Shown: piece by piece, positions 1 through 64,000 of the stretch
Position numbering within the stretch: the stretch's first letter is position 1
How the letters are laid out: each line of letters starts with the position of its first letter
NCBI GenBank assembly: GCA_041662545.1
Contig: JBAZSH010000002.1
Location: forward strand, 2,239-66,238
Direction of reading: 5' to 3'
Origin: Minisyncoccota bacterium
GTDB taxonomy: Bacteria; Patescibacteriota; Minisyncoccia; Phycocordibacterales; DSPV01
Length of the DNA: 64,000 nucleotides
Made by a program: the position numbers and the translations under genes
Notes under the pieces: generated by a model
The model's database searches: none
What the model saw: the letters and a program-made list of their open reading frames with translations, nothing else
What the model was told of the DNA's origin: nothing

Positions 1-423
1 CTTTTCCACGTCGGCATTTGGCTTATCAATTTTATTGATGGCGACAACAAACGGAATGGCGCTTTTTTTAATACAATCTAGTGCTTCTAAAGTTTGCGGT
101 TTGACGCCGTCTTCGGCCGAGATCACCAGAATTGCCACATCGGCAACACTGGCTCCACGACTGCGGATGCCGGCAAAAGCGGCGTGGCCTGGTGTGTCCA
201 AAAAAGTAATCCGGTGCTCTTTGCCCTCGTCGTCTTTGTGAGTGGCTTCGTAAGCGCCGATGTGTTGGGTAATACCGCCGGTTTCTTTTTCGGCGACACT
301 GGTTTTTCTGACATAGTCCAAAAGTGTTGATTTTCCGTGATCAATATGACCCATCACAACAACCACCGGCGGTCTGTCCGCCGGCACTTCTGCCGCCTTT
401 TGTTTTTCCGTTTTAGCTTTCAC
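1..423 (-). CDS. infB: translation initiation factor IF-2 (N-terminal/G-domain portion; gene continues beyond window start)
   Basis: reverse translation gives [20 protein letters not shown]...DTPGH...NKIDK GTPase motifs typical of IF-2; probable GTG start near 423. Confidence 0.8.
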
Positions 424-469
424 CTGCGCACTATACCACAAAAATTATCGGATAAGAAGTGGTGGGGTA

Positions 470-498
470 TTGACAGTAAAAAACCCTTGGCTATACTA
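470..498 (+). promoter_or_regulatory. sigma70-like promoter (TTGACA-17nt-TATACT) upstream of 23S rRNA
   Basis: TTGACA at 470-475, TATACT at 493-498, 17-nt spacer. Confidence 0.5.
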
Positions 499-584
499 TC
501 AGCACAATACTATATATGTTTACCTTAAACAAAATCATTTCAAAGCGGAAAAAATTGCTAACGCCTCTCTTGGCTGTTATCTAA

Positions 585-616
585 AAATCCCGCTTTGAAA
601 AGCGGGATTTTTGTTT
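585..616 (+). terminator. hairpin + T-run (aaatcccgctttgaaaagcgggattt TTTTGTTT) between promoter and 23S; possible small RNA 3' end or attenuator
   Basis: perfect 10-bp stem, GAAA loop, U-tract. Confidence 0.4.
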
Positions 617-750
617 CAAGGTTTTACCGGCCGACTGCTTTTTGTCAATTAAATTCCATCGTGGCGATTAAGACCTAAAGGGTCTTTTCGGTTGTCGCAG
701 ATGGGGCAGGTAAAAAGTAAGTATAAGAAAGCCCGCCAGTGGGCGGGTAG

Positions 751-4052
<3,302 letters not shown>

Positions 4053-4076
4053 ATTTTTTTACCTTTGAAAATTTTG

Positions 4077-4191
4077 TTTTGGTGACTCATCGCGGGGGCA
4101 ACACCTCTTCCCATTCCGAACAGAGCCGTTAAGCCCCGTTGAGGCGATGATATCTCGATTAATTTTGGGAGAAAGTAGCTAGTCGCCAAAA
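4077..4191 (+). rRNA. rrf: 5S ribosomal RNA
   Basis: CCCATTCCGAACAGAGCCGTTAAGCCC loop C/helix III motif; terminal helix ttttggtgac / gtcgccaaaa. Confidence 0.85.
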
Positions 4192-4217
4192 CAAAGTTTT
4201 TAATTTATACTATTATT

Positions 4218-4970
4218 ATGAGTATTTGGTCGGCTAAAAGAAAATTTTTTTACTTCGCCGGCGCAACTTTGTTTGTGTTGCTTTTTGTCGGTTTGCCGAT
4301 TTTTCTTTTGGTTTATCGTGTGCCAACTTGTTCAGATGGTAAACAAAATCAAGGTGAGACTGGAATTGATTGCGGTGGTTCTTGTCGGGCGGTGTGTGCT
4401 TCGGTTGCCATTGAACCAATTGTTTGGTGGCAAAGATTTTTCCAAATTTCTCCTGGTGTTTATAACACAGTCGCGCGTGTGGAAAATCCCAATACCGATT
4501 CGGCGGTAGCGCGAGCGAAATATATTTTTCGGTTGTATGATAAAGCCAACGCTGTAATTGCTTGGAGAGAGGGTGAGACCAATATTCCTCCCCACCAGAT
4601 TTTTTATATTTTTGAGGGTAGTTTATCAACTGGAGAACGCCTGCCTGTTAAAGCCACTTTTGAATTTGTCGCCCCACTTAATTGGGTTGTAGAAAAAACA
4701 TTAACACCACTTTCAGTTACCGGACAAATTTTATCCAAAACTTCGACCGTGCCCCGATTGGATGCGATTTTAAGGAACAATAGTGATAATGATGTTCACG
4801 ATGTGGAGTTGGTGGCAGTGATTTTTGACGCTGATGGCAACGCCATTAATGCTTCTAAGACTGTTATTGATGCGGTTCTTAGCGAATCAGCCGTGCCGTT
4901 CTTTTTCACTTGGCGTCAGCCGTTTGATAAGGAACCGACGCGGGTGGAAATAATTCCAAGGCTAAAGTGA
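4218..4970 (+). CDS. hypothetical membrane-anchored protein (N-terminal TM, Cys-rich segment)
   Basis: 250-aa ORF, hydrophobic N-terminus, stop overlaps start of next gene (ATGA). Confidence 0.5.
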   Translation: MSIWSAKRKFFYFAGATLFVLLFVGLPIFLLVYRVPTCSDGKQNQGETGIDCGGSCRAVCASVAIEPIVWWQRFFQISPGVYNTVARVENPNTDSAVARAKYIFRLYDKANAVIAWREGETNIPPHQIFYIFEGSLSTGERLPVKATFEFVAPLNWVVEKTLTPLSVTGQILSKTSTVPRLDAILRNNSDNDVHDVELVAVIFDADGNAINASKTVIDAVLSESAVPFFFTWRQPFDKEPTRVEIIPRLK

Positions 4971-6094
4971 AGCGGATTTTTTTGGCATTCAAAAATATTG
5001 ATTGGTTACTACTGGCAGCGGTTTTACCTTTGCTTTTTGCCGGTCTATCGGTAATGAATTCTTTTACTGGTGAGAGTCAGTATTATGACCGGCAGTTAGT
5101 TTGGATTGCCTTTGCGCTAGCCATCTTTTTTATCTTCAGTTTTATTGATTTTCGATTTCTCCGTTCTAGTGGTGTTTTGGTCGCTTTATTTTTAGCGGCT
5201 ATCGGCACTCTGTTGCTTTTGTTTTTTATTGCCAATGTTGTTCACGGTACCAAGAGTTGGTTTTCCATTGGAACTTTTTCATTTCAGCCTTCCGATCCAG
5301 CCAAATTGATTTTAATTTTAGTTTTAGCTAAATATTTTTCCCGTCGGCACATTGAAATCGCTGACCTCAAACATATTATTGTTTCTGGACTTTATGCTCT
5401 GCTAATTTTTCTTTTGGTTTTGTTTCAGCCGGATTTTGGCTCGGCGATTATAATTTTTATGATTTGGCTTGGTATGGTATTGGTCTCTGGCATTTCCAAA
5501 AAACATCTGCTCTTAGTTTTTTTGACAACCCTTTCTGTTTTTTTAGTAATGTGGAGTTTTGTTTTAGCTGATTATCAAAAACAACGGGTATTAACTTTTC
5601 TTAACCCACTAACTGATATCCAAGGTGCTGGTTACAACGCTTACCAATCAACTATCGCTGTTGGCTCCGGTGAACTTTTGGGCAAGGGGGTTGGTTATGG
5701 CACACAATCGCGTTTGAAATTTCTTCCCGAATACGAAACCGATTTTATTTTTGCCGCTTTTGCCGAAGAATGGGGTTTTGTCGGGGTGGTGATTTTGTTT
5801 GGATTGTTTGGGGTTGTCATCTGGCGAATTTTAGCCACCGCTTTTTATGGTGCAACCAATTTTGAAATCTTGTTTGGTCTCGGTTTGGTGATTTTTTTGA
5901 CTAGTCATTTTGCTGTGCATATTGGTATGAATATTGGTTTGTTGCCAGTAACTGGTGTAACTTTACCATTCTTGAGTTATGGTGGCTCGCACCTTCTGAC
6001 CGAATTTGCTGGTCTTGGAATTTTGATGGGCATGCGCCGTTATCGCCGTGTTGCCCACAAAGAGGTAATGAAGAATGAATTTTTGGGGGTGTAA
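4967..6094 (+). CDS. FtsW/RodA/SpoVE family peptidoglycan glycosyltransferase
   Basis: 10-TM profile, conserved SEDS family blocks (GTKSWF, DFIFAAFAEEWGF, LPFLSYGGSHLL). Confidence 0.85.
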   Translation: MKRIFLAFKNIDWLLLAAVLPLLFAGLSVMNSFTGESQYYDRQLVWIAFALAIFFIFSFIDFRFLRSSGVLVALFLAAIGTLLLLFFIANVVHGTKSWFSIGTFSFQPSDPAKLILILVLAKYFSRRHIEIADLKHIIVSGLYALLIFLLVLFQPDFGSAIIIFMIWLGMVLVSGISKKHLLLVFLTTLSVFLVMWSFVLADYQKQRVLTFLNPLTDIQGAGYNAYQSTIAVGSGELLGKGVGYGTQSRLKFLPEYETDFIFAAFAEEWGFVGVVILFGLFGVVIWRILATAFYGATNFEILFGLGLVIFLTSHFAVHIGMNIGLLPVTGVTLPFLSYGGSHLLTEFAGLGILMGMRRYRRVAHKEVMKNEFLGV

Positions 6095-6127
6095 GACAAA
6101 TTATGGTTTTTTTGATAGTATTTAACT

Positions 6128-6409
6128 ATGTTAAAGCTTGAGGAAATAGAAAAGCTGGCGAAGTTGGCGCGATTGGAAATTCCGGCGGAGGAGAAGGAAA
6201 TTCTACGAAAAGAAGTGGGGGAAATTCTGGAGTATGTGGGGCAGATTCAACAACTTTCGCCCAAAGAACCGCCGAAGGAAGCGGGTGTTGTTCGCAATGT
6301 TTTTCGTGAAGATAAAGAACCGCATCAAACCAGTGAATTTACCGACGCACTTTTAGCTAATGTGCCGGAGAAAGAAAACGGTTACATCAAAGTCAAAAAG
6401 ATTTTATGA
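6128..6409 (+). CDS. gatC: Asp/Glu-tRNA amidotransferase subunit C
   Basis: 93 aa, EEIEKLAKLARLEI...GEILEYVGQIQQL typical GatC. Confidence 0.8.
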   Translation: MLKLEEIEKLAKLARLEIPAEEKEILRKEVGEILEYVGQIQQLSPKEPPKEAGVVRNVFREDKEPHQTSEFTDALLANVPEKENGYIKVKKIL

Positions 6410-7806
6410 AAATTGATTTAGAAAAATTGACGATTAAAAAAGCCCATGACGCTCTTTTGAAAAAAGAATTTTCGGCGCGGGATTTGACGGAGGCGTATTT
6501 GGCGGAAATTGATAAAAAAAATTCAGGACTGAACGCCTATTTGGAAGTTTTTGCCGATGCTTTAGAGCAAGCCGGCGCGGCGGATGAGAAGATAAAAAAA
6601 GGCGAGGTGGGTGTGCTAACCGGCATTCCGCTTGCCATCAAAGACAACATTTTGATAAAAGGTCGCCGCGCCGGCGCTGCTTCCAAAATTTTGGAGGGTT
6701 ATGTGGCGCCCTATGACGCAACGGTGATTAAGAAGCTCAAGGAAGCCGGCGCGGTTTTTTTGGGCCGCGTGAATATGGATGAATTTGCTATGGGTGGTTC
6801 CACTGAAAATTCCGCTTATGGTGTGACAAAAAATCCCCACGATGAGACACGCGTTTCGGGCGGCTCCTCCGGCGGTTCCGCCGCCTCCGTCGCCGCCAAT
6901 TTAGCGTTGGCAGCACTCGGTTCTGATACTGGTGGTTCTGTTCGTCAACCTGCCGCCTTTTGTGGCGTTGTCGGTTTGAAACCAACTTATGGTGCCGTTT
7001 CTCGTTCCGGTTTGATGGCAATGGGTTCGTCTTTAGATCAAATTGGACCTTTGGCAAAAACGGTGGAAGATGCGGAAATAATTTTTAATATCATCCGTGG
7101 ACAAGATCCAATGGACAGCACCACAATTTCTGAAAAAACTTATTCGCGCTTACCTTTACTGAAAAAATTTGTCATTGGCGTGCCTCGCGATTTTTTAGGT
7201 GAAGGTGTTGATAAAGAAGTTTTGGAAAATTTTGAAGTCGGATTGAAAAAACTAGAAAAAGCTGGCGTTGAAATTCGCGATATTGAATTACCAAATTTAA
7301 AATATTCTCTTCCCGCTTATTATATTATTATGCCAGCCGAAGTTTCTTCTAATCTGGCGCGTTTTGATGGCGTTAAGTTCGGGGCGAAAATTGCCGGCGC
7401 CAATCTTCTGGAAGATTATCTTAAAACCCGCGGCCAATTGTTTGGCAAAGAGGCGCGCCGCCGAATTATTCTCGGTACCTATGTCTTGTCTGCTGGTTAC
7501 TACGATGCTTATTACAACAAAGCTATTGCGGTACGAAAAATGATTGCCGACGACCTAAAAAAAGTTTTTGATTCTGGTATTCACGCTATTGCTACGCCCA
7601 TTACACCGACGCTCGCTTTCAAAATCGGCGAAAAAATAAACGACCCGCTTCAGATGTATCTTGCAGATATTTTTACCGTGACTGCCAATATTACTGGCAT
7701 ACCCGCCATTTCTATTCCATCTGGTTCCACCGGCTTCCAACTTCAAGCTCCTTGGGGTCGCGAAGATATCCTCTTTGAAATTGGTGAGAAGTTTGAGAAG
7801 ATATAA
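6406..7806 (+). CDS. gatA: Asp/Glu-tRNA amidotransferase subunit A (amidase signature)
   Basis: amidase signature GGSSGGSAASVA, catalytic Ser-cisSer-Lys context; overlaps gatC stop. Confidence 0.9.
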   Translation: MKIDLEKLTIKKAHDALLKKEFSARDLTEAYLAEIDKKNSGLNAYLEVFADALEQAGAADEKIKKGEVGVLTGIPLAIKDNILIKGRRAGAASKILEGYVAPYDATVIKKLKEAGAVFLGRVNMDEFAMGGSTENSAYGVTKNPHDETRVSGGSSGGSAASVAANLALAALGSDTGGSVRQPAAFCGVVGLKPTYGAVSRSGLMAMGSSLDQIGPLAKTVEDAEIIFNIIRGQDPMDSTTISEKTYSRLPLLKKFVIGVPRDFLGEGVDKEVLENFEVGLKKLEKAGVEIRDIELPNLKYSLPAYYIIMPAEVSSNLARFDGVKFGAKIAGANLLEDYLKTRGQLFGKEARRRIILGTYVLSAGYYDAYYNKAIAVRKMIADDLKKVFDSGIHAIATPITPTLAFKIGEKINDPLQMYLADIFTVTANITGIPAISIPSGSTGFQLQAPWGREDILFEIGEKFEKI

Positions 7807-7808
7807 TC

Positions 7809-9320
7809 ATGGCCGAAGATAAAAAAGAAAAAAAAGATAAAAGTTCAACCACCGGTTTTGGGGAGGTTTTTTTAATCCTCATAGTACTTTTCTTTTTGTG
7901 GCGCGCTCTCGCTGGTGCTTTCGCTGGTGGGATAGGTGGTGTCGGCGATTTTTTCAATCGTCTTAATATTTCATTAAATCCTTTTTCCAATACTGCGCCA
8001 TTGGGATCGATTTATTTAGAAAAGGATGAAACGCTAATTGGCAAGACGGTTTTCAACAAGGAAAACGGCAAAGTCGGCAAAATTGTCAGTGGTCCAGAAC
8101 TTAGGAATGGTAATCGTTATTGGTCGGTAAGTTATGATGACGGCACCAATGGTTGGGTGGCGGAAGACGCGTTGAGCGAGCCGGTCGCTATAAAGTTTAT
8201 TCCGGGCGAAACTCCGGTTGGTGAACGCGCCGTTGCTGATGGTCCAATGCCAGTTTACGATAAGCCGGGCGGTTTAGTGATTGGCAATCAATTGGACGGT
8301 TCGCCCGGCACCATTACCAAGGGTCCGGAAAATTTCGGTGGCAAAGATTATTTTTTCATGGATTTTGATAATGGTCCGGATGGTTGGGTCGTCGCTGATA
8401 AATTGACTGATGAAAACGGTGTGCCGATTAAATACGGCAAAACTGCTCTCGGCGGTTCTGTTATGACGAAAGACGGGAAAATTGGGAAAATTACTCAAGG
8501 TCCGGAATTTAGAAATGGCGAACGCCACTGGTTTGTCCAATTTCTAGACGGCAGTAGTGGTTGGGTAAAAGAGAGTGATTTATTTGGCGTTGGGCTAAAA
8601 AATTTTGATGCTGGTAATCAGATAATTGGTATGAAAGTGGCGGTGGCGCAGAGCACGGCGGTCTATGACGAACCAGGTGGAAATATTATCGGTTACCAAA
8701 AAAGAGGCACGAGCGGCACGATTTTTAAAGGTCCGCTTCTTGGTGCTGATGGCAAGCGCTATTGGTTTGTGGATTTTGAAAATGTCGAGGATGGTTGGGT
8801 GGCGGAAGATAATTTGTTTGTCATCGTGGAACATCCCTTAGCGAACAAATTCTCGTCTTTGGCGAGTTCCGCGTTGACAATTTTCAATCTTTTTATGTTG
8901 ACTGGTATTGTTTATACTTTAATCAGAATAATTCAAATTTCTTCAGCTCATAGTCATAAGATAAAAGTTGAGGAGACCAAAATGCGAGTTGGTCGAGAAG
9001 TTTCGCATCCGCGTTGGGAAAAAGTCCGAGATCATTTGTCATCGGAAAATCCGAGCGATTGGCGATTGGCGGTAATGGAAGCCGATATCATTCTAGGTGA
9101 GATGCTGGAAAAAATGGGTTACATAAAAGGGGAAACGATTGGTGATAAATTAAAAACCATTGAAAAAAGTGATTTTACTTCTCTGGATCAGGCCTGGGAA
9201 GCCCACCGAATTCGCAATATGATTGCCCACGAAGGCGCTGATTATATTTTAACTGACCGCGAAGCCAAGCGCGTGATAGGTCTTTATGAGCAGGTGTTTA
9301 AAGAGTTTAGATATATTTAA
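7809..9320 (+). CDS. membrane protein with 4 SH3b-like repeats (predicted extracytoplasmic) and C-terminal HEPN-like (RNxxxH, DUF4145-like) domain
   Basis: N-terminal KK-rich + TM; four ~45-60 aa repeats each ending ...G(N/S)xGWV(A/K)E(D)xL; second TM (LTIFNLFMLTGIVYTLIRII); C-terminal helical domain with HRIRNMIAHEG (R-x4-H / R-N-x3-H HEPN motif). Confidence 0.5.
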   Translation: MAEDKKEKKDKSSTTGFGEVFLILIVLFFLWRALAGAFAGGIGGVGDFFNRLNISLNPFSNTAPLGSIYLEKDETLIGKTVFNKENGKVGKIVSGPELRNGNRYWSVSYDDGTNGWVAEDALSEPVAIKFIPGETPVGERAVADGPMPVYDKPGGLVIGNQLDGSPGTITKGPENFGGKDYFFMDFDNGPDGWVVADKLTDENGVPIKYGKTALGGSVMTKDGKIGKITQGPEFRNGERHWFVQFLDGSSGWVKESDLFGVGLKNFDAGNQIIGMKVAVAQSTAVYDEPGGNIIGYQKRGTSGTIFKGPLLGADGKRYWFVDFENVEDGWVAEDNLFVIVEHPLANKFSSLASSALTIFNLFMLTGIVYTLIRIIQISSAHSHKIKVEETKMRVGREVSHPRWEKVRDHLSSENPSDWRLAVMEADIILGEMLEKMGYIKGETIGDKLKTIEKSDFTSLDQAWEAHRIRNMIAHEGADYILTDREAKRVIGLYEQVFKEFRYI

Positions 9321-9956
9321 ATGCGAAAAAGTGAAATCATAATTTTGGTGGTAACGGTCGTGGCGTTTGTGGTTGCTTATTTAATTTATCCCGTCTTGCC
9401 GGAGAAGATGGCATCGCATTGGAATGCGGCCGGCGAAGTCAATGGTTATATGAGCCGATTTTGGACGGTGGCGATGTTACCTTTTATGATGGCGATTTTT
9501 TCGCTGATGTTTATTTTAATTCCACGCATTGACCCGCTCAAAAAAAATATTGCCCAGTTCCGGAAATATTTTGACTGGTTTATTTTTGCCATTACCGCCT
9601 TTTTGGTTTATGTTTACGCTCTGACAATTTTGTGGAACTTTGGCTGGCGATTTAATTTTGCCGTGGTGATGACGCCGGCTCTGGCCGCGTTGTTTTATTT
9701 TTCCGGAGTTCTGATGAGCAAAGCCAAGCGCAATTATTTTATCGGTATTCGGACGCCCTGGACTTTATCAAATGATGTTGTTTGGGATAAAACTCATCGA
9801 TTAGCCGCGAAGCTTTTTAAATGGGCTGCCGGTTTTTCCTTAATTGGAATTTTCTTTGGAAAACTCGCCATTTATTTTGTTCTTATTCCGGTTGTTGCCG
9901 CTGCTCTGATTTCTGTTGTCTATTCCTATGTCGCCTATAGGCAAGAAGTAAAATAG
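9321..9956 (+). CDS. DUF1648/SdpI-like integral membrane protein
   Basis: N-terminal TM then HWNAAGEVNGY motif, 4-5 TM segments. Confidence 0.5.
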   Translation: MRKSEIIILVVTVVAFVVAYLIYPVLPEKMASHWNAAGEVNGYMSRFWTVAMLPFMMAIFSLMFILIPRIDPLKKNIAQFRKYFDWFIFAITAFLVYVYALTILWNFGWRFNFAVVMTPALAALFYFSGVLMSKAKRNYFIGIRTPWTLSNDVVWDKTHRLAAKLFKWAAGFSLIGIFFGKLAIYFVLIPVVAAALISVVYSYVAYRQEVK

Positions 9957-9979
9957 TCGTCGTGATATAATAAATCTCA

Positions 9980-10738
9980 ATGGATTATCTTTGGGGTTTA
10001 TTTATTTTGGCGATTGGGGCAATAGTAGGTAGTTTTTTGAATGTGGTTGCCTTACGATATGGCACAGGTAAATCGCCATTAACCGGTCGGTCGTTTTGTT
10101 CGGCTTGTAATAGAAAACTTTCTGCCGTTGATCTGGTGCCAGTTTTTAGTTTTATTTTTCTTGGTGGCAAGTGCCGAACTTGCAAGGCAAAAATTTCTTG
10201 GCAATATCCGCTAGTGGAAATCCTGACCGCTATTATTTTTCTTTTTCTGTTTAAGTCGCCATTGGCGCTGGTTGCTTGGTGTATTTTGATTGTTATTATG
10301 ATTTACGATTGGCGGCACAAAATTATTCCCGACGGTTTGGCTTTGGCTTTTGGTATTTTGACTTTAGTAATGGCGATTTTGGCCAATTTTGACGGTAACT
10401 TGTTTTTGGCGTTACTTTGGGGTCCACTTTTTGCCACGCCATTTTTCTTACTCTGGTATTTTTCCGGCGGCAAATGGATGGGTTTAGGCGACGCTAAACT
10501 CGGTTTGGGATTGGGCTGGCTTTTGGGCGTTAAAAGCTTTGACGCTTTTATTTGGGCCTTTTGGATTGGCGCGGCGGTTTCTTTGCTAATTGTTTTTTGG
10601 CAAAGCTGGCAAAAGAATCAGAAAAAGCTTACAATGAAGAGCGAAGTGCCGTTTGCCCCTTTTCTATTTGTGGCAACTTTTCTGGTTTATTTTTTCAATA
10701 TCAGCGCACTCGGTTTAATTAATAATTTATTTTATTAA
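9980..10738 (+). CDS. pilD: prepilin peptidase (A24 family, PilD-like)
   Basis: zinc-binding CSACNRK...CRTCK tetracysteine motif, multiple TM, catalytic Asp context. Confidence 0.8.
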   Translation: MDYLWGLFILAIGAIVGSFLNVVALRYGTGKSPLTGRSFCSACNRKLSAVDLVPVFSFIFLGGKCRTCKAKISWQYPLVEILTAIIFLFLFKSPLALVAWCILIVIMIYDWRHKIIPDGLALAFGILTLVMAILANFDGNLFLALLWGPLFATPFFLLWYFSGGKWMGLGDAKLGLGLGWLLGVKSFDAFIWAFWIGAAVSLLIVFWQSWQKNQKKLTMKSEVPFAPFLFVATFLVYFFNISALGLINNLFY

Positions 10739-11337
10739 TGTCACAGATTACACCTCACAGGTTGTCAAATAGTCGGGGTTTTACTCTCATTGAGACAATG
10801 GTTGCCTTGGGAATTTTTGTAATAGTTACCACCATTGTTTTCGTGGGTAATGGCCGTTTCAATAATACTCTTCTTTTGACCAACTTGGCTTACGATTTAG
10901 CATTAACCGTATCGCGAGCGCAATCCTATGGTATCAATGTCAGGCCATTTGACGATGCCACCAAGCCATTTGAGGTTGGCTATGGTGTTCATTTTAAGCT
11001 TGGTACTACAGTTGACCCCAAAGAATCAGATAAAGTTTCTTTTGTTTTATTTGCTGATATAAATAACAGTAAAAATTATACCACCGATGAATTTTTGGAG
11101 CGTTATCTTATTCGTCACGGTAATAAAATCAGTAAACTCTGGTTCACTTCTGATGGTAATTCGATTAATGAACTTAATATTACTTTCCTTAGGCCCAATC
11201 CCGATGCTATATTTAACTGTGTTGGTTGTTCTGGCGCTAGTAAAGTTGGCATAGAGGTTTCTTCAGCGGATGGTGTTACCACAAAAGTTATTACTATTGA
11301 ATCAACGGGACAAATTTCCGTTCAGTCAAAAATATGA
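10738..11337 (+). CDS. type IV pilin-like (class III signal peptide) protein
   Basis: leader ending ...SRG|FTLIETMVALGIFVIV prepilin N-methylation motif. Confidence 0.75.
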   Translation: MSQITPHRLSNSRGFTLIETMVALGIFVIVTTIVFVGNGRFNNTLLLTNLAYDLALTVSRAQSYGINVRPFDDATKPFEVGYGVHFKLGTTVDPKESDKVSFVLFADINNSKNYTTDEFLERYLIRHGNKISKLWFTSDGNSINELNITFLRPNPDAIFNCVGCSGASKVGIEVSSADGVTTKVITIESTGQISVQSKI

Positions 11338-11858
11338 ATTGGAACTTGGAACTTGGAACTTGGAAATTCCGCGCCAGCGGCGGGTTCAGTTTAGTGGAGA
11401 TTCTTGTTTCCCTCGCCATTTTTTCTGTGGTGATGGTAACGGCCGCAGGTGCTTTATTAACAACTATTGATGCCAACCACAAAGCTCAAGCTGTTCAATT
11501 AGCAGTGAATAATTTAAGTTTTGCTTTGGAAAGTATGTCGCGACCGATTCGGGAAGGCAATAGTTATCCTGCGGATGGAGTCAGTAGTTCCTTCACTTTC
11601 AAAAAAAATGATAGTAGTGAAGTTTCTTATTATTTAGACAATGGCCGAATTATGCGAAAAGAGGGGGGCAATTTAGCTCAAGCCATTACCTCATTAGGAG
11701 TTACGGTAACTAAATTAGCGTTTTATGTAAGTGGATCAAGTGATCCAAAAAAACAACCACTGGTAACGATTGTTATTCAAGGCACAGCTGGTGAGACGGC
11801 AAAAATCCAGACCACATTTAATTTGCAAACGACTTTATCACAAAGAATACCAAGATGA
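11334..11858 (+). CDS. type IV pilin-like protein
   Basis: ...ASGG|FSLVEILVSLAIF prepilin motif. Confidence 0.75.
   Translation: MNWNLELGTWKFRASGGFSLVEILVSLAIFSVVMVTAAGALLTTIDANHKAQAVQLAVNNLSFALESMSRPIREGNSYPADGVSSSFTFKKNDSSEVSYYLDNGRIMRKEGGNLAQAITSLGVTVTKLAFYVSGSSDPKKQPLVTIVIQGTAGETAKIQTTFNLQTTLSQRIPR
11339..11366 (+). repeat. tandem octamer repeat (tggaactt x3) inside pilin leader coding region
   Basis: aattggaacttggaacttggaacttggaaatt read directly. Confidence 0.9.
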
Positions 11859-12400
11859 TAAAAAACACAAAAAAAGGATTTACGCTTATAGAAACTCTGG
11901 TGGCAATTGCGATTTTGCTTTTGGCAGTAACAGCACCTTTGTCATTGGCGAATAAGAGTTTGAATTCTGCTTCTTTGTCAAAACAACAGATCATCGCTAG
12001 CTTTTTGGCGCAGGAAGCGATGGAATATATTCGCAATGTCCGTGATGAAAATGTTCTCAAACACAATGGCAGTTGGTTGCACCCAGATAGTGGTATTCAG
12101 TTTTGTTTCAACGGCAAATGCACCGTGGAACCGACGGGCACTTCTGGCACTGATAAAATAAAAAAGTGTCAGGAAACAGGTGGTAGTTGTCTACCATTGC
12201 GATTTGATCCATCAAATGGTGTTTATAGTTATTCTGACGGTGGCGACACCGAAGAATCCATTTACACCCGTTTTGCGCAAATGGACGAAATAGAAAATGA
12301 CGAAGAGGTGGCGGTCTTGGTGACGGTCTCGTGGCAGGGAACAAATGGCGCGAATTATGAAGTCGTCGCCCGTGAGAATTTAACCAATTGGCAATTTTAA
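11855..12400 (+). CDS. type IV pilin-like protein
   Basis: KKG|FTLIETLVAIAILLLAV prepilin motif. Confidence 0.75.
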   Translation: MIKNTKKGFTLIETLVAIAILLLAVTAPLSLANKSLNSASLSKQQIIASFLAQEAMEYIRNVRDENVLKHNGSWLHPDSGIQFCFNGKCTVEPTGTSGTDKIKKCQETGGSCLPLRFDPSNGVYSYSDGGDTEESIYTRFAQMDEIENDEEVAVLVTVSWQGTNGANYEVVARENLTNWQF

Positions 12401-12401
12401 A

Positions 12402-14955
<2,554 letters not shown>

Positions 14956-14984
14956 ATTAAAAATGTTTGTGATATAATATTTTT

Positions 14985-17405
14985 ATGGACAAAAATAAAG
15001 CAAACATAATTTGGTTTAAGGATTTGGGAATTGAGGATGTGCCGATTGTCGGCGGTAAGAACGCGGCATTGGGTGAAATGTTTGCTAACCTAACCCAGCT
15101 CGGTATTAATGTGCCGAATGGTTTTGCCATCACCGCCCAGGCCTATAACAACTTTTTGGACAAAGCCGGCATTCGGGTGGGTATGGAAAAAATTCTAAAA
15201 GATTTAGACACTGGTAATATGCGAGCGTTACAGAAAGCCGGCAAGCAAACCCGTAAATTAATTTTGAAAAGTAATTTGCCGAAAGAATTGGAATATGAAA
15301 TTGCCGCCGCCTATAAAGAATTAGGCAAGCAATTTGGTACCGAAGAGCCGGATGTGGCCGTGCGTTCGTCGGCAACAGCAGAGGATTTACCCGACGCTAG
15401 TTTTGCTGGTCAGCAAGAAACTTATTTGAATATCGTTGGTGTTAAAGATTTGCTTTACGCTGTTAAAGAATGTATCGCTTCGCTTTTTACCGATCGGGCA
15501 ATTTCTTACAGAAAAGACAAGGGATTTTCTAGTACGGGAGTGGCGCTGTCGGTGGGTGTGCAAAAAATGGCGCGCGCCGACAAAGGCATTTCAGGTGTGG
15601 CTTTTTCTATTGATACCGAAACCGGTTTTGATAAGGTGGTGGTTATTGATGCTTCCTACGGTTTGGGTGAAATGATTGTTCAAGGCAAGGTAACGCCGGA
15701 CGAATTTGTAGTTTTTAAGCCGACATTGGCTGAAGGCAAACGCGCCATCATTGCCCGCGACATTGGAGTGAAAGATGTGAAAATGATTTATGGTCGTAGG
15801 GGGACTGAAATTGTAAAAACTTCACCGGCCGAGCAGGCGGTATTGTGTTTAACTGATGATGAGATTTTGAAATTGGCTGATTGGGTCGTAAAAATTGAAA
15901 AATATTTTTCCGATAAAAAAGGCCATTATCAGCCGATGGACACCGAATGGGCGAAAGATGGTGTTTCGGGAGAATTATTTATTGTCCAAGCTCGGCCGGA
16001 AACGGTTCAGGCGATGCGTGATAAAACTCTTTACATTGAGTATCGTTTGAAAGAAAAGGGGAAAGTTTTGACGACCGGCACAGCAGTGGGCGCAAAAATT
16101 TCCACCGGGAAAGTGCGAGTGATCCGCGATGCGAAAAATATCGGTCGGTTTCAAAAAGGTGAAGTTTTGGTAACGGAAATTACTGATCCTGATTGGGAAC
16201 CGATTATGAAAATTGCCAGCGCTATTGTCACTGACAAAGGTGGTCGCACCAGCCACGCGGCCATTGTTTCGCGCGAGTTGGGCATCACTTGTATTGTTGG
16301 CGCTGTTAATGCCACTAAAGTTTTGCGTGATGGTATGGAAGTAACAGTAGATTCGTCGGGTCCAGTTGGTTCTGTTTATGAAGGTAATTTACCGTTTGAA
16401 AAAATTGAGCATCGCTTAGATAAAATTCCCGAGACCAAGACCAAAATTATGGTCAATATCGGTTCTCCCGATGAGGCCTTTGAAAAATGGCAATTGCCGG
16501 TGAAAGGTGTTGGTTTGGGGCGATTGGAATTTATCATTACCGAGCATATTAAAATTCACCCTAACGCTCTGATTGATTATGAAAAATTGAAAGCCGATTC
16601 TGGTAATGCTGAAAAACAGAAAATCGTTCAGGAAATTGATAAGCTAACCGTTGGCTATACCAACAAGACCGATTTCTATGTTAGCGAATTGGCCGAGGGC
16701 GTGGCAAAAATCGCCGCTGCTTTTTACCCCCACGAAGTGATCATTCGTTTTTCTGATTTCAAAACAAATGAATACCGAACTTTGGTTGGTGGCGCGCTTT
16801 ACGAGCCGGTTGAAGAAAATCCAATGATCGGTTGGCGTGGCGCTTCAAGATACTATGATCTTAAGTTTAAAGAAGCGTTCGGCTTGGAATGCCGGGCCTT
16901 AAAAAAAGTGCGTGAGGAAATCGGTTTGAAGAATGTTTCTACCCTAATTCCATTTTGTCGGACGCCGGAAGAAGGCAAACAGGTTTTGGAAGCGATGAAA
17001 ATTAATGGTTTGGAACGCGGCCAAAATGATCTCAAGGTTTACATTATGTGCGAGATTCCTTCCAACATTCTTTTGGCGGACGAGTTTTTGGAAATTTGTG
17101 ATGGTATGTCTATTGGCTCAAATGATTTGACCCAACTAACACTTGGTTTGGATCGGGACTCGGGTATTGTTGCCAAGATTGCCAATGAAAGAAATCCGGC
17201 GGTGAAAAAACTTATTGCCGAGATTATTAAAAAGTGTAAAGAAAAAAATAAATACATCGGTATTTGCGGCCAAGCGCCTTCCGATTTTCCTGATTATGCT
17301 GAGTTTTTGGTGGAGCAGGGAATTGAGAGTATCTCCTTAAATCCCGATACCATTATCAAAACTTTGGAATTAGTGGCGGAGAAAGAAAAACAACTTGGCA
17401 AGTAG
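14985..17405 (+). CDS. ppsA: phosphoenolpyruvate synthase (pyruvate, water dikinase)
   Basis: N-terminal ATP-grasp (VAVRSSATAEDLPDASFAGQ), mobile His domain (GGRTSHAAIVSRELGITCIVG), C-terminal PEP-binding TIM barrel. Confidence 0.85.
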   Translation: MDKNKANIIWFKDLGIEDVPIVGGKNAALGEMFANLTQLGINVPNGFAITAQAYNNFLDKAGIRVGMEKILKDLDTGNMRALQKAGKQTRKLILKSNLPKELEYEIAAAYKELGKQFGTEEPDVAVRSSATAEDLPDASFAGQQETYLNIVGVKDLLYAVKECIASLFTDRAISYRKDKGFSSTGVALSVGVQKMARADKGISGVAFSIDTETGFDKVVVIDASYGLGEMIVQGKVTPDEFVVFKPTLAEGKRAIIARDIGVKDVKMIYGRRGTEIVKTSPAEQAVLCLTDDEILKLADWVVKIEKYFSDKKGHYQPMDTEWAKDGVSGELFIVQARPETVQAMRDKTLYIEYRLKEKGKVLTTGTAVGAKISTGKVRVIRDAKNIGRFQKGEVLVTEITDPDWEPIMKIASAIVTDKGGRTSHAAIVSRELGITCIVGAVNATKVLRDGMEVTVDSSGPVGSVYEGNLPFEKIEHRLDKIPETKTKIMVNIGSPDEAFEKWQLPVKGVGLGRLEFIITEHIKIHPNALIDYEKLKADSGNAEKQKIVQEIDKLTVGYTNKTDFYVSELAEGVAKIAAAFYPHEVIIRFSDFKTNEYRTLVGGALYEPVEENPMIGWRGASRYYDLKFKEAFGLECRALKKVREEIGLKNVSTLIPFCRTPEEGKQVLEAMKINGLERGQNDLKVYIMCEIPSNILLADEFLEICDGMSIGSNDLTQLTLGLDRDSGIVAKIANERNPAVKKLIAEIIKKCKEKNKYIGICGQAPSDFPDYAEFLVEQGIESISLNPDTIIKTLELVAEKEKQLGK

Positions 17406-17433
17406 CCATTATTCTTGTAGTTTAATTGTTGTT

Positions 17434-17517
17434 GCCGTGGTGGCGGAATTGGTATACGCGCTGCGTTCAGGACGCAGTTCCAGCAATGGATTGAGAGTTC
17501 AAATCTCTCCCACGGCA
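17434..17517 (+). tRNA. tRNA-Leu (anticodon CAG)
   Basis: 84 nt cloverleaf with long variable arm; anticodon loop cTTCAGGAc; acceptor gccgtgg/cacggc. Confidence 0.8.
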
Positions 17518-17670
17518 TTGGTTTGACCAGTGATTATAGGGTTGACAGATTTTGTGGGGTGTGCTAGGCTATTGGCAGTTAATTAAAACAGGGTGTTCTA
17601 GTCACTCTGTTTTCGTTCCAAAAAAACAAACGCGATTTACTAGGAATCGCAAAATTCCTGAAAGGATCAA

Positions 17671-17965
17671 AATGAAAAAGTTTCTGAACTTCCTGAAGTC
17701 CCTTCTTGGTCTCGGTCGCCGGACTGAAATGCCTCAATTGGTGTCGGTGGAAACATTCTTGGTGCCGGAGAGACAGGTGCCGGTGCGGGTCCGTCCGTTG
17801 ACCTGTGCTCCAATTAAACCAGAAGGAAAAAAGGTTCGATTCGTCACTCGTCGTGGCCACCAAATGGTGGCGGAAATTGTTGACCGAAATGGCGGTGGGG
17901 AAGTTTTTCTCCGCCGACCACACCACCGTTTTGGCCCGACCTTTCGCCGGGTTTTGGTTGAATAG
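17671..17965 (+). CDS. small hypothetical protein (98 aa)
   Basis: ATG preceded by AAAGGA; followed by strong terminator; track ORF 17552 start rejected. Confidence 0.4.
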
Positions 17966-17982
17966 GGGATTCAGTTTGGTAA

Positions 17983-18018
17983 GGCCCTGCTTCGTTGCGA
18001 AGCAGGGCCGTTCTTTTT
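17983..18018 (+). terminator. rho-independent terminator
   Basis: ggccctgcttcgttgcgaagcagggcc + TTCTTTTT. Confidence 0.7.
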
Positions 18019-18033
18019 ATATACCCGATGGAC

Positions 18034-18063
18034 TTGACAAATTGTCAAGGATTTGCTAAGATA
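18034..18063 (+). promoter_or_regulatory. sigma70-like promoter with perfect palindrome TTGACAAaTTGTCAA over the -35
   Basis: TTGACA(18034)-18nt-TAAGAT(18058); inverted repeat 18034-18048. Confidence 0.5.
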
Positions 18064-18180
18064 TTAACAGATTGAACATCGGAAATTCTGGCAAGTTTTC
18101 AGCGCGGTTGCGTTGAAAATGCTAAACAGCAAGTCGGGATTTTATCCGATGTTCGCAGTAAATTGAAAGGTTAAATAAAA

Positions 18181-18927
18181 GTGAAAACTTACACATTCGC
18201 GAGTGGATCGGTTAGTCGGGGTTTTGTCCTGACTGAAGACGAGAAACGCGGGCCGACACTGACCTTGGGCGAATACGGTCCAGGATCGTGGGCGGTCTGG
18301 ATTCCTTTGAACAGGATTCCGGAAAACGCGCCGGTAATCAATGGCAATGTCGTGCAGGATGCTTTCCTGCTGAATGCCAGCCAGAATGATCAACCATTCT
18401 TTGTCTTGTCGAAAGATAAGAGCCAAAGTAACGGTTGTTGCCTAATCCGTTTCCTCACCATTGGCGAGGGCGGTAAGGGTAACGGTTATGTTGACCGGAT
18501 CACAGGTTTCCGGTCCAAGAGATTGGCAGGGGGCCACGGTCGAAACAGTGGCATCACTCCCACCAATGGCACATGGAGCGACGAGATCTGGGTCGTCCAC
18601 GAGCGGGAGCTCGTGCGAGTCCAGCTCGCCGGATGCGAAACGGCTTTCGCCGTTCGCGTCTGCAATGGTGAACCCACGGTGGAACCGTGGGTTGAGCGCG
18701 AACCCCGCCAGAAACCGCAGTCGTCCGACAATGGTGGTGGCAAGCACCAGTGGCGGACCCTCAAGGGTTCGCACGTGGCTCCTGAGCCAGCTTGGTCGCC
18801 GGGCATCGATGCGATCGAGCCGGAACAAACTGAGTTCGACGCCGAACTCGAGGAAATGGCGCGAGCCACTAGTGGTCGGCGGGCAGGAACAAAAACTTGT
18901 CGCCCCGACCAGTTGGTCATGGCCTAA
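18181..18927 (+). CDS. GC-rich (~60% GC) orphan hypothetical protein, GTG start
   Basis: 248-aa ORF with GC3-skewed codons in a ~40% GC genome; RBS AAAGG upstream; flanked by terminators at 17983-18018 and 18947-18980. Confidence 0.45.
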   Translation: MKTYTFASGSVSRGFVLTEDEKRGPTLTLGEYGPGSWAVWIPLNRIPENAPVINGNVVQDAFLLNASQNDQPFFVLSKDKSQSNGCCLIRFLTIGEGGKGNGYVDRITGFRSKRLAGGHGRNSGITPTNGTWSDEIWVVHERELVRVQLAGCETAFAVRVCNGEPTVEPWVEREPRQKPQSSDNGGGKHQWRTLKGSHVAPEPAWSPGIDAIEPEQTEFDAELEEMARATSGRRAGTKTCRPDQLVMA

Positions 18928-18946
18928 GCCAGACCGCGATATCACG

Positions 18947-18980
18947 CCCCTCCGATGAACATCGGAGGGGTTTTTGTTTT
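18947..18980 (+). terminator. rho-independent terminator
   Basis: cccctccgatgaacatcggagggg + TTTTTGTTTTT. Confidence 0.75.
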
Positions 18981-19134
18981 TAGATTTAATTCCTCCTTTG
19001 TAAAAGGAGGTGCCCGAAGGGCGGAGGATTTTAAAATCCCCCCGGCTTTCAGCCACCCCCTTTTTCAAAGGGGGATTCCAGAGAAAGGGATTTAAATTCC
19101 AAAGGGAGATTTTTTATGCTACCATAACCACATT

Positions 19135-21609
19135 ATGGGAGTTTTTTCCAAGATTTTTGGCGATGAAAATGAAAAAGCGGTAAAAGTGATTCAGCCCTTG
19201 GTGGCGAAAATCAACGCTTTGGAGCCGGAGTTTGAAAAACTTTCGGCGGAGGATTTGCGCGCCAAAACCGATGAATTTAAAAAACGCCTGGCGGCTGGAG
19301 AAACTTTAGATGACATTTTACCGGAAGCTTTTGCCGTTGTCCGTGAATCAGCAAAGCGAACGCTTGGCCAAAGACATTTTGATGTGCAATTAATTGGTGG
19401 CGTGATTTTACATCGCGGCGGTATTGCCGAAATGAAAACTGGTGAAGGTAAAACTTTGGTCGCTACTCTGCCGGTTTATTTAAATGCTCTGGAGGGTAAA
19501 GGTGTTCATATTGTTACCGTCAACGATTATCTTTCTCGCCGCGATGCTGTTTGGATGGGGCAGATTTACAATTATCTTGGACTTTCGGTTGGAGTGATAA
19601 ATCATGAATCTAGTTTTCTCTATGATCCAACTCACACCGAAGCGGACCAAACTCGCGACGAGCTCGGCTCTTTTAAAGTGGTCCATGAATTTTTGCGGCC
19701 GGTGACTAGACGAGAGGCCTATCAAGCCGATATTACTTATGGGACAAATAATGAATTTGGTTTTGATTATTTGCGCGACAATTTGGAATATGAAGAAACG
19801 GTTTTGCGTCAGCGCGATTACCACTTTGCCATCGTTGACGAAATTGATTCCATTTTAATTGACGAGGCGCGGACGCCTTTAATTATTTCCGCGCCTACTA
19901 GCGAATCGGAAGATTTGTATCGCAAATTTGCCGGCATTGCTCGAACATTGGTAAAAGAGAAAGATTTTACCGTTGACGAAAAATTTCGCTCCATTGCTAT
20001 GACTCAAGAAGGCATTGACCAAGTAGAGAAATCTTTGGGCGTGGGCAATATTTACACCGAAGGTGGAATGAAATTTGTTCATCATTTGGAAACGGCGGTG
20101 CGAGCGGAGGCGCTTTTTCGCAATGATAAAGAGTATGTCGTTAAAAACGGTGAAATTGTAATCGTGGATGAATTTACCGGTCGGCTTCAGCCGGGTCGGC
20201 GTTGGAGCGAGGGCTTACACCAAGCCATTGAAGCCAAAGAAGGAGTTCAAGTGCAAAAAGAGTCGCGGACTTTTGCTAGCATTACTTTCCAAAATTATTT
20301 TCGGCTCTATAAAAAGCTTTCCGGTATGACTGGCACGGCGGTAACTTCCAAAGAAGAATTTTTGAAAGTTTATGGTTTGAATGTTGTTTCAATCCCAACT
20401 AATCAACCATTGGTGCGTCATGATTTGAATGATGTAATTTTCAAAACCGAGCACGGCAAGTTTATCGCTCTGGCGCGACGAGTAAAAGAATTAAATAAAA
20501 AAGAACAGCCGGTTTTGATTGGCACAGTTTCCATTGAAAAAAATGAAGAGTTGTCGCAATACCTGCAAAGAGAAGGAATAAAGCATGAAATTTTGAATGC
20601 CAAAAATCACGAAAGAGAGGGTGAAATTATTGCCCAAGCTGGCCGGCGCGCCGCCGTGACCATTGCTACTAATATGGCTGGCCGAGGAGTGGACATTAAA
20701 TTAGGTGGTAATCCGACCTCGCCCGAAGAAATGAAAATGGTTCGAGATGTTGGCGGTTTGGTGGTATTGGGAACAGAACGGCACGAAGCTCGGCGTATTG
20801 ATAATCAGTTGCGTGGTCGTTCCGGCCGGCAAGGCGATCCGGGCGAAACGCAATTTTTCGTCTCTTTGGAAGATAATTTATTGCGAGTTTTTGCCGTGGA
20901 CACCATTAAAAAAGTGATGGGTTTTTTGAAGGTGGCCGAGGACGAACCGATTGCCAATAATATGATTAGCAAATCATTGGAAACCGCCCAAACGAAAATT
21001 GAAGGTTTTAATTTTGACGCTCGCAAACATATTTTGGAATACGATGATGTCTTGAATCATCAAAGAAAAACTATTTATGACCGACGAAGAAAAATTTTGA
21101 CTGGCGGTGGGGAAGCGGTAGATGAATATTTGGAAAATCTGGCGAGTGGCTTGCCGGTGGAAGAGGCGGAAAAATTGGAGAAATTGATTGCGGAAAAAAG
21201 AACTGCCTTGGGCAATGATTTTTATTTGGCGCTTAAACGGATGATTTTACAGACCATTGATATGTTTTGGGTGGAGCATTTAGAATTAATGGATTACACC
21301 CGTTCATCAGTTAATTTGCGGGCTTATGGTCAGCGCGATCCATTGGTGGAATACAAGCGTGAGGGTTTACGATTGTTTAAAGAAATGGAAGAAGCGGCGC
21401 GGGCGCAAGTAATTCGATTAATCCCCAATCTCGCTGCCGGTATGGGCGCGGTTTCGGTGGAGCAGAAAAACTTGCGGGAGGTGGAACGCCAAGCTCAAGA
21501 AATAGGAAATGTTACAAAATCATCCACTGGTGACAAAAAAACCGTTGGCCGAAATGACCCCTGTCCTTGTGGTTCGGGAAAGAAATTTAAGAAGTGTCAT
21601 GGGAAGTAG
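19135..21609 (+). CDS. secA: preprotein translocase ATPase SecA
   Basis: DEAD-motor Walker A (MKTGEGKT), C-terminal Zn-binding CPCGSGKKFKKCHG. Confidence 0.95.
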   Translation: MGVFSKIFGDENEKAVKVIQPLVAKINALEPEFEKLSAEDLRAKTDEFKKRLAAGETLDDILPEAFAVVRESAKRTLGQRHFDVQLIGGVILHRGGIAEMKTGEGKTLVATLPVYLNALEGKGVHIVTVNDYLSRRDAVWMGQIYNYLGLSVGVINHESSFLYDPTHTEADQTRDELGSFKVVHEFLRPVTRREAYQADITYGTNNEFGFDYLRDNLEYEETVLRQRDYHFAIVDEIDSILIDEARTPLIISAPTSESEDLYRKFAGIARTLVKEKDFTVDEKFRSIAMTQEGIDQVEKSLGVGNIYTEGGMKFVHHLETAVRAEALFRNDKEYVVKNGEIVIVDEFTGRLQPGRRWSEGLHQAIEAKEGVQVQKESRTFASITFQNYFRLYKKLSGMTGTAVTSKEEFLKVYGLNVVSIPTNQPLVRHDLNDVIFKTEHGKFIALARRVKELNKKEQPVLIGTVSIEKNEELSQYLQREGIKHEILNAKNHEREGEIIAQAGRRAAVTIATNMAGRGVDIKLGGNPTSPEEMKMVRDVGGLVVLGTERHEARRIDNQLRGRSGRQGDPGETQFFVSLEDNLLRVFAVDTIKKVMGFLKVAEDEPIANNMISKSLETAQTKIEGFNFDARKHILEYDDVLNHQRKTIYDRRRKILTGGGEAVDEYLENLASGLPVEEAEKLEKLIAEKRTALGNDFYLALKRMILQTIDMFWVEHLELMDYTRSSVNLRAYGQRDPLVEYKREGLRLFKEMEEAARAQVIRLIPNLAAGMGAVSVEQKNLREVERQAQEIGNVTKSSTGDKKTVGRNDPCPCGSGKKFKKCHGK

Positions 21610-21790
21610 AAAGAAAAAAGCCAGTGTCACATTGACAACTGGCTGGGGGCGTCAGCCTCCGAGATTTTGTCTCTTGTAGGCGTCCCACAAACGCCTCGTT
21701 CTTCGGCCAAAGGCCTACACTGACGTTAAATGTATGGTATTCTTATCTCAAAAGATTGTCAATATTTTTGTAGTCAAAGAAAGATAAAAA

Positions 21791-21955
21791 ATGCTACGAT
21801 CAGTGAAAAAATTCAGAAGTGTTGAGAAATTACACCATTTTGTTTGCCGAAAATGTAAAAAGTGGTGGACGGTTGGCGATGCGCCAGTCGCTAAAAAAAT
21901 CTGGTTTTGCCCGTGGTGTGGTAAGAAAAATAACTATAGAATTATGAAATCCTAG
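21791..21955 (+). CDS. small zinc-ribbon protein (54 aa)
   Basis: CRKCKK...CPWCGKK two CxxC pairs; below ORF-track size cutoff. Confidence 0.35.
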   Translation: MLRSVKKFRSVEKLHHFVCRKCKKWWTVGDAPVAKKIWFCPWCGKKNNYRIMKS

Positions 21956-21977
21956 ATCTGATTTAGTACAATATCAA

Positions 21978-22238
21978 ATGAAAATCAAAAAGAAAATTTG
22001 GCCGGAGTATTTTGAGGCGGTGGCGAGTGGCAAGAAAAAATTTGAGTTGCGCCTCAATGATTTTGAAATTAAAGAAGGCGATATTTTGGTTTTGGAAGAA
22101 TGGAATCCGAAAACCAAAAAATACACCGGCCGGAAAATGAAAAAGAAAGTTACTTATGTTTTGAAATTCAAACTGGATGATTTCGGCCAAAAAGAAGAGA
22201 TCGAGAAACTCGGTTTGCAAATCATTTCTTTGGAATAA
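21978..22238 (+). CDS. DUF3850/ASCH-like small protein
   Basis: 86 aa, IWPEYFEAVASGKKKFELRLND...GDILVLEE pattern. Confidence 0.45.
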   Translation: MKIKKKIWPEYFEAVASGKKKFELRLNDFEIKEGDILVLEEWNPKTKKYTGRKMKKKVTYVLKFKLDDFGQKEEIEKLGLQIISLE

Positions 22239-22306
22239 TATCGGGGGGGGGTAATATTTTAAATTTATCAATACACTTATAATTTCCTATAGTGTATAAT
22301 AAGTGT

Positions 22307-22885
22307 ATGGGAATTTTGGAAAAACAAGCCAAAAAAAGATTAAAGAGGGAAACCTTAAAGAAAATCGTCTTGGGAACAGTGGCTGCGGCTGGCGTTTTGA
22401 GTGTTACTTTAGTGGCACCGAACGCTTTACAGATTTTGAAAATGTTTGGAGTAATGCCGTACAAAAGGAGAAAGGAATTAATTAAAAGAGTGTATGACAA
22501 GTTGATAAATCAAGGCTATTTGGTTAGAAAAGATGGTTTTTTAGAAATAACCGAAAAAGGTAGCTTAACATTAGAATTATTAAGTGAGGGAAAAGCTAAA
22601 TTAAAGAAACCAAGAAAGTGGGACAAAAAGTGGCGCATTTTGATTTTTGATATTGATGAAAAAAGGCGACCCAAAAGAGATAAGCTGAGAAGATCGTTAA
22701 TCTCTGTTGGTTTCATGAGATTACAAGATAGCGTTTGGATATATCCTTATGATTGTGAAGATTTTGTCGCATTGCTGAAAAAAGATTTTAAGTTGGGAAA
22801 AGAACTGCTTTATTTGATAGTTGAAGAAATTGAGGGAGATTCTTTTTTGCGTCAGTGGTTTGGTTTACCCGAAAGAGAAAATTAA
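22307..22885 (+). CDS. winged-helix + Cas2/VapD-like fold protein (stand-alone)
   Basis: central wHTH (KELIKRVYDKLINQGYLVRKDGFLEITEKG); C-terminal WRILIFDIDEKRRPKRDKLRRSLISVGFMRLQDSVWIYP matches the Cas2 beta1/KRRxK/G-x-R-hQ-SV core pattern; start moved to the second ATG because the track start overlaps a TGTATAAT box. Confidence 0.4.
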   Translation: MGILEKQAKKRLKRETLKKIVLGTVAAAGVLSVTLVAPNALQILKMFGVMPYKRRKELIKRVYDKLINQGYLVRKDGFLEITEKGSLTLELLSEGKAKLKKPRKWDKKWRILIFDIDEKRRPKRDKLRRSLISVGFMRLQDSVWIYPYDCEDFVALLKKDFKLGKELLYLIVEEIEGDSFLRQWFGLPEREN

Positions 22886-23029
22886 TTTAATTATCGATCG
22901 ATCTTGCTAATTTTGCTACGCAATTCACTTATAATACATTTTACCCCATACACTTATAATATCCTATAGGAAAAATTAAGTGTAAGGCAAATAATTTCGT
23001 TAAAAATTTGTTATAAAAAATAAAAATAA

Positions 23030-23066
23030 AATAAAAAAGCCCCCGCGGTGAGGCGGGGGGTGTTTT
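23030..23066 (-). terminator. bidirectional rho-independent terminator for receiver gene
   Basis: A-run, gcccccgcggtgaggcgggggt, T-run. Confidence 0.7.
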
Positions 23067-23072
23067 GGGATA

Positions 23073-23444
23073 TTACAATTCTATCCCGTGTTTTTGAAGA
23101 AGTTGGTCAATTTTTCCAATGCCGGCAAAATCAAGTTTAGAGACAAAGTCATCCAATCCCAGTTGCACAGCTTTTTCGCGGGCATCAGTTGTACTCATAA
23201 GGATAACCTTTGCTTCCAGCAAAGCTTTCTTGAACTCGCCTGCGACATAGGCGCCTCTTTCCGTTGGTGCGTCAAGGGCGACAAACACCATTGCCACCTC
23301 GTTGATTGATGGGAGTTTTTCGAGCGCTTCGTTAAACGACAGAAAGTCCACGACTTTTGCCCGGTCTTTCAAGAAACGCGAGAGTATCACGACCATGAAT
23401 TCACAAACTTCTTTGTTTGGTTCAACAATAACAAATGTTTTCAT
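23073..23444 (-). CDS. single-domain response regulator receiver (atypical acidic pocket)
   Basis: CheY-like fold, phospho-acceptor context VFVALDAP, conserved T and K positions. Confidence 0.6.
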   Translation of the reverse strand: MKTFVIVEPNKEVCEFMVVILSRFLKDRAKVVDFLSFNEALEKLPSINEVAMVFVALDAPTERGAYVAGEFKKALLEAKVILMSTTDAREKAVQLGLDDFVSKLDFAGIGKIDQLLQKHGIEL

Positions 23445-23537
23445 ATTTCCTTTCGGTTTTTTTGGCTGATGACTGTTCTAGTATAAAAATTATACTTTTC
23501 CCTTGCGCTGTCAAGCAGTTAGGATAAAATATACGCA

Positions 23538-24950
23538 ATGGATCCACACTTACTTATAACCAATGTTATTTTTCTTATTGCCGTTGTGATAGCACTTGGC
23601 CTCGGGATTTATGTTTTGTTTTTGAATTGGCGCAAGACCGCCCGCTATTTATTTTCCCTCGCCTCACTTTCGGTAATTATCGCCATCATTGCTCACCTAG
23701 CTGGCACTAACGCCATTGACGCCGAAGCGTCGCGACAAGCTTTTTTTTGGACTTTAACGCTAATTCCAGCAGTTTTCTTTATTGCTCACTGCGGTTTGAT
23801 TTTGGTTAATAGAAATTTTGAGCAGCGGCGAGCGCTTGTTGTAATTTATTCTTCAGGCATCGCTCTGGTAATTTTTTTCTTGCTTTTTCCCTCCACTTTT
23901 CTTTTGCCATCAGTACCGACGGGGTTTAGTCCAAACTTTTATCAGCCCGGCGCTTTTTATTTAGTTTTCTGGTTTTATTTTTCTTTGGTCGCTTTTTACA
24001 TCTCATACCAAATGCTTGTTGCTTACAAAGTAGCTGACTTGGCCACCAAAGATAAAATAAAACATTTTTTTGTTCTAAAGCATTTTTTGATTTTTCTTTT
24101 TTTGGCCTTTCTCATTACCGGAGTGATTGGCTTAGCGATTTTTGTTGCCAACTCATTGACCGAAAGTTTACCGACAATTTCTCCGTTTGTAATTTACGGG
24201 ATATTTGGCTTAGTAATCGCTGGCTTAACTATGTCTTTTTTCCGGCGCGCGCAACTGGCCGACGCTTTGAAATATGAATTTATCGCCGTGGTAACCCATA
24301 AGTTGCGCGCGCCGGTAACCCATATCAAATGGGCTTTAAACGAATGGTCCAATGCTCGACAGGATTCCGATAAGGCCAAAATTATTGGGCAGGTTGAAAG
24401 TGCTAATAAGCGGCTTTTTGAATTAACCGATGTCTTGATGGGTTTGGTAAAAATTGATGCCGATGATTATCAATATAATTTTGAAAAAAGGGATTTGGCA
24501 AGTTTTGCTGACAACGCCCTAGAGGGTCTTTTCCTTAGAATAAAAGAAAAGGGAATTAATTTAGTAAAAAGTTATGAGAGCGGTTTGCCGGAAGTGTTGC
24601 TGGATGAAAAACGATTTCGTTTCGCTTTGCAAGTGATTGTGGAAAATGCCGTTAATTACACCAAACGAGATGGAACAGTTGAAATAAAATTGGCGCGCGA
24701 TAGCCGGACGGCCTCGGTTCTAATCTCGGTTAAAGACAGCGGTATCGGCATTACCAAAGAAGAATTGCCCCATTTGTTTTCCAAATTTTATCGAGCTGGT
24801 CGAGCGCGGACAGAAGACGGCGAAGGGATGGGTATCGGTTTGTATATGGTCAGAAAAATTGTGGAACGGCATAATGGTAAAGTTTGGGCTGAGTCAGCCG
24901 AAATTAACCACGGCGCTACCTTTTTCATTCGTCTTCCCGTAGGAGTGTAA
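23538..24950 (+). CDS. sensor histidine kinase, multi-TM N-terminal domain
   Basis: HisKA H-box FIAVVTHKLRAPVTHIKWAL, HATPase N/G boxes (DSGIGI, GMGIGLYMV). Confidence 0.85.
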   Translation: MDPHLLITNVIFLIAVVIALGLGIYVLFLNWRKTARYLFSLASLSVIIAIIAHLAGTNAIDAEASRQAFFWTLTLIPAVFFIAHCGLILVNRNFEQRRALVVIYSSGIALVIFFLLFPSTFLLPSVPTGFSPNFYQPGAFYLVFWFYFSLVAFYISYQMLVAYKVADLATKDKIKHFFVLKHFLIFLFLAFLITGVIGLAIFVANSLTESLPTISPFVIYGIFGLVIAGLTMSFFRRAQLADALKYEFIAVVTHKLRAPVTHIKWALNEWSNARQDSDKAKIIGQVESANKRLFELTDVLMGLVKIDADDYQYNFEKRDLASFADNALEGLFLRIKEKGINLVKSYESGLPEVLLDEKRFRFALQVIVENAVNYTKRDGTVEIKLARDSRTASVLISVKDSGIGITKEELPHLFSKFYRAGRARTEDGEGMGIGLYMVRKIVERHNGKVWAESAEINHGATFFIRLPVGV

Positions 24951-24952
24951 AA

Positions 24953-26740
24953 ATGTCTGAAGAAAAATTAGAAAAACCAAAGATCAAGGCCGGCTTGTTG
25001 GCGATTTGGAAGTTCGCTCGGCCCTTTAAAAAACAGCTGACGATTTTAATTTTTCTCGGTGTGATTTCGGCTATCGCCAACGGTTCCGTACCTTTTGTCA
25101 CCGGTCGATTTTTTGATGCTCTTATCAACATTTCGCAACCCCAAACCACATCTTTCGGTTCTTTTCCGCTTTGGGGTCTGCTTTTGGCAATTTGGGCAAT
25201 CGTCCAACTTGTTGCCAACAATATTGATTGGATAATGGACTGGCTCCGTCGGAAAATTGACACTCGTATTCATTTCAACATCCAAACCGAGGGCTTCATC
25301 CATTTTTTTAAATTACCTTTATCTTTCCACAAAAATACTCACATTAGTGGCGATTTGCAAAAATTAAGCACTGCTGGTTGGCGCATTTCCTCTATCATGC
25401 AAATCTTAATCAATTTTGCCCCGCAATTTTTAAGTATTATTATTGGCATTGTTTTGGCGGCCAGTATCAATTTTTTGCTGGCGAAAATTCTGGTGCTTGG
25501 TGTGCTGTTGTATATTTGGTTGTTAATAAGAATTCTTTCACCTGCCGCGAAAATTGATTGGGCGGCGCACCGCGCTTGGAATCAAAGTTGGGACGATTCG
25601 GCAGCGGCGGTACTTCAAGTGGAAAGCGTTAAGCAAGCAGCAGCGGAAGAATATGAGGCAAGAAAAGTTCGAGGAGCTTTACTCGGCAAGACTTTTAATT
25701 TGTGGTACAAACTAGAAAAAATTTGGAGTAATGTTGGATTTTTTCAGAGGATGATTGTTTTTTTGACCCAATTGGCAGTTTTCATTTTGTCGGTGCAATT
25801 TGTTGCCAGTGGTAATCTGACTGTTGGTGAATTGGTGGCACTGAACGGCTACGCCATGATGTTTTTTGGGCCATTTGTTTCGCTCGGTTACAGCTGGCAA
25901 ACTATTCAAAACGGTATTAGCTCGGCGGCGCAGGCGGATGAAATTTTTCGCCAACCAATTGAAAATTACGCACCGGTCGGGGCGGTACTGAAAGTGCCGC
26001 TCAAAGGCGAAGTCAGATTTGATAAAGTTGGTTTTCGTTACACTTCTGATCAGCCTCAAGTACTTTCCGATATTTCTTTTTCTGTTCAACCCGGAAACAT
26101 TGTTGCTATGGTCGGCGAGTCGGGCGTCGGCAAAAGCACTGCTATTTCATTGATTTCCGGTTACAATTTTCCCACCGAAGGTGCAGTACTGATAGACGGC
26201 ATTGAAACGCAGAAATTGAATCTTACTAATTTAAGACAACAAATCGCCGTTGTGCCGCAGGAAGTGGCTTTGTTTAATGACACTATTAAAAATAATATCC
26301 GCTATGGCTCGTTCAGCGCGTCGGATGAAAAAATTTTCATTGCAGCGCGAGAAGCCCATATGGAAGAATTTATCAATACTTTACCGGAAAAATACGAAAC
26401 AACAGTGGGGGAAAGAGGTATAAAACTTTCGGTTGGTCAAAAGCAAAGGGTGGCCATTGCTCGGGCGATTTTGCGCGAACCAGCGATTTTGATTTTGGAC
26501 GAACCAACTAGTGCCTTAGATGCCAAAACCGAAAAAATTGTTACCGAGGCGTTGGAGAAATTAATGACTGGCCGGACAACTTTCATTATTGCTCACCGCT
26601 TGTCTACGGTCCGCAAAGCTAACGAAATTTTAGTTTTTGATAAAGGCAAAATTGTGGAGCAGGGCACTCACCAAGAATTAATTGCCAAAACCGGTGGCGT
26701 TTACCACCACCTCTACGAATACCAAATCGGGTTGCATTAA
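24953..26740 (+). CDS. ABC transporter permease/ATPase fusion (type I exporter)
   Basis: 6 TM + Walker A GESGVGKST, signature LSVGQKQRVAIARA, Walker B ILILDEPTSALD. Confidence 0.9.
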   Translation: MSEEKLEKPKIKAGLLAIWKFARPFKKQLTILIFLGVISAIANGSVPFVTGRFFDALINISQPQTTSFGSFPLWGLLLAIWAIVQLVANNIDWIMDWLRRKIDTRIHFNIQTEGFIHFFKLPLSFHKNTHISGDLQKLSTAGWRISSIMQILINFAPQFLSIIIGIVLAASINFLLAKILVLGVLLYIWLLIRILSPAAKIDWAAHRAWNQSWDDSAAAVLQVESVKQAAAEEYEARKVRGALLGKTFNLWYKLEKIWSNVGFFQRMIVFLTQLAVFILSVQFVASGNLTVGELVALNGYAMMFFGPFVSLGYSWQTIQNGISSAAQADEIFRQPIENYAPVGAVLKVPLKGEVRFDKVGFRYTSDQPQVLSDISFSVQPGNIVAMVGESGVGKSTAISLISGYNFPTEGAVLIDGIETQKLNLTNLRQQIAVVPQEVALFNDTIKNNIRYGSFSASDEKIFIAAREAHMEEFINTLPEKYETTVGERGIKLSVGQKQRVAIARAILREPAILILDEPTSALDAKTEKIVTEALEKLMTGRTTFIIAHRLSTVRKANEILVFDKGKIVEQGTHQELIAKTGGVYHHLYEYQIGLH

Positions 26741-26855
26741 GATATGCGGATTTCTGTGCCTTTTGCGGTAGAGAAATGTTATGATAAGAGAGCAAATGGT
26801 CTATTTTCGTCACATAAAGCATCGGGTATGAAGATTTAATTGTTGTTTTAATAAA

Positions 26856-28070
26856 ATGAAAAAAATATCTGAAGCGGTAAATTGGGTCAAAAAACATGGA
26901 CTTTTTCCGAATGTGCCCGTGGTTGAAAGTCCACACGCGCCGGAGGTTATTGTGAATGGCAAAAAAGTTTTAATGTTCGCCACAAACAATTATCTCGGAA
27001 TGATGAAGGACGAAAGGGTAATAGCGGCGGCAAAAGAAGGATTAGAAAAATGGGGTATCGGTAACGGTAGCGCTCGTCTGCTAACCGGCAATTTGTATTT
27101 TCATCAAGAGTTAGAAGACAAAATTGCTAAATTTAAAAACCGACCAGCTGGTTTATCTTTCGTTACCGGTTATATGGCAAATGCTGGTGCTATTCCACCC
27201 CTCGTCAATGTTTTCAAACCATCGCTGATGTCTCTTATTAGAGGTAAGATTCTGAAAGACAAAGAAACCATTGTTTTCAGTGATGAATATAATCACGCCA
27301 GTATTATCGCCGGAGTTCGTTTGAGCAAAGCAGAAAAAGAAATTTACAAACATTGCGATGTCGCCGACCTTGAAGAAAAGTTAAAAAAATATCCGCTCTC
27401 GCAAAGAAAACTTATTGTTTCCGATGGTGTTTTCAGTATGGACGGCGACATCGCTCCCCTGCCACAAATTTTGGAGCTGGCAAAAAAATACAAAGCGATG
27501 ACTTACATAGATGACGCTCACGCCACGGGAATTTTAGGTCCAAACGGCCGGGGTATTGAAGATTATTTTGGCGTTGAGGGTCAGACGGATGTGATAATGG
27601 GGACTTTCACAAAAGCTTTCGGTGGTGTTGGGGGGTTCGTTGTCAGTAGCCAAGATATAATTGACTATCTGAAAATCCGCGCTGATTCGTTCATTTTCAC
27701 CGCGCCAATTGCTCCGCCTATTGTTTACGGACTTATCAAAGCCATTGAGTTGGTAGAAAAAGAAACTTGGCGTCGGGAAAAATTACTTACGAACGCGAAG
27801 TATCTTAGAGAAAAATTAACCGAGTTTGGAATTGATTTCCGAAATTCGCAGACCCAAATCATTCCGATAATGATCGGTGACGAAAAGAAAGCTATGAAAG
27901 CGAGCGAAGAACTTCTCAAAAACGGAATCTTCGTTCCCGCCGCCCGCTGGCCAGCCGTGCCACTCGGCCAAGCCCGCCTCCGCGTGACAGTAACTTCCGA
28001 ACATACACAAGAGCAGATAGACCAATTGGTTATAAATCTGAAAAAAATAAAAGCTAATGTAAAGTTTTAG
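26856..28070 (+). CDS. alpha-oxoamine synthase family PLP enzyme (KBL/BioF/serine palmitoyltransferase-like)
   Basis: class II aminotransferase fold; PLP-Lys in GTFTKAFGG; DDAHATG motif. Confidence 0.75.
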   Translation: MKKISEAVNWVKKHGLFPNVPVVESPHAPEVIVNGKKVLMFATNNYLGMMKDERVIAAAKEGLEKWGIGNGSARLLTGNLYFHQELEDKIAKFKNRPAGLSFVTGYMANAGAIPPLVNVFKPSLMSLIRGKILKDKETIVFSDEYNHASIIAGVRLSKAEKEIYKHCDVADLEEKLKKYPLSQRKLIVSDGVFSMDGDIAPLPQILELAKKYKAMTYIDDAHATGILGPNGRGIEDYFGVEGQTDVIMGTFTKAFGGVGGFVVSSQDIIDYLKIRADSFIFTAPIAPPIVYGLIKAIELVEKETWRREKLLTNAKYLREKLTEFGIDFRNSQTQIIPIMIGDEKKAMKASEELLKNGIFVPAARWPAVPLGQARLRVTVTSEHTQEQIDQLVINLKKIKANVKF

Positions 28071-28151
28071 GCGGAAAAATATTACCTAAAAAAATCTCAA
28101 ACTCTCCTCCGCGATTTTCATCAAATCCTCTTTTTGTTTCTGTCCCATACT

Positions 28152-28199
28152 TTTTTAAAGTTTTTAATTGGTAAGTTTTCTAATAGGGGTATTATCCAC
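28152..28199 (+). promoter_or_regulatory. shared promoter-like element X (copy 1)
   Basis: ttttttaaagtttttaattggtaagtttt..gggtattat.cac; 29/29 identical core with 36941-36988. Confidence 0.5.
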
Positions 28200-28225
28200 C
28201 ACAGAAGCTGGAATCAGCTAGCTAA

Positions 28226-28330
28226 TTGACAAAAATAAGACAATTATTGTAAAGTGATAATCGGCAAAAGAGGCCACGGTGGTTTCTTTTAATCCAAGTT
28301 CTTTAACATTTTTTCAAAGGAGGTGTCGTC
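28226..28330 (+). promoter_or_regulatory. shared promoter + 5' leader element Y (copy 1) ending at ATG of dikinase-like gene
   Basis: ~100 nt near-identical to reverse complement of 33782-33889; contains TTGACA, TGATAAT, hairpin aaagaggccacggtggtttcttt, SD AAAGGAGG. Confidence 0.6.
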
Positions 28331-30913
28331 ATGTTCAAAGTCAATTCGAATGATGTGTGGTCAATTACTAACGAGCGACATAATGCCAGTCCGTTATTGG
28401 GATTTCTTCCCTTGTTTTCTTCGATGACAATCGATATTGAGAAAATCCTTAACGTGGGTCTTAATTTAGAGTTTCTCGTTGAATTTTCCAATCGTCATGT
28501 CAGAATGGCGGCCGTAGCGTCGCATTGGGAAAAAGCAGGTTTGCTCACTGTCGAGAAGCTTAATGCTGTTGAGTTTGTGGACCAAATTACAAATGGTCTC
28601 GCAAATGGAACGGTTAATCTTAATCGTCTAGGCGACTTTCTTTATTTTGCTGATTTTTCAAAGTTTACGGATCACAATCTCGCAAAAGAGATTTCCGTAA
28701 TGGTAGATGTACTCGGTGATTTTATTGTTTTTAACAATATTATCAATACATCCGATTTTTACCATGAAGTATTCACTCGCAAAATATTGGAGTGTTTACG
28801 AACTTCTTTGGGTGTCGCTTCGTCTCTTAAAGCAGAGACAGTGTACTCTGTTTTAACAACTCCCGAGAAGACTGTGTGGATACAGGAAGAGGAGACCAGT
28901 TTGCTTGAAATTCTTACTCTGGTCTGTAAAAATCCTCGCCTTGTGTCTCTTGCGCATGATGAAAAATTAGATGAATTTTTCCATGGCGTCAGCAACATGT
29001 TTGGGTCGGAACTTGAGATGCATGTTAAAAAGTACTTCTGGATTCGGTACGAACAGGAAGGAGAAATTCTTTCTGGCAAACATTTTTGCAATGAACTAGC
29101 CAAAATGTTACGCGACGGAGTTGATGCTACAAACGCTTTAAATTCTGTTAATGAGAGAAGATTGCGTGCTAAAGAGCAATTTGACTCAATTAACTCGACG
29201 GTTGTTTTCAATTCCGAAGCAAAGCACTTACTTGAGGTAGCTCGTAAATTCGTTTACTGGAAACTTCATTTAAGAGAGGTGAAGGTACGATTTTATTGCT
29301 GCGCAGACAAGTTATTGGATGAGGCAGCAAAAAGGCTTAACCTGAACCGCTACCAAGTACGACACTTGACTGTCGAAGAGCTAACTGGTGCATTGTGCGG
29401 GACAATTCAACTGGATACTGTCTCCTTGGATAAGAGAATGGAATACAGCGTATTTTATTTTGCCTCGGGGTGTATTACAGTTTACGAAGGCCAGGATGCT
29501 CGGGATATTTTTAGTGTTGTCAAACAGGAATCTGTTGTTACCACAGATAGTGTTAGTGGTGTTTGTGCCTTTCCTGGTTTAGCGGAAGGCGTGGTAAAAC
29601 AAGTTCTTGATGTGAGTGATGGGGATAATTTTCTTCGAGGAAGTATCCTTGTTGCTTATATGACAGATGTTGGCGTTGTACCTGCTATGAAAAAAGCGAG
29701 TGCGATTGTCACAGATGTTGGCGGAGTTACATGTCACGCCTCAATCATTGCTCGTGAATTTGGTATTCCGTGTCTCATCGGAACAAAAATCGGAACCAAG
29801 GTTCTTCTGGATGGATATACCGCACGAGTGAATGCCACGGAGGGTTTTTCTAAGGTTTTATCCAAAGACGTTAATCCTCAAAAAGCATTAACTGCAAACT
29901 TAGCCGGAGATGAAGACTTGATCGTTTGTAACTTTCAGATTCCCGTGTCTGGTTTTTCAAGAAAAGAAGCCAGTCATGTTCGGAGTCTCCAAAAAACTCT
30001 TTCAAGTGATGTGCAAATCGCAGGAGGAAAAGGTGCTTCATTGGGGCAAATGCTACAATTGAGTTTACCTGTTCCAAAAGGGTTTGTCGTCCTAACATCA
30101 GCTTTCGAAGAGGTTTTCTTTGGAACCGAATACGGCGCGCGCATAAATCAACTTCTTCTTGAAATTCGTGATCAGCGCTCTCTGCGCCGAGTTTCGAAAA
30201 TGATTCAAGAGTTGGTTATCAATGTGGAAATTCCTTTCCAAATTGAACATGACATCAGGGATTCCTTTGCAGATCTGCCCTTTGACTATGTTGCGGTTCG
30301 TAGCTCGGCAACTTCCGAAGACTCGGCCACAGCATCTTGGGCGGGTCAACTTGATAGTTTTCTCAACACCACTCATGACGACTTATTACTTAATATTCGT
30401 CAGTGTTGGGCATCACTCTTTTCGGATCGTGCCATTTCGTATCGTATTCATTGCGATTCGAAAGACATGTCCGTTGCCGTTGTGGTTCAAGGAATGCTTG
30501 ATAGTCGAATTTCGGGAACTGCATTCTCTGTGCATCCGGTTACAGGACAGAGCGATGTCATTCTCATCGAGAGCTGTATTGGTCTTGGTGAGACGCTCGT
30601 TCTCGGAAAAGAGATGCCAACCACATTCCTTGTGAAAAAAGATAGTTTAGCTATCTCTCATAAGGATGTCGGTGAACAGAAAAATGGTTTGAGGCGTTCT
30701 GCCAACGGAAAGGGAAATGAGTTGTTTGTGGTGGATTTTACTATGCAGCCTCTTTCCGATTTGGAAGCAAAAGAAGTAGCTCGACTCGTCATTGATGTTG
30801 AGCAAAAATTTGGCTTCCCTGTTGATGTTGAGTGGGCGTACGAAGGGAATTGTCTTTGCTTACTGCAAAGTCGTCCCATCACTACAACGTCAAAGATTCC
30901 AAAAGTTCAATAA
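28331..30913 (+). CDS. PEP-utilizing-enzyme family dikinase-like protein with permuted domain order (helical N-domain - phospho-His swivel domain - C-terminal ATP-grasp)
   Basis: His domain VTDVGGVTCHASIIAREFGIPCLIGT at ~aa 460-490; PPDK_N-type ATP-grasp at C-terminus (GGKGASLGQM, VAVRSSATSEDSATASWAGQ, VVVQGML, SCIGLGETLV). Confidence 0.7.
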   Translation: MFKVNSNDVWSITNERHNASPLLGFLPLFSSMTIDIEKILNVGLNLEFLVEFSNRHVRMAAVASHWEKAGLLTVEKLNAVEFVDQITNGLANGTVNLNRLGDFLYFADFSKFTDHNLAKEISVMVDVLGDFIVFNNIINTSDFYHEVFTRKILECLRTSLGVASSLKAETVYSVLTTPEKTVWIQEEETSLLEILTLVCKNPRLVSLAHDEKLDEFFHGVSNMFGSELEMHVKKYFWIRYEQEGEILSGKHFCNELAKMLRDGVDATNALNSVNERRLRAKEQFDSINSTVVFNSEAKHLLEVARKFVYWKLHLREVKVRFYCCADKLLDEAAKRLNLNRYQVRHLTVEELTGALCGTIQLDTVSLDKRMEYSVFYFASGCITVYEGQDARDIFSVVKQESVVTTDSVSGVCAFPGLAEGVVKQVLDVSDGDNFLRGSILVAYMTDVGVVPAMKKASAIVTDVGGVTCHASIIAREFGIPCLIGTKIGTKVLLDGYTARVNATEGFSKVLSKDVNPQKALTANLAGDEDLIVCNFQIPVSGFSRKEASHVRSLQKTLSSDVQIAGGKGASLGQMLQLSLPVPKGFVVLTSAFEEVFFGTEYGARINQLLLEIRDQRSLRRVSKMIQELVINVEIPFQIEHDIRDSFADLPFDYVAVRSSATSEDSATASWAGQLDSFLNTTHDDLLLNIRQCWASLFSDRAISYRIHCDSKDMSVAVVVQGMLDSRISGTAFSVHPVTGQSDVILIESCIGLGETLVLGKEMPTTFLVKKDSLAISHKDVGEQKNGLRRSANGKGNELFVVDFTMQPLSDLEAKEVARLVIDVEQKFGFPVDVEWAYEGNCLCLLQSRPITTTSKIPKVQ

Positions 30914-30918
30914 ACCAA

Positions 30919-30960
30919 AGCCGGTGTATCGCAAAGATACATCGGTTCTTTTTTATTTTT
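30919..30960 (+). terminator. rho-independent terminator
   Basis: ccggtgtatcgcaaagatacatcgg + TTCTTTTTTATTTTTTT. Confidence 0.7.
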
Positions 30961-31034
30961 TTGTTATGTAAATGTTTGGATTTATGATAAAATAACTAAA
31001 TAGATTATGTAAAATTTTAATATGATTTTTATTT

Positions 31035-31661
31035 TTGAATATGAATATTTATCTTATTAGACATGGAGAAAGTACTTCTGATATAAAAAATAAGTATGAT
31101 GGTGATTATGACGACCGTTTGACCGAAAGTGGACTCCAAGACGCCAAGATTATTGCTAAAAAACTAAATGGGAGCAACATTGAAGTTGTTTTTACGAGTC
31201 CAAAAATTCGTGCACGCGAAACATCAAAAATTATCAGCGAGGTTCTTGGTTGTAAAACTTCCATAGTGGACGATCTTGCCGAGCAGGATATTTATGGTGC
31301 ATATTTGGAGCTTGGTAAAAATCAGCCGGAAGAAGAATACAGAAGACTTGGTGAGATTCTTGTAAATCGAGACAATGTCGTTGAAGGTTCTGAAACATAC
31401 AAAAATTTTAAAGAACGCGTAATAAAATGTTTTTTTGACATTACGCATCAATCGTTTGAGAATATTGCAATTGTGACGCATGGCGGATCGATTCGTTGCA
31501 TTTTTCGAGAAATACTCACATTGGGTGAATTCAAGGAGATTGGTAATGGCGCAATAATCGAACTCAAAAAAGAAGGTTCTGCGTTGTCGGTCGTGAATAT
31601 GGATCACGCCATTTTAAAGCAGAGCGTTTTGACTGGTATCGGCCAAGATGTTAAAAATTGA
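31035..31661 (+). CDS. histidine phosphatase family (phosphoglycerate mutase-like)
   Basis: LIRHGES (RHG) motif, second His in VTHGGSIR. Confidence 0.8.
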   Translation: MNMNIYLIRHGESTSDIKNKYDGDYDDRLTESGLQDAKIIAKKLNGSNIEVVFTSPKIRARETSKIISEVLGCKTSIVDDLAEQDIYGAYLELGKNQPEEEYRRLGEILVNRDNVVEGSETYKNFKERVIKCFFDITHQSFENIAIVTHGGSIRCIFREILTLGEFKEIGNGAIIELKKEGSALSVVNMDHAILKQSVLTGIGQDVKN

Positions 31662-31760
31662 AAGACTTTTTATAAAAGAAAAAACCGATGCATCTTTCGA
31701 CACATCGGTTTAAATTATCATCTACGATAGATATCGTGAGTGATTATTTTTAACAAAAAC

Positions 31761-32807
31761 TCAAAGTGGAACGTAATCTTCTTGAAACCCAAACCTTCTT
31801 GGTCCAAGCAATTCGATTCCTTTGTCTGTTTTCCATATCGGAAGCGCTGGCGTTCCAAATACTAGGACATTGATCCCCAATTGCAGGGAGCTATTGGAAA
31901 TGGGCAAGAGTGAGTCGGAATCTATGATCGATATCGAATCGGGTACGCTACAAAGGCATTTTTCACCACAAAACAAAATGATGTTTTCATTTTTGTAATG
32001 TATTGTGAACTTCTTGCCCTCAAATGCTCCCGATCCGCTTATTTGAGTTACCCCAGATAGAAATCCAGGTTCATCTTTAAACGCGTTGCTTCCAACTTTC
32101 CCCGTGACCAGTAATCTTGAATTACATTTTTCACCGAGAGCATTGATAAGCTCCGCTTCACTTTTGCAAGTGAGGATTGCGTCGCCTGTCAAAATCGACC
32201 GAGACATTGTTCCTGGTGGCAGTATCAATTGAGCATCAGCATTGCGAATGGGTCTGCTTGCTATGTAGCAATATCCTCCGGAAGCAACCGCAAAAGCTCG
32301 GTAAACACTTTCTAAGATGGCCCCGTTTTTTGAATCCTTCACTATAAGCACATCTGATTGATCATTAACAACAATTACAGGGGTTGAATTGATATTCAAA
32401 ATCCCGTATATGTCCATATCTTCTTCGGGGACTGCTCTGCCGCCAACCATATCTGTGTCTACAAGTGATATGTTTTTCTTGCTCGCTGTCCATACAGCGT
32501 TTATTTCAGAACCTATTTCACCGGGTATTACACCTTTAATGCTCACTCCCAGATGCTGTTCTAAACATTCTATCGCTAATAGGAAAGTTTTGTACTCTTT
32601 CTTGCTGTGGCCACTTGCTCCTATTGCATAGACCGTACAAAGCCAGTCATCGTCGGAAAGCTCGTCTAAAGATACAAGGCTTACATTTTCAACATTACTC
32701 GAGTTCATTAGTTCGATGCTGTTTTTGTAAGGAACACCTCCCCCACAAGAGAAAAATGATGAGCCAATGAAAAGACCCTTGTAATTACTTCTACTTAGCG
32801 TGATCAT
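31761..32807 (-). CDS. hypothetical protein, possibly DUF917-like
   Basis: 348 aa, Gly-rich SCGGGVPY near N-terminus; overlaps start/stop with GNAT gene; family assignment uncertain. Confidence 0.35.
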   Translation of the reverse strand: MITLSRSNYKGLFIGSSFFSCGGGVPYKNSIELMNSSNVENVSLVSLDELSDDDWLCTVYAIGASGHSKKEYKTFLLAIECLEQHLGVSIKGVIPGEIGSEINAVWTASKKNISLVDTDMVGGRAVPEEDMDIYGILNINSTPVIVVNDQSDVLIVKDSKNGAILESVYRAFAVASGGYCYIASRPIRNADAQLILPPGTMSRSILTGDAILTCKSEAELINALGEKCNSRLLVTGKVGSNAFKDEPGFLSGVTQISGSGAFEGKKFTIHYKNENIILFCGEKCLCSVPDSISIIDSDSLLPISNSSLQLGINVLVFGTPALPIWKTDKGIELLGPRRFGFQEDYVPL

Positions 32808-33778
32808 GATTTCTCCTTGTCGTTGGATGTTTCCACTGACTTCAAATTCATAACGAAAACCCTTCGTTTTTTGAAGCCCAGTGTATCGAGTGACGCCATC
32901 AAATCAAGTGAGACATTTCTTTCCGTAAAAGGATGAATTGTCACACAAGAAATATCTTGCATTGCCAAATATTTTGCCGAAGACAATATGAGCGACCTGA
33001 TAACCGTAGATGCTTCTTTTGAACGATCAATGAAGATGCGTTCAAGGGTTGCCTTACTTGTTGGCTTATGAGCAGATGCTGTTATCAAACCAACAAGAGA
33101 GTCATTTAAAAAAGCACCGTGGATTACTTGCGCCAAATCAAGACTTGGCGTGTCTTGGTGATTCAAATCAGAGATTAGTATGCTTAAAAAGTTGGCATAC
33201 ATTGCTTGGCCTGTATCGCTTATGCCGATCTTCTTGATTTGAAATCCGCCTTCTTCTGATTCACAATTTACGAGCTTAGGCTGATTTACGTACCACTGCG
33301 TCAAAATTCCTTCAGAATAATGATGTTGGGTTAGTAAACTAGACATTGCCGTGTTTGTGGTGTGACAAAATGAGCGAAGTGTTTTTATGCCAACTCTTGT
33401 TGCGCGATTTTCGAATTCGTTGAGTAATTTACTGGCAATACCTTGTTTTCGGAAGCCTTCCTTAACGTGAATATTTTCCAAGGTAGCAATTCGTTCTTTG
33501 TCAAAGATGGCTAATAAAAATCCTACAATATCCTTTTTTTGATTTATAGCCACCAGCATTGAGCCATCTTTTTCCGTGGCCCAATTTTGCAACGCTTCTT
33601 CTGACCAGAAAATGATTTCATAGCCAGTCGCAAATTCCTGCGTGTTTTGTCCAGCTTGCATTACGTATGCAAGATGTTTTTCGGTGCAAAAATCCTCAAT
33701 AGTTACACTATTAAGGGAAGTATAATCAGTACTCATTTTGATGGCCTCGTTTCCACAGTTTGGATTGATTTCAGACAT
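32804..33778 (-). CDS. GNAT N-acetyltransferase with extra N- and C-terminal regions
   Basis: acetyl-CoA binding motif region (HVKEGFRKQGIASKLL) in the middle of a 324-aa protein. Confidence 0.6.
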   Translation of the reverse strand: MSEINPNCGNEAIKMSTDYTSLNSVTIEDFCTEKHLAYVMQAGQNTQEFATGYEIIFWSEEALQNWATEKDGSMLVAINQKKDIVGFLLAIFDKERIATLENIHVKEGFRKQGIASKLLNEFENRATRVGIKTLRSFCHTTNTAMSSLLTQHHYSEGILTQWYVNQPKLVNCESEEGGFQIKKIGISDTGQAMYANFLSILISDLNHQDTPSLDLAQVIHGAFLNDSLVGLITASAHKPTSKATLERIFIDRSKEASTVIRSLILSSAKYLAMQDISCVTIHPFTERNVSLDLMASLDTLGFKKRRVFVMNLKSVETSNDKEKS

Positions 33779-33781
33779 AGT

Positions 33782-33889
33782 AAAGTTTCCTTTGAAAAAT
33801 TGTTAAGGAACTTGGATTAAAAGAAACCACCGTGGTCTCTTTTGCCGATTATCACTTTACAATAATTGTCTTATTTTTGCAAGGGTTCC
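33782..33889 (-). promoter_or_regulatory. shared promoter + 5' leader element Y (copy 2) ending at ATG of GNAT gene
   Basis: reverse complement nearly identical to 28226-28330 over ~95 nt. Confidence 0.6.
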
Positions 33890-34029
33890 ACTTTTTAATT
33901 TTCAATTTTTGCAACCGGTGATAAGATTGTTTTCATGAACCAAGATTGTATCTTTTGTAAAATCGTAAAGAAGGAATCACCGGCGAATATTGTTTTTGAA
34001 AACGATGATTTTCTGGCTTTTTCTCCTAG

Positions 34030-34064
34030 TTCCAAGATATCCGGACGATGGTCTAGATCTTTGG
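34030..34064 (+). promoter_or_regulatory. shared palindromic operator-like motif Z (copy 1)
   Basis: ccaagatatccggacgatggtctagatctttgg; 16/16 core shared with 42977-42992. Confidence 0.45.
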
Positions 34065-34213
34065 CTAAACTAGGACATAATCGATTGTAATTTTGCGGCT
34101 TTTCGTTTTGGCGGTATAATGTTCGTAATGAAAGGTTTGATTTCTGACGAGGATTTATCAAAAAAATATCCGACAAGGGGGAGTTTTGTGGTGCAGGGAA
34201 AAAAGATAGTAAC

Positions 34214-35290
34214 ATGACAAAAGAAGCCGTTATTGAAATACTCGGTAAGCTCCAGGTGCTTAAAAAGAAAACCGGTATAGAAATTGTTGATACCCATGTA
34301 CACCCAGGAGATGTTATGGGTGTGGTTCATTATTTAGAAACAAAATTCAGCGATAATCACTTATCGAAAGATTATCTAGAATCGGGAATTTTAGAGAAAT
34401 TTAATTACAGCAAGTTTGAGAAATTTGGGTCGAGGATAGTGTTCAAAATTTTTCCGGAATTTGTTAACAAAACTGTTCAGCAAACATACGGGACATACAA
34501 TAATACTGACCTTTCGAATGAAATGATAATTTCGCTGGTAGACAAAAGTGTTCTTCTTCCTATTGAACCGTGGCTACCAACAAAAATAGTGGGTGATACA
34601 TATAAAAATAAAAAGAATTTTATTATTCTAGGTTCAATTGATGTCTGCGGAATAGAGAAAGGAAATATTGAAAGGATAATCATTTCTTATATTCAAGATT
34701 ACAAAATAGTTGGCCTCAAGTTTCATCCAAACTTACAAAATTTTAAACCTCAGCCCAAAGATAACTCGCTGGAAATTGCAGACAAGCTGAGGGTAATATA
34801 CGACATCGCACAAAAACACAAACTTTATTTACTTTTTCATGGCGGTATATCTAATTTTACTAAACACATTAATCTAAAATACCACGATGCTTCAAGCCGA
34901 AGCCGCACTAACGCGTTCCTTAAGAATTTTTGCTCGGCAAATGGTCAAAGCGAATTATTTGAGAATTGGAATATGCCAATAATTATTGCTCACCTCGGGC
35001 ATTACGGGATGATCGATGTTGATTATGGTTTACTTAAACTTATAACTAAACGATTTAACAATGTGTGCTTTGATACTTCAGGAATATCGTCAAATGTTAT
35101 CGCAAAAGCACTTCAAGTTGTTCCGAGCGAGCGTATAGTTTTTGGTTCCGATGCAGCATATAATAGAATGGCTTACAATCTTGCTTTTTTGTATAATGCA
35201 ACTATGATAGCAAATAACGGCGAGGCAAAAACTGAAATGTTAGTTAATGTGTTGAGTGGAAATTTTTATAACAAAATCTTAAAACATTGA
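34214..35290 (+). CDS. amidohydrolase-2 family metal-dependent hydrolase (TIM barrel)
   Basis: VDTHVHPGD metal-binding HxH, later HLGHYG and D in FGSD. Confidence 0.65.
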   Translation: MTKEAVIEILGKLQVLKKKTGIEIVDTHVHPGDVMGVVHYLETKFSDNHLSKDYLESGILEKFNYSKFEKFGSRIVFKIFPEFVNKTVQQTYGTYNNTDLSNEMIISLVDKSVLLPIEPWLPTKIVGDTYKNKKNFIILGSIDVCGIEKGNIERIIISYIQDYKIVGLKFHPNLQNFKPQPKDNSLEIADKLRVIYDIAQKHKLYLLFHGGISNFTKHINLKYHDASSRSRTNAFLKNFCSANGQSELFENWNMPIIIAHLGHYGMIDVDYGLLKLITKRFNNVCFDTSGISSNVIAKALQVVPSERIVFGSDAAYNRMAYNLAFLYNATMIANNGEAKTEMLVNVLSGNFYNKILKH

Positions 35291-36879
35291 ATATGGCTTG
35301 GCTTATTTTACTTTCTGGAATTTTAAACTTGTTTTTAGGTCTTATTGTTTGGTTAAGAGATCTAAAAAACAGGTTAAATTTAGGTTTTGGTATATTTAGT
35401 TTAAGCACCGTTGTTTTAATACTATTTGATTTCTTTTTTCGATTTAATCCAACAGTCTTTATTTTGAAAAGTAGTTACGCTTTTGCAGCACTAGTTCCAA
35501 TTACGGCCTTAATTTGGATTTTGGAAATGTGCCACATTGACGCGTCTAGATTCTCACCTTTACGCAAGATTCTGATATTTCTGCCTGGCCTAGTTTTCTT
35601 TGTGCTAACTTATATCGGCAACTTAATTGTTGTTCAAGTCCATTCTCTCACCTTGCTTGGTTATATAGGAAAACTCGGTCCTCTTTTTTCGTTATACTCA
35701 CTTTACTTCTTTGTTTATATTCTTGCTTTTATTATCCTTTTATATCGCACCCAACGAAATACCACTGATAGAATATATAAAATTCAGATTAGATTTGTAC
35801 TTACTGGTGTAATACTCTATGGTCTTACAGCTGTCACATCAAGTCTAATCCTCCCCAAATTTTTTGGAGTTTTTGATTTCACACTTCTTGACGCTCCAAG
35901 TTTAATTTTCTTTGTCGGTTTTACAGCATATGCAATTCTTAAATTACATTTATTTAACATAAAAGTAATTGCCACCGAGTTACTAGTTTTTGCACTTTCC
36001 AGTTTTAGTTTGATAAGGACAATAGTATCTGATCAATTGAATGACCAAATAATAAATGGGGGCATCTTTCTGTGTATTTTAATCGTTGGTGTTTTCCTTA
36101 TCCGGAGTGTTATGCAAGAAGTCGAACAACGCGAGAAGATTGAGAAATTGGCAAAACAATTGGAGAAAGCGAACGAGCGGTTGAAGGAATTAGATAAACT
36201 GAAGACAGAATTTATTTCTTTTGCCACTCATCAATTGCGGGCGCCGATTACGGCGATTAAGGGTTACACCTCGGAAATTCTTCAGGGCGATTTTGGGCAA
36301 TTGCCGGAAAACTTGAGAGCACCGACTGAAGTGATTATGCAGTCCAGCTCATCATTGGCGATTTTGGTGGACGATTATTTGAATGTTTCGCGCATTGAGC
36401 AGGGCAAGATGAAATATGAATTTTCTGATTTCAATCTTGCTGATTTGGTAAATGAAGTGGCGAATGAACAACGACCGAGCGTAGAAAAGAAAGGACTGAA
36501 ATTGGAATTCGCCTCACCGGCTGACAAGGTGATGATTCATGCCGACCGTGGCAAGATTAAGCAGGTGATTCTGAACTTGCTGGATAATTCAATGAAATAC
36601 ACACCGGCGGGGCAAATTACCATAACTTTAACAAAACAAGACAGCAAAGCGCGGCTTTCCATCAAGGACACTGGCGCCGGTATCAAACCAGAAACAATGT
36701 CTCATTTGTTCCAAAAATTCTCTCGCGCTTCCGACGCTTCTAAATATAATTTGTTAGGCACTGGTCTCGGGCTTTATTTGGCCAGTGAACTTTTGAAAGC
36801 TCATCACGGTCGCATTTGGGCCGAATCCGAAGGCGAAAGCAAGGGCTCAACTTTCTTTGTGGACCTACCCGCCATTTAG
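35287..36879 (+). CDS. sensor histidine kinase with 7-TM N-terminal domain (no adjacent response regulator)
   Basis: HisKA FISFATHQLRAPITAIKGY, HATPase (DTGAGI, GTGLGLYLA); coiled-coil linker. Confidence 0.85.
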   Translation: MNMAWLILLSGILNLFLGLIVWLRDLKNRLNLGFGIFSLSTVVLILFDFFFRFNPTVFILKSSYAFAALVPITALIWILEMCHIDASRFSPLRKILIFLPGLVFFVLTYIGNLIVVQVHSLTLLGYIGKLGPLFSLYSLYFFVYILAFIILLYRTQRNTTDRIYKIQIRFVLTGVILYGLTAVTSSLILPKFFGVFDFTLLDAPSLIFFVGFTAYAILKLHLFNIKVIATELLVFALSSFSLIRTIVSDQLNDQIINGGIFLCILIVGVFLIRSVMQEVEQREKIEKLAKQLEKANERLKELDKLKTEFISFATHQLRAPITAIKGYTSEILQGDFGQLPENLRAPTEVIMQSSSSLAILVDDYLNVSRIEQGKMKYEFSDFNLADLVNEVANEQRPSVEKKGLKLEFASPADKVMIHADRGKIKQVILNLLDNSMKYTPAGQITITLTKQDSKARLSIKDTGAGIKPETMSHLFQKFSRASDASKYNLLGTGLGLYLASELLKAHHGRIWAESEGESKGSTFFVDLPAI

Positions 36880-36940
36880 GCGGGGTTGTTGGTGAAATAA
36901 AATTAGGCCGAATTTTTAAACTCTAAAATCCATCACGGGT

Positions 36941-36988
36941 TTTTTAAAGTTTTTAATTGGTAAGTTTTTCGATATGGGTATTATACAC
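36941..36988 (+). promoter_or_regulatory. shared promoter-like element X (copy 2)
   Basis: see 28152-28199. Confidence 0.5.
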
Positions 36989-37100
36989 TAGAAATCGCTT
37001 GTAAATCGATAGGCACTCTTGTTTATAATGTTCGGGGCGTTGGACTCAAGTATTGCCACCAAAGAAAAATTGATGTATAGTAACGGTAAGTTTTGTTATC

Positions 37101-38665
37101 ATGTATAATGACAAACAAAAAATAATTAATGACGAAACTCTTCCAAGGTCTATAAGATCTGTGGTGCGCATGTATCCGTCCAATCAAGTCAACAGACTGT
37201 TTTATGGAGGATTGCCCCACCTTGGGAATGCTCTTTTAGGCTCTTGGAGTTCTCCTGAAATACAGGAAGCGGCCAGAGCCTATGAGGACTACAGTCTTTC
37301 TTCAAATCTTCTTATAAAAGGTTTTAAAAGTCCCACTTTAGATAAAGTAAGATTGGGTGGTGGAAGTCCCGCCCGTTTTAAACCTTTTGATAAATGTCTA
37401 ACTAACATAAAGTATTCTTTGGAAAATAGAGTACTTTCCGATTATCCGCTGGCCGCAGGCGATAATGCCGACAAGGTGCCTATCATCGAATACTTTAAGA
37501 AGCTCTATTCTTTGAAAATAAATGAAAATATATTATTTTCACTCATTCCAGCACCCAAGCGTTCACGCTGGTTATGGAGGCGATATTGGACTATGGAGAT
37601 GTGGTCTTAATGACAGCCCCGAACTACGGTCTTTTTTCGTTTATGCCGGAAAGAGCAGGGGGGCGGGTTAGGCTTTTGCAACTGACAAGTCTTGACGGTT
37701 GGAAGGTTGATCCAAAAAAACTCAAGCGACTTATTGTTGAAATCAATAACGAGCTTGAATCAGATTACGATACAAATCGCGGAAAATATATTTTCAGGCG
37801 GTCCGATTTGCCGCCAAGAGTTTCTGTTTTTGTAAATTTAAATCCACACAATCCGACAGGTATGGTTTACAGTCAGATGGACAAATCGTTATTGTTGGAG
37901 ATTTCCAATGTCTGCAAAGAAACAGGCGTATTTATCGTTGACGATTTGGCTTATGCGGGCCTAGAATATGATAGAAATAACCCCGCGTTGCCTATATGTA
38001 GTTTAAGTGGCCATTTTGATAATACAATAACGTTGTATTCGCTTTCCAAGTCTTACGGCTTAGCCGGCATAAGGTCGGGGATGGTTGTCGCTAACGAAAT
38101 AATCAGCTCTTTGATACGCGATGAAATATTTCAAGTTTCCGACTCGCTGTCTTTGGTGCAATCGTCTGCCATGAGTGCGATTTTTTCATCAGATGGGACC
38201 CTGGCGAAAGAAAGAGAGGACTATCTCGCCCATGTTACAAAGGAGTATTATCAAAGATACATTTTTGTAAAAGCTATTATTGTGGGGGCTGATAACCTCA
38301 AAAAGCAAGAAAAAAAGCTGCTCGATAAAATTCTTAATGATAATAGGCTTAATATTAATGGTGCCGAGTCTATGAACGGCATCAAGGATGTGAGCATAGC
38401 ACTTGAACCGGAGTCGGGGTTTTTTGTAATATTGGATTTAAGCAAGTTACTCGGAAAATCTTACAAAGGATTTAGAATCATTGATGACAAAACCATGTTG
38501 CAGTTCTTATACACTTCAGGCAACATCAAAGTTTTGCCCGGCAAGGCATTTTGTTGGAGTGATCGTGAGCAGCTCGTCGTAAGAGCAACTACCGCATTAG
38601 GATATGCTGAATTGTTAAAATCCTTTTTGAGACTTAAGGCATCTATAGAAGAACTACTAGTATGA
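37101..38665 (+). pseudogene. class I/II aminotransferase interrupted by a -1 frameshift near 37523-37535 (or sequencing error)
   Basis: ORF 37101-37610 and ORF 37574-38665 are parts of one protein; downstream frame extends back to 37526 as KYIIFTHSSTQAFTLVMEAILDYGDVV; NPHNPTG and SLSKSYGLAGIRSG (PLP-Lys) present. Confidence 0.6.
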
Positions 38666-39546
38666 GAATATATATTGCTTCTTCGGATAAGTACATCGGG
38701 AAAATCCAAGAGGATATTTATATGCGCGACGCATATAGAAATGCCGGATTGTTCTCCGAGATTGTCACGCTGAAAGATATTGCGAATATTTCAGAATCTT
38801 CTGATGTGGTTATTTTAAAAAGCATATGGGGGTACCACATATGTTACAAAGAATTTATCGAGGAAGTATCACATCTCAAAAAAAGGGGGGTTAAATTGGT
38901 AAATGATTATAATTTTATTTTTTGGAACATCAATAAGTGTAAATACTTGAACGAAATAAATCACATGAATGTGGTTCCAACAGCATTCTTGCAATTAAAA
39001 GGCGCCGACACAGTGGCAGAAATCAGCGATGTAATTTCAGAAATTAGCAGGAGGTTTAATGCGGATACACTGGTTATAAAGCCTTGCATATCGGAAAGTG
39101 GTTATTTGACTTTCAGGTATGATACAAGTAAAAATAATGAAACGGTAATTGCGGCATTGAAAAATAATAAACAGCTTAATTTTATGGTGCAGCCTTATAG
39201 ACCTGCTGTTTCAGAAGGCGAGATATCAGTCATTACGATTAACGGTGTCTCCCTTTATGGGATTAAGAGGTTTTCTGGAATTTTCAATGATAAATTGAAT
39301 CCGACATATATAAAGTTGGCGAATGTGCCAGATGCAATACAAAGAGAAATTGCCGCATTAAAAAACTTTTTCTTGAAAAAGTTCGGGGCATCGCCTAATA
39401 TATGTAGGGTTGACTTTTTAAAGGCTGATACTGGTTATGAGATCTTAGAAGTTGAGTTAATAGACCCTGATTTATTTTTTAGATTCATACCAGAAAACAT
39501 GAAAAAGAAAGTAGTCTCTATTCTTTGCAAGTCATTAACAATATAA
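38662..39546 (+). CDS. ATP-grasp fold ligase (RimK/glutathione-synthetase-like)
   Basis: LVIKPCISESGY and CRVDFLKADTGYEILEVELIDPDL ATP-grasp C-terminal motifs. Confidence 0.6.
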   Translation: MRIYIASSDKYIGKIQEDIYMRDAYRNAGLFSEIVTLKDIANISESSDVVILKSIWGYHICYKEFIEEVSHLKKRGVKLVNDYNFIFWNINKCKYLNEINHMNVVPTAFLQLKGADTVAEISDVISEISRRFNADTLVIKPCISESGYLTFRYDTSKNNETVIAALKNNKQLNFMVQPYRPAVSEGEISVITINGVSLYGIKRFSGIFNDKLNPTYIKLANVPDAIQREIAALKNFFLKKFGASPNICRVDFLKADTGYEILEVELIDPDLFFRFIPENMKKKVVSILCKSLTI

Positions 39547-39563
39547 ATAAATTCTTACTTATT

Positions 39564-40013
39564 ATGTACAGAAAAGGCGTATCCGCTCTTATAATTAATA
39601 GCAACGACGAATTTCTTTTGGTAAATTTAGAATCTTTTGAAGATAAGTATTTTGCAATTCCTGGTGGTGGGGTTGAGCAGGGAGAAACTTTAGAAAACGC
39701 AGTATATCGAGAGATACATGAAGAGTTGGGTATAGGAAGAAAATCTCTTAAATTTGTGGGTAAAAGTCAGGATCCGGTTAAGTTCAAATTTAAGGTAATC
39801 AAAATGACTCGTGATGGTAAGAACTATGAAGGATCAGAGAGATACTTTTTTGGCTTCCGTTTTCTGGGGAATGACGATGAAATACATCCCAAAGAAGGTG
39901 AGGTAAGAGCTTATAAGTGGATATCATTTGTGCAATTAAAAGATTATTTGCTTTTTGATGATCAACTAAAAGATACTCAGGAAAAAATAAAAGAAATTTT
40001 TACCGATTTTTAA
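39564..40013 (+). CDS. Nudix hydrolase
   Basis: Nudix box GGGVEQGETLENAVYREIHEELG. Confidence 0.85.
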   Translation: MYRKGVSALIINSNDEFLLVNLESFEDKYFAIPGGGVEQGETLENAVYREIHEELGIGRKSLKFVGKSQDPVKFKFKVIKMTRDGKNYEGSERYFFGFRFLGNDDEIHPKEGEVRAYKWISFVQLKDYLLFDDQLKDTQEKIKEIFTDF

Positions 40014-40037
40014 AAATATTGATACTCATTCATTTTT

Positions 40038-40907
40038 TTAATTGTTAGGTAAATAACAAGCAAGAGTTTGCATGACTTCCAATGCTGGAGGAAACTTTTT
40101 GGAGTTAAGCAAAGTCTTAAGGTAATTAATACGAGCAAAAAGTGCAATACTTTCTTTCTCTGTAAGAAGGTCTTCCTTTTCGAGTGCTATTTTTAAGCTT
40201 TGTATTGATTGCTCGGAACCAATAAAGTCATTAAATTTTTCTGCGACTTTTCGTGGAATTTCTTCTCCGCATAACCATCCAGCTTTTCCGATATCCGTAA
40301 GAATGGAAAAGTTACGTAATCGAACATCTCCAAAAGACAATCCATTGTCAGTCGCATAAATTTTCTCTTGGGATTCCAATTGCCCATCTTCTTTTAGCTG
40401 AAATATTTCGTTGAAAAGCGCATTACTTGAATGCCTGTCTGTCTCGTGAATGAGAATATCGAATAAAGCTAATGTAGCCATCATCTCTATTCTTGATTGC
40501 GATTTACTATTTTTTTTGTTCGGTTTTTTATAAGGAGACCATTCACTAAGAGTCTTAGCGTTTGGAATGAATAGCTGAATACTACCCAAGTCGTATTCGT
40601 TTTCTAAATCCCTAATCACCGTAATAGGTACAATATCTAAGCCTAGGTGCTGAGAGACAAGATAAGCTGCCCTCTCGTGTTTATAATAAGTGCCCGGTTC
40701 AATTTTTTCCCAGCCAGGGATAACTTGTTCTAAACTGCGTGGTTTGTAAATCGCTAATCTATTTTTAATTCCAACAACAAAAACACTTTCGTGCCCAAAA
40801 AGTTTTTCTGGTCGCTTAGTTATTTCTCCAGCCAGAAGTTCTTCTTCTGATAAGGAAATTCCTTCAATTGGTGCAATGTTATCTTGTTTATGAAATCCTT
40901 CTTGCAT
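40038..40907 (-). CDS. PI3K/PI4K-like kinase catalytic-domain protein
   Basis: catalytic loop HETDRHSSNALF (DRHxxN) and metal-binding DNG(LSFG) resembling DRHxxN...DFG of PI3/PI4 kinases. Confidence 0.45.
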   Translation of the reverse strand: MQEGFHKQDNIAPIEGISLSEEELLAGEITKRPEKLFGHESVFVVGIKNRLAIYKPRSLEQVIPGWEKIEPGTYYKHERAAYLVSQHLGLDIVPITVIRDLENEYDLGSIQLFIPNAKTLSEWSPYKKPNKKNSKSQSRIEMMATLALFDILIHETDRHSSNALFNEIFQLKEDGQLESQEKIYATDNGLSFGDVRLRNFSILTDIGKAGWLCGEEIPRKVAEKFNDFIGSEQSIQSLKIALEKEDLLTEKESIALFARINYLKTLLNSKKFPPALEVMQTLACYLPNN

Positions 40908-41004
40908 TATTTAGTTATTGACGATCTAAATATTGTATTATAATATGCATATGGTTGGGAATGTAGCAAATTATGCACATTGTAAAAAGAAAGGTCTATG
41001 TTTT

Positions 41005-42249
41005 ATGAAAAGAAAGTTTGATATCAACAAACCGACACTACTTTTTGTGGAAGAATACGAAAACACACTTTCAAGGAGTGTAACATCAAACCAGACCATT
41101 AATCTGATGTTACTCAGATTCAAGCATAGCATGTTTTTTAGCCAGGCACATCTCGATGCCACCGCTGGTATTCCTTGTTTTGTTTTTGACAAAGAAGAAC
41201 CTGTTAAACATATGGTTGAAAAATTCAACAGATTCTGCGCCGAAAATGAAATTGTGGTTAACTACTTCTACAACGATTCTGAATACAATCAGGAAAATGT
41301 TCAGAGATTCGCCTCTTTGCTCAAACTTCCCGGGGCATTAGACGAATATCAAGCTCGTTGTGTGAGGGACAAGGCGGCGATGAAAGACAAATTACGCGAG
41401 CTTGGTTATCGCACTATGCTCTATCGGGAGCTGTCTTCCATTGAAGACGCACTCGAATTCGCAGAAGGACTAGGCGGCTTTCCGTTCATCGTAAAATGGC
41501 GAAGGGGACTATCCTCGAAGGAGGTGTATAAGATTGAGAATAGGAAGCAGTTGGAAGATCTTCAGCTTGACTATTCCACTCAACGGTTCATTGCAGAAAC
41601 ATACTGCCCGTATTTAATCTGGTGCTTTGACTCGCTTGTGCAAGACGGTAAGGTGGTCGGCACTTTTCTGACGTGGCTTCCTTATACCAATCTTAGCTTC
41701 GCCGAGAAAAAAGAAAAATTCGCTCAAATCACGGTAAAGGAGTGTCCAAAGGATATCAAGTTCGATGGGGGAAAAATCACTCAGAACCTCGTCGGCGAGC
41801 TTGGTTTGAAAAACGGTTACATTCAGATCGAAATCTTCGTTGATCCTAATGGACAACCTACGATTTGTGAATTTGCATGGCGAACCGCCGGAGAGCATAT
41901 GTTATCAAACCAGAGTATTGCCTTCGATGTCGACGTTTGTTCTTTGCTGGTTGACATCATGGTCGGCAGAAAAATCCAGCCTATTCCAACGACAGGACAG
42001 CGATGTGTCGGCGACATGTTCTTGCCTTTGGCCGACGGGGTTGTTGCGAAGATTTCTTCGTACGACGATCTTAAAGGACTCGATGGAGTGATTGGCGGCA
42101 ATATCAACTTCAAAGAAGGGGATGTCATCCGATCAAAAAGGCAATACACAAGTTGCGCTGGCTGGGTTCAAGTCACCGGACGGACCGCAGACGAGGTTTT
42201 AAGCAAGATGCTTAAAGTGTACGAGCGGTTTGAAATTGTGACAAGTTAA
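41005..42249 (+). CDS. ATP-grasp fold ligase
   Basis: FPFIVKWRRGLSSKEVYKIEN...YIQIEIFVDPNG...EFAWRTAG; start chosen at internal ATG (MKRKF). Confidence 0.6.
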   Translation: MKRKFDINKPTLLFVEEYENTLSRSVTSNQTINLMLLRFKHSMFFSQAHLDATAGIPCFVFDKEEPVKHMVEKFNRFCAENEIVVNYFYNDSEYNQENVQRFASLLKLPGALDEYQARCVRDKAAMKDKLRELGYRTMLYRELSSIEDALEFAEGLGGFPFIVKWRRGLSSKEVYKIENRKQLEDLQLDYSTQRFIAETYCPYLIWCFDSLVQDGKVVGTFLTWLPYTNLSFAEKKEKFAQITVKECPKDIKFDGGKITQNLVGELGLKNGYIQIEIFVDPNGQPTICEFAWRTAGEHMLSNQSIAFDVDVCSLLVDIMVGRKIQPIPTTGQRCVGDMFLPLADGVVAKISSYDDLKGLDGVIGGNINFKEGDVIRSKRQYTSCAGWVQVTGRTADEVLSKMLKVYERFEIVTS

Positions 42250-42262
42250 AACCAACTTCGCT

Positions 42263-42296
42263 CCGACGCATCACGCGTTGGGGCGAAATTTTTTCT
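42263..42296 (+). terminator. rho-independent terminator
   Basis: cgctccgacgcatcacgcgttggggcg + AAATTTTTTC. Confidence 0.6.
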
Positions 42297-42303
42297 ACAA
42301 CAA

Positions 42304-42329
42304 AAAGCCCGTACAGTGGTCTGTGCGGG
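42304..42329 (-). terminator. terminator hairpin for NDK-like gene
   Basis: gcccgtacagtggtctgtgcgggc, T-run on minus strand. Confidence 0.5.
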
Positions 42330-42335
42330 CAATGG

Positions 42336-42758
42336 TTATAGCATTCGAAAGACTTTAATGCCGTTTTCTGCTTCCGTTTTATTCTGGGACCGATGAATGA
42401 TGTTTTTATAACATCGAACACCGTTAATGATTAACGGTTTATGCCCACCAAACTTAAAGCGTATGCTACTGAGAGCGCAATCGACAGGGTCTAATTCGGT
42501 GCCTGTGATTTGAAGGAGCTTATCGATGGCGTTTTCGCCCATAACCAGCCCCACTTCAACCGATTTTCCTTTAAATTGCAGGAAAACCGCGTCTCGATAC
42601 TTTTCGGGCAGGTCAGAATAAATAATTTCTAGTGCCCAACTATGCACCACAAGTTCCTTGCTTTCTGTGATAGTAAGTCCGACACCTTCAATCATTGCCC
42701 TGACTTCTTCGCGAAACGCCAAACCATGAGGTTTGATGATATAAAAACTAGTTTCCAA
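42336..42758 (-). CDS. divergent nucleoside diphosphate kinase-like protein (TTG start)
   Basis: FYIIKPHG N-terminal NDK motif, NIIH near C-terminus. Confidence 0.5.
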   Translation of the reverse strand: METSFYIIKPHGLAFREEVRAMIEGVGLTITESKELVVHSWALEIIYSDLPEKYRDAVFLQFKGKSVEVGLVMGENAIDKLLQITGTELDPVDCALSSIRFKFGGHKPLIINGVRCYKNIIHRSQNKTEAENGIKVFRML

Positions 42759-42960
42759 TTTGCCACCTCGCTTTCTCTGTGAGAATGTACTGTTCTCAAA
42801 ACCAAGCTCGTTGATTTTTACTGAAATTTATCTTACCATTTTTTCTTAACTTACGCAATGGTAAAGCATTAGTGTATAGTAAGTCACATCGTTTGGGTGT
42901 TTGGGTGTTCGATACAAAGCCATACATAATTGAGCGGGCATTTCCATATTCACATTGTGC

Positions 42961-42992
42961 CGAGATACCCGAATGGTGGTCTAGATCTTTGG
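42961..42992 (+). promoter_or_regulatory. shared palindromic operator-like motif Z (copy 2)
   Basis: ccgagatacccgaatggtggtctagatctttgg. Confidence 0.45.
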
Positions 42993-43024
42993 TTGAAAAA
43001 TAAGTTATAGTTGTAATTATAAAT

Positions 43025-43960
43025 ATGGACGAACAAACACTGCTCAAATTTTGCGATGAAATTTACAAATTGAACGCTGCCCAAGCGAGCATTTTGCGCG
43101 ACGGACCGGATAATATTATCTGGACGTTGGAAACCAAGAGTGGCAAGAAATATGTCGCCCGGATAAGCAAGCGAGAATTAGGTAGCGACATCGCTTTTGA
43201 AGCGGAATGGCTGAAAGTTCTGTTGGCTGATGGTGTGCCAGTTGTTCCGATTATTGAAACCAGAGATAAAAAGCCGTTCGCGATTTTACCGACAGGAAAA
43301 GCCCTGACCGTTTTTGAATTCGTGAATGGTAAACATCTTTTGTTTGGCATTGACCAACCGCCACCACTTCCGGCAGTCAAGTCAGCTGCCGAGGCACTAG
43401 CGAAGCTTCACAATGCTTCTCTCCGACATAATGTGTCTTTGCCTCGTAAACGCACGATATTTACAGAATTGGAACGAGTAATGGAGAAGCAAAAAGAAAT
43501 TGAAGAAAAAGTGCTGGGTGGCAAAAAATTTGTCATTGAAGTGGAAAAAATTTTGACTTGGGGTAAAAATCAAAAGTTTACACCAGTTCTCGTTCACAAC
43601 GATTACCGCATCAGCAATCTTTTTTTTGGTGAGAATGATAAAGTCGCGGCAATTTTAGATTTTGACTGGAGTTGTGTTGGTTCAGCAGTCAAAGATGTCG
43701 CCCACACTCTCGTTGTGTGGTCTTTTCCTGATAGCGCCGAGCAACATTGGCGAGAGGTCTTTGATACTTTCTTGGACAACTACAATCGTTACGCCGAAGA
43801 AATTATCAAACATGACGATAATCTTAAAAACTGGATTTTGTTCAGCTGTCTTTCCGATACCGCCACTTACATCGTTGACCGTTTAGAACGTAATGAAATA
43901 AAGCTGGTCGCTGGGTCGTTTATGTATCAGAAATTCCAGTATTTTGAAAAAAACTTATAA
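43025..43960 (+). CDS. aminoglycoside/choline/homoserine-kinase-type phosphotransferase (APH family)
   Basis: Brenner motif VLVHNDYRISNLFF and ILDFDWSC metal-binding Asp. Confidence 0.7.
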   Translation: MDEQTLLKFCDEIYKLNAAQASILRDGPDNIIWTLETKSGKKYVARISKRELGSDIAFEAEWLKVLLADGVPVVPIIETRDKKPFAILPTGKALTVFEFVNGKHLLFGIDQPPPLPAVKSAAEALAKLHNASLRHNVSLPRKRTIFTELERVMEKQKEIEEKVLGGKKFVIEVEKILTWGKNQKFTPVLVHNDYRISNLFFGENDKVAAILDFDWSCVGSAVKDVAHTLVVWSFPDSAEQHWREVFDTFLDNYNRYAEEIIKHDDNLKNWILFSCLSDTATYIVDRLERNEIKLVAGSFMYQKFQYFEKNL

Positions 43961-43993
43961 AATCATTCCGACATTCTCAAGAATATAAGAATA

Positions 43994-44491
43994 TCATCTA
44001 ATCTCTAATCCTCGTGAAAATTCTAAAGCTTGGTCCATAATTCTGTCGCCGATTGCGCCCCAGTCAAAATACTTTTTGTAATCACTCGGTTCAATTAGTT
44101 TTATTTTGGTAACATCTCCGTCCGGATCATTTTCAAATTTTCCAATTGGCTCAACAAAACATACCGATCTTGTTTGAGTCACAATCTCTTTCGGCTCAAA
44201 AACATCTTGATAACCGATGAGTTTTTGTTTGATGACTCGCATATTGGTTTCTTCTTTTACTTCCCGAATTACAGCATCTTCAATACTTTCACCTTTTTCT
44301 ACCGCGCCGCCCGGCGGCGTCCAGTAACCTTTTTTTTCCGAAAACACGACAACCAATTTGTCGCCGTAAAAACAAAAGGCGCTCACGCTGTCCACCTTCT
44401 TTCCATTTAGTTCCGCCAGCGATTTAATGTCGTGATAAATCACTGGGTACATCTGCCCCCGCAAATTTTTCAAAGTTGATTTGATTTCCAT
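43994..44491 (-). CDS. Nudix hydrolase
   Basis: PPGGAVEKGESIEDAVIREVKEETN; true start may be internal Met (44452). Confidence 0.8.
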   Translation of the reverse strand: MEIKSTLKNLRGQMYPVIYHDIKSLAELNGKKVDSVSAFCFYGDKLVVVFSEKKGYWTPPGGAVEKGESIEDAVIREVKEETNMRVIKQKLIGYQDVFEPKEIVTQTRSVCFVEPIGKFENDPDGDVTKIKLIEPSDYKKYFDWGAIGDRIMDQALEFSRGLEIR

Positions 44492-44933
44492 ATTTGTTTA
44501 TTAAATCTATCACAGTTTTGACGGCGGGCGAACGGTAGGGTGGGATGTCGGCAAGGAAAAACCACTTGGCTTCTTTTATCTCGTCATTGTCAATTTGATG
44601 AGTGAAATTTGGTGTTTCGGAAAAGTAACAATAGACCGTGTCTTTTTTGTATTGTCTGTTGGAATGAAATTCGCCGAGATATTTTAGCGTTGGAACCACC
44701 ACACCGACTTCTTCCAAGGTTTCGCGGCGGGCGGCGGCTTCTGGGGCTTCGCCTCTCTTAACGCCGCCGCCCGGAAAAGTCCAATGTTTTTTGCCGTAGG
44801 AATTACGAATCAGCAAAAACTTTCCCTCGCACCGCAAAATTACTTTTACGCCAAAAGTTTTTGGCCGAAAGACAAACCAATAGATTTTTCTCAGGGGATT
44901 AAAGAGATTGTAAAATATTTGTTTGAGAGTCAT
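44424..44933 (-). CDS. Nudix hydrolase
   Basis: FPGGGVKRGEAPEAAARRETLEEVG. Confidence 0.8.
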   Translation of the reverse strand: MTLKQIFYNLFNPLRKIYWFVFRPKTFGVKVILRCEGKFLLIRNSYGKKHWTFPGGGVKRGEAPEAAARRETLEEVGVVVPTLKYLGEFHSNRQYKKDTVYCYFSETPNFTHQIDNDEIKEAKWFFLADIPPYRSPAVKTVIDLINKYGNQINFEKFAGADVPSDLSRH

Positions 44934-44936
44934 TTT

Positions 44937-45237
44937 TAATTCATCTTTAGTACCTTTTCATAAATTTCCTGGCCGGAAATTTTGAGATTATTTTCCTGAC
45001 GATATTTTTTGAGATGGAGAATTTCTTCGCGCTGTTCGGGTGTGATGTCGGCTTTAGTGATATCAAAATGTTCTCGGTCGAATTTTTCCTGCTCGGTCTT
45101 GCTTACTAACCAAATGTCAATTTTCCATTTTTCATCGGCAAACCAAATTTTTCCAAGACCGGAATCAGCCCAGATTTGGCCAATAACTCATCTGCCATTT
45201 TTTTGTATTTTTTGCTTTCCTCAAGAAGTGAGTTCAT
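44937..45237 (-). pseudogene. small hypothetical gene with frameshift in A-run (about 45121-45132)
   Basis: N-terminal 45 codons (MNSLLEESKKYKKMADELLAKSGLIPVLEKFG...) stop after ...KLTFG; +1 frame continues DIWLVSKTEQEKF...EIYEKVLKMN to stop at 44937. Confidence 0.35.
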
Positions 45238-45303
45238 AAATCCAATCCTACCACCAACTGTTGAAAAATTGAAATTGGGGGGCAAAAGCTGTAAGCTTGT
45301 CTT

Positions 45304-46275
45304 ATGAAATTAAGTATAGGGATTGTCGGATTGCCGAATGTGGGGAAGTCCACGCTTTTCAATGCGCTGACGAAAAAAAGCGTGCCGGCGGAAAATTATC
45401 CGTTTTGTACCATTGACCCGTCAGTGGGCGTGGTGGCAGTGCCGGATCCGCGACTTCAACAATTATTAGAATTTTCCCATTCGGCAAAAACCGTGCCGGC
45501 GGCGGTGGAATTTGTGGACATTGCCGGTTTGGTTAAGGGTGCGGCGGAAGGGCAGGGGCTGGGCAATAAATTTTTGTCGCATATTCGCGAAGTGGATGCC
45601 ATTGCCGAAGTGGTGCGGATTTTTTCCGATGACAAAATTATTCATGTGGATAATAAAATTGATCCACTAAATGATATCGGCGTAATCAATTTGGAATTAG
45701 TGCTGGCGGATTTGGAAACCGTAACAAAACGATTGGCTTCAATTTTGAAAGATGTCAAGGCTCACAAGAAAGAGGCAATTTTGGAAGAAGGTTTGCTCCA
45801 GCGGGTGCGTAAAATTTTGGAGGAAGGAAAATTGGTAAACGGCATATCGTTGCACGACGATGAAAAACCAGTTTTGAAACAACTAAATTTATTGACCGTT
45901 AAACCGATTTTATATGTTTTAAATTCTTCGGAAGCCGGGGAAAATAACGAGACCGTTTTATCCAAAATTCCCGGCGCCTATGTGAAAGTGGATCCGGTTT
46001 TTGAAAAGGGTTTGGACGATTTGATTAAGAAAGGTTACGAAGTTTTAGATTTGATAACTTTTTTCACCACCGGCGAAGACGAAACGCGAGCTTGGACCAT
46101 CAAACGCGGTTCCACAGCGCCGGAAGCCGGCGCCGCCATTCATACTGATTTCCGAGACAAATTCATCAAAGCCGAAGTGATTGAATGGGAAAAGTTACTC
46201 GCAAAAGATCTGACGCGAACTGAGGGAAAAGGATATGTTGTGAAAGATGGGGATGTTATAGAGTTCAAAATATAA
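45304..46275 (+). CDS. ychF: ribosome-binding ATPase YchF (Obg-like)
   Basis: [19 protein letters not shown]1 motif, TGS C-terminal domain. Confidence 0.9.
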
Positions 46276-46280
46276 CGCAA

Positions 46281-46308
46281 AATCCGCCGATGAGGCGGAT
46301 TTTAGCGA
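46281..46308 (+). terminator. terminator hairpin after ychF
   Basis: aatccgccgatgaggcggatt + TTTAG. Confidence 0.5.
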
Positions 46309-46620
46309 TCTACATCTCGCGTCTATAAGCCGAATTCTGTATTCCGATTTTTACATCGGAACGATGGCCATTTATCTAGCCCCGATGTTGCCAGCGGGGT
46401 CAAGCGGCACTTCCCCCGCCGAGGCGGGGGACACGGCCTTGCAGCCAGGTAAGGATTTAGCACGTTTCAGCCGGACTTAACCGGGTCGTTTCTGTTCGCA
46501 CCTCGTGGATTACTCCAGACGGGCGTTACCCGCTACCCTTTTATCTCCCGCTTAGCGGGAGAAGCAGTTCGGACTTTCCTCTCTCCGCCTAAGGCGGAGA
46601 GCAGCCATCCAACGCGAAAC
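46308..46620 (-). ncRNA. rnpB: RNase P RNA (bacterial type, reduced)
   Basis: reverse strand shows P3 hairpin ctctccgccttaggcggagag followed by P4 AGGAAAGTCCG, AAGGGTAGCGGGTAACGCCCG (J11/12-like GGTAACGCC), and 3' P4 strand ACAGAATTCGGCTTAT; local GC-rich island in AT-rich genome. Confidence 0.8.
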
Positions 46621-46689
46621 TATCAATAACCTACCACAAAAAACAAGAATGCGCTATACTTCAACTAATTAAAAGTTAACTAAAAAACT

Positions 46690-47655
46690 ATGGACAAAAT
46701 CAAAACGACTCCAAAAGATTTCTTTTTGCAACTTGGTGTGATGGTGACGCTTTATGTTTCGGTTATTAGTTTAATCAATCTTTTGTTTCAAACGATTAAT
46801 TATGCTTTTCCCGACGCACTGGCTTATTATGGCGACCCGTATTCCAGCGGCATTCGGATTGCTATTGCTTCGCTACTCATCATCTTTCCACTTTTTATTG
46901 TCCTCTCTTATTTTGCCGGGAAAGATATGCGCCAGACACCAGAGAAACGCGAACTACCAGTTCGAAAATGGCTGATTTACCTGACCTTGTTCGTTGCTGG
47001 TGTCGCGGCAGTAATTGATCTGATTGTGCTTATCAACACTTTCCTCGGGGGGGAAATTACTACTCGCTTTTCACTTAAAGTGCTGGTGGTGTTGGTAGTG
47101 GCTGGCGGTGTTTTTGGTTACTTTATATATGATTTGAAAAAGGCGAATGCCCTAGCGCGACAGGATAAACTTTTCGCTTGGCTGGCGGCAATCGTGGTGC
47201 TCGTGTCTATCATTGGCGGTTTTCTTATTATGGGTACACCAGGTGAAGCGCGTGCTCAGCGATTTGATGATCAGCGTGTTTCCGACTTACAAAACATCCA
47301 ATGGCAAATGGTAAATTTTTGGCAACTAAAACAAAAACTACCAGCGACACTCGCCGAACTTGAAGACCCGATTTCTGGTTTTAGAATTCCAGTTGATCCC
47401 GACACCAATACAACTTATGAATATTCTGTAACTGGCCAAACCTCTTTCAGTTTGTGCGCGACATTTTCACGCGATAATGTGGGTGAAGTAGCGAAGCTTA
47501 CCGGCCGCACGATAGCGCCAGTGTCAGTACCAGAAACATTACCTGTTAAGATTGGTGGCCTAGCTGATAATTGGGAACACGCTGCCGGCAAAGTTTGCTT
47601 TACTCGCACCATTGATCCAGAAAAATATCCCCCCATCAAGCAAATAAAATATTAG
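46690..47655 (+). CDS. hypothetical integral membrane protein
   Basis: 321 aa, 5-6 predicted TM helices. Confidence 0.5.
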   Translation: MDKIKTTPKDFFLQLGVMVTLYVSVISLINLLFQTINYAFPDALAYYGDPYSSGIRIAIASLLIIFPLFIVLSYFAGKDMRQTPEKRELPVRKWLIYLTLFVAGVAAVIDLIVLINTFLGGEITTRFSLKVLVVLVVAGGVFGYFIYDLKKANALARQDKLFAWLAAIVVLVSIIGGFLIMGTPGEARAQRFDDQRVSDLQNIQWQMVNFWQLKQKLPATLAELEDPISGFRIPVDPDTNTTYEYSVTGQTSFSLCATFSRDNVGEVAKLTGRTIAPVSVPETLPVKIGGLADNWEHAAGKVCFTRTIDPEKYPPIKQIKY

Positions 47656-47661
47656 AAACTT

Positions 47662-50046
47662 ATGAAGCAGTACGACCACAAGAAGATAGAAAAGAAGTGG
47701 CAGAAGTTTTGGGAAAAAGAAAAACTCTGGCAGGCCAAAGACAAAGACAAAAAACCGAAATTTTACGGCTTAATTGAGTTTCCTTATCCTTCTGGTGAGG
47801 GTCTTCATGTTGGCCACATTCGTTCCAATACAGCCATGGATATCATTTGTCGCAAACGCTGGATGGAAGGTTTTAATGTGCTTTATCCGATTGGCTGGGA
47901 TGCCTTCGGTTTGCCTACCGAAAATTATGCTATAAAAACCGGAATTCATCCGATTAAAGTTACCAAACAAAATACTGACACTTTTCGCCGTCAGTTAAAA
48001 GAACTTGGTTTTTCTTTTGATTGGTCACGAGAAATAAATACCACTGATCCGAAATATTATAAATGGACACAGTGGATTTTCTTGCAACTCTATAAGCACG
48101 GCTTGGCCTATAAAAAAAAGATGCCGATAAATTGGTGTCCGAAAGACAAAATCGGTTTGGCAAACGAAGAAGTGGTTGATGGCTGTTGCGAACGCTGCGG
48201 AACGCCGGTGGAAAAACGCGAAAAAGAGCAATGGATGCTCGCCATCACAAAGTATGCCGACCGATTAGATAAAGATTTGGATTTAGTGGACTTTTTGGAA
48301 AAAATAAAAATTCAACAGAGAAATTGGATAGGTAAAAGCGAGGGAGCGGAAATAGAATTTGGAATCAAGAATCAAGAATCAAAAATAAAAGTATTCACCA
48401 CAAGAGCCGACACACTTTTTGGAGCGACATACTTAGTGCTCGCGCCCGAACATAAGTTATTAATGAATAATGAATTAGGAATTAGGAATTATGGTGAAGT
48501 CAAAAAATACATTGAGACAGCGCAAAACAAAACAGAAATAGAAAGAACGGCGGAAGGCAAAGAAAAAACTGGAGTAAAACTTGACGGAGTGACAGCCATC
48601 AATCCAGCGAATAATGAAGAAATTCCAATTTTTGTAGCTGACTATGTTTTACCTGATTACGGTACCGGCGCCATTATGGCCGTGCCGGCGCACGATGAAC
48701 GGGATTTTGCTTTCGCGAAAAAATATAATTTACTGATAAAAGAAGTTATTACTGGTGGTAATGTTTCAGAAACAGCTTATATTGGGGAAGGCAAATTATT
48801 AAACTCCGGAAAGTTTGATGGAATGGAGAGTAAAGAAGCGGCGAAAGCGATTACGGAATTTGTTGGTGGAAAAATTACTACCAAATTCAAACTTCGCGAC
48901 TGGATTTTTTCCCGCCAACATTATTGGGGCGAGCCGATTCCAGTGGTGTTTTGCGAAAAGTGTGGAGTAGTTACTGTGCCAGAAAAAGATTTGCCAGTAA
49001 AGTTACCAATGGTAGAAAAATACCAACCGACCGATACGGGGGAATCGCCATTGGCAGCGATTACAAAATGGGTAAATGTAAAATGCCCGAAATGTGGTGG
49101 TCCAGCGAAACGCGAAACCGATACCATGCCCAATTGGGCCGGCAGTTCCTGGTATTACTTGCGCTATATTGATCCTAAAAATTCCAAAGAATTTGCCGAC
49201 CGGAAAAAATTGGATTATTGGACTCCGGTGGATTGGTATAACGGTGGAATGGAACACACAACCCTTCACCTTTTGTATTCCCGATTTTGGCACAAGTTTC
49301 TGTTTGATCTCGGTTTAGTGCCGACTTCTGAACCATACAAAAAACGCACTTCGCACGGACTGATTCTGGCTGAAGGTGGGGTAAAAATGTCAAAGTCAAA
49401 AGGTAATGTTATCAATCCGGATGATTTGGTAAAACGCTTTGGCGCCGACGCTTTGCGCATTTACGAAATGTTTATGGGGCCGTTTGATCAAGCAATTGCA
49501 TGGAACACCGACGGCCTAGTAGGTACGCGACGATTTTTGGAAAAGGTGTGGAGAATTGGACAGAAACCAACAACTGAAAACCGACAACTTATCACCTTAC
49601 TTCACCAAACAATTAAGAAAGTTACCGAAGATATTGAAACAATGCGGTTTAACACGGCGATTTCAGCACTGATGATTTTAACCAACGAAATGGACAAATT
49701 GGAAAAAGTGGCGAAAGAGGATTTTGAAATTTTACTCCGCTTGTTGGCACCATTCGCACCGCATATTACTGAAGAGCTTTGGCACGAGCTCGGACATAGG
49801 GATTCTATCCACCTCGCTATCTGGCCCAAACATGATGTCGACAAAATTCAAGCAAGCAGTGTCAAAATTGTTATTCAAGTGAATGGAAAAACGCGCGGGA
49901 CCCTTGAAATAGGCCGTAATTTGACACAAACTGAAATTGAAAAACAAGCCGCTGACCTACCCGAAATTGCCAAATGGTTAGTCGGCAAGAGTGTTAAAAA
50001 AATTATTTTTGTTCCCACTCGGTTGCTTAATTTTGTTGTCGCTTGA
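47662..50046 (+). CDS. leuS: leucyl-tRNA synthetase
   Basis: HVGH (HIGH) and KMSKS motifs, editing domain, Zn-binding Cys pairs. Confidence 0.95.
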   Translation: MKQYDHKKIEKKWQKFWEKEKLWQAKDKDKKPKFYGLIEFPYPSGEGLHVGHIRSNTAMDIICRKRWMEGFNVLYPIGWDAFGLPTENYAIKTGIHPIKVTKQNTDTFRRQLKELGFSFDWSREINTTDPKYYKWTQWIFLQLYKHGLAYKKKMPINWCPKDKIGLANEEVVDGCCERCGTPVEKREKEQWMLAITKYADRLDKDLDLVDFLEKIKIQQRNWIGKSEGAEIEFGIKNQESKIKVFTTRADTLFGATYLVLAPEHKLLMNNELGIRNYGEVKKYIETAQNKTEIERTAEGKEKTGVKLDGVTAINPANNEEIPIFVADYVLPDYGTGAIMAVPAHDERDFAFAKKYNLLIKEVITGGNVSETAYIGEGKLLNSGKFDGMESKEAAKAITEFVGGKITTKFKLRDWIFSRQHYWGEPIPVVFCEKCGVVTVPEKDLPVKLPMVEKYQPTDTGESPLAAITKWVNVKCPKCGGPAKRETDTMPNWAGSSWYYLRYIDPKNSKEFADRKKLDYWTPVDWYNGGMEHTTLHLLYSRFWHKFLFDLGLVPTSEPYKKRTSHGLILAEGGVKMSKSKGNVINPDDLVKRFGADALRIYEMFMGPFDQAIAWNTDGLVGTRRFLEKVWRIGQKPTTENRQLITLLHQTIKKVTEDIETMRFNTAISALMILTNEMDKLEKVAKEDFEILLRLLAPFAPHITEELWHELGHRDSIHLAIWPKHDVDKIQASSVKIVIQVNGKTRGTLEIGRNLTQTEIEKQAADLPEIAKWLVGKSVKKIIFVPTRLLNFVVA

Positions 50047-50105
50047 CTTAAAAACTCAATGATGATAATACTATGTCATTAAAGTCATTAAAAACAGAGT
50101 TTTAG

Positions 50106-51173
50106 TTGATTAAAAATAACATGGCGACTAATACAAATTTGAATTTCAAACCCAAACAAATCACCAAGCGATTGCTGGCGGTTTTACCGACTCGTGCTCG
50201 CGATGTTATTTCCTGCCGATTTGGGCTAGGTGATAATCCAGAACGAATGACTTTGGAATCCATCGGTAAAAAATATGGCATTACCAGAGAGCGCGTTCGT
50301 CAGATTGAAAATTATGCCATTGGTAATATTAGAAAAGCCGATCAATTTGCCAAAGAGAAACCCTCCTTTGATGACTTGGAAAAAATGATTCACAAATTGG
50401 GTGGTATCGTTTCTGAAGAAGTTTTGCTTAATCACATTGCCAAAGATAAGAGCACTCAGAATCATACCAGTTTTCTTTTGGTTTTGGGCGATCCTTTTAA
50501 AAGAGAAAAAGAAGATGACGAATTTCATCACCGTTGGTATGTGGATAAAAGTTTGTCCGAAAAAGTCCACGAATCATTGCGTAAGCTTTACAAAAATATT
50601 GGCGACGATGATTTGGTACCAGAGGCGGAAATTGTTGCTTCCTTTTTGGAACATACTAAGGATGTTTCCGAACAATATAAAAATGAAGAAATTGCCAAAC
50701 GCTGGCTTTCTATCTCTAAAAATATCGGCAAAAATCCTTTGGGCGAATGGGGCAAGACCAGTTCGTCAAACATTAGCGCCAAGGGTGTCCGCGATTACGC
50801 CTTTTTGGTAATTCGCCGCCACGGTTCGCCGATTCACTTCAAAGAAGTAGCTAAAGCGATTGAGAAACTTTTTGGCCGCAAAGCTCATGTGGCCACCACC
50901 CATAATGAATTGATTAAAGACAAACGGTTTGTTTTGGTGGGTCGTGGACTTTATGCTTTGACCGAGTGGGGCTATGTGCCGGGCGTGGTTAAAGATGTGA
51001 TTCGTTATGTTTTGAGTAAAAACGGTCCACTAAGCAAGGAACAAATAATTGAAAAGGTTTTGAAAGAACGCTATGTCAAAGAAAACACCATTCTTGTTAA
51101 TCTTCAAAATCCTAAATATTTCAAGCGCGACAGAGATGGCAAATATGCCGCTGTCCCCCAGTTGGAGAAATAA
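50106..51173 (+). CDS. protein with N-terminal sigma-70 region-4-like HTH and C-terminal HARE-HTH-like domain
   Basis: SCRFGLGDNPERMTLESIGKKYGITRERVRQIENYAIGNIRK (sigma r4 pattern); C-terminal GSPIHFKEVAKAIEKLFGRK...DKRFVLVGRGLYALTEWGY (RpoE-delta/HARE-HTH pattern). Confidence 0.5.
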   Translation: MIKNNMATNTNLNFKPKQITKRLLAVLPTRARDVISCRFGLGDNPERMTLESIGKKYGITRERVRQIENYAIGNIRKADQFAKEKPSFDDLEKMIHKLGGIVSEEVLLNHIAKDKSTQNHTSFLLVLGDPFKREKEDDEFHHRWYVDKSLSEKVHESLRKLYKNIGDDDLVPEAEIVASFLEHTKDVSEQYKNEEIAKRWLSISKNIGKNPLGEWGKTSSSNISAKGVRDYAFLVIRRHGSPIHFKEVAKAIEKLFGRKAHVATTHNELIKDKRFVLVGRGLYALTEWGYVPGVVKDVIRYVLSKNGPLSKEQIIEKVLKERYVKENTILVNLQNPKYFKRDRDGKYAAVPQLEK

Positions 51174-51212
51174 ATTTTTGGTATTGTAAGTTGGATATTG
51201 TATAATATCCAG

Positions 51213-52460
51213 ATGATCAAGGATTTGTTTGTTCAGTTCTACGGCCAGACGGGATTACAGGTAATTTCCTTTATTGTTAGTAGCGCAATCTATTGGTTGC
51301 CGCCAGTTTTGGCTTATGTGCTTTTGAAGGCCTGGACTTCTTATGTTCGATTGGATTATCTCTACAACGAGAAATATCTTTTGTTGGAAATAAAATTACC
51401 ACGGGAATTGACCAAGTCGCCGCAGGCGATGGAGATTTTTTTCTCCTCACTTTTTTACGAAGGCGGCGAGTCCACTTTTATTGATCGAGGTTGGGCTGGT
51501 AAAACTCGTCCGTGGTGGTCCTTGGAATTGGTGTCGTTGGAGGGCCAGGTTCACTTTTACATTTGGACACGAGCATTTTTCAAAAACATGATTCAGGCGC
51601 AGATTTACGCTCAATATCCGTCAGTAGAGATTCATGAAGCTGATGATTATACTCGAGGTGTTTATTATAACAACAAGACAATGTCAATGTGGGGTTGTTA
51701 TTTTCGTAAAGATCCTAAAAAACCTTATGCCTATCCGATAAAAACTTATATTGATTACGGTCTTGATAAAACCAGTGTGGAAGAAGAAGAAAAAATTGAC
51801 CCGATGGCGGCGGTCTTGGAATATTTAAGTTCCGTCGGTAAAGGCGAACAGATTTGGCTTCAGATTATTGTTCGGGCGCATCGCAAAGAGCGACCAATTC
51901 CCGATTTAGTGTTTAACAAAACTGACTGGAAAGATGCCGCCAAGATAGAAATTGATAAATTAATGAAACGCGATAAAAAACCAAAGAAAGGTGAAAAAGA
52001 AACAATAAACTTCGGTGAATTTTTATTAACCAAGGGCGAAAGGTCTTTGGTGGAAGCGATGGAGCGCAACACTAGCAAATTGCCGTTTGACTGTGGTATT
52101 CGCGGTATGTATATAGCAAAAAATGAGAACTTCAATGCCATTGCCATTCCCGGTTTGATCGGTAGTTTTCGCCAATACAGTGCCAGGGATTTGAATGCCA
52201 TAGCTTTTTATGATTGGACCGATTATGATTATCCATGGCAGGATTTTCGCAATATGCGCAAAGATTATATGAAGAGGAAAATTCTCGCCGCCTATAAAGA
52301 ACGGTCTTTTTTCCATCTACCTTACAAGAAAAAGCCTTTCGTTTTGAGTAGCGAGGAATTGGCGACGATTTTCCATTTGCCGGGTAAGGCGGTTGAGACA
52401 CCTTCACTAAATCGGGTAGTTTCCCGCAAGGCCGAAGCACCCGCCAACTTGCCGGTATGA
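51213..52460 (+). CDS. hypothetical protein (N-terminal TM); probably leaderless, ATG 6 nt after TGTATAAT
   Basis: 415-aa ORF; track start MYNIQ lies inside -10 box. Confidence 0.5.
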   Translation: MIKDLFVQFYGQTGLQVISFIVSSAIYWLPPVLAYVLLKAWTSYVRLDYLYNEKYLLLEIKLPRELTKSPQAMEIFFSSLFYEGGESTFIDRGWAGKTRPWWSLELVSLEGQVHFYIWTRAFFKNMIQAQIYAQYPSVEIHEADDYTRGVYYNNKTMSMWGCYFRKDPKKPYAYPIKTYIDYGLDKTSVEEEEKIDPMAAVLEYLSSVGKGEQIWLQIIVRAHRKERPIPDLVFNKTDWKDAAKIEIDKLMKRDKKPKKGEKETINFGEFLLTKGERSLVEAMERNTSKLPFDCGIRGMYIAKNENFNAIAIPGLIGSFRQYSARDLNAIAFYDWTDYDYPWQDFRNMRKDYMKRKILAAYKERSFFHLPYKKKPFVLSSEELATIFHLPGKAVETPSLNRVVSRKAEAPANLPV

Positions 52461-53413
52461 ATTTTAAAAAGTATTTTTCCGATTGGCGTTGTTTACTAGC
52501 AATTTTTATTTTGCTTGGTTTTGCTAATTATTTTTTCTTTAATTATCCGGCAAATTTTCCAAAAAACACTTTATTGTCAGTGGAAAAAGGTGTAACCATC
52601 AGACAAACCGCTAATTTTTTGGAGCAAAATAATTTTATCACTTCGCCTTTTTGGTTTATCGCTTTTAATCGGATGTTGAGTGGTGGTCATGGAGTTTTGG
52701 CTGGCGATTATTTTTTTGGTAAGCCACAGAATTTATTTACTATAAGCCGACGATTATCGAGAGGTGATTTTGGTTTGACGCCGGTAGTGGTTTTTATTCC
52801 CGAAGGCAGTTCTGTCAAAGAAATTGCCGCAATTTTGGATAAGGTTTTACCATCTTTTGATGAGGCAGAATTTATTAAAAAAGCTGAAGATAAGGAGGGT
52901 TATCTTTTTCCTGATACTTATAATTTTTCACCTAATATCAAACCGCTCGCGGTCATTGAAGCGATGGAGAAAAATTTTAATGAAAAAATTGTTTCTCTTG
53001 AAGAAAAGATTTCTGCTTTTGGTCGGCCATTAAAGGAAGTGATTATTATGGCCTCGTTGTTGGAAGAAGAAGCTCGCAAGCTGGAAACAAAACAAATGAT
53101 CTCCGGTATTCTTTGGAAGAGGATAGAAATAGGTATGCCGTTGCAAGTGGATGCTAGTTTTCAGTATGTGAATGGCAAGAATTCTTTTAATTTAACAACC
53201 GAAGATTTAGCCACCGATTCGCCTTACAATACTTACACTCGCAAGGGTTTGCCCCCCGGTCCAATTACCAATCCCGGTTTGGATTCCATCTTGGCCGCCG
53301 TAACGCCAACCGAAAGTCAGTATCTTTATTTTTTAACCGACAAAGATGGCGTAATGCATTACGCTGTTACTCATGATCAACATGTGGCAAATAAAACTAA
53401 GTATTTGAGGTAG
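52457..53413 (+). CDS. mltG: endolytic murein transglycosylase MltG (YceG family)
   Basis: N-terminal TM, YceG-like motifs (LPPGPITNPG, YLYF). Confidence 0.85.
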   Translation: MNFKKYFSDWRCLLAIFILLGFANYFFFNYPANFPKNTLLSVEKGVTIRQTANFLEQNNFITSPFWFIAFNRMLSGGHGVLAGDYFFGKPQNLFTISRRLSRGDFGLTPVVVFIPEGSSVKEIAAILDKVLPSFDEAEFIKKAEDKEGYLFPDTYNFSPNIKPLAVIEAMEKNFNEKIVSLEEKISAFGRPLKEVIIMASLLEEEARKLETKQMISGILWKRIEIGMPLQVDASFQYVNGKNSFNLTTEDLATDSPYNTYTRKGLPPGPITNPGLDSILAAVTPTESQYLYFLTDKDGVMHYAVTHDQHVANKTKYLR

Positions 53414-53431
53414 CAAATTTTGCTAAAAGAT

Positions 53432-53809
53432 TTATTTTGGCAACGGACACCCAGATTCTTGGGACAATTTTTCTAAAGTTTGCAAACCAACGAGCCGATG
53501 GCCATCGGGGAACAGCCAGGTTGGCGTGGCTTCAATTTTATCAATGGTACATTTCTCGGGTTTTTCGCCACAGTCTACATAAGGTACAAGGCGGAAAGAA
53601 TCACCGAAGATTGCTTCTTGTTTCTGACAATAAACACACCAAGCAGTGCCATACATAGTTATTTCTTTGTTGGCAAGGCATTGAGCGAATTCATCTACAT
53701 TAACTGTTGCTATCACATTTTTCTTATTAAAAACAAAAAATGCGGCGGTTAGCACTAATGCTCCGAGCACGATAGCCCCCAAAATTTTTATAGAATTATT
53801 GTCTTGCAT
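53432..53809 (-). CDS. membrane-anchored thioredoxin-like protein (CxxC)
   Basis: TM + WCVYC redox motif. Confidence 0.65.
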   Translation of the reverse strand: MQDNNSIKILGAIVLGALVLTAAFFVFNKKNVIATVNVDEFAQCLANKEITMYGTAWCVYCQKQEAIFGDSFRLVPYVDCGEKPEKCTIDKIEATPTWLFPDGHRLVGLQTLEKLSQESGCPLPK

Positions 53810-54316
53810 TTATTCGTCGCAACAATTAACCAATTTTTCCACAATATCCTGCGATGTCCAAGGTTTTTCACTAGCGGCAATACTTTTAAACTTATCCGCA
53901 TCAACCAGTTTTAAGCGCACTGCCCAGAATAATGAATATAACTGATAGGCTCGGTCAAACATTTCTTTGGCCTCGGTTTTTTTGCCGTCACCTTGTAATT
54001 TAGTACCGACTTCCATCAGGCGCATTGAAGCCGCCAATAAGTGTTTGCTAATACACCAAGTTTCGCCAAGATGCCGGTCAATCAGTTTGGCCAGCATTTC
54101 TTTACGGATTTCTCGTACTTGATTGATGAAATCAAAATATTCTTCGTTGCCGGTTTTTTCGCTGGTGAAGAAAAAGTGTTCCTCCAAGCTGATCAGATTC
54201 ATTATGGCAATGCTCAAATCTTCTTCCGAAGAAAGATCAATGGCTCCACCTTTTTTTAATTCCTCAACTTTTTTCAAAACATCTTCAAGTTTGTAAGTTG
54301 GCGATTTTGTTTCCAT
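53810..54316 (-). CDS. hypothetical protein in CcdA/thioredoxin operon
   Basis: ORF between ccdA-like and trx-like genes, C-terminal CCDE. Confidence 0.45.
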   Translation of the reverse strand: METKSPTYKLEDVLKKVEELKKGGAIDLSSEEDLSIAIMNLISLEEHFFFTSEKTGNEEYFDFINQVREIRKEMLAKLIDRHLGETWCISKHLLAASMRLMEVGTKLQGDGKKTEAKEMFDRAYQLYSLFWAVRLKLVDADKFKSIAASEKPWTSQDIVEKLVNCCDE

Positions 54317-54324
54317 TTTATTTT

Positions 54325-55077
54325 TTATTGAGTGATTAAGATAATAAAGCCGAGAATAATGAGGGCGACAGCACCCCAAATTTTGATGCCGGTGCGTTTA
54401 GTTTTTTTCCATTCTTCCACTTTGCCGTGTAATGCTTTATTACTTGCCAAGGCCAAGATTACCAGCAAAGGTGCGATGAAAATCAAATTATATATTATCA
54501 GATAACCCAGTCCTGACCAAAATGTTTCCTGATCATGAAGCAGGCCGAGCACTAAAAAATACGGGCCGCCGGTGCAAGGGAATTCATACATTGCCACAAG
54601 TAATCCTAAAACAAAAGCGGTGGGCACTGATGCTTTGGCCATAAGTGCCGCTATTTTTGGTTTAGCGCTGGTGGGAATTGTTAATTTGATAGGGAAGTTG
54701 GGGAAAATCTCGCCGGCGATATTTATTAAACCAAAGACAATTAAGATCAAGGCGCCGATTTTTGCCATTATGTGTGGTGCTCCAAAAGCCGTTAAGGTTT
54801 GAAGAATACCTAGACCGATAGAAATGTAGGCGATAAACACACCGAAAATATAAGTACCGCCAATAGCAAGAACTTTTTTCCTGCTGAAGCCCAAACTTAA
54901 CAAAAAACCAAGGGTGATTAACAAAACGGAAAAAGCGCAGGGATTAATGCTATCAATTGCCGCCGCGCCAATAATTACCCAAATCAAATGGTCCATAGTG
55001 AGGGAAACTATAACATAAATTAAAATAAATTGAGAATTGGTGAGTGGTGTGTTAACATTCGAAATATGAAAAGTCAA
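54325..55077 (-). CDS. ccdA: cytochrome c biogenesis/thiol-disulfide transporter CcdA (DsbD core)
   Basis: 6 TM, conserved Cys in INPCAFSVLL and PCTGGP. Confidence 0.75.
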   Translation of the reverse strand: MTFHISNVNTPLTNSQFILIYVIVSLTMDHLIWVIIGAAAIDSINPCAFSVLLITLGFLLSLGFSRKKVLAIGGTYIFGVFIAYISIGLGILQTLTAFGAPHIMAKIGALILIVFGLINIAGEIFPNFPIKLTIPTSAKPKIAALMAKASVPTAFVLGLLVAMYEFPCTGGPYFLVLGLLHDQETFWSGLGYLIIYNLIFIAPLLVILALASNKALHGKVEEWKKTKRTGIKIWGAVALIILGFIILITQ

Positions 55078-56262
55078 GAAGTTAAAAAAGTTTACCCTGA
55101 GCGAAGTCGAAGGGTTTTTGTCGGCCTCTCTGGTGGAGTTGATTCTTCTGTTTCTGCGGCTTTGCTAAAAAAAGCCGGTTATGAAGTGACCGGAGTTTTT
55201 ATCAAGGGTTGGCATCCGGATTGGGGTCCTTGTGGTTGGCAGGAAGATCGTTTGGACGCCATGCGGGTTTGTGCTCATTTGGGCATTCCTTTTTGTGATT
55301 TAGATTTGTCAAAGGAATACAAAAAAGAGGTGGTGGATTATATGATTGATGAATACAAAGTGGGCAGAACGCCAAACCCTGATGTGATGTGCAATCAGAA
55401 AATTAAATTCGGCGCGTTTTTTGATTGGGCATCGGCACAAGGCGCGAATTTTGTGGCGACAGGACACTATGCCCAAATTAAAAATTTGAAATTAAAAATT
55501 TCTAAAGATAAGAACAAAGACCAAACTTACTTTCTGTGGACACTTACGCAGAGAGAACTTTCACGGACGCTTTTTCCCGTTGGTGGTATGATCAAATCGG
55601 AAGTGCGTAAGTTGGCGAAAAAATTCGGTTTGCCAACGGCCGAGAAAAAAGATAGTCAAGGTTTGTGCTTCGTTGGCAAAGTAGATTTACCGGATTTTCT
55701 TTCACACTTTTTGAAGCCGAAACGCGGCGATGTTTTACTTGCCCCGAACGGAGTTGAGGGGGGTAAGGGTGGCACAAAAATCGGCTGGCACAAGGGCGTT
55801 TTCTTTCTGACCATAGGCCAACGGCACGGTTTTACTATTACCAAAAAGACCCCAAATGATTTGCCTTATTACATTGTTGCCAAAGATGTTAGAAAAAACA
55901 CTATCACGGTTTCTCATAAGCTCTTTCCCCAGAGGTCAGACCTTTCTCTGACTTCAAGGTCTGACCTCGCAAACTCTGTTGTCTTGCGCGATGTTAATTG
56001 GATTTCACCCATTTTTGATTTTAGAGGTCAGACCTCTAACTCTAGGAGAGGTCTGACCTCTCCTAACCTTTTTGCCAGATTTCGCTATCGCCAACCGCTT
56101 CAAGAAATTCATCTTAAGAATAAAAGGTTGAACCTTAAATCTGTAGAAAGGTTCAACCTTGAAATCCGATTTCAAAAACCTCAACCCGCCATCGCTCCCG
56201 GTCAGTCGCTAGTAATTTATTCTAAGACAGAAGAATGCCTCGGCGGCGGGATTATTGTATAA
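55066..56262 (+). CDS. mnmA: tRNA 2-thiouridylase MnmA carrying three in-frame 37-nt hairpin insertions in C-terminal domain
   Basis: PP-loop SGGVDSS, catalytic Cys pairs; ~50 aa longer than typical due to insertions at 55933-55968, 56024-56060, 56124-56160. Confidence 0.85.
   Translation: MKSQEVKKVYPERSRRVFVGLSGGVDSSVSAALLKKAGYEVTGVFIKGWHPDWGPCGWQEDRLDAMRVCAHLGIPFCDLDLSKEYKKEVVDYMIDEYKVGRTPNPDVMCNQKIKFGAFFDWASAQGANFVATGHYAQIKNLKLKISKDKNKDQTYFLWTLTQRELSRTLFPVGGMIKSEVRKLAKKFGLPTAEKKDSQGLCFVGKVDLPDFLSHFLKPKRGDVLLAPNGVEGGKGGTKIGWHKGVFFLTIGQRHGFTITKKTPNDLPYYIVAKDVRKNTITVSHKLFPQRSDLSLTSRSDLANSVVLRDVNWISPIFDFRGQTSNSRRGLTSPNLFARFRYRQPLQEIHLKNKRLNLKSVERFNLEIRFQKPQPAIAPGQSLVIYSKTEECLGGGIIV
55933..55968. 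repeat. 37-nt palindromic hairpin element (type B: gaggtcagacct-loop-aggtctgacctc)
   Basis: inverted 12-mers with 13-nt loop, in frame within mnmA. Confidence 0.85.
56024..56060. repeat. 37-nt palindromic hairpin element (type B, second copy)
   Basis: gaggtcagacctctaactctaggagaggtctgacctc. Confidence 0.85.
56124..56160. repeat. 37-nt palindromic hairpin element (type A) in mnmA
   Basis: aaggttgaaccttaaatctgtagaaaggttcaacctt. Confidence 0.9.
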
Positions 56263-56269
56263 TATCCCC

Positions 56270-57106
56270 ATGTCTCAACAAGGAATTCTTATTACCAAAG
56301 CCAATGGCAAAATGGAGCCGTTTGATTATCGTAAGTTGGAAAATTCGCTGAAAAGATCCGGTGCTTCTTCACCGCTGGCCCAAAAAATTTCTACTAAGGT
56401 TGAACGAGAAATCCACGAAGGAGCTAGCACCGGTTTGATTTATCAGCGTGCCCATCGACTTTTGAACGAAACCGAGAGGCCTTCGGCCGCGCGATATTCT
56501 CTGCGTCGCGCCTTGCTTGGTATGGGACCCACTGGTTTTCCTTTTGAAAAATTCGTTGCCCAAATTTTCAAAACTAAAGGTTTCAATGTTCTGAATGACC
56601 AGATGGTCAAAGGCAATTGCGCCGAACACGAGGTGGATGTGGTGGCTTGGAATAAAGAAAAGTTGCTGATGGCCGAGTTGAAATTTCATAATCAAATTGG
56701 CGAGAAGAGCGATTTGAAAGTTGCGCTTTATGTCAAAGCTCGTTTTGATGATTTGCTTGACCAATATTTTGATTACGGCCGGCGGCGGCTGTTGGATGAG
56801 GGTTGGTTGATTACCAATACTAAGTTTAGTAAGAATGCTATTAATTATGGTATGTGCGCTAAGTTGGCGATGATTGGTTGGAGTTATCCGGCCACAGGTA
56901 ATTTACAAGAATTGATTGAAAGCGCCCGGTTGCATCCAATTACTTGTCTAACTACTTTAAGTATGACCGAGAAACAGAATCTTTTGACCAACGGTGTGGT
57001 GCTCTGCCAAGAAGTAAAGGCTGATGCTGGTCCCTTGAAATTTGTCGGTTTAAATGACGAAAAGGTTAAAATAGTGCGTGATGAAGCGGCGCTCTTGTGC
57101 GAATAA
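56270..57106 (+). CDS. ATP-cone domain fused to restriction-endonuclease-like (Mrr-cat/PD-(D/E)xK) domain
   Basis: N-terminal ATP-cone pattern (ILITKANGKMEPFDYRKLENSL), C-terminal FEKFVAQIFKTKGFNV...EHEVDVVAW...ELKFH; leaderless geometry (TGTATAAT 56256-56263, ATG 56270). Confidence 0.5.
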   Translation: MSQQGILITKANGKMEPFDYRKLENSLKRSGASSPLAQKISTKVEREIHEGASTGLIYQRAHRLLNETERPSAARYSLRRALLGMGPTGFPFEKFVAQIFKTKGFNVLNDQMVKGNCAEHEVDVVAWNKEKLLMAELKFHNQIGEKSDLKVALYVKARFDDLLDQYFDYGRRRLLDEGWLITNTKFSKNAINYGMCAKLAMIGWSYPATGNLQELIESARLHPITCLTTLSMTEKQNLLTNGVVLCQEVKADAGPLKFVGLNDEKVKIVRDEAALLCE

Positions 57107-57153
57107 GGGACTTGCGCTATATTGCCAAAGGAATTATTAAATAGAAAAAAATT

Positions 57154-57711
57154 ATGAACGATTTCAATAAAAACAAGAATTTACCTTACAATCCGCCGGT
57201 CCAGCCGATGGAGGCGAAGAGCGAGACGAGTACTTACATCGTGATTGCCATTATTGCTTTTGCCCTAGGTTTGGGTAGTGGTTGGCTTTGGACAAAGAAA
57301 AATGTCGAACCGGTGGATGGAACAAAAAATGATAAAACCACTGAAGTCACTGATAAAACGACAGGCCAAACACCAACTGGCGATTTGGTTACTGGCAACT
57401 CAATTTTAGTGAAAGACCAAACTGCTGGCATTGAGGTGGCGGTGGAACAAGTGGTTTTGACCAATATGGCTTGGGTGGTGGTGCGCGAGGATGATGGTGT
57501 CGGTGCACCGGGTAAAATTTTGGGCGCGCAACTTTTTGAAGTTGGTGTTGGCACAGGCAATGTAGAATTATTGCGAGGGACTGAAGCTGGTGGGACTTAT
57601 TACGCAATGATTTATTCTGACAACGGCGACCGCGCTTTTGATCCAAAATTAGACGCACCAATTCTTGATGGCATTAGCCAACCAATAATCGCAACATTCA
57701 AAGTTAATTGA
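57154..57711 (+). CDS. hypothetical secreted/membrane-anchored protein
   Basis: N-terminal TM/signal, Thr/Gly-rich. Confidence 0.4.
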   Translation: MNDFNKNKNLPYNPPVQPMEAKSETSTYIVIAIIAFALGLGSGWLWTKKNVEPVDGTKNDKTTEVTDKTTGQTPTGDLVTGNSILVKDQTAGIEVAVEQVVLTNMAWVVVREDDGVGAPGKILGAQLFEVGVGTGNVELLRGTEAGGTYYAMIYSDNGDRAFDPKLDAPILDGISQPIIATFKVN

Positions 57712-57733
57712 GATTCTGTGATAGAATGGCGGT

Positions 57734-58546
57734 ATGGCGATTTATACTAAATTTAAGAGCCGGAACTTTGAACCGGAGGCAAAAGAGCCGTTCAAAATTT
57801 CGCGTTCAAAAATTGATTTGTTTTGGGAATGTCCCCGCTGTTTTTATCTTGACCGGCGATTGGGGATTAAACGGCCATCAATGCCGGCTTTTACTTTGAA
57901 CTCGGCGGTGGACTATTTGCTCAAAAAAGAATTTGATATTCATCGGGCGGAAAAAGAGGCGCATCCCTTGATGAAAAAATACAAAATTAGCGCAATACCT
58001 TTCCAGCATCCTGATTTGGAAAAATGGCGGCACAATTTTACTGGTATCAGGTTTGTCCATGAGCCGACCAATCTTTTGGTGTTCGGCGCGGTTGATGATG
58101 TTTGGATTGACGATAAAAATGAATTGCACATTGTGGATTATAAAGCGACTTCCAAGGACCAAATCATTGATGAATTAGCCGACACTCGTTGGCACGACCA
58201 ATATCGTCGACAAATGGAAATTTATCAATGGTTGTTTCGGCAGAATGGCTTTAAGGTTTCCGACACCGGTTATTTTGTTTATGTTAACGCTTACAAAGAC
58301 CGAGCGGCTTTTGATGGTAAACTGGAATTTGATGTGCGAATTATTGCCTACAAAGGTGACGATAGTTGGGTGGGAGAAATTTTGGTGAACGCTAAAAAAT
58401 GTCTAATGTCGGAAAAAATTCCCGAAGCAGGTGAACTCTGTGAATATTGCCCTTACCGCGAAGCGGCCGGCAAAGCATTCAAAGAAAAAGTTTTGAAAAA
58501 GCCCGTCGTTGAAAAACTAGCCAAAAACTCCAACACGCTTTTTTAG
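57734..58546 (+). CDS. PD-(D/E)xK nuclease with Cas4/RecB-like Fe-S cysteine cluster
   Basis: N-terminal CPRCFYL and C-terminal CEYCPYREAAG cysteines, DYK nuclease motif (IVDYKAT). Confidence 0.6.
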   Translation: MAIYTKFKSRNFEPEAKEPFKISRSKIDLFWECPRCFYLDRRLGIKRPSMPAFTLNSAVDYLLKKEFDIHRAEKEAHPLMKKYKISAIPFQHPDLEKWRHNFTGIRFVHEPTNLLVFGAVDDVWIDDKNELHIVDYKATSKDQIIDELADTRWHDQYRRQMEIYQWLFRQNGFKVSDTGYFVYVNAYKDRAAFDGKLEFDVRIIAYKGDDSWVGEILVNAKKCLMSEKIPEAGELCEYCPYREAAGKAFKEKVLKKPVVEKLAKNSNTLF

Positions 58547-58571
58547 AAGCGCGGTTGATGCTACAATAAAA

Positions 58572-58904
58572 GTGATGACTTTTGAGGAATATCAAAAAAA
58601 GTCGAGGAAAACCGCTAAATATCCAAAGATTGGAGCTAGTTTTGTTTATCCTACATTAGGTTTTGCTGGTGAATCTGGGGAAGTAGTGGAAAAAATAAAA
58701 AAGATTTTTCGTGATGACAAAGGTAAAGTAACAGCAGAAAAGAAAAAAGAAATTGAGAAAGAGCTCGGTGATGTTTTGTGGTATTTAAGCCAAATCGCAA
58801 CTGAGCTCGGCTTATCTCTTGATAAAATTGCTTCTGGAAATATTGAGAAACTTTATTCACGCCTCGCTCGCGGAAAAATTCACGGGAGCGGAGATAATAG
58901 ATAA
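58572..58904 (+). CDS. MazG-like nucleotide pyrophosphohydrolase
   Basis: AGESGEV...EKELGDVLWYL all-alpha NTP-PPase motifs. Confidence 0.7.
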   Translation: MMTFEEYQKKSRKTAKYPKIGASFVYPTLGFAGESGEVVEKIKKIFRDDKGKVTAEKKKEIEKELGDVLWYLSQIATELGLSLDKIASGNIEKLYSRLARGKIHGSGDNR

Positions 58905-58908
58905 AAAT

Positions 58909-60378
58909 ATGGCGACGCTTGAAGAAATAAGAAAAAATCGTTTGGAGAAATTGACCGCGTTGAGAAAACAGGGAATTGAACCATATCCGATTTCAGCGAG
59001 CACCGAAAGGCGACAGCTGGCTGATGTGGTAGAAAATTTTTCTAAATACGAAAAAGAAAAAGAAATTATTATCGTCGGTAGGATCATGGCGATTCGTGGC
59101 CAAGGTGGTTTAACTTTCTTTACGCTGGTTGACGGCACAGGAAAATTTCAAGGACTTTTGAAAAAAGATGAGAGCGGCGAAGTTCCCTGCCAGTCGTTTG
59201 TTGATTTTGCTGACATCGGAGATTTTATTGAAGCGGGCGGCACGCTTTTTACTACCAAACGCGGCGAAAAAACTTTGCTGGTAAAAAATTGGCGGATGCT
59301 TTCAAAAAGTTTATTACCTTTGCCAGAAAAGTGGCACGGTCTTCAGGATACCGAAGCTCGCTACCGTCATCGCTATTTGGATTTGCTTTTGAATTCTGAT
59401 TTGCGAGAACTTTTTGTTCGCAAGGCGAAATTTTGGGAAGCGACCCGGGACTTTTTGAAACAACGCGGTTTTTTGGAAGTGGAAACGCCGTCGTTGGAAG
59501 TTACTACCGGTGGTGCTGAAGCTCGGCCGTTTAAAACGCATCACAATGATTTTGATTTAGATTTATTTTTGCGTATCTCGGTTGGTGAGCTTTGGCAAAA
59601 AAGATTGCTTGCCGGCGGTTTTGAAAAGACTTTTGAGATTGGTAAAGTTTATCGCAATGAAGGCACTAGTGCCGAACATTTGCAAGAATTTACCAATATG
59701 GAATTTTATTGGGCTTATGTTGGCGCTAAAGAAGGAATGAGACTTTGTCGCGAACTTTATATTGACATTGCCCAGAAAGTTTTTGGTAAGACGAAATTTG
59801 AAACGCGTGGTTTTGAATTTGATTTAGCGGATGAGTGGTCACTTATTGATTACGCTGAAGAAATAAAAAAACAGACTGGTGTGGATATTGATAAAGCGTC
59901 GGAAGCGGAAATCAAAAAGAAGTTAGATGAATTGGGTGTCGCCTATAAAGGTGAAAATCGCGAACGGCTTTTGGATACTTTGTGGAAACATTGTCGCAAG
60001 ACCATCGCTGGTCCAGCTTTTCTTGTCGGTCATCCGAAAATTGTCGCACCGCTTTCTAAATCAAATCCTCAAGCGCCGGAAAAAACTGAAATGTTCCAGC
60101 CGATTATTGCCGGCAGTGAAGTGGGTCGGGGCTATTCGGAATTGAACGATCCCATTGACCAGCAGGCACGTTTTGACGAGCAGAAAAAACTTTTGGCAGC
60201 AGGGGATGAAGAGGCGATGATGCCGGACGAAGAGTTTGTGGAAATGTTGGAATACGGAATGCCACCGGCTTGCGGTTTCGGTTTTGGTGAACGACTTTTT
60301 GCTATTTTAGAAAACAAATCAGTTCGCGAAACCCAACTTTTTCCTCTGATGCGGCCAAAATTAAGTGAAAAATTATGA
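58909..60378 (+). CDS. lysS: lysyl-tRNA synthetase (class II)
   Basis: OB anticodon-binding domain, class II motifs 1-3 (FRNEG, GGAEARPF..., GFGERL). Confidence 0.9.
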   Translation: MATLEEIRKNRLEKLTALRKQGIEPYPISASTERRQLADVVENFSKYEKEKEIIIVGRIMAIRGQGGLTFFTLVDGTGKFQGLLKKDESGEVPCQSFVDFADIGDFIEAGGTLFTTKRGEKTLLVKNWRMLSKSLLPLPEKWHGLQDTEARYRHRYLDLLLNSDLRELFVRKAKFWEATRDFLKQRGFLEVETPSLEVTTGGAEARPFKTHHNDFDLDLFLRISVGELWQKRLLAGGFEKTFEIGKVYRNEGTSAEHLQEFTNMEFYWAYVGAKEGMRLCRELYIDIAQKVFGKTKFETRGFEFDLADEWSLIDYAEEIKKQTGVDIDKASEAEIKKKLDELGVAYKGENRERLLDTLWKHCRKTIAGPAFLVGHPKIVAPLSKSNPQAPEKTEMFQPIIAGSEVGRGYSELNDPIDQQARFDEQKKLLAAGDEEAMMPDEEFVEMLEYGMPPACGFGFGERLFAILENKSVRETQLFPLMRPKLSEKL

Positions 60379-60683
60379 AATACGAAAAACTCGTTCGTGA
60401 TAAAGTCCCTGAACACATTCGCAGTAAAGGTGAGAATCCAATCACACATATCGCGGAAAGCATGGAGTATTGGCAGAAATTAAAAGACAAACTACTTGAA
60501 GAAGCAAAAGAATTCAACGCCGATGAAAGCTCGGAAGAGTTTGCTGATTTGCTTGAGGTAATTGATGCCATTGCTAAATACAAGGGGTTCAAGATGGACG
60601 AGATTGAAAGAATTAAAGAAGAAAAAGCGAGAAATAAAGGAAGATTCAATGACAGAATAATTCTGGACGAAACAAAGGAGTGA
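60375..60683 (+). CDS. MazG/HisE-like NTP pyrophosphohydrolase (second copy in neighbourhood)
   Basis: YEKLVRDKVPEHI N-terminal motif. Confidence 0.5.
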   Translation: MKYEKLVRDKVPEHIRSKGENPITHIAESMEYWQKLKDKLLEEAKEFNADESSEEFADLLEVIDAIAKYKGFKMDEIERIKEEKARNKGRFNDRIILDETKE

Positions 60684-60702
60684 AATGTGATATAGTGCGG
60701 TT

Positions 60703-61683
60703 ATGAATCTTGGATTTTGGGGAAAACTTCAGCCCAAGGCTGACCCGCCTAGGGCGGGAAAAAAACCGATAATTTGCCAGGCGCCGATGGCTGATGTCAC
60801 CGACGCAGCTTTTCGGCAAATGATTGCGAAATACGGAAAACCTGATGTGATGTGGACTGAATTTATTTCAGCCGATGGCTTATGTTCGGTGGGAAAAAAG
60901 AAATTGCTTCACCTTTTGAAATTTAGCGAAAAAGAGCGGCCGATTGTTGCTCAGCTTTTTGGCGCCAAACCAGAAACGATGCGTTGCGCCGCCGCCCTCG
61001 TAGTAAAGCTTGGTTTTGATGGCATAGATATCAATATGGGCTGTCCCGATCGGGCGGTGGAAAAACAAGGCGGCGGCGCGGCTTTAATAAAGAATCCAAA
61101 ATTGGCCCGTGAAATTATTCGCGCCGCGAAAGCAGGCGTGGAATCCTCTGATCGGCGGATACCAGTGTCAGTAAAAACTCGCATCGGTTACAACAAGAAC
61201 GAGTTGGCTTCGTGGCTTCCAGAACTTCTCGCCGAAAATCTAGCGGCGATAATTATTCACACCCGAACGCGTAAGGAACTTTCTAATGTGCCGGCTCGCT
61301 GGGAACACATTCGCGAAGCAGTGGCGATTCGCAATCAATTAAAAAGCAAAACTTTAATTATCGGTAATGGTGATGTTGCTGATTTGACGGACGCTTATGA
61401 AAAAGTAAAAATGAGCGGTGCTGATGGGATAATGATTGGGCGAGCGTTTTTTGGTAAACCTTGGTTGCTCTCTGATTTTTCAAGTTTGAATCTTTCCATC
61501 TTGTTAGAACACACTAAACTTTTTAATAAGCTTTTGGGTAAACACAAAAATTTCGCGGTAATGAAAAAACATTTTAAGGCCTATATTAACGGTTTTTCCG
61601 GCGCTAAAGAATTGCGCATTAAACTAATGGCCACCAAAAATGTCGCGGAAGTGGAGGAAATATTAAAAACATGGAACCACTAG
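60703..61683 (+). CDS. dus: tRNA-dihydrouridine synthase
   Basis: APMADVTDAAFR, INMGCP FMN/TIM-barrel motifs. Confidence 0.85.
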   Translation: MNLGFWGKLQPKADPPRAGKKPIICQAPMADVTDAAFRQMIAKYGKPDVMWTEFISADGLCSVGKKKLLHLLKFSEKERPIVAQLFGAKPETMRCAAALVVKLGFDGIDINMGCPDRAVEKQGGGAALIKNPKLAREIIRAAKAGVESSDRRIPVSVKTRIGYNKNELASWLPELLAENLAAIIIHTRTRKELSNVPARWEHIREAVAIRNQLKSKTLIIGNGDVADLTDAYEKVKMSGADGIMIGRAFFGKPWLLSDFSSLNLSILLEHTKLFNKLLGKHKNFAVMKKHFKAYINGFSGAKELRIKLMATKNVAEVEEILKTWNH

Positions 61684-62840
61684 CGTCAAAAATTAGGCCT
61701 AAATCATTGAAAGAGTTTGTTGGCCAAGAACATTTGGTTGGCGTCGGTAACCCTTCGACTTCGCTCAGGGCAGGACCACTTTATACAGCGATTCGCGCTC
61801 GGCATCTTTTTTCTTTTATTCTTTGGGGTCCGCCCGGGGTGGGGAAAACCACCTTAGCGAAAATTTATGCCAAAGCACTGGATGCCAAACTCTGGGAATT
61901 ATCCGCGGTTTCCGCCGGCAAAGATGACATTAAAAAAATCGTGAATGAAGCTGATACAGTTTTTGACCAACGCCCGAAACTTTTATTTTTGGATGAAATC
62001 CACCGTTTCAACAAAGCCCAGCAAGATTTTCTTTTACCTTTTGTGGAGAGTGGCAAGTTAACTTTAATTGGGGCCACCACTGAAAACCCAAGTTTTGAAG
62101 TAATTTCACCATTGTTATCTCGTTGTCGAGTTTTCGTTTTAAAAGCTCTCTCTGAAGCGGAAATCAAAAAAATTATTAGACAGACAAAAATCGTTATGCC
62201 GAAAAATGCTTTGGATTGGCTGGCGGTAATGGCCAATGGCGATGCCCGGATTGCTATTACTGTTTTGGAAAATACCCAGCAACTTTACAAAAAAATAACA
62301 GTGGACACTTTGAAAGAAACTTTGCAAAACGCCTTCATTCGTTTTGATAAAAAAGGCGACGAGCACTACGATACAATTTCAGCTTTCATAAAAAGTATGC
62401 GCGCCAGCGATGCTGACGCGGCGATTTATTATTTGGCGCGGATGATTGAGGGTGGTGAAGATCCAAAATTTATCGCTCGGCGGATGGTAATTTTTGCTTC
62501 GGAAGATATTGGTTTGGCTCAACCAACGGCGCTGGTGGTGGCCAATGAAGTTTTTGAAGCAGTGGAGAAAATCGTTTTGCCGGAATGCGCCATAAATTTA
62601 GCGCACGGCGTTGCTTATTTGGCTTTGGCCAAAAAAGATCGTAGCGCTTATGATGCTCTCCGCGCCGCCCAAGAAGATATTCATAAACTCGGCAATCTCC
62701 CGATTCCTTTAAAAATCCGCAATGCCCCAACCAAACTTATGAAAGAACTTGGTTATGGCACTGGTTATGAGAAATATTCCAAGGAAAGCAATCTGCCGGA
62801 AAAAATTAAAGGAAAAAAGTATTTGCGTCGTCGGGGTTGA
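61671..62840 (+). CDS. rarA: replication-associated recombination protein A (AAA+ ATPase)
   Basis: Walker A WGPPGVGKTTLA, Walker B LFLDEIHRFNK, MgsA C-terminal domain. Confidence 0.9.
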   Translation: MEPLASKIRPKSLKEFVGQEHLVGVGNPSTSLRAGPLYTAIRARHLFSFILWGPPGVGKTTLAKIYAKALDAKLWELSAVSAGKDDIKKIVNEADTVFDQRPKLLFLDEIHRFNKAQQDFLLPFVESGKLTLIGATTENPSFEVISPLLSRCRVFVLKALSEAEIKKIIRQTKIVMPKNALDWLAVMANGDARIAITVLENTQQLYKKITVDTLKETLQNAFIRFDKKGDEHYDTISAFIKSMRASDADAAIYYLARMIEGGEDPKFIARRMVIFASEDIGLAQPTALVVANEVFEAVEKIVLPECAINLAHGVAYLALAKKDRSAYDALRAAQEDIHKLGNLPIPLKIRNAPTKLMKELGYGTGYEKYSKESNLPEKIKGKKYLRRRG

Positions 62841-62890
62841 CAAAAATCTTGATTTGAATTATATTTTTTCTAGAAAGGAGGTGAGGTTAA

Positions 62891-63268
62891 ATGTTTCGCA
62901 AAATGCCAAGAAAACGCCGACGATTTAATAAGCGCCAGGCGATGGTTTGTGGTTCTGCTCTCGGGTTGATACTTGAAGACGAGGTTGAGACCTATTTGAA
63001 AGAATTGCTCGCTGGTGGTTTTATAGCAAGTTATGTGCGACATAGTCGTCATTCACTTGAAGATTGTTCCGGAAGGGATTTTACGGTGGGGAAACAAGTT
63101 AGGGGAATACTGGTTTATGTTTCTTTTGGAGTTACAATTTCAGCTGAAAGATGCCTTCGGAGTAGGGACTTACATTGGCCCGTTCCCCAGTTTTGGTTTC
63201 CAATTTGGACAGATAAGACGTTAATTGTCAAGACTATTTTGGATCTATTCAAGCCGTTATCGGTTTGA
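62891..63268 (+). CDS. hypothetical small basic protein
   Basis: strong SD AAAGGAGGTG 8 nt upstream, terminator hairpin 63272-63297 + T7 directly after stop. Confidence 0.45.
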   Translation: MFRKMPRKRRRFNKRQAMVCGSALGLILEDEVETYLKELLAGGFIASYVRHSRHSLEDCSGRDFTVGKQVRGILVYVSFGVTISAERCLRSRDLHWPVPQFWFPIWTDKTLIVKTILDLFKPLSV

Positions 63269-64000
63269 ACTTGGACCCTGACCTTGTGTCAGGGTCCATA
63301 TTTTTTTGAAATTATTTGGTAAAAACCAGTGAATGTTTTTATCTTTTTTAAACCAAGTCATTTGTCTTTTGGCATAGCGCCAGATTTCAGTGAAGAGTTT
63401 TTCAATCATTTCTTCTTTGGATCCGTCAGTCGGCGGATTATTTTTGAGATATTTCGCAAGATAACGGTATTCCAAACCAAGTTCGTTCATTCGTTTCCAT
63501 GATAAACCCTGCTGATGTAATTTTTCTGCTTCAGCGATCATTCCTTGTTTCAAGCGCGCAAGTAGGCGAGTGCGAATTTTTTTCTTCAATTTTTCCGGCG
63601 GTAAAGTTAAGCCAATTTTTATGACTTTAAAAGGTTGAACCTTGGATCTGAAAAAAGGTTCAACCTTTATTTCTTTTTCTTTTGATAAGGCGACCTCTAT
63701 TGCCCGAATTAAACGGCGGGGATTGTGGTGGTCAATTTTTTCTGCCCGCGCCGGGTCCAGTTTTTTTAACATTTCAAAAAGTTCGCTGGCCGATTTTTTT
63801 GCCAATTGGGCGCGAAGTTTTGGATTGGGTGGCGCGGGCGCCAATTCAATTTCGCCAAGCAGGGCAGAAATATAAAAACCAGTGCCACCGCAAATTATGG
63901 GAGTGTGGCCGCGTGAAAAAATCGCGGCGATTTTTTCACGCCCTAATCTGACAAAATCAGCAGCAGAAAATTGTTTTTTTGGATTAGCAACATCCAAGAG
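63257..64000 (-). CDS. miaA: tRNA dimethylallyltransferase (N-terminus beyond window end), carrying a type-A 37-nt hairpin insertion
   Basis: P-loop region PIICGGTGFY near window end; conserved IPT family blocks. Confidence 0.8.
   Translation of the reverse strand, partial: LLDVANPKKQFSAADFVRLGREKIAAIFSRGHTPIICGGTGFYISALLGEIELAPAPPNPKLRAQLAKKSASELFEMLKKLDPARAEKIDHHNPRRLIRAIEVALSKEKEIKVEPFFRSKVQPFKVIKIGLTLPPEKLKKKIRTRLLARLKQGMIAEAEKLHQQGLSWKRMNELGLEYRYLAKYLKNNPPTDGSKEEMIEKLFTEIWRYAKRQMTWFKKDKNIHWFLPNNFKKIWTLTQGQGPSSNR
63272..63304 (+). terminator. rho-independent terminator (overlaps 3' coding end of convergent miaA)
   Basis: ggaccctgaccttgtgtcagggtcc + TATTTTTTT. Confidence 0.7.
63631..63667. 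repeat. 37-nt palindromic hairpin element (type A) in miaA
   Basis: aaggttgaaccttggatctgaaaaaaggttcaacctt, identical to ligA copy. Confidence 0.9.

Follow-up and report, generated by a model that had tools for sequence, protein, structure and literature searches.

Results

A membrane protein gene directly downstream of gatC and gatA

The window (the whole 64-kb stretch of DNA that was analysed) encodes a 503-aa protein on its plus strand at positions 7809–9320, and the ORF list places the gene exactly where the initial annotation had placed it. The protein is identical to the NCBI MAG entry WC673_00680, a 'hypothetical protein' of Candidatus Paceibacterota, which assigns the window to a Patescibacteria/CPR genome. 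Its ATG lies 2 nt past the stop codon of gatA, and 0 nt separate its own stop codon from the next gene. Based on Pfam, the flanking genes are gatA (Amidase) upstream and a gene for an SdpI/DUF1648 membrane protein downstream. The neighbourhood comprises gatCA, pilD, pilin genes and ligA, while the housekeeping complement of the wider window includes 23S/5S rRNA, ftsW, ligA and the RNase P RNA; two further ORFs were judged by eye and are presumably secA and leuS. A promoter and terminator scan of positions 4000–15200 yielded counts no higher than in shuffled sequences. The following features were assigned, all on the plus strand:

6128–7806, plus strand: gatC (6128–6409) and gatA (6406–7806), conserved upstream operon partners (Pfam GatC and Amidase; gatA upstream in 82/82 informative loci)
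7809–9320, plus strand: whole gene for a membrane protein that crosses the membrane twice and combines SH3-like repeats with a predicted HEPN domain, 503 aa, stop codon at 9318–9320 (ORF list)
7809–7856, plus strand: Lys-rich N-terminal tail, aa 1–16, predicted cytoplasmic (sequence MAEDKKEKKDKSSTTG; positive-inside statistics of the family)
7857–7925, plus strand: TM1, aa 17–39 (hydropathy peak at aa 20–38; AF2 helix 17–39)
8007–8180, plus strand: SH3-like repeat 1, aa 67–124, short type A (repeat HMM E 4.6e-20; weak Pfam matches to Tudor_5, GW and SH3_16; AF2 beta strands with pLDDT >85)
8238–8414, plus strand: SH3-like repeat 2, aa 144–202, long type B (repeat HMM E 1.8e-22; AF2 beta barrel)
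8415–8591, plus strand: SH3-like repeat 3, aa 203–261, short type A (repeat HMM E 4.5e-20; AF2 beta barrel)
8646–8825, plus strand: SH3-like repeat 4, aa 280–339, long type B (repeat HMM E 2e-26; AF2 beta barrel)
8856–8936, plus strand: TM2, aa 350–376, within a continuous helix of aa 343–396 (hydropathy; AF2 helix 343–396)
8937–9005, plus strand: basic juxtamembrane stalk, aa 377–399, predicted on the cytoplasmic side (5 K/R in 23 aa; K+R counts of the family)
9006–9317, plus strand: predicted HEPN domain, aa 400–503, with four helices and a conserved insert between the second and the third
9078–9086, plus strand: E424-A-D426 within HEPN helix 2, where HEPN active sites have a conserved acidic residue (alignments; role of the acidic residue from PMC3710099)
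9204–9230, plus strand: H466-R-I-R469-N470-M-I-A-H474 at the end of helix 3, an Rx4H motif with N after R (alignments; position in the model)

The analysis confirmed that the observed architecture (ORF, TM segments, repeats and motif) is far beyond what would be expected by chance. Profile and repeat HMM searches detected no second copy of the HEPN domain or of the repeats elsewhere in the 64-kb window.

Membrane topology and SH3-like repeats

Hydropathy revealed two hydrophobic TM segments at approximately aa 17–39 and aa 350–376. The AF2 model of the full-length protein (mean pLDDT 79.8) contains helices at aa 17–39 and 343–396, and the latter is a single unbroken helix that carries TM2 into the C-terminal helical domain. 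Furthermore, the K+R counts of 167 of 187 two-TM relatives fit an N-in/C-in orientation according to the positive-inside rule, with means of 3.4 K+R after TM2 and 1.4 before it across the 187 relatives. This supports a predicted topology with both ends of the protein, the N-terminal tail and the C-terminal HEPN domain, on the cytoplasmic side and an extracytoplasmic loop between the TM helices. Hydropathy, AF2 and the K+R counts are thus all in line with the topology of the initial annotation, which had proposed a Lys-rich N-terminus, TM1, repeats on the outside, TM2 and a C-terminus on the inside.

The loop of the window protein carries four repeats of approximately 58–60 aa, all of which terminate in GWV. 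The repeat HMM detected each of the four with E-values between 2e-26 and 5e-20; repeats 1 and 3 are short and repeats 2 and 4 are long, so that the previously noticed alternation of repeats with GWV endings holds as an A-B-A-B order. In the AF2 model the ectodomain repeats are all-beta (pLDDT 85–95), and the five-strand beta barrel of SH3-like domains was recovered, with Foldseek E-values down to 6e-8. The first Foldseek match of the full model was the model of the Bacillus subtilis amidase YrvJ (E 6e-8), followed by tandem Tudor proteins, KOW proteins and a phage endolysin. We take YrvJ to be a multi-SH3b protein and the matched endolysin to bear SH3_3. When the whole protein was compared with Pfam, Tudor_5 was the only model that just reached its cut-off on the repeats (31.2 bits, cut-off 31); SH3_3 (8.1 bits) and GW (14 bits) remained under theirs, and SH3_16 and SH3_4 were weak as well. 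Among 44 repeats drawn from the family, SH3_3 was the commonest Pfam match (18/44, best E 6.2e-7), followed by Tudor_5 and GW, and precomputed PF08239/PF13457 annotations are present on some homologs. Pfam, Foldseek and the scan of family repeats hence corroborate the SH3b-like character that had been proposed for the four repeats, and given the SH3_3 matches and the Foldseek neighbours 'SH3b-like' is a fair label. The most likely function of these SH3b/GW-like repeats is binding of a cell-wall or surface glycopolymer, which we regard as their putative ligand.

The C-terminal domain carries an invariant HEPN motif

Characterised HEPN RNases are metal-independent endoRNases with an active site that is built from two domains paired face to face (PMC3710099), and canonical HEPN dimers have also been described in a preprint on Csx28 (bioRxiv 10.1101/2021.11.02.466367). 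By definition, helix 3 of a HEPN domain ends in an Rx4-6H motif, the arginine of which is followed by a polar residue (N/D/H); helix 2 contributes an acidic residue and is separated from helix 3 by an insert (PMC3710099). Non-catalytic HEPN domains typically lose the Rx4-6H motif (PMC3710099). We modelled aa 376–503 with AF2 from 45 family sequences (pLDDT 86). In this model, the third core helix (84–103 in domain numbering) has the motif at its C-terminal end. The alignments show no variation at H466, R469, N470 and H474, and every one of the collected relatives (316/316) has RNxxxH. D426 is likewise invariant in the alignments and E424 is kept in at least 90%; both residues are part of helix 40–60 (domain numbering), and the conserved insert GxTxGDKLKxxExSDF lies between this helix and the motif helix. 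Three hallmarks of HEPN domains were therefore all found, namely Rx4-6H where helix 3 ends, the polar N after R and the conserved acidic residue in helix 2.

At the level of sequence searches, neither DUF4145 (PF13643) nor HEPN_Swt1 (PF18731) matched the C-terminal domain of the query at E ≤ 10, and an NCBIfam scan of the protein returned noise only. When PDB sequences were searched with a profile of the HEPN alignment, no match was significant (MukF E 0.03, HepS E 0.86); the non-significant HepS alignment spans the RN...H motif. When 45 family members were scanned against Pfam one by one, weak matches to HEPN families were detected, namely HEPN_Swt1 in 27/45, RiboL-PSP in 8, Cthe_2314 in 7, DUF4145 in 6, Ymh in 5 and pEK499_p136 in 1. 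The best E-values among these 45 members were 3.2e-4 (HEPN_Swt1) and 2.4e-4 (DUF4145). All of them are subthreshold, and no Pfam HEPN model reached its gathering score in any of the 45 members. Together with the helical model and the position of the motif, these family matches agree with the earlier suggestion of a C-terminal HEPN domain with a canonical catalytic motif. A lack of HEPN matches or orthologs without the R..H residues had been named in the initial annotation as speaking against this suggestion; HEPN matches were found and R..H is kept in all 316 relatives. Sequence and model together thus identify the C-terminal part as a HEPN domain in which the active-site signature is intact.

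A large family that appears confined to Paceibacteria

With the HEPN-domain profile and a limit of E ≤ 1e-3, at least 2,916 clusters were retrieved at 50% identity, 761 of which had E ≤ 1e-30; at 90% identity there were at least 5,940 clusters. The family is represented in at least 579 species genomes. With a single exception, the label is Patescibacteria, a CPR lineage or unclassified, and the organisms of the family members are Paceibacterota, Parcubacteria and their candidate phyla. The family thus appears to be confined to Paceibacteria/Parcubacteria. Every source-given name among its members is 'hypothetical' or 'uncharacterized', and our literature search on HEPN in Patescibacteria, CPR, Parcubacteria or together with SH3b found no paper that describes it.

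The conserved core of the family consists of TM1, a loop, TM2, a basic linker and the HEPN domain. Median protein length is approximately 215 aa (82 species genomes, HEPN-profile scan), and in the short forms the two TM segments are joined by a domain-free loop of approximately 20–40 aa. Family proteins contain between 0 and 6 SH3-like repeats; in a sample of 294 proteins in which repeat-bearing forms were enriched, 185 have none. In a rough NJ tree based on approximately 107 HEPN columns, the nearest neighbour shares the SH3 state in 85% of cases compared to 53% expected. This HEPN-domain tree needs approximately 40 changes of the SH3 state and is too weak to tell many gains and losses from poor resolution. 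As far as can be read from the sequences, the SH3 'surface sensor' is an optional insertion into the loop, and the predicted membrane-tethered catalytic HEPN domain is the invariant feature. Of the sensor–effector fusion that the initial annotation had proposed, the combination of repeats and HEPN domain is real, but the idea of a sensor is weakened by the majority of members that have only a loop of approximately 20–40 aa. Since most members lack an ectodomain, ligand-controlled activation cannot be the general mechanism.

Position behind gatCA and conservation

Synteny was analysed in 80 species-representative genomes and for three divergent homologs that were looked up singly, and loci were counted as informative if upstream sequence exists. 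In all 82 of 82 such loci, gatA is located directly upstream on the same strand. The median distance between the gatA stop codon and the first in-frame ATG is 21 nt, and in 68/82 loci it does not exceed 50 nt. The commonest gene order is pilins, ligA, gatC, gatA and the HEPN gene; in our window the pilin–ligA block lies downstream instead, and the gatCA–HEPN junction is kept. Downstream, no conserved partner was detected, as the best candidates (prfB-like and ftsE-like genes) occur in only 8–10 of 56 loci. Neither beside the operon nor in the gaps between ligA and gatC was gatB found. The ORFs in these ligA–gatC gaps look asparaginase-like, acyltransferase-like or like other proteins when judged from their sequence alone.

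Across genomes, identity to the window protein amounts to 47–67% for the HEPN domain, compared to 55–71% for GatA. Divergence of the HEPN domain is thus similar to that of GatA, which indicates purifying selection comparable to that on a housekeeping enzyme. The gene is inherited vertically and, given the 2-nt junction between gatA and the HEPN gene, it is probably co-transcribed with gatC and gatA. Its fixed place directly after gatCA in Paceibacteria makes it look like a core cellular gene and not like a mobile phage-defence gene.

This is at variance with the initial annotation, which had considered the protein a candidate abortive-infection or defence effector. Besides the constant position behind gatCA in 82/82 informative genomes and the GatA-like divergence, the whole protein matched 0 families of PADLOC-DB at E ≤ 10, and no relatives were present in 2.9 million viral contigs of IMG/VR. 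A check of the neighbourhood, which had been suggested as a way to detect a defence context, revealed housekeeping neighbours, a fixed gatCA linkage and no defence genes nearby. Neither a variable location in defence islands or mobile elements nor a patchy distribution was seen, with gatCA as constant neighbour in the 82 informative genomes.

We also considered pairing with an MNT gene as a HEPN–MNT toxin–antitoxin system of type II/VII. The flanking genes code for GatA and the SdpI/DUF1648 protein, there is no adjacent MNT gene, and the downstream gene is not conserved; this candidate was rejected.

Discussion

To our knowledge, nearly all HEPN domains described in bacteria are toxins of conflict systems (toxin–antitoxin, Abi, CRISPR and restriction-modification systems), and a HEPN RNase in core physiology has so far been documented mainly in eukaryotes (Ire1, Las1). 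From the observed architecture and fold, the topology statistics, the invariant motif, the size and taxonomic range of the family and its synteny we infer, with moderate confidence, that the protein belongs to a lineage-core, membrane-tethered family of HEPN endoribonucleases of Paceibacteria (Patescibacteria/CPR) with a conserved cellular role, which is possibly controlled by dimerisation in an Ire1-like manner. RNase activity, control by dimerisation, a ligand of the ectodomain, an RNA substrate and co-transcription would all be parts of this best explanation. By analogy to all characterised HEPN RNases, two HEPN domains would pair face to face, and their R-N-x3-H motifs would together make up an RNase site that needs no metal. 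The rigid helix of TM2 and stalk, which would connect ectodomain and HEPN domain across the membrane, could anchor both partners. With both partners anchored in the membrane, activity would depend on lateral dimerisation in the membrane plane. In SH3-bearing members, binding of the ectodomain to wall or surface polymers could bias dimerisation, as in Ire1. The cellular role may be RNA processing or turnover, or a stress-triggered cleavage of RNA at the membrane; that such a role is conserved follows from the probable co-transcription with gatC–gatA and from vertical inheritance.

An objection to an RNase of this kind comes from Csx28, a TM-HEPN protein that acts as a pore and not as an RNase. 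It is a real precedent for a membrane HEPN protein without nucleolytic activity. A HEPN domain of this kind would oligomerise as a pore or scaffold, or bind a nucleotide or a protein partner, and its R, N and H residues would serve structure or binding. We nevertheless give this explanation little credence for the Paceibacteria family. R, N, H and the acidic residue of helix 2 are invariant in the relatives, whereas non-catalytic HEPN domains typically lose the motif; the motif of Csx28 is divergent and Csx28 is tied to Cas13b, whereas no CRISPR or cas features were noted among the housekeeping genes and RNAs identified in our window. Still less probable is an envelope-sensing Abi or defence effector, in which the SH3 repeats would sense adsorption or damage and the HEPN RNase would then shut down translation. 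It would fit the general bias of HEPN domains toward conflict systems. It is, however, difficult to reconcile with the fixed place after gatCA in each of the 82 informative genomes, the lack of conservation in the downstream region, a level of conservation comparable to GatA, and searches that returned neither a PADLOC match nor viral copies; antitoxin, MNT and defence genes were not found nearby, and most members lack the ectodomain that would do the sensing.

The linkage to gatCA invites a more specific assignment. Several HEPN RNases cut tRNA, among them PrrC, RloC and some HepT proteins. PrrC and RloC are both named as HEPN RNases in the 2013 survey of these domains (PMC3710099). The family could therefore represent a tRNA-directed nuclease or quality-control factor that is coupled to the GatCA(B) transamidosome and acts on tRNAGln/tRNAAsn or gates translation at the membrane. 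The adjacency to gatC–gatA is invariant and tight across class-level divergence, and it was kept where the ligA–pilin block has moved, as in our window. Moreover, gatB does not lie next to these genes, and its place in classical gatCAB operons is taken here by the HEPN gene. We nonetheless consider this assignment doubtful, as the case for it consists of gene adjacency, and in reduced genomes, unrelated core genes may keep a common order because they are co-expressed; the adjacency to gatCA could be due to co-regulation only. Membrane tethering also bears no obvious relation to tRNA transamidation.

Returning to the membrane-tethered core RNase, the intact motif, the housekeeping operon shared by hundreds of Paceibacteria species and the GatA-like slow change suggest that a HEPN RNase was recruited to bacterial core physiology. 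In its most far-reaching form, this would mean that Paceibacteria, as a whole class, have domesticated a HEPN RNase and pass it on vertically as a universal enzyme of housekeeping or signalling. As a bacterial counterpart of Ire1 and Las1 that is co-expressed with GatCA, it would cut or process tRNA or mRNA in step with transamidation or, through the SH3 repeats of some lineages, relay signals from the envelope or from contact with a host. We offer this scenario as speculation, and as a whole it is rather unlikely. Thousands of CPR 'hypothetical proteins' gain a name and a testable activity, and the SH3-bearing subgroup is a natural candidate for a link between cell surface and RNA metabolism in host-dependent ultra-small bacteria. 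If the RNase is merely a conserved toxin-like gene, the annotation would still be useful, albeit of modest general interest.

Comparison with known systems

Neither the general idea nor a similar combination of domains is new, because membrane HEPN proteins including a fusion with TM and SH3 were predicted in 2013 (PMC3710099). In that study, Anantharaman, Makarova, Burroughs, Koonin and Aravind list a DUF4145-type HEPN domain 'fused to TM and SH3 (Firmicutes)', so that the statement of the initial annotation that no such arrangement had been described was too strong. As far as the searchable literature shows, new elements are a family with two TM segments and a C-terminal HEPN domain that stays below every Pfam HEPN threshold, a distribution that is wide within Paceibacteria and apparently limited to them, and the fixed linkage to gatCA, owing to which it looks like a domesticated core HEPN domain and not like a conflict gene.

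The closest published descriptions are the membrane-associated HEPN domains of the 2013 study, which devotes a section of its own to them and predicts them to be Ire1-like, stimulus-dependent RNases (PMC3710099). They likewise place a cytoplasmic, motif-intact HEPN domain on TM helices with possible external domains, and RNA cleavage at the inner membrane face was proposed for them. Three groups are distinguished there, with a single TM of a WP signature, with a helical domain and one TM, and with a HEPN-2TM-Zn-ribbon order (PMC3710099). In contrast to these, the Paceibacteria family is predicted to have the order N-in TM, loop, TM and C-terminal HEPN, is encoded beside gatCA and matches no Pfam model at threshold. 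The comparison with the TM- and SH3-fused DUF4145 proteins of Firmicutes is based on their published description (PMC3710099). The best neighbours at the sequence level are HEPN_Swt1 (PF18731) and DUF4145 (PF13643), which have the R-N-x3-H form of the motif in common with the Paceibacteria proteins. However, these families are mostly soluble and occur in restriction-modification or Abi contexts, and all matches of the Paceibacteria family to them are below the gathering score. HepT/MNT and other HEPN toxins (SO_3166, 8xdj, 7ae2) differ from our protein, which is membrane-anchored, vertically inherited and non-mobile and has no adjacent MNT gene.

Csx28, an accessory protein of type VI-B CRISPR systems, is likewise a small bacterial combination of a TM anchor and a HEPN-like four-helix bundle. 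It has one TM and a divergent motif that is used structurally, forms a pore and is tied to cas13b (bioRxiv 10.1101/2021.11.02.466367). In the Paceibacteria family, by contrast, all relatives have the canonical motif without variation, and the neighbours of the window gene (gatCA, pilD, pilins and ligA) belong to the housekeeping complement and show no linkage to cas13b. With regard to the ectodomain, the SH3b/GW modules that target the cell wall (SH3_3 PF08239 and GW PF13457, as in YrvJ, InlB and phage endolysins) are likewise extracytoplasmic tandem SH3-fold barrels that end in G-W. Our repeats differ from them in that they are located between two TM helices without an attached hydrolase and score under the SH3_3 and GW thresholds, with only Tudor_5 just passing. 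Finally, a functional analogy may be drawn to the KEN domain of Ire1/RNase L and to C6orf70, in which an external or luminal domain and a TM are likewise combined with a cytosolic, dimerisation-activated HEPN RNase. Compared to these, the Paceibacteria protein has neither a kinase domain nor a detectable specific sequence relationship, and it combines two TM segments with a bacterial SH3-type ectodomain.

Gene order around the gatC-gatA-HEPN unit

In the window (gatC-gatA-HEPN at 6128-9320), gatC and gatA have no gatB gene next to them, and the same is true of all 83 related loci (L001-L083). The gene for the two-pass membrane protein with a HEPN domain (2TM-HEPN gene) stands where a classical gatCAB operon has gatB. 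In the window, this gene is directly followed by another membrane protein gene, which starts at the first base after its stop codon:

9321-9956, + strand, SdpI/DUF1648 membrane protein

Such a neighbour occurs in the window alone: an SdpI/DUF1648 gene was found beside the HEPN gene in none of the 83 other loci (L001-L083). Further downstream, a prepilin peptidase gene, four pseudopilin-like genes and ligA form one block (window 9980-14955), whereas in nearly all related genomes (L001-L083) this block is located upstream of gatC. The different position indicates a local rearrangement that moved the block and left gatCA-HEPN intact.

In seven related genomes, free-standing ORFs that resemble LAGLIDADG-type homing endonucleases occur a few hundred bases 3' of the HEPN gene. 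In L011, from a Taylorbacteria genome, an ORF on the opposite strand is inserted between ligA and gatC:

L001 8007-8714, LAGLIDADG-type homing-endonuclease-like ORF, downstream of the HEPN gene
L063 4812-5477, LAGLIDADG-type homing-endonuclease-like ORF, downstream of the HEPN gene
L011 about 835-2185, - strand, 290-aa ORF, asparaginase/GatD-like by the look of its sequence

A gatA-HEPN pair of the Paceibacteria type is also present on a 3.4 kb contig labelled 'Nitrospira sp.' (L078, JBEBJM010000069.1). This contig is probably mis-binned rather than evidence for the HEPN family beyond Patescibacteria.

RNA genes

The window further contains the following RNA genes:

765-4037, + strand, 23S rRNA
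3358-3641, + strand, group I intron inside the 23S rRNA gene
4078-4191, + strand, 5S rRNA, following the 23S rRNA
17433-17518, + strand, tRNA-Leu(CAG)
46310-46620, - strand, RNase P RNA, bacterial class A

Intron-containing rRNA genes are a known trait of the CPR.

Follow-up and report, generated by a model that had tools for sequence, protein, structure and literature searches.

A GC-rich one-gene unit with a structured leader RNA, probably long kept between tRNA-Leu(CAG) and secA in Taylorbacteria-like Parcubacteria

Is a gene whose base composition departs sharply from that of its surroundings a recent arrival, or can such a departure be kept up in place? This question is raised by positions 18034-18980 of the 64,000-nucleotide stretch of DNA analysed here (the window), and all features discussed below lie on the forward strand unless stated otherwise. 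The open reading frame at 18181-18927 has a GC content of 57.6% and a GC3 of 62.7%, as compared to a GC content of 41.8% for the window, 43.2% for ppsA and 43.8% for secA, in agreement with the GC-rich block with GC3-skewed codons reported in a preliminary description. GC content in 300-nt windows peaks here at 63.7%, the highest value in 64 kb (mean 41.7%, sd 4.9%), and the frame is the top outlier among 55 long ORFs, both in GC3 (0.627 versus 0.478 for the next) and in the fraction of G/C-ending two-fold codons (0.60 versus 0.16-0.47 in the other long ORFs). The preliminary description had considered it an orphan gene, likely acquired horizontally from a high-GC donor. We conclude, instead, that the block is probably a self-contained one-gene unit, long kept between tRNA-Leu(CAG) and secA by Taylorbacteria-like Parcubacteria (Patescibacteria/CPR), and not a recent foreign insertion.

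The order ppsA, tRNA-Leu(CAG), gene, secA is seen in all nine distinct Parcubacteria (Taylorbacteria-like) loci that were recovered, and the genome matches include one Candidatus Taylorbacteria assembly. Independent assemblies from ENA, JGI, NCBI and Logan have the same order, and the arrangement is therefore not a chimera; contig L019, which is 100% identical to window positions 17936-20630 and may share its source data with the window, would on its own be little proof of this. The tRNA-Leu(CAG) gene (17433-17518, identified by ARAGORN and Rfam) is a conserved upstream neighbour, which also precedes the gene in L001, L002, L005, L010 and L011, and in L001 and L015 the -35 box lies directly 3' of the tRNA. 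The intergenic DNA flanking the gene varies among loci. In the window, a small GC-rich accessory ORF (17669-17965; 98 aa from a conserved Met, listed as a 137-aa ORF at 17552-17965) lies upstream, and has homologues in a subset of loci only (L016, 61%; L014, 48%; L005, 39%), its C-terminal 55 aa being conserved. It has no tblastn match in L001, L002, L011 or L015, while the upstream sequence of L012 is too short to judge its presence, and it matches nothing in Pfam, PHROG, PADLOC or NCBIfam. We found no conserved partner genes for the unit: the small upstream ORF is optional, and the island neighbours of the long relatives described below are unrelated to one another, with the sole exception of a TrmB-family regulator found in two loci.

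The description of the block as an autonomous unit is borne out, as its promoter, structured leader and terminator are all conserved across the orthologous loci. Upstream, an intrinsic terminator (17983-18018), consisting of a perfect inverted repeat with a 12-bp stem (17983-18009; 9 G-C pairs) followed by a T-run, closes the preceding unit. The predicted sigma-70-type promoter (18034-18062) has a TTGACA -35 box (18034-18039) and an extended -10 element TGcTAAGAT (18054-18062), where TG precedes TAAGAT (18057-18062); both boxes are as reported earlier, but the spacer is of 17 nt and not 18. Although it is the sole promoter-like match in 17300-19300, shuffled sequences give a mean of 1.4 matches, so that the support for it comes from its conservation, TTGACA and TGCTAnGnT being invariant in 9/9 loci. 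The palindrome TTGACAAATTGTCAA (18034-18048) does overlap the -35 box, as noted earlier, but it is seen only in the window and, in an imperfect form, in L011; the other seven loci retain the -35 and -10 boxes without it, and hence its reading as a conserved operator is unlikely. Downstream, the second of the two terminators claimed for the block (18946-18980) is likewise present as a stem (18946-18971) followed by a T-run, and all nine loci have a G+C-rich hairpin and T-run after the stop codon, even though the stem sequences differ. An 11-nt repeat common to helix P1 of the leader and the terminator stem was considered as a 5'-3' pairing signal and set aside, as it lacks conservation and could have arisen by chance.

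The frame at 18181-18927, which encodes 248 aa from a GTG start (MKTYTF...), is confirmed to be a genuine protein gene under purifying selection, as had been proposed from its codons. The third codon position varies the most among the orthologues (p3 of 0.37-0.63 versus 0.14-0.37 for p1 and p2), dN/dS lies between 0.15 and 0.30 for each of the 36 pairs and stays under 0.4 in all windows of 20 codons, and the protein alignment displays conserved motifs and in-frame indels. The codon-position pattern favours the frame beginning at 18181 alone, so the overlapping ORFs at 18442-19068 (minus strand) and 18461-18958 (plus strand) do exist, but are artefacts, as was suspected. Synonymous divergence is saturated in both the gene and its flanks (dS of at least 0.8, and above 1 in nearly all pairs); since dS of the gene is not below that of the flanks, an overlapping antisense gene or an RNA structure constraining the coding region is ruled out.

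Residues 1 to ~172 (18181-18696) form an N-terminal all-beta domain of ~170 aa, predicted by AlphaFold2 with block confidences mostly of 87-97 over residues 1-170 and one dip to 74 at residues 121-130. It is followed by a low-confidence linker with a conserved motif (NG..G..HQWRTLKGSHV), a short helix (residues 219-231) and a basic tail. No family in Pfam, NCBIfam, PHROGs or PADLOC matches the protein, its long relatives or any member of alignment A2; single-sequence and profile searches of the PDB found no match to the protein, and the predicted structure has no Foldseek match in BFVD. The all-beta domain is thus predicted to adopt a fold without a known relative in Pfam or the PDB. The protein has neither a signal peptide nor a membrane segment and is therefore likely cytoplasmic. 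Searches of the literature found nothing relevant.

The protein is, nonetheless, not an orphan. It has 17 close homologue clusters at 52-100% identity, all from Patescibacteria, Parcubacteria or Paceibacterota, which cover 72-100% of the query (at least 84% in all but one), and this short-form family has 43 invariant columns and the motifs LGE..(S), GHGR, W.D.(V)WV and VQ(L)(A)G. The N-terminal domain reaches further, with 47 representative clusters at E<=0.001, of which 11 reach E<=1e-10; the matches extend from residue 1 to about residue 150-190. This domain occurs singly in viral contigs and as tandem copies in Patescibacteria proteins of 700-860 aa (Falkowbacteria, Collierbacteria, Uhrbacteria and others), and blastp aligns the window protein to both repeats of two of these, L026 and L027. 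The long proteins share with it the ~170-aa all-beta domain (E down to 5e-13), the motifs LGE.GRG and GHG...G.W.D and, in the three examined, a GC content above that of their genome. However, they have two domain copies and a ~400-aa C-terminal part, and their genes are located elsewhere in the genome and have no leader RNA, whereas the window protein has one domain and a short tail with a motif of its own. These relationships suggest that the protein belongs to a superfamily common to Patescibacteria and phages.

The gene evolves several-fold faster than its neighbours (49-73% protein identity among orthologues, as compared to 87-94% for PpsA and 84-95% for SecA) and is mosaic. For example, the proteins of L014 and L015 are 82% identical in the N-terminal domain and 45% identical in the C-terminal part, and their genes have a nucleotide identity of 92-97% over codons ~30-105 versus 51-69% in the 5' and 3' parts, while their secA genes are mostly 77-91% identical. 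The gene tree is at odds with the secA tree, and leader types and tail types are found in all four combinations. The gene does not appear to be the target of a diversity-generating retroelement, there being no template-like repeat and no ORF of reverse-transcriptase size between the tRNA gene and secA.

One way to account for the mosaicism together with the composition is that the clade ancestor captured a phage gene, the alleles of which were then replaced from a GC-richer mobile pool by recombination in the flanks, such that the GC content reflects the pool. Single-domain relatives in IMG/VR viral contigs and phage-like contigs, the disagreement with secA and the occurrence of the long relatives in multi-gene GC-rich islands are consistent with this scenario. 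However, the searches revealed no copy of the close, short-form family that was viral or otherwise out of synteny (a tblastn search of the GenBank phage collection gave no match, and an IMG/VR scan gave none for the short form), and the leader and promoter accompany the gene in every locus. An IMG/VR scan for P0057 gave no match. Identity to the viral-contig relatives is just 30-39% in the best segment, and these relatives mostly have the GC content of their own contig. We therefore regard such allele replacement from a mobile pool as unlikely, though it merits consideration; an old phage origin of the gene in itself is possible, given the single-domain relatives in viral contigs.

The long residence of the gene calls for another explanation of its composition, and the comparative data show that the GC excess is common to all orthologues and to the three long relatives examined. 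The orthologues have 54-59% GC and a GC3 of 57-66%, all ~10 GC points above their flanks, with secA and ppsA of the same loci at 43-48% GC and a GC3 of 41-51%. The long relatives are richer than their surroundings by 11-20 points (L026, 68.5% versus 49%, with a GC3 of 91%; L027, 48.5% versus 37%; L028, about 63% versus about 48%). As the viral-contig relatives mostly match the GC of their contigs, the excess is not a property of the protein as such. The un-ameliorated donor signature proposed earlier does not hold either, for the excess is found in every orthologue, and derived synonymous changes, which amount to only 30 substitutions, imply an equilibrium GC3 of ~0.58 for the gene as compared to 0.42-0.43 for the flanks. 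These observations point to a process that operates at the locus itself, for which the best candidate would be GC-biased repair in the course of the frequent recombination to which the gene also owes its mosaic structure; it is the mosaicism that suggests GC-biased conversion. Like other recombining bacterial genes for which such conversion is invoked, the locus combines clear recombination tracts with a raised GC3 that is apparently at equilibrium, but the rise here is of 15-20 GC3 points in one gene, whereas the genome-wide effects of GC-biased gene conversion as usually described are much smaller.

Selection on the mRNA may be an alternative source of the excess. High expression could select GC-rich codons, with the promoter, the 5' stem structure, the GC-rich body and the 3' hairpin together giving an abundant and long-lived mRNA, and the near-consensus promoter with its extended -10 element, the 5'-terminal structure and the strong terminator would suit such a role, as would the preference for C-ending codons for Phe, Asn, Asp, His and Ile. 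But the shift is a general one (AAC, 57% in the gene versus 24% in the comparison; GAC, 71% versus 37%; CTC, 36% versus 7%), which extends to AAG, GAG, CAG and AGG and is absent for Tyr and Cys, and thus resembles general GC pressure rather than tRNA matching. GC2 is raised as well, and no such shift is seen in the pilin-like genes of the window, for which high expression might be expected. Selection for expression is hence a rather unlikely cause of the composition. The adjacent tRNA-Leu(CAG) was also considered as serving the CTG codons of the gene; these are enriched (22% versus 9%), but CTC codons are more so.

The conserved leader is the other distinctive part of the unit. The 9-bp inverted repeat noted earlier (gaacatcgg, 18074-18082; ccgatgttc, 18146-18154) is present and would be the closing stem of a ~85-nt three-way-junction RNA (18068-18158), with the predicted helices P1 (18073-18083/18145-18155), P1b (18084-18092/18133-18141), P2 (18095-18105/18110-18120) and P3 (18121-18123/18128-18130). 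The minimum free energy is -38.9 kcal/mol (z = -5.6), and none of 200 shuffled sequences folds as well. Comparison of the loci shows the predicted structure to be conserved, with an identical architecture in 9/9 loci and two sequence variants, A and B. A hand alignment has 97% of its cells paired, with compensatory changes at 11 of 37 pairs, and the figures for a covariance-model alignment are 95% paired cells and 13 pairs with changes on both sides (versus 0-3 in slid controls and 0/500 shuffles); nine sequences in two variants represent few independent events, and both alignments lean towards structure. P2 was recovered independently by RNAalifold. A model built from variant A only detects variant B at E = 0.0006-0.002 and nothing elsewhere, and all nine matches to the leader pattern in metagenomes lie upstream of orthologues. 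The region 18063-18160 has no match among the 4227 families of Rfam even at E<=10, the whole window having been scanned also at gathering thresholds, and the leader RNA is newly recognised and absent from Rfam. A conserved upstream ORF was considered as another reason for the conservation of the leader: the ATG in GAAATGC begins an ORF of 15 codons in the window, and in L001 and L005 it gives an in-frame extension. In variant B, however, the ORF is just 2 codons long, and RNA structure is the better explanation.

On the basis of these features, transcription from the near-consensus promoter would start ~3-5 nt before the three-way junction. The A-rich linker that follows (18159-18180), which contains a Shine-Dalgarno sequence, GAAAGG (18165-18170; GGAG or GAAAGG at the same place in the other loci), is unpaired in both MFE and centroid folds and would present the ribosome-binding site and the GTG start codon, and the strong terminator would end a one-gene transcript. 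The leader thus likely acts in cis on the mRNA, most likely as a 5'-terminal structure that stabilises it or binds a protein. The ompA and aprE leaders are 5'-terminal stabilising stem-loops of bacterial mRNAs, and the leader resembles them in being a very stable predicted structure within a few nt of the predicted transcript start that leaves the ribosome-binding site free; it differs in being a ~85-nt conserved three-way junction with four helices, more elaborate than a hairpin and predicted from sequence. With riboswitches and protein-binding mRNA leaders, such as those of ribosomal proteins, it shares the conservation of a 5' UTR element of several helices, which shows compensatory changes and is tied to one gene family, but not an expression platform, extensive conservation of unpaired bases (as far as nine sequences show), a match in Rfam or a distribution beyond one narrow clade.

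A metabolite-sensing riboswitch controlling the gene would account for a conserved multi-stem junction RNA with covariation in a 5' UTR, and variant B even has a second copy of the P1 5' strand (GTCAAAAC), which could form a hairpin competing with P1. However, P1 is not followed by a T-run and the ribosome-binding site is free, so neither a terminator nor the ribosome-binding site takes part in an alternative pairing, and few unpaired bases appear to be conserved: among the nine sequences, a small sample, invariance is limited to A-GTC after P3 and to parts of P2 and P3. Variants A and B have different loops and junctions (GGTT versus TGTC, AAAC versus GTGA, and P1b present versus absent), and the RNA is tied to one gene of unassigned role. 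A metabolite switch is thus improbable, and the stabilising or protein-binding role is preferred.

As for a recent acquisition from a high-GC donor with insertion beside the tRNA gene, the locus does resemble tRNA-adjacent genomic islands in its atypical composition, its position beside tRNA-Leu, its own promoter and terminators and its variable flanking intergenic DNA, and distant relatives of the gene do occur in phage-like contigs of 58-61% GC. But unlike such islands, the unit occupies the same site in nine distinct loci whose flanks have already diverged to a dS of about 1, and retains a stable composition in all orthologues, with no decay towards the genome GC, despite saturated synonymous sites. 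The interval from the tRNA gene to secA contains no ORF large enough for an integrase or transposase, and neither a direct repeat of the tRNA 3' end nor another mobility gene is present; a search for att direct repeats gave only short repeats of up to 16 nt, compatible with chance. The claim of horizontal acquisition therefore fails if a recent event is meant, as that reading is very improbable and largely refuted by the conserved position, while an ancient acquisition, for example from a phage, is compatible with the viral-contig relatives. The notion that we are dealing not with a protein gene but with a structured non-coding RNA or a chimeric assembly, to which the typically high GC content of structural RNAs in AT-rich genomes and the rRNA and RNase P regions at the other GC peaks of the window lend some colour, can be dismissed in view of the coding frame seen in the codon-position pattern and dN/dS, the alignable motifs and in-frame indels, the protein-level relatives (E down to 5e-20), the lack of an Rfam match inside the ORF and the identical arrangement across independent assemblies.

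Returning to the long-resident unit, we speculate, with little confidence, that the cassette is the Taylorbacteria form of an unrecognised system of Patescibacteria and phages. A beta protein of new fold would be under frequency-dependent pressure (for example, phage-host or symbiont-host conflict), which would lead to hyper-recombination and, by biased conversion, to GC-rich islands, with a leader RNA of a new class, either sensing or protein-binding, in control of expression. Since the gene that stands out most by composition in 64 kb is a long-time resident, an unusual GC content by itself is weak evidence of recent transfer in these genomes. The locus further provides three leads, namely, a structured leader RNA that is missing from Rfam and backed by compensatory changes, a confidently predicted all-beta domain that lacks a Pfam or PDB relative and is spread across Patescibacteria and viral contigs, and a gene family whose GC content remains 10-20 points higher than that of the host genome despite saturated synonymous sites. 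This family may thus serve as a test case for distinguishing recombination-linked GC bias from selection on mRNA in bacteria with very small genomes.

The open reading frame at 18181-18927 (+), which begins with GTG and encodes 248 amino acids, is a genuine protein-coding gene with homologues elsewhere, as sequence comparison shows. A search of 5.8 billion proteins retrieved 17 clusters with 52-100% identity to its product, and hence the orphan status proposed in the preliminary description has to be abandoned. The named close clusters belong to Patescibacteria, Parcubacteria or Paceibacterota, and one genome match is a Candidatus Taylorbacteria assembly. Codon alignments of nine distinct orthologues (the window and eight further loci) display the highest divergence at the third codon position (p3 0.37-0.63 vs 0.14-0.37 for p1 and p2), with dN/dS of 0.15-0.30 in every pair and below 0.4 in each 20-codon window, the poorly modelled C-terminal part included, which bears out the earlier reading of the block as genuine coding sequence. 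Synonymous divergence among these nine orthologues is not lower in the gene than in its flanks; thus, there is no sign of an overlapping antisense gene or of RNA structure within the reading frame, and the ORFs that overlap the gene are artefacts, as had been suspected.

The block is indeed GC-rich. The gene has 57.6% GC with a GC3 of 62.7%, compared to 41.8% GC in the whole window and 43-44% in the neighboring ppsA and secA; 300-nt windows peak at 63.7%, about 4.5 standard deviations over the window mean and above the rRNA and RNase P regions. By GC3 and G/C-ending two-fold codons it is by far the strongest outlier among the 55 long ORFs of the window. The favored codons are AAC, GAC, TTC, ATC, AAG, GAG, CTC and GTC, and the shift is general, not tRNA-specific. 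Elsewhere in the window, a prepilin peptidase gene precedes three genes for pilin-like proteins that carry the N-terminal methylation motif (9980-12400, +), the pilin-like genes having ordinary codon usage for the window, and a group I intron (3358-3641; Rfam 55 bits), overlapped by an ORF at 3500-3904 (-), lies in the 23S rRNA gene (765-4037).

This composition had been taken as the imprint of a GC-rich donor and of a likely horizontal acquisition. Comparison of the loci indicates that the gene is not a recent acquisition, since it is found at the same position in every recovered locus, with ppsA and tRNA-Leu(CAG) on one side and secA on the other, and since the GC excess is present in all orthologues (54-59% GC and GC3 57-66%, vs 43-48% and 41-51% in the ppsA and secA of the same genome). 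Across these genomes the flanking proteins share 84-95% identity and the flanks have a dS of ~1, so the lineages are well separated. Neither an integrase nor an att-like repeat was found at the locus. All that the gene shares with a tRNA-adjacent island is its composition; its presence does not vary among the recovered loci, no mobility genes accompany it, and it shows no amelioration. Chimeric assembly is excluded by the recurrence of the gene order in assemblies from four sources; a separate contig 100% identical to window 17936-20630 may share the data set of the window. Polarized synonymous changes imply an equilibrium GC3 of 0.58 for the gene vs 0.42-0.43 for the flanks, a crude estimate from near-consensus synonymous sites with only 30 changes in the gene, and this argues that the excess is maintained, rather than being a fading donor signature. 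The preliminary description was accurate in what it observed, each listed feature being found at the coordinates given, and is only partly supported in its interpretation.

The GC excess would most plausibly come from GC-biased repair tied to recombination at the locus. Alternatively, a need for high expression could have placed the mRNA under selection, or alleles could have been replaced out of a GC-richer mobile pool. The protein is 49-73% identical where PpsA and SecA are 84-95% identical, and the pattern of relatedness changes along the gene. For example, between two of the orthologous loci, L014 and L015, the N-domain is 82% identical and the C-terminal part 45%; at L014 3385-4167 and L015 5001-5792, a recombination tract of 92-97% nucleotide identity spans codons ~30-105, compared to 51-69% towards either end of the gene and mostly 77-91% in secA. 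The window and L012 present the reverse pattern, with a divergent block of 54-60% in a background of ~80%. In addition, the two variants of the leader RNA, A and B, occur in all four combinations with the two forms of the C-terminal tail. These shifting identity blocks and combinations indicate that recombination between lineages has occurred repeatedly within the locus.

The surroundings of the cassette also harbor other elements. Upstream of the cassette and after tRNA-Leu, the window, L016, L014 and L005 contain a small GC-rich ORF (17669-17965, +, in the window; 98 aa, 53% GC), whose C-terminal 55 aa (KKVRFVTRRGHQM..GGGEVFLRRPGHRFGPTFRRVL) are strongly conserved. L001, L002, L011 and L015 yielded no match to it, and the ORF is therefore an optional neighbor. 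An imperfect hairpin of ~85 nt (18991-19075, +) is located between the terminator of the gene and secA, within a 160-nt intergenic region (18975-19134) that folds at -51 kcal/mol (z = -2.4); L001, L002 and L014 have related sequence at this position, L012 and L016 do not, and Rfam returned only weak, meaningless miRNA-model matches. The sequence TTTTATGCTACCATA, conserved in most loci 15-20 nt before the secA ATG (19105-19137, +, in the window), suggests a putative promoter for secA, whose leader would then be very short. Elsewhere in the window, a second PEP-utilizing enzyme paralogue (28331-30913, +) has its PPDK_N domain at the C-terminal end, and its domain order is therefore permuted with respect to ppsA (14985-17405).

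The cassette (18034-18980) is an autonomous one-gene unit, in which a predicted promoter is followed by a structured RNA at the 5' end, an unpaired ribosome-binding site, the coding sequence and a terminator. Terminators are present on either side of the gene as described. The promoter reported earlier was recovered with a spacer of 17 nt instead of 18 (TTGACA-17-TAAGAT, with a TG upstream of the -10), and all loci retain TTGACA-17-TGCTAnGnT followed by an element of ~85 nt. The palindrome at the -35 (18034-18048), proposed to be an operator, does exist; it is confined to the window and, imperfectly, L011, and its absence from seven loci that keep the promoter makes a conserved operator unlikely.

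Individual folds of all leaders converge on one shape, comprising a long closing stem P1, which corresponds to the 9-bp inverted repeat noticed previously (18074-18082/18146-18154), its extension P1b in variant A, a hairpin P2 of 11-12 bp, and directly adjoining it P3, a 3-bp hairpin with a tetraloop. Variant A is found in the window, L001, L005, L011, L012 and L015 and variant B in L002, L014 and L016, with compensatory sequence differences between them in P1 and P2. When the leaders are aligned by hand on their structure, 97% of cells are paired, with double changes in 11 of 37 pairs (slid controls: 33-50% pairing, 0-3 double changes), and in a covariance-model alignment 95.4% are paired, with both sides changed in 13 pairs (0 of 500 shuffles as good; slid controls 0-3), both alignments being fitted to the structure and comprising few sequences from only two clades. 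RNAalifold on a plain MAFFT alignment independently recovered P2 with four compensatory pairs. A covariance model trained on variant A alone detects variant B (E = 0.0006-0.002) and has no other match in 210 kb of loci; in a metagenome scan the leader pattern was found only upstream of orthologues. The window leader folds at -38.9 kcal/mol (z = -5.6) and has no Rfam match even at E<=10. Taken together, the leader is very probably a conserved structured RNA. An 11-nt exact repeat, TGAACATCGGA, shared by the 5' strand of P1 (18073-18083) and the terminator stem of the gene (18956-18966), is not conserved in other loci and compatible with chance in 1.8 kb, and was discarded as a signal.

The RNA would begin ~3-5 nt from the predicted transcript start and leave the ribosome-binding site unpaired. 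This, together with the lack of a terminator after the structure and the few unpaired bases common to both variants, favors a stabilizing or protein-binding 5' element over a metabolite switch. We rate the cassette as an mRNA that encodes a lineage-specific protein and has a structured leader, which would act in cis; within this explanation, a stabilizing or structural role has close to an even chance, protein-binding regulation is a lesser possibility, and a riboswitch is improbable. With riboswitches and leader RNAs the element has in common a covarying multi-stem 5' UTR, but neither an expression platform nor an Rfam relative was found for it.

The AlphaFold2 model, based on an alignment of 22 sequences, predicts about 16 β-strands in residues 1-170, with 10-residue blocks mostly scoring 87-97 and a single dip to 74 at 121-130, followed by a low-confidence stretch with one helix (219-231), which nevertheless carries a conserved motif, NG..G..HQWRTLKGSHV, and is under purifying selection. 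Direct reading of the sequence revealed no signal peptide or membrane segment at the N-terminus. An exhaustive profile-free search matched 47 representative clusters to residues 1 to about 170, many of them 400-950 aa long and carrying the domain twice in tandem. These long forms are encoded by chromosomal genes in many Patescibacteria, among them Falkowbacteria, Collierbacteria and Uhrbacteria (one on a 1.0-Mb contig). In one such long relative, modelled at a pLDDT of 89.5, matches are limited to the helical segment, which resembles generic bundles. The three long-form loci examined are all GC islands: L026 (68.5% GC, GC3 91%, within a ~6-kb island; surroundings ~44%), L027 (48.5% vs 37%) and L028 (~63% vs ~48%). 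The islands of L026 (5000-11000; 57-74% vs ~44%) and L028 (8000-13000; 51-65% vs ~48%) are multi-gene, with a TrmB-family regulator gene upstream of the long relative in both (regulators 33% identical) and the remaining genes unrelated to each other. Single-domain relatives are found on predicted viral contigs of 16-162 kb, namely the phage-like L008 and L009 and the IMG/VR contigs L029-L033, near nucleotide-metabolism and replication genes (RNase H, dCTP deaminase, ThyX, helicase), and mostly match the GC of their own contig, with the exception of L033 (51% vs 40%). The protein appears to belong to an unannotated superfamily of Patescibacteria and phages. That it evolves rapidly and as a mosaic while its position stays fixed, and that it has phage relatives, would fit a role in conflict or interaction, which is speculation. 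The interest of the cassette lies in an undescribed RNA motif, an unmatched predicted fold and a family-wide maintained GC excess.

Follow-up and report, generated by a model that had tools for sequence, protein, structure and literature searches.

A duplicated 5' leader with a putative boxB/boxA-type layout upstream of two converging operons in a Minisyncoccota bacterium

Genes and features of the locus

The window, i.e., the whole 64,000-nt stretch of contig JBAZSH010000002.1 analyzed here, contains two converging transcription units. The first is the dikinase-like gene (28331-30913, plus strand), which encodes an 860-aa protein in which, according to Pfam, a PEP-utilizer swivel domain precedes a PPDK_N ATP-grasp domain, and is followed by a predicted intrinsic terminator (30919..30947, plus strand). 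The second unit, on the minus strand, comprises the gene for a 324-aa GNAT protein (33778-32804, also assigned by Pfam) and, after it in the same operon, an S-Me-THD/DUF917-like gene (32807-31761); an intrinsic terminator is predicted at its end (31682..31711, minus strand). The two terminators, one after the dikinase-like gene and the other after the S-Me-THD gene, are near-copies of each other. A Pfam-assigned histidine-phosphatase gene (31041..31661, plus strand) is located between the converging units; its promoter and leader are different, with an TGATAAAAT extended -10 element and with neither a boxA nor a Shine-Dalgarno (SD) sequence. The proteins of this module may be described as a permuted PEP-synthase-like dikinase, a histidine phosphatase, a DUF917/S-Me-THD-like protein and a double GNAT. 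Sequence comparison of the dikinase with PDB yielded matches only to the ATP-grasp and swivel domains of PEP synthase, and the same comparison for the GNAT protein gave no match. An exact-protein look-up of the dikinase of the window returned no record, and a genome scan with a single protein query gave no match.

Each of the two units is preceded by a copy of the same element, designated Y. The repeat search identified it as a 92-nt inverted repeat, with arms at 28230-28321 (plus strand, copy A) and 33788-33879 (minus strand, copy B) that are 97% complementary and lie 5466 nt apart. Pairwise alignment of the two copies showed three substitutions and no indels: G/A in the stem of a hairpin, T/C in a box described below, and T/A at 28309/33800. 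The identity begins within or right after the -35 hexamer (TTGACA in copy A, TTGCAA in copy B) and stops at the SD sequence, about 9-10 nt 5' of the start codons ATG 28331 (plus strand) and ATG 33778 (minus strand). The near-identical inverted duplication described in the original prediction is thus confirmed by both methods, as is its statement that the similarity goes well beyond the promoter hexamers and reaches the SD region. The identity starts about 4-10 nt inside the outer limits of its coordinates, and the optional additional A in its consensus appears in the alignment as a substitution.

The predicted sigma-70-type promoter of copy A (28226..28255, plus strand) consists of the -35 hexamer TTGACA (28226-28231), an 18-nt spacer and the -10 hexamer TAAAGT (28250-28255), with 10 of 12 matches in the promoter scan; a palindrome, ACAATTATTGT (28240-28250), lies inside the spacer. 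It is followed by a stem-loop in a boxB-like position, AAAAGAGGCCA-CGG-UGGUUUCUUUU (28266..28290, plus strand), predicted by minimum free energy folding, and, after a gap of 7 nt, by the putative boxA GTTCTTTAACAT (28298..28309, plus strand), in which positions 28298-28308 correspond exactly to GYTCTTTAANA. This box is located 33-22 nt upstream of ATG 28331, and the SD sequence AAAGGAGGTG (28316-28325, plus strand) lies between them. In copy B the predicted promoter (33854..33882, minus strand) comprises TTGCAA (33882-33877), a 17-nt spacer and TAAAGT (33859-33854); its score of 8/12 is under the threshold of the promoter scan, which is why the scan does not list it. The predicted stem-loop AAAAGAGACCA-CGG-UGGUUUCUUUU (33819..33843, minus strand) is followed by the putative boxA GTTCCTTAACAA (33800..33811, minus strand), which has one mismatch (T5 to C) to GYTCTTTAANA and is the best match in the window to the position weight matrix (PWM) of the box (18.0 bits), and then by the SD sequence AAAGGA (33793-33788, minus strand) and ATG 33778. 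The Y element places a strong SD 8-10 nt 3' of its box. The predicted transcript begins within a few nt of the hairpin and extends for about 65-70 nt before the start codon.

Within the window, this arrangement is confined to the two units. A 25-mer of Y, searched with up to three mismatches, has matches only at the two copies (shuffle expectation 0.00), the hairpin string occurs solely there, the box together with its TTTCAA context is likewise limited to them, and no third copy of Y is present in the window. These results support the assignment of Y as a shared transcribed 5' leader specific to the dikinase-like and GNAT operons, and they bear out the original view that the similarity does not reflect a generic promoter-RBS consensus. 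Two other features near copy B were considered and rejected. A hairpin resembling a terminator, near the start of the GNAT coding region (33716-33694), is not conserved, and its T run corresponds to Asp-Phe-Cys codons. A 106-aa ORF directly 5' of copy B, considered as a possible regulator, is probably spurious, with nonsynonymous differences exceeding synonymous ones in comparison with the related locus L018.

The module and its leaders in related Patescibacteria

Close homologues of the dikinase-like protein were found only in metagenome bins of Patescibacteria/CPR, including Magasanikbacteria at 90% identity. The four genes, coding for the dikinase-like protein, histidine phosphatase, S-Me-THD and GNAT, co-occur throughout the related contigs, with a shuffled order. 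In the window and in loci L001, L005 and L018 they are convergent, the dikinase-like and phosphatase genes facing the S-Me-THD and GNAT genes, and the dikinases of these three loci are 90-93% identical to that of the window. All four genes are co-directional in L043 and L022, in the order dikinase-like, phosphatase, GNAT and S-Me-THD (dikinase 89-91% identical to that of the window). In L039 the S-Me-THD, GNAT and phosphatase genes lie side by side on one strand and are followed by the dikinase-like gene on the other (78% identity), and in L036 the S-Me-THD and GNAT genes on one strand are followed by the phosphatase and dikinase-like genes on the other (76%). A more distant locus, L048, with a dikinase 45% identical to that of the window, has a single operon of dikinase-like, GNAT and S-Me-THD genes. 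Recombinases, restriction-modification genes, a Shedu-like gene and toxin-antitoxin genes were observed in the neighborhood of the module in the relatives. Comparison of the module with PADLOC assigned it to no known defence family.

The leader accompanies these units. In every locus holding both the dikinase-like and the GNAT unit, their upstream regions are alike: over 130 nt with 86% identity in L001, 77 nt with 91% in L005, 84 nt with 96% in L018, and 58 nt with 79% in L008; in L039 about 150 nt are essentially identical, the first codons included. In L045 the leader is located in front of each of three separate units. The two leaders of a pair are divergent or outward-facing in L036, L039 and L008 and directly repeated in L043 and L022. 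The phosphatase gene, on the other hand, always has its own different leader, which is conserved across loci and lacks the box. The leader, which the original prediction suggested seeking elsewhere, is present in the related Patescibacteria loci and common to the dikinase-like and GNAT units.

The likeness of the leaders follows the genome rather than the gene. Within genomes, leader identity is 0.65-1.00 (eight loci aligning over about 100 nt); between lineages it falls to about 0.53-0.62, i.e., to background, although the dikinase proteins are about 90% identical. Promoter and hairpin sequences have been exchanged wholesale between lineages, and one 12-mer remains. The combination of likeness within genomes with divergence between lineages is a signature of concerted evolution, from which we infer that gene conversion keeps the two copies of a genome alike. 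The layout itself is retained: homologous promoters of the form TTGACA/TTGCTA-17/18-(T/C)AnnAT occupy an equivalent place in all leaders, and a predicted promoter is located 5' of the box in every leader, at about 40-50 nt, with the position of the box varying from about +33 to about +75.

The conserved 12-mer and the preceding hairpin

Comparison of 25 leaders from related Patescibacteria contigs, the copies of the window included, defined the 12-mer as G(T/C)TCTTTAACAA, i.e., G-T/C-T-C-T-T-T-A-A-C-A-A. Its positions C4, T6, A9 and A11 are invariant (25/25 each), and G1, T7, A8 and A12 are each found in 24 of the 25 leaders. The consensus may be written as GTTCTTTAACAA or GCTCTTTAACAA, and the boxA of the Escherichia coli rrn operons, read directly from the genomes, is GCTCTTTAACAA, equal to the consensus. 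BoxA is the binding site of NusB/NusE(S10) and loads Nus factors on ribosomal RNA operons. Measured against the 12-nt boxA consensus GCUCUUUAACAA or the search pattern GYTCTTTAANA, Y copy A is exact, and copy B has one mismatch. The latter pattern was used in the boxA search of Baniulyte et al., who required it to be within 50 nt of a start codon (PMC5725501). An exact match to it is present in 12 of the 25 leaders, including copy A of the window, which has both published features, the pattern and a distance of less than 50 nt from the start codon. The function of the E. coli suhB boxA was abolished by C4T/T6C and C4A mutations (PMC5725501), and the two positions concerned are the invariant C4 and T6 of all 25 boxes.

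When 360 kb of related loci were scanned with the PWM, 27 matches reached at least 14.5 bits, and 25 of these are module leaders. The bare GYTCTTTAANA pattern, found twice in the window against 0.78 expected, is not enriched there, so the case for boxA is one of conservation and not of occurrence. The boxA consensus is reported to drift with phylogenetic distance (PMC7665894); a perfect box of the E. coli type is not to be taken for granted in a CPR bacterium. A GU-rich boxC-like element is absent after the Y box, its place being occupied by the SD sequence and start codon; boxC is dispensable for the recruitment of the factors and is of unclear role (PMC10250234). None of the genes nusB, nusE, nusG, nusA or rho was detected in the approximately 30 ORFs of the window that were scanned, and a literature search found no paper linking boxA to Patescibacteria.

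The hairpin AAAAGAGRCCA-CGG-UGGUUUCUUUU is predicted in both copies of Y (28266-28290 and 33843-33819), and the G/A difference between them converts a G-U pair in copy A into an A-U pair in copy B. The 40 nt upstream of the copy A box have a folding z-score of -2.9; of the 19 cases examined, 17 gave a z-score below zero, and the mean was -1.4. In all lineages the hairpin ends 1-9 nt 5' of the box, but its sequence is not retained, and at least six unrelated hairpins occupy the equivalent position. These include the window type, a CUGGAA..UUCCAG type, AACCGAUA..UAUCGGUU in L020, long CUGA..UCAG-closed hairpins in L008, L036 and L039, three dissimilar hairpins in L045, and GACUUAC..GUAAGUC in L025, with loops that vary by lineage (CGG, UUAGGUU, UUUU and AAG). 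The 3' side of the window hairpin is U-rich (UUUUAAU); the sequences after the equivalent hairpins in other lineages are CCAGCUC, GGUUC and similar, with no U run. Among the eight hairpins closest to that of the window, no double-sided compensatory changes were found, only changes from G-C to G-U and from A-U to G-U, while 89% of cells are paired in register versus 16-64% in slid registers. The presence of G-U pairs in the stems indicates that these are features of the RNA and not DNA palindromes. The hairpin, for which the support is moderate, is backed by its retained position and not by formal covariation. The conserved hairpin postulated originally is accordingly conserved in position and not in sequence; the fold is predicted in both copies, as expected, and covariation in the nearest relatives is weak.

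A candidate boxA was also noted in the leader of the 23S rRNA gene of the window, where TACCTTAAACAA (521..532, plus strand) is followed by AATCATTTCAAAG about 18 nt after the start predicted from the promoter TTGACA (470-475) and TATACT (492-497). The leader reads TACCTTAAACAA AATCA TTTCAAAG at 521-545, and the window has three occurrences of a composite pattern of the box core, N1-7 and TTTCAAAG, at both Y copies and at the 23S leader, against none in 300 shuffles, the pattern having been defined post hoc. The candidate box agrees with the consensus at 8 of 12 positions, and its PWM score is lower than the 9.3 bits of the 20th-ranked match listed. Alignment of this leader with Y by MAFFT was uninformative. 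Considering the post hoc pattern and the 8/12 match, the 23S leader may be regarded as a suggestive internal control. The 23S gene of the window is neighbored by an IF-2 gene, and a related contig has no synteny at IF-2. The 16S leader lies outside the window.

Interpretation of the leader and comparison with known systems

Overall, the data point to Y as a leader for the loading of Nus factors, of the boxB/boxA type, which has been duplicated and is kept alike by gene conversion; this is probably the correct explanation. In such a cassette a sigma-70-type promoter would be followed by a stem-loop at the 5' end of the transcript, by boxA a few nt later and by a strong SD sequence. During transcription of the leader the NusB-NusE(S10) heterodimer would bind the nascent boxA RNA and, joined by NusA, NusG and, where present, SuhB/S4, would modify the elongation complex in the manner known from rRNA operons. 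Common Nus-dependent control would in this way link the dikinase-like gene to the GNAT plus S-Me-THD operon, and the two converging operons are probably co-regulated through the Nus complex.

As to the direction of the effect, there is a slight lean to repression, because the box is located 8-10 nt from a very strong SD sequence and the genes are translated, and because the two protein-coding genes in which a boxA near the SD has been tested (suhB and the ParE-like toxin gene) proved to be repressed. Protection from Rho-dependent termination, documented for rRNA reporters and CRISPR arrays (PMC7665894), is the other candidate direction and a serious one, if not the favored one. In several leaders the SD sequence can engage in weak pairing with the pyrimidine-rich 5' half of the box, and such pairing could add a translational component.

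Several other explanations of the leader were weighed. The G-free block could act as a translational enhancer, a ribosome standby site or a site for another RNA-binding protein, with its likeness to boxA due to chance and the hairpin serving as an mRNA stabilizer. In most lineages the block indeed forms part of the extended ribosome-binding region, at 8-12 nt 5' of a very strong SD; it is G-poor and unstructured, with the weak pairing of its 5' half to the SD mentioned above, and 5'-terminal hairpins do stabilize mRNA. However, the consensus fits boxA at 11-12 of 12 positions with C4 and U6 invariant, which is very unlikely for an unrelated motif, the order of hairpin and box copies that of the rrn leader, and in L045_SMT, L025 and L023 the spacing between box and SD widens to 22-33 nt while the hairpin stays close to the box; this explanation is therefore considered unlikely. 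A DNA operator or promoter module for a dedicated transcription factor, recognizing ACAATTATTGT or the hairpin palindrome with the box as a part of its site, would agree with the palindrome in the promoter spacers of both window copies and with the clear co-regulation of the two operons. Yet the palindrome is not conserved, the spacers of 21 homologous promoters show no excess of dyads (mean arm 4.0 versus 4.0 in shuffles), the G-U pairs of the stem would be mismatches in DNA, the stem sequences differ between close relatives, the box is non-palindromic and its distance from the promoter variable, and no regulator gene is conserved beside the module, all of which makes an operator quite improbable.

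The transcription attenuator or riboswitch-like, ligand-sensing leader proposed originally draws on the U-rich 3' side of the window hairpin and on the conservation of a leader specific to a metabolic-looking module, but it fared poorly. With only about 5-10 nt between the predicted start and the hairpin, no alternative structure is possible; other lineages lack a U run after the hairpin, and the terminator scan makes no call. The stem and loop sequences are replaced between lineages, what is conserved is only a linear 12-mer with a known protein partner, and neither the window element nor the related leaders have an Rfam match at gathering thresholds or at E<=10, so that this proposal is scarcely tenable. 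Equally hard to credit is the idea of a mobile or invertible 5.5-kb cassette with the two arms as its terminal inverted repeats or recombination sites. The four genes are exactly enclosed by the arms, the flanking genes vary from locus to locus, with serine recombinases and an IS1595 transposase among them, and many metagenome contigs break at the repeat, L044 ending at the identical repeat base on both sides. Such breaks, however, are an assembly artefact expected at any inverted repeat longer than k, the boundaries of the repeat coincide with the -35 hexamer and the start codon, Pfam detected no recombinase or transposase domain among the approximately 30 ORFs of the window that were checked, and the scan of viral contigs found no relatives. 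Moreover, the direct and outward-facing leader pairs of related loci show that the leader travels with the two transcription units whatever their orientation, which excludes terminal repeats of a cassette. Finally, the module might be a mobile toxin-like or defence system in which the effector operons are held off by Nus-factor/boxA repression and the phosphatase is a constitutive antidote. Release would then follow titration or hijacking of Nus factors, e.g., by a phage or upon collapse of translation or rRNA synthesis, and boxA would have the role of a "guard" that senses the host transcription machinery. This extension is highly speculative and very probably incorrect.

If Nus-factor loading by Y is true, the boxA/Nus regulon would be extended to the candidate phyla radiation, where an E. 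coli-type boxA would be recognized. The element would offer a clean natural case of two regulatory copies made identical by concerted evolution, with a sequence that turns over between lineages. The combination of hairpin, GYTCYTTAAYAA and SD would provide a search handle for this module and for further Nus targets in metagenomes.

To our knowledge, experimental evidence that boxA and Nus factors regulate targets other than rRNA is limited to a handful of cases, suhB, one toxin gene and CRISPR arrays, all in well-studied phyla. The closest counterpart of Y in its layout is the rRNA leader. The promoter of rrn operons is directly followed, in 5' to 3' order, by boxB, boxA and boxC, of which boxA is both necessary and sufficient to recruit the factors (PMC10250234). 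The P2 leader of E. coli rrn, read directly in 5426 of 5426 genomes, has the form TTGACT-17-TATTAT ... GCCGCTGAGAAAAAGCGAAGCGGC ACT GCTCTTTAACAA, in which the hairpin GCCGCT..AGCGGC is separated from boxA by 3 nt. Like it, the Y-type leaders have a promoter, a stem-loop near the start, a short gap (1-9 nt, against 3 nt in E. coli) and G(C/T)TCTTTAACAA. Unlike it, Y precedes protein-coding operons, its box is followed after 8-10 nt by an SD sequence instead of boxC and a leader-trailer helix, its hairpin has an unrelated sequence, the host belongs to Patescibacteria/CPR, and the element is present in two copies that evolve in concert.

Among protein-coding genes, repression via NusB/E has been shown for the boxA in the 5' UTR of suhB in E. 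coli and Salmonella and for that of a ParE-like toxin gene of Citrobacter koseri (PMC5725501). As in these genes, the boxA of Y is located less than 50 nt from the start codon and near the SD sequence (6 nt in suhB, 8-10 nt in Y), fits GYTCTTTAANA and keeps C4 and T6. The genes controlled are of other function, however, and Y forms a pair of putative sites, whereas suhB and the toxin gene have single copies. No preceding hairpin is recorded for suhB; a structured stretch has been noted between nutL and the N gene. BoxA is also located upstream of CRISPR arrays in Salmonella and many other genera of several phyla, where it is thought to have arisen repeatedly (PMC7665894). Y resembles these sites as a boxA recruited outside rRNA, in a leader, but they shield untranslated RNA from Rho, while the RNA of Y is translated, making the need for antitermination less obvious. 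With the lambda nut sites, which act through Nus factors, Y shares a boxA and a stem-loop in the leader; in nut, however, boxA comes first and boxB binds N, whereas in Y the hairpin comes first and its loop is not conserved. Non-rRNA boxA sites were thus already known, and the features that would be new in Y are the CPR host, the full boxB-boxA layout before protein-coding operons, and its duplication with concerted evolution.

Duplicated signals at the borders of the converging units

The ends of the two converging units are marked by intrinsic terminators at 30919-30947 (plus strand) and 31711-31682 (minus strand), which are near-copies of one another with the common form CCGRTGTRTCG..AAAGATRCATCGGTT followed by a T run. 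The same terminator is found again in relatives, for example at 2235-2305 and 9058-9128 of the related contig L025. The two units thus have duplicated control signals at either end: Y, the repeated promoter and 5' leader, on the 5' side and these near-copies on the 3' side.

A second duplicated upstream segment, designated D4, occupies 28151-28199 and 36940-36988, the two copies being 90% identical; weak likeness extends beyond these ends to about 28230 and 37010, respectively. It comprises promoter-like sequence (TTGGTA-16-TATTAT) with an A/T-rich tract upstream, and has a counterpart in a related contig (L018, 47-121). One copy directly borders Y copy A on its left side and the other lies 5' of ORF 37101, indicating that the upstream region of the dikinase-like gene is a mosaic of two repeated modules.

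Upstream of copy B, the minus strand contains a 106-aa ORF (33895-34215), which is probably spurious, with nonsynonymous differences outnumbering synonymous ones in comparison with L018. The plus strand at 33941-34090 reads QDCIFCKIVKKESPANIVFENDDFLAF.. and then reaches a stop; this resembles a truncated fragment of a HIT-family gene. A 49-nt repeat is common to this stretch and to 42949-42997.

The dikinase-like protein and the setting of the module

The dikinase-like protein (28331-30913) has a permuted domain order, with a stretch of about 430 aa at the N terminus, followed by the swivel His domain and, at the C terminus, the ATP-grasp domain. The N-terminal stretch has no family or PDB match, and the PEP/pyruvate-binding barrel is absent from the protein. 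In some relatives (e.g., L010 to L014) its two halves are encoded by separate genes.

In six related loci (L001, L003, L007, L036, L045, and L047) the neighbours of the four-gene module include serine recombinases, an IS1595 transposase and restriction-modification genes, together with a Shedu-like SduA_C protein, KilA-N and a Gp49/HTH pair. The order of the module genes is reshuffled from lineage to lineage. These neighbours, combined with this variable order, suggest that the module is mobile or island-borne. PADLOC returned no match for the module, and it was not found in IMG/VR contigs.

Many module-carrying metagenome contigs end exactly within the leader repeat (ends of L001-L006, L021, and L044), and L044 ends at the identical base of the repeat on either side (1-40 and 5490-5531). 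Such ends fit a contig break introduced during assembly at the inverted repeat.

The 23S rRNA leader and boxA-like sites outside the module

The 23S rRNA gene has its own promoter (region 470-764), with no 16S gene upstream of it. An IF-2 gene in divergent orientation runs off the left end. The leader contains the boxA-like sequence TACCTTAAACAA (521-532), a terminator-like hairpin AAATCCCGCTTTGAAAAGCGGGATTTTTG (about 583-612) and a weaker boxA candidate, GCTTTTTGTCAA (640-651). The gene is interrupted by a group I intron at 3358-3641 (Rfam RF00028, 55 bits). The near-consensus boxA string TTTCTTTAACAA, the second-best PWM match in the window, lies within mature 23S rRNA (1872-1883) and is probably a coincidence.

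The sole good intergenic boxA-like match outside the module is GTTCTTTAAAAA at 804-815 of L007 (16.8 bits), located immediately after promoter-like sequence and about 30 nt 5' of a 181-aa ORF. This site may represent an additional Nus target.

Other repeats in the window

A gene for a PaaX-like regulator (22292-22885) is bracketed by repeats of about 40 nt (22271-22313 and 22945-22990), which are 81-85% identical and can be read as either direct or inverted. These repeats may represent operator sites. Palindromic intergenic repeat families, AAGGTTGAACCTT..AAGGTTCAACCTT and the AGAGGTCAGACCTCT type, occur at 13242-13291, 56116-56173 and 63631-63680, and at 55931-56061; they resemble REP or terminator elements.

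Follow-up and report, generated by a model that had tools for sequence, protein, structure and literature searches.

A probable small-molecule dikinase of the RPH/HpeHI/PpsAB superfamily with cyclically permuted domains on one chain, and its four-gene module in a Minisyncoccota bacterium

The stretch of 64,000 nucleotides analyzed here as a whole (the window) raises the question of what is encoded by an uninterrupted 860-aa reading frame (28331..30913, + strand, ATG start) whose swivel and ATP-grasp domains do not follow the order of PEP synthase. A Pfam search placed the PEP-utilizers (swivel) match at residues 436-505 (E=7e-20) and the PPDK_N (ATP-grasp) match at residues 562-856 (E=5.2e-75), and residues 1-435 gave no Pfam match, even at E<=1. 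This bears out the original prediction that a swivel His domain (residues 406-512) lies ahead of a C-terminal PPDK_N-type ATP-grasp (residues 545-856). The protein starts with a mainly helical acceptor (substrate)-binding domain (residues 1-400; 28331..29530, + strand), which is followed by the phospho-histidine swivel (29546..29866, + strand; PF00391), whose PpsA-type GGVTCH motif contains His469 (29735-29737). A flexible, poorly conserved linker (residues 513-544; 29867..29962, + strand; pLDDT 37-66, variable alignment columns) tethers the swivel to the ATP-grasp nucleotide-binding domain (29963..30898, + strand), which carries K567, R657, S676, E834, Q846, and R848, and VAVRSSATSEDS at residues 654-665. 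The segment TCHASII, containing His469, is the translation of 29729-29749, and the longer motif TDVGGVTCH fits the T/S-x-x-G-G-x-x-x-H pattern of the PF00391 mobile domain; two alignments, of 23 and 24 sequences, showed His469 in every member (23/23 and 24/24). The gene at 14985-17405, cited from the start as the canonical PEP synthase of the window, indeed has the order PPDK_N, swivel, PEP-utilizers_C (NCBIfam PpsA, 1145 bits versus a cut-off of 598).

An assembly or gene-calling artefact was ruled out because 21 clusters of full-length homologues (37-90% identity, at least 98% coverage) come from assemblies independent of each other, and the homologues that were aligned stay collinear across the linker. 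The same permutation occurs in these homologues, and in every full-length cluster, as in the window, the protein is encoded by one unbroken reading frame. The permuted family is rare, being found in 4/185,579 species genomes. The AF2 model of the dikinase has a mean pLDDT of 85, falling below 50 at linker residues 516-530; since the full-length pTM is moderate (0.60), the model does not firmly establish how the substrate domain packs on the grasp.

The N-terminal region of some 440 aa had been described as a helical domain of unknown function. It is helical, but its fold is not novel, and we assign the first ~400 residues as a divergent homologue of the substrate-binding (rifampin-binding) domain of RPH and of HpeH-type substrate domains; for the first ~150 residues, the homology is suggested by structure prediction. 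When the N-domain plus swivel was used in Foldseek, the best six matches were all RPH-Lm (E down to 8e-14, TM 0.60), and every match beyond these had a TM of <=0.20. Besides, the family profile aligned to RPH 614-866, reaching into the rifampin-binding domain, and P0192, a homologue in which the grasp (5-313), the substrate domain (467-710), and the swivel (725-827) follow each other in canonical order, shared 30% identity with dikinase residues 151-510 (E=2e-49) and 43% with the dikinase grasp (E=2e-85). The alignment of the substrate domain with RPH has ~17% identity. An hhalign comparison of the N-domain profile with the central domains of eight RPH-like matches was not significant (E=0.07, probability <1%) and is unusable for homology, serving as a hint for the RE motif only. 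The N-terminal region thus matches the rifampin-binding domain and is not itself an ATP-grasp, and the swivel histidine aligns with RPH His825.

The catalytic residues of RPH have known roles (K22, R117, T136, E297, H825, and R666/E667/K670; PMC4844700). Besides the histidine, K567 corresponds to K22, R657 to R117, S676 to T136, and E834 to E297. A putative motif for the second catalytic step, which would correspond to RPH R666/E667/K670, is R315-E316-V317-K318 (29273..29284, + strand, translated as REVK). R315 and E316 are invariant in the family alignment and K318 is conserved in at least 90%; the REVK helix aligns with RPH 'YREYPKY', with a register that pairs RE with RE in hhalign and is offset by 4 residues in HMMER. 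Given the RPH-type substrate domain and the retained catalytic residues, we place the 860-aa protein in the RPH/HpeHI/PpsAB superfamily of small-molecule dikinases, as a member with a single chain and a cyclic permutation of its domains. The Pfam domains and the RPH fold matches together support the original prediction that this is a small-molecule dikinase in rearranged form, with a domain for substrate binding at its N terminus.

The protein is neither a PEP synthase nor a rifampin phosphotransferase. It fell below the cut-off of every NCBIfam model matched, including those for rifamycin-inactivating phosphotransferase (NF041857, 280.5 bits versus 999; NF000283, 189 versus 1700) and for PEP synthase (TIGR01418, 346.5 bits versus 739.75; NF005057, 354.7 versus 598), and Pfam found no PEP/pyruvate-binding TIM barrel (PF02896) in it. 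The score of 280 bits against 999, combined with 17% identity to RPH, makes a rifamycin substrate unlikely. By analogy with characterized relatives, the reaction is probably ATP + acceptor + H2O -> AMP + Pi + acceptor-P. Going by homology, the C-terminal ATP-grasp would bind ATP through K567, R657, S676, and E834, and His469 of the swivel would attack the beta-phosphate, with release of AMP and loss of the gamma-phosphate as Pi. The swivel, held by a short connection on its N side and the flexible ~32-residue linker on its C side, would then carry the phosphate to the N-terminal domain, where R315/E316/K318 may position it so that it passes to a hydroxyl, or a comparable nucleophile, on the bound small molecule.

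Based on a neighbor-joining tree (Kimura-corrected distances with a cap), the fused, permuted proteins group as one clade in 195/200 bootstraps. This clade sits within the ~500-aa split forms, so that one gene fusion is implied. In this event, a ~500-aa split 'substrate domain + swivel' gene would have been joined, at its 3' end, to a grasp gene. We also considered recent capture of the C-terminal grasp from the genome's own ppsA and rejected it, because the two grasps share only 35% identity, as against 43% with the grasp of P0192. Homologues of the N-domain number 484, and in the collections searched the superfamily is represented by split forms, by fusions with the grasp either first or last, and by multi-module proteins. 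A naturally occurring protein of the form '[substrate domain-swivel]-grasp-[substrate domain-swivel]', also present there, looks like a textbook-type intermediate for circular permutation by duplication. Tandem substrate-domain-plus-swivel genes and multi-module proteins of 1,300-2,300 aa suggest that the DPANN/CPR branch may comprise modular phosphorylation systems with one ATP-grasp and many acceptor modules. Genes of ~240-273 aa lie beside split or divergent relatives at four loci (L001, L003, L016, and L018) and were compared as a possible single phosphatase family; an LMW-PTP match was obtained in L001 only (8.6e-8), and pairwise BLAST among these genes was insignificant except for a weak L001/L003 match.

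We further characterized the genes and signals around the dikinase in the window. A weak promoter-like site (TTGACA, 18 nt, TAAAGT; 28226..28255, + strand; 10/12 in a consensus scan) lies upstream, and such sites are no more frequent in the region than in shuffles. Directly after the dikinase stop is a terminator-like hairpin with a 12-bp stem and a T run (30919..30947, + strand). The adjacent His-phosphatase named in the original prediction was verified as a 208-aa His_Phos_1 protein of the CobC/PspA/PhoE small-molecule type (31035..31661, + strand; Pfam E=9.7e-30), conserved in five of six lineages and part of a larger module. Its best NCBIfam match, nearly full length, is the alpha-ribazole phosphatase CobC. 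A second terminator-like hairpin (31682..31711, - strand), related in sequence to the first, separates this gene from a convergent one for a 348-aa S-Me-THD-like/DUF917 protein (31761..32807, - strand; PF06032 plus PF20906), a putative hydantoinase-like hydrolase with a distant NCBIfam match to thiohydantoin desulfurase (95 bits versus a cut-off of 440). The start of the latter gene is overlapped by 4 bp by the gene of a 324-aa GNAT acetyltransferase (32804..33778, - strand; Acetyltransf_1 at residues 59-148, E=1e-12). This protein is about twice as long as usual for a GNAT. The four genes thus make up at least three transcription units and not one operon, and their neighbors in the window are ordinary chromosomal genes.

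Orthologues of these genes accompany the fused dikinase elsewhere. Among the six lineages with enough flanking sequence, S-Me-THD orthologues (55-78% identity) were present in all six, His_Phos orthologues (49-78%) adjoined the dikinase in five, and GNAT orthologues (30-63%) were present in five. In the lineage where no His_Phos gene is visible, the contig ends 345 bp past S-Me-THD; the GNAT orthologue is missing in one other lineage, and the gene arrangement differs between lineages. Beside the split or canonical-order relatives examined, orthologues of the three partners were absent. The module was found in CPR, in Accumulibacter (a betaproteobacterium), and in Polyangiaceae (a myxobacterium), often in mobile or defence islands. 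The Accumulibacter copy is a 43% GC island within 57% GC flanks, and the presence of higher-GC sequence on both sides rules out an assembly artefact or chimeric contig. At three loci (L011, L012, and L014), recombinases, transposases, and TraG/TrwB-like genes lie beside the module, whereas in Buchananbacteria, as in the window, its neighbors are ordinary genes.

The dikinase would act within a horizontally mobile four-gene module, its partners being a GNAT, a hydrolase of DUF917/S-Me-THD-like type, and a His phosphatase of the small-molecule type. The phosphate is most likely a transient activating or handle group on a polar metabolite or xenobiotic, which the phosphatase would later remove. 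Precedents for such phosphorylation followed by dephosphorylation are AcvAB/AcvF and phenylphosphate synthase/carboxylase, whose operons contain a dikinase plus a phosphatase (bioRxiv 10.1101/2022.04.28.489975), and it is by this analogy that a phosphorylation-dephosphorylation pathway may be proposed for the present locus. Taken as a whole, an active single-chain small-molecule water dikinase that originated by a single fusion and acts in a mobile four-gene module is, in our judgment, a likely reading. A more far-reaching version, which we put forward only tentatively, is a self-contained mobile cassette that phosphorylates, acetylates, ring-opens, and dephosphorylates a new class of small molecule exchanged between CPR/DPANN symbionts and their hosts, for example a toxin, an antibiotic, or a signalling metabolite. 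If true, the RPH superfamily would gain a class of substrates not known for it before, as well as a novel pathway of resistance or defence.

Several other readings of the same genes were weighed. The module might be a resistance or detoxification cassette in which phosphorylation by the dikinase would disarm an antibiotic or toxin, as RPH disarms rifampin, with the GNAT as another inactivator and host protection driving the spread. Among solved structures, the nearest relative is a kinase of antibiotic resistance, the GNAT shows weak matches to the resistance acetyltransferases AAC(6') and ArsN1, and distant RPH clades that retain the Arg-Glu-Lys motif act on other substrates (PMC4844700); the distribution over CPR, the low-GC Accumulibacter island, and Polyangiaceae, as well as the recombination and transfer genes at the three loci named above, would also fit. 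However, the co-conserved phosphatase would undo inactivation by phosphorylation, a DUF917 hydrolase is atypical as a resistance partner, rifamycins are improbable substrates on the scores given above, and the neighbors in the window are ordinary chromosomal genes. We therefore regard resistance as unlikely.

Alternatively, the phosphatase might serve the enzyme and not its product, resetting or regulating the dikinase in a SixA-like manner by dephosphorylating phospho-His469 or a PpsA-type regulatory Thr467. Position -2 in the GGVTCH motif is indeed a Thr, and the corresponding Thr of PpsA/PPDK is a site of regulatory phosphorylation (PMC12167813), and the phosphatase matches the SixA phosphohistidine phosphatase model below threshold (44.7 bits versus a cut-off of 74.5). 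That match covers residues 3-82 only, whereas the best full-length matches are to small-molecule phosphatases of CobC, PspA, and dPGM type, and in characterized dikinase-plus-phosphatase operons it is the product that is dephosphorylated (bioRxiv 10.1101/2022.04.28.489975), so that a reset function seems quite unlikely.

It is also rather improbable that the phosphate turns a carbonyl or amide oxygen into a leaving group, as in PigC/RedH/HapC, which would make the protein an ATP-dependent ligase or cyclase of a small biosynthetic pathway. PigC and RedH, which share the three RPH-type domains, are among its NCBIfam matches (247-252 bits), and the window between 24.9 and 44 kb holds BioF/Kbl-like, ABC exporter, and amidohydrolase genes, besides two ATP-grasp ligases, a NUDIX gene, and an APH kinase. 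Yet these biosynthesis-like genes are not kept beside the dikinase in other lineages, where only the GNAT, S-Me-THD, and His_Phos genes are, and a dedicated phosphatase suggests a stable phospho-intermediate, not an immediately displaced phosphate.

A role in defence against phages or mobile elements, with the dikinase modifying a nucleotide or phage component, would accord with the mobility of the module across phyla and with the surroundings at L014, which include a serine recombinase, UmuCD-like genes, DpnII restriction-modification, Shedu SduA_C, KilA-N, and Bro-N genes. We consider it very unlikely, since none of the four module proteins matched PADLOC-DB, a conserved companion of effector type, such as a nuclease or an NTPase sensor, is missing, and ordinary genes surround it in the window and in Buchananbacteria. 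Finally, a noncatalytic sensor or regulator derived from a dikinase is hardly credible: ~600-aa relatives (P0128) do carry an N-terminal IclR-type HTH before the same substrate domain plus swivel, and a PPS-like regulator has been reported (PMC10948481), but residues for both half-reactions are conserved family-wide, and Pfam found no DNA-binding domain in the 860-aa protein.

The preferred reading, a permuted small-molecule dikinase in a mobile module, has several implications. It shows that, in prokaryotes, small-molecule dikinases of the RPH/HpeHI superfamily are plastic in their architecture. A grasp-last fusion from a prokaryote is not described in the papers searched, and the grasp-last order is already known from plant starch dikinases. 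As a compact bacterial protein with a confident model, the 860-aa enzyme is tractable for studying how a two-sided swivel tether affects the swivelling mechanism, and it is a possible structural analogue for GWD. Furthermore, automated pipelines name such genes 'PEP synthase' or 'rifampin phosphotransferase', and rph-like genes have been counted in CPR resistome surveys (PMC8651080). The conservation of the four-gene module across CPR, a betaproteobacterium, and a myxobacterium marks an uncharacterized small-molecule pathway.

Compared with known dikinases, the 860-aa protein shares homologous swivel and ATP-grasp domains with PEP synthase (PpsA) and pyruvate phosphate dikinase, but the domain order differs and the TIM barrel is absent. 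Its swivel is closest in sequence to that of PpsA, including the TCH motif, which is MTH in RPH. With RPH-Lm (PDB 5FBS/5FBT/5HV1), NCBIfam PRK06241, and PigC/RedH it has all three domains in common, and two-step swivelling dikinase chemistry like that of RPH would be expected (PMC4844700). As originally stated, the swivel of RPH follows an N-terminal grasp; it does not follow directly, however, because the substrate domain sits between them (PMC4844700). Since RPH has the order grasp, substrate domain, swivel and the 860-aa protein has substrate domain, swivel, grasp, the two differ by a mere rotation, with the grasp shifted from the N to the C terminus, leaving the swivel tethered on both sides and the grasp joined only via the flexible linker. 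NCBIfam PRK08296 models match only the swivel region (residues 406-510); these 'hypothetical proteins' of roughly 570-630 aa have a C-terminal swivel in the PpsA/HpeH layout, and the restricted match places the substrate domain in a separate branch, one centred on DPANN/CPR.

Plant and algal GWD1/PWD share with the 860-aa protein the order acceptor domain, His domain, C-terminal PPDK_N-type ATP domain, the first being the central domain of glucan water dikinase, and in their dikinase chemistry the His domain pivots between two sites (PMC13553574). Pfam detected no CBM45/CBM20 starch-binding module in the 860-aa protein, and GWD was absent from its sequence homologues; nor was the GWD central domain among the fold matches listed, from libraries that may not include 9HA9/9QVI. 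The two-component dikinases HpeH/HpeI and PpsA/PpsB, for which a two-component mechanism is described, have the same order when read H then I (PMC12167813). HpeHI, PpsAB (phenylphosphate synthase), CreHI, and AcvAB consist of two polypeptides from adjacent genes, whereas the present enzyme is one chain, and their carboxylase partners contrast with its GNAT and DUF917 partners; its locus shows no aromatic-catabolism context. Thus, the permuted order has precedent both in the two-component systems and in plant glucan water dikinase, and the layout of the 860-aa protein equals a fusion of the HpeH-HpeI type.

The 860-amino-acid (aa) protein, which ORF translation places at positions 28331 to 30913 on the forward strand with an ATG start, was found to carry its nucleotide domain last. 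A PEP-utilizers swivel (phospho-His) domain spans residues 436 to 505 (Pfam, E = 7e-20), followed by a PPDK_N ATP-grasp at residues 562 to 856 (E = 5.2e-75), and no Pfam family matched residues 1 to 435, even at E ≤ 1. The swivel histidine, His469 in TDVGGVTCH, was confirmed by translation (codon 29735 to 29737) and is invariant in the aligned family. In contrast, the PEP synthase in the same window (14985 to 17405; NCBIfam, 1145 bits versus a cut-off of 598) is arranged canonically, as PPDK_N, then swivel, then PEP-utilizers_C. Thus, the permuted order that the original prediction had proposed is confirmed. The grasp-last fusion is not an artefact, because full-length homologs form 21 clusters from independent assemblies (37 to 90% identity), and the aligned members are collinear across the linker. 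The protein scored under the curated cut-off for each NCBIfam model that it matched, which rules out assignment as a PEP synthase or a rifampin phosphotransferase (RPH).

Three independent lines of evidence (sequence, profile against PDB, and structure) show that the N-terminal 400 residues are an RPH-type substrate-binding domain (SBD). An exhaustive phmmer search with residues 1 to 405 alone returned 484 cluster representatives, including an 829-aa protein, P0192, with the canonical RPH order (grasp, 5 to 313; substrate domain, 467 to 710; swivel, 725 to 827). Residues 467 to 827 of P0192 are collinear with 151 to 510 of the dikinase (30% identity, E = 2e-49), and its N-terminal grasp matches the C-terminal grasp of the dikinase (43% identity, E = 2e-85). 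Both halves match in swapped order, and the two proteins are therefore mutual circular permutants. Besides, the family profile aligned with RPH-Lm residues 614 to 866, extending ~150 residues N-terminal to the swivel, within the rifampin-binding domain. The AF2 model of residues 1 to 515 (pLDDT, 91.4; pTM, 0.86) gave RPH-Lm entries as its best six Foldseek matches (E down to 8.4e-14, TM 0.60), with all others at TM ≤ 0.20; a similar structural match to RPH has been reported for HpeH (PMC12167813). Direct hhalign comparison of the N-domain with RPH-like central domains gave no significant match, and homology of the first ~150 residues to the RPH substrate domain accordingly rests on the predicted fold. 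The expectation of a dikinase with an N-terminal substrate-binding domain is thus supported, but its description as a domain of unknown function no longer holds.

Residues K567, R657, S676, E834, Q846/R848, and H469 align with K22, R117, T136, E297, Q309/R311, and H825 of RPH-Lm (native numbering), among which K22, R117, and T136 position ATP in RPH (PMC4844700). The swivel motif GGVTCH is of the PpsA type, with Thr at position -2. In RPH, R666, E667, and K670 serve the second transfer and are kept even in clades using other substrates (PMC4844700). In the present family, R315-E316 is invariant and K318 nearly so (segment HLREVKVRF, 29273 to 29284); this helix aligns with YREYPKY of RPH, RE on RE by hhalign and one helical turn off by HMMER. 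The 860-aa protein belongs to the RPH/HpeHI superfamily of small-molecule dikinases, as a single chain with cyclically permuted domains, and its conserved residues predict that it is catalytically intact. Segment 513 to 544, with low model confidence and poor conservation, is a flexible tether joining swivel and grasp. Invariant N-domain residues include R16, E51, Y235, W237, Y240, E241, Q242, R315, E316, R320, Y322, R335, R344, E350, and R369; because so many are Arg, Glu, or aromatic, we speculate that the acceptor may be polar or anionic rather than a hydrophobic macrocycle.

By homology, the C-terminal grasp would take up ATP and pass the β-phosphate to His469, with release of AMP and Pi. 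The swivel would then travel to the N-terminal domain, where R315, E316, and K318 would position the phosphate for transfer to the bound acceptor (net, ATP + X + H2O → AMP + Pi + X-P).

The majority of the 484 N-domain homologs are split forms of ~480 to 530 aa consisting of SBD and swivel only. Those examined lie on archaeal (DPANN-like) contigs, with no PPDK_N gene within 6 to 8 kb, and the 13 to 17 kb retrieved per split-form locus held no PPDK_N/ATP-grasp gene. In a neighbor-joining tree of the SBD-swivel region, the permuted fusions form one clade (195 of 200 bootstraps) nested among split forms, and P0192 and multi-module proteins branch outside it. The simplest history is that a grasp gene was joined, once, to the 3' end of a split "H-type" gene. 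The predicted multi-module relatives, each predicted as a single protein, include P0138 (2309 aa), with four swivels around one ATP-grasp (...SBD-swivel [1165 to 1504], grasp [1525 to 1799], SBD-swivel [1903 to 2308]), P0240, which is grasp-first with an additional SBD-swivel module, and the double or triple SBD-swivel proteins P0124, P0151, P0134, P0136, P0152, and P0180. They suggest that one grasp may serve several acceptor modules and that permutation by duplication may have had a natural intermediate; because P0138 and the double and triple proteins exist, grasp-first and grasp-last orders would both be derivable from such intermediates.

Other relatives vary further. A ~600-aa subgroup (P0128 and others) carries an IclR-type helix-turn-helix before SBD and swivel, a hint that part of the family regulates transcription in a manner coupled to phosphotransfer. 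On an archaeal-type contig (L001, 5248 to 13440; also L003 and L022), five paralogs that have a swivel but no ATP-grasp lie in tandem. The first carries a dikinase-type SBD; genes for a HAD hydrolase and for an EamA/flavokinase are interspersed, and the array is preceded by an LMW-PTP-like gene whose product has a CX5R motif. A 258-aa gene of no detectable family (L016, 81 to 857) lies upstream of and overlaps P0024, the most divergent fused ortholog, and a 273-aa gene without a precomputed Pfam match (L018, 8498 to 9319) lies 8 bp downstream of P0192; neither is detectably similar to the window His phosphatase or to the other.

The original prediction had also placed the dikinase beside a His phosphatase. 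Indeed, Pfam assigned His_Phos_1 at 31035 to 31661 (+), followed on the opposite strand by S-Me-THD/DUF917 (31761 to 32807) and GNAT (32804 to 33778) genes overlapping by 4 bp. Near fused dikinases of lineages with sufficient flank, tblastn found orthologs of S-Me-THD in six of six (55 to 78% identity), of His_Phos in five of six (49 to 78%), and of GNAT in five of six (30 to 63%), in divergent, convergent, or single co-directional (L009 and L021) arrangements; none of the three stood beside the split or canonical-order relatives examined. Two related terminator-like hairpins (30919 to 30947 [+], after the dikinase, and 31682 to 31711 [-]; CCGrTGTrTCG(C)AAAGATrCATCGG, then a T run) flank His_Phos_1, and both may belong to a small palindromic repeat. 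Across its entire length, the phosphatase is similar to small-molecule phosphatases of the CobC/PspA type, whereas its similarity to SixA is confined to the N terminus. Since this resemblance is accompanied by documented dikinase-phosphatase operons with a transient activating phosphate (AcvAB/AcvF and phenylphosphate synthase/carboxylase; bioRxiv 10.1101/2022.04.28.489975), we favor a pathway that would also acetylate and hydrolyze a small molecule, with the phosphate serving as a transient handle on it.

Together with its three partners, the dikinase makes up a four-gene module that is mobile. Fused forms are rare, with only four loci in 185,579 species-representative genomes ("Candidatus Accumulibacter jenkinsii," a Buchananbacterium, a Polyangiaceae MAG, and a Woesearchaeote, of which the Woesearchaeote carries a split form); the nearest relative of the dikinase is from a Magasanikbacterium (90% identity). 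In "Ca. Accumulibacter jenkinsii" UW20 (L019, 1902 to 9626 of a 659-kb contig), the module forms an island of 43% GC with ~57% GC sequence on both sides, adjoins DDE transposase, RadC, and TraG/TrwB-like genes, and shows 71 to 83% identity to the window across the three regions of the dikinase; it looks like a recent cross-phylum transfer. At L011, the module adjoins a serine recombinase gene; at L014, its surroundings comprise a serine recombinase, UmuCD-like genes, a DpnII restriction-modification system, Shedu SduA_C, KilA-N, and Bro-N. In the Polyangiaceae MAG (L021, 9422 to 11132), the dikinase is interrupted inside the swivel, directly after CHASII and past the catalytic His, by an IS-like insertion of ~1.7 kb whose opposite strand encodes a transposase-like protein of 486 aa; the remaining operon (grasp, GNAT, S-Me-THD, and His_Phos) is intact and co-directional. 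A PADLOC search of the module proteins gave no matches.

In the window, the module neighbors ordinary genes (SecA and sensor kinases) and several small-molecule enzymes. The enzyme-rich stretch (24953 to 28070 and 34214 to 43960) includes an MsbA-like ABC exporter, an Amidohydro_2 protein, a partial class I/II aminotransferase match, a BioF/Kbl-type α-oxoamine synthase (424.5 bits, slightly below the bioF cut-off of 426.45), glutathione-synthetase-like and L-amino-acid-ligase-like ATP-grasp proteins, a NUDIX hydrolase, and an APH-type kinase. By tblastn, none of the exporter, BioF-like, and Amidohydro_2 genes accompanied the dikinase elsewhere, and this enzyme-rich region may constitute a biosynthetic cluster of its own.

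The architecture has precedents. The fusion order matches that of the two-component dikinases HpeHI, PpsAB, and CreHI read H then I (PMC12167813). Potato glucan water dikinase (GWD1) likewise runs from acceptor domain through His domain to a C-terminal ATP domain (PMC13553574), so that the arrangement is not new in kind; the likeness noted here is one of domain order. Whereas the RPH swivel is attached at one end, that of the dikinase has a tether on either side, an arrangement shared with PpsA/PPDK and GWD, and the dikinase grasp is held solely by the flexible linker. Because HpeH and HpeI form no stable complex (PMC12167813), the effect of such a covalent tether would simply be a higher local concentration of the grasp.
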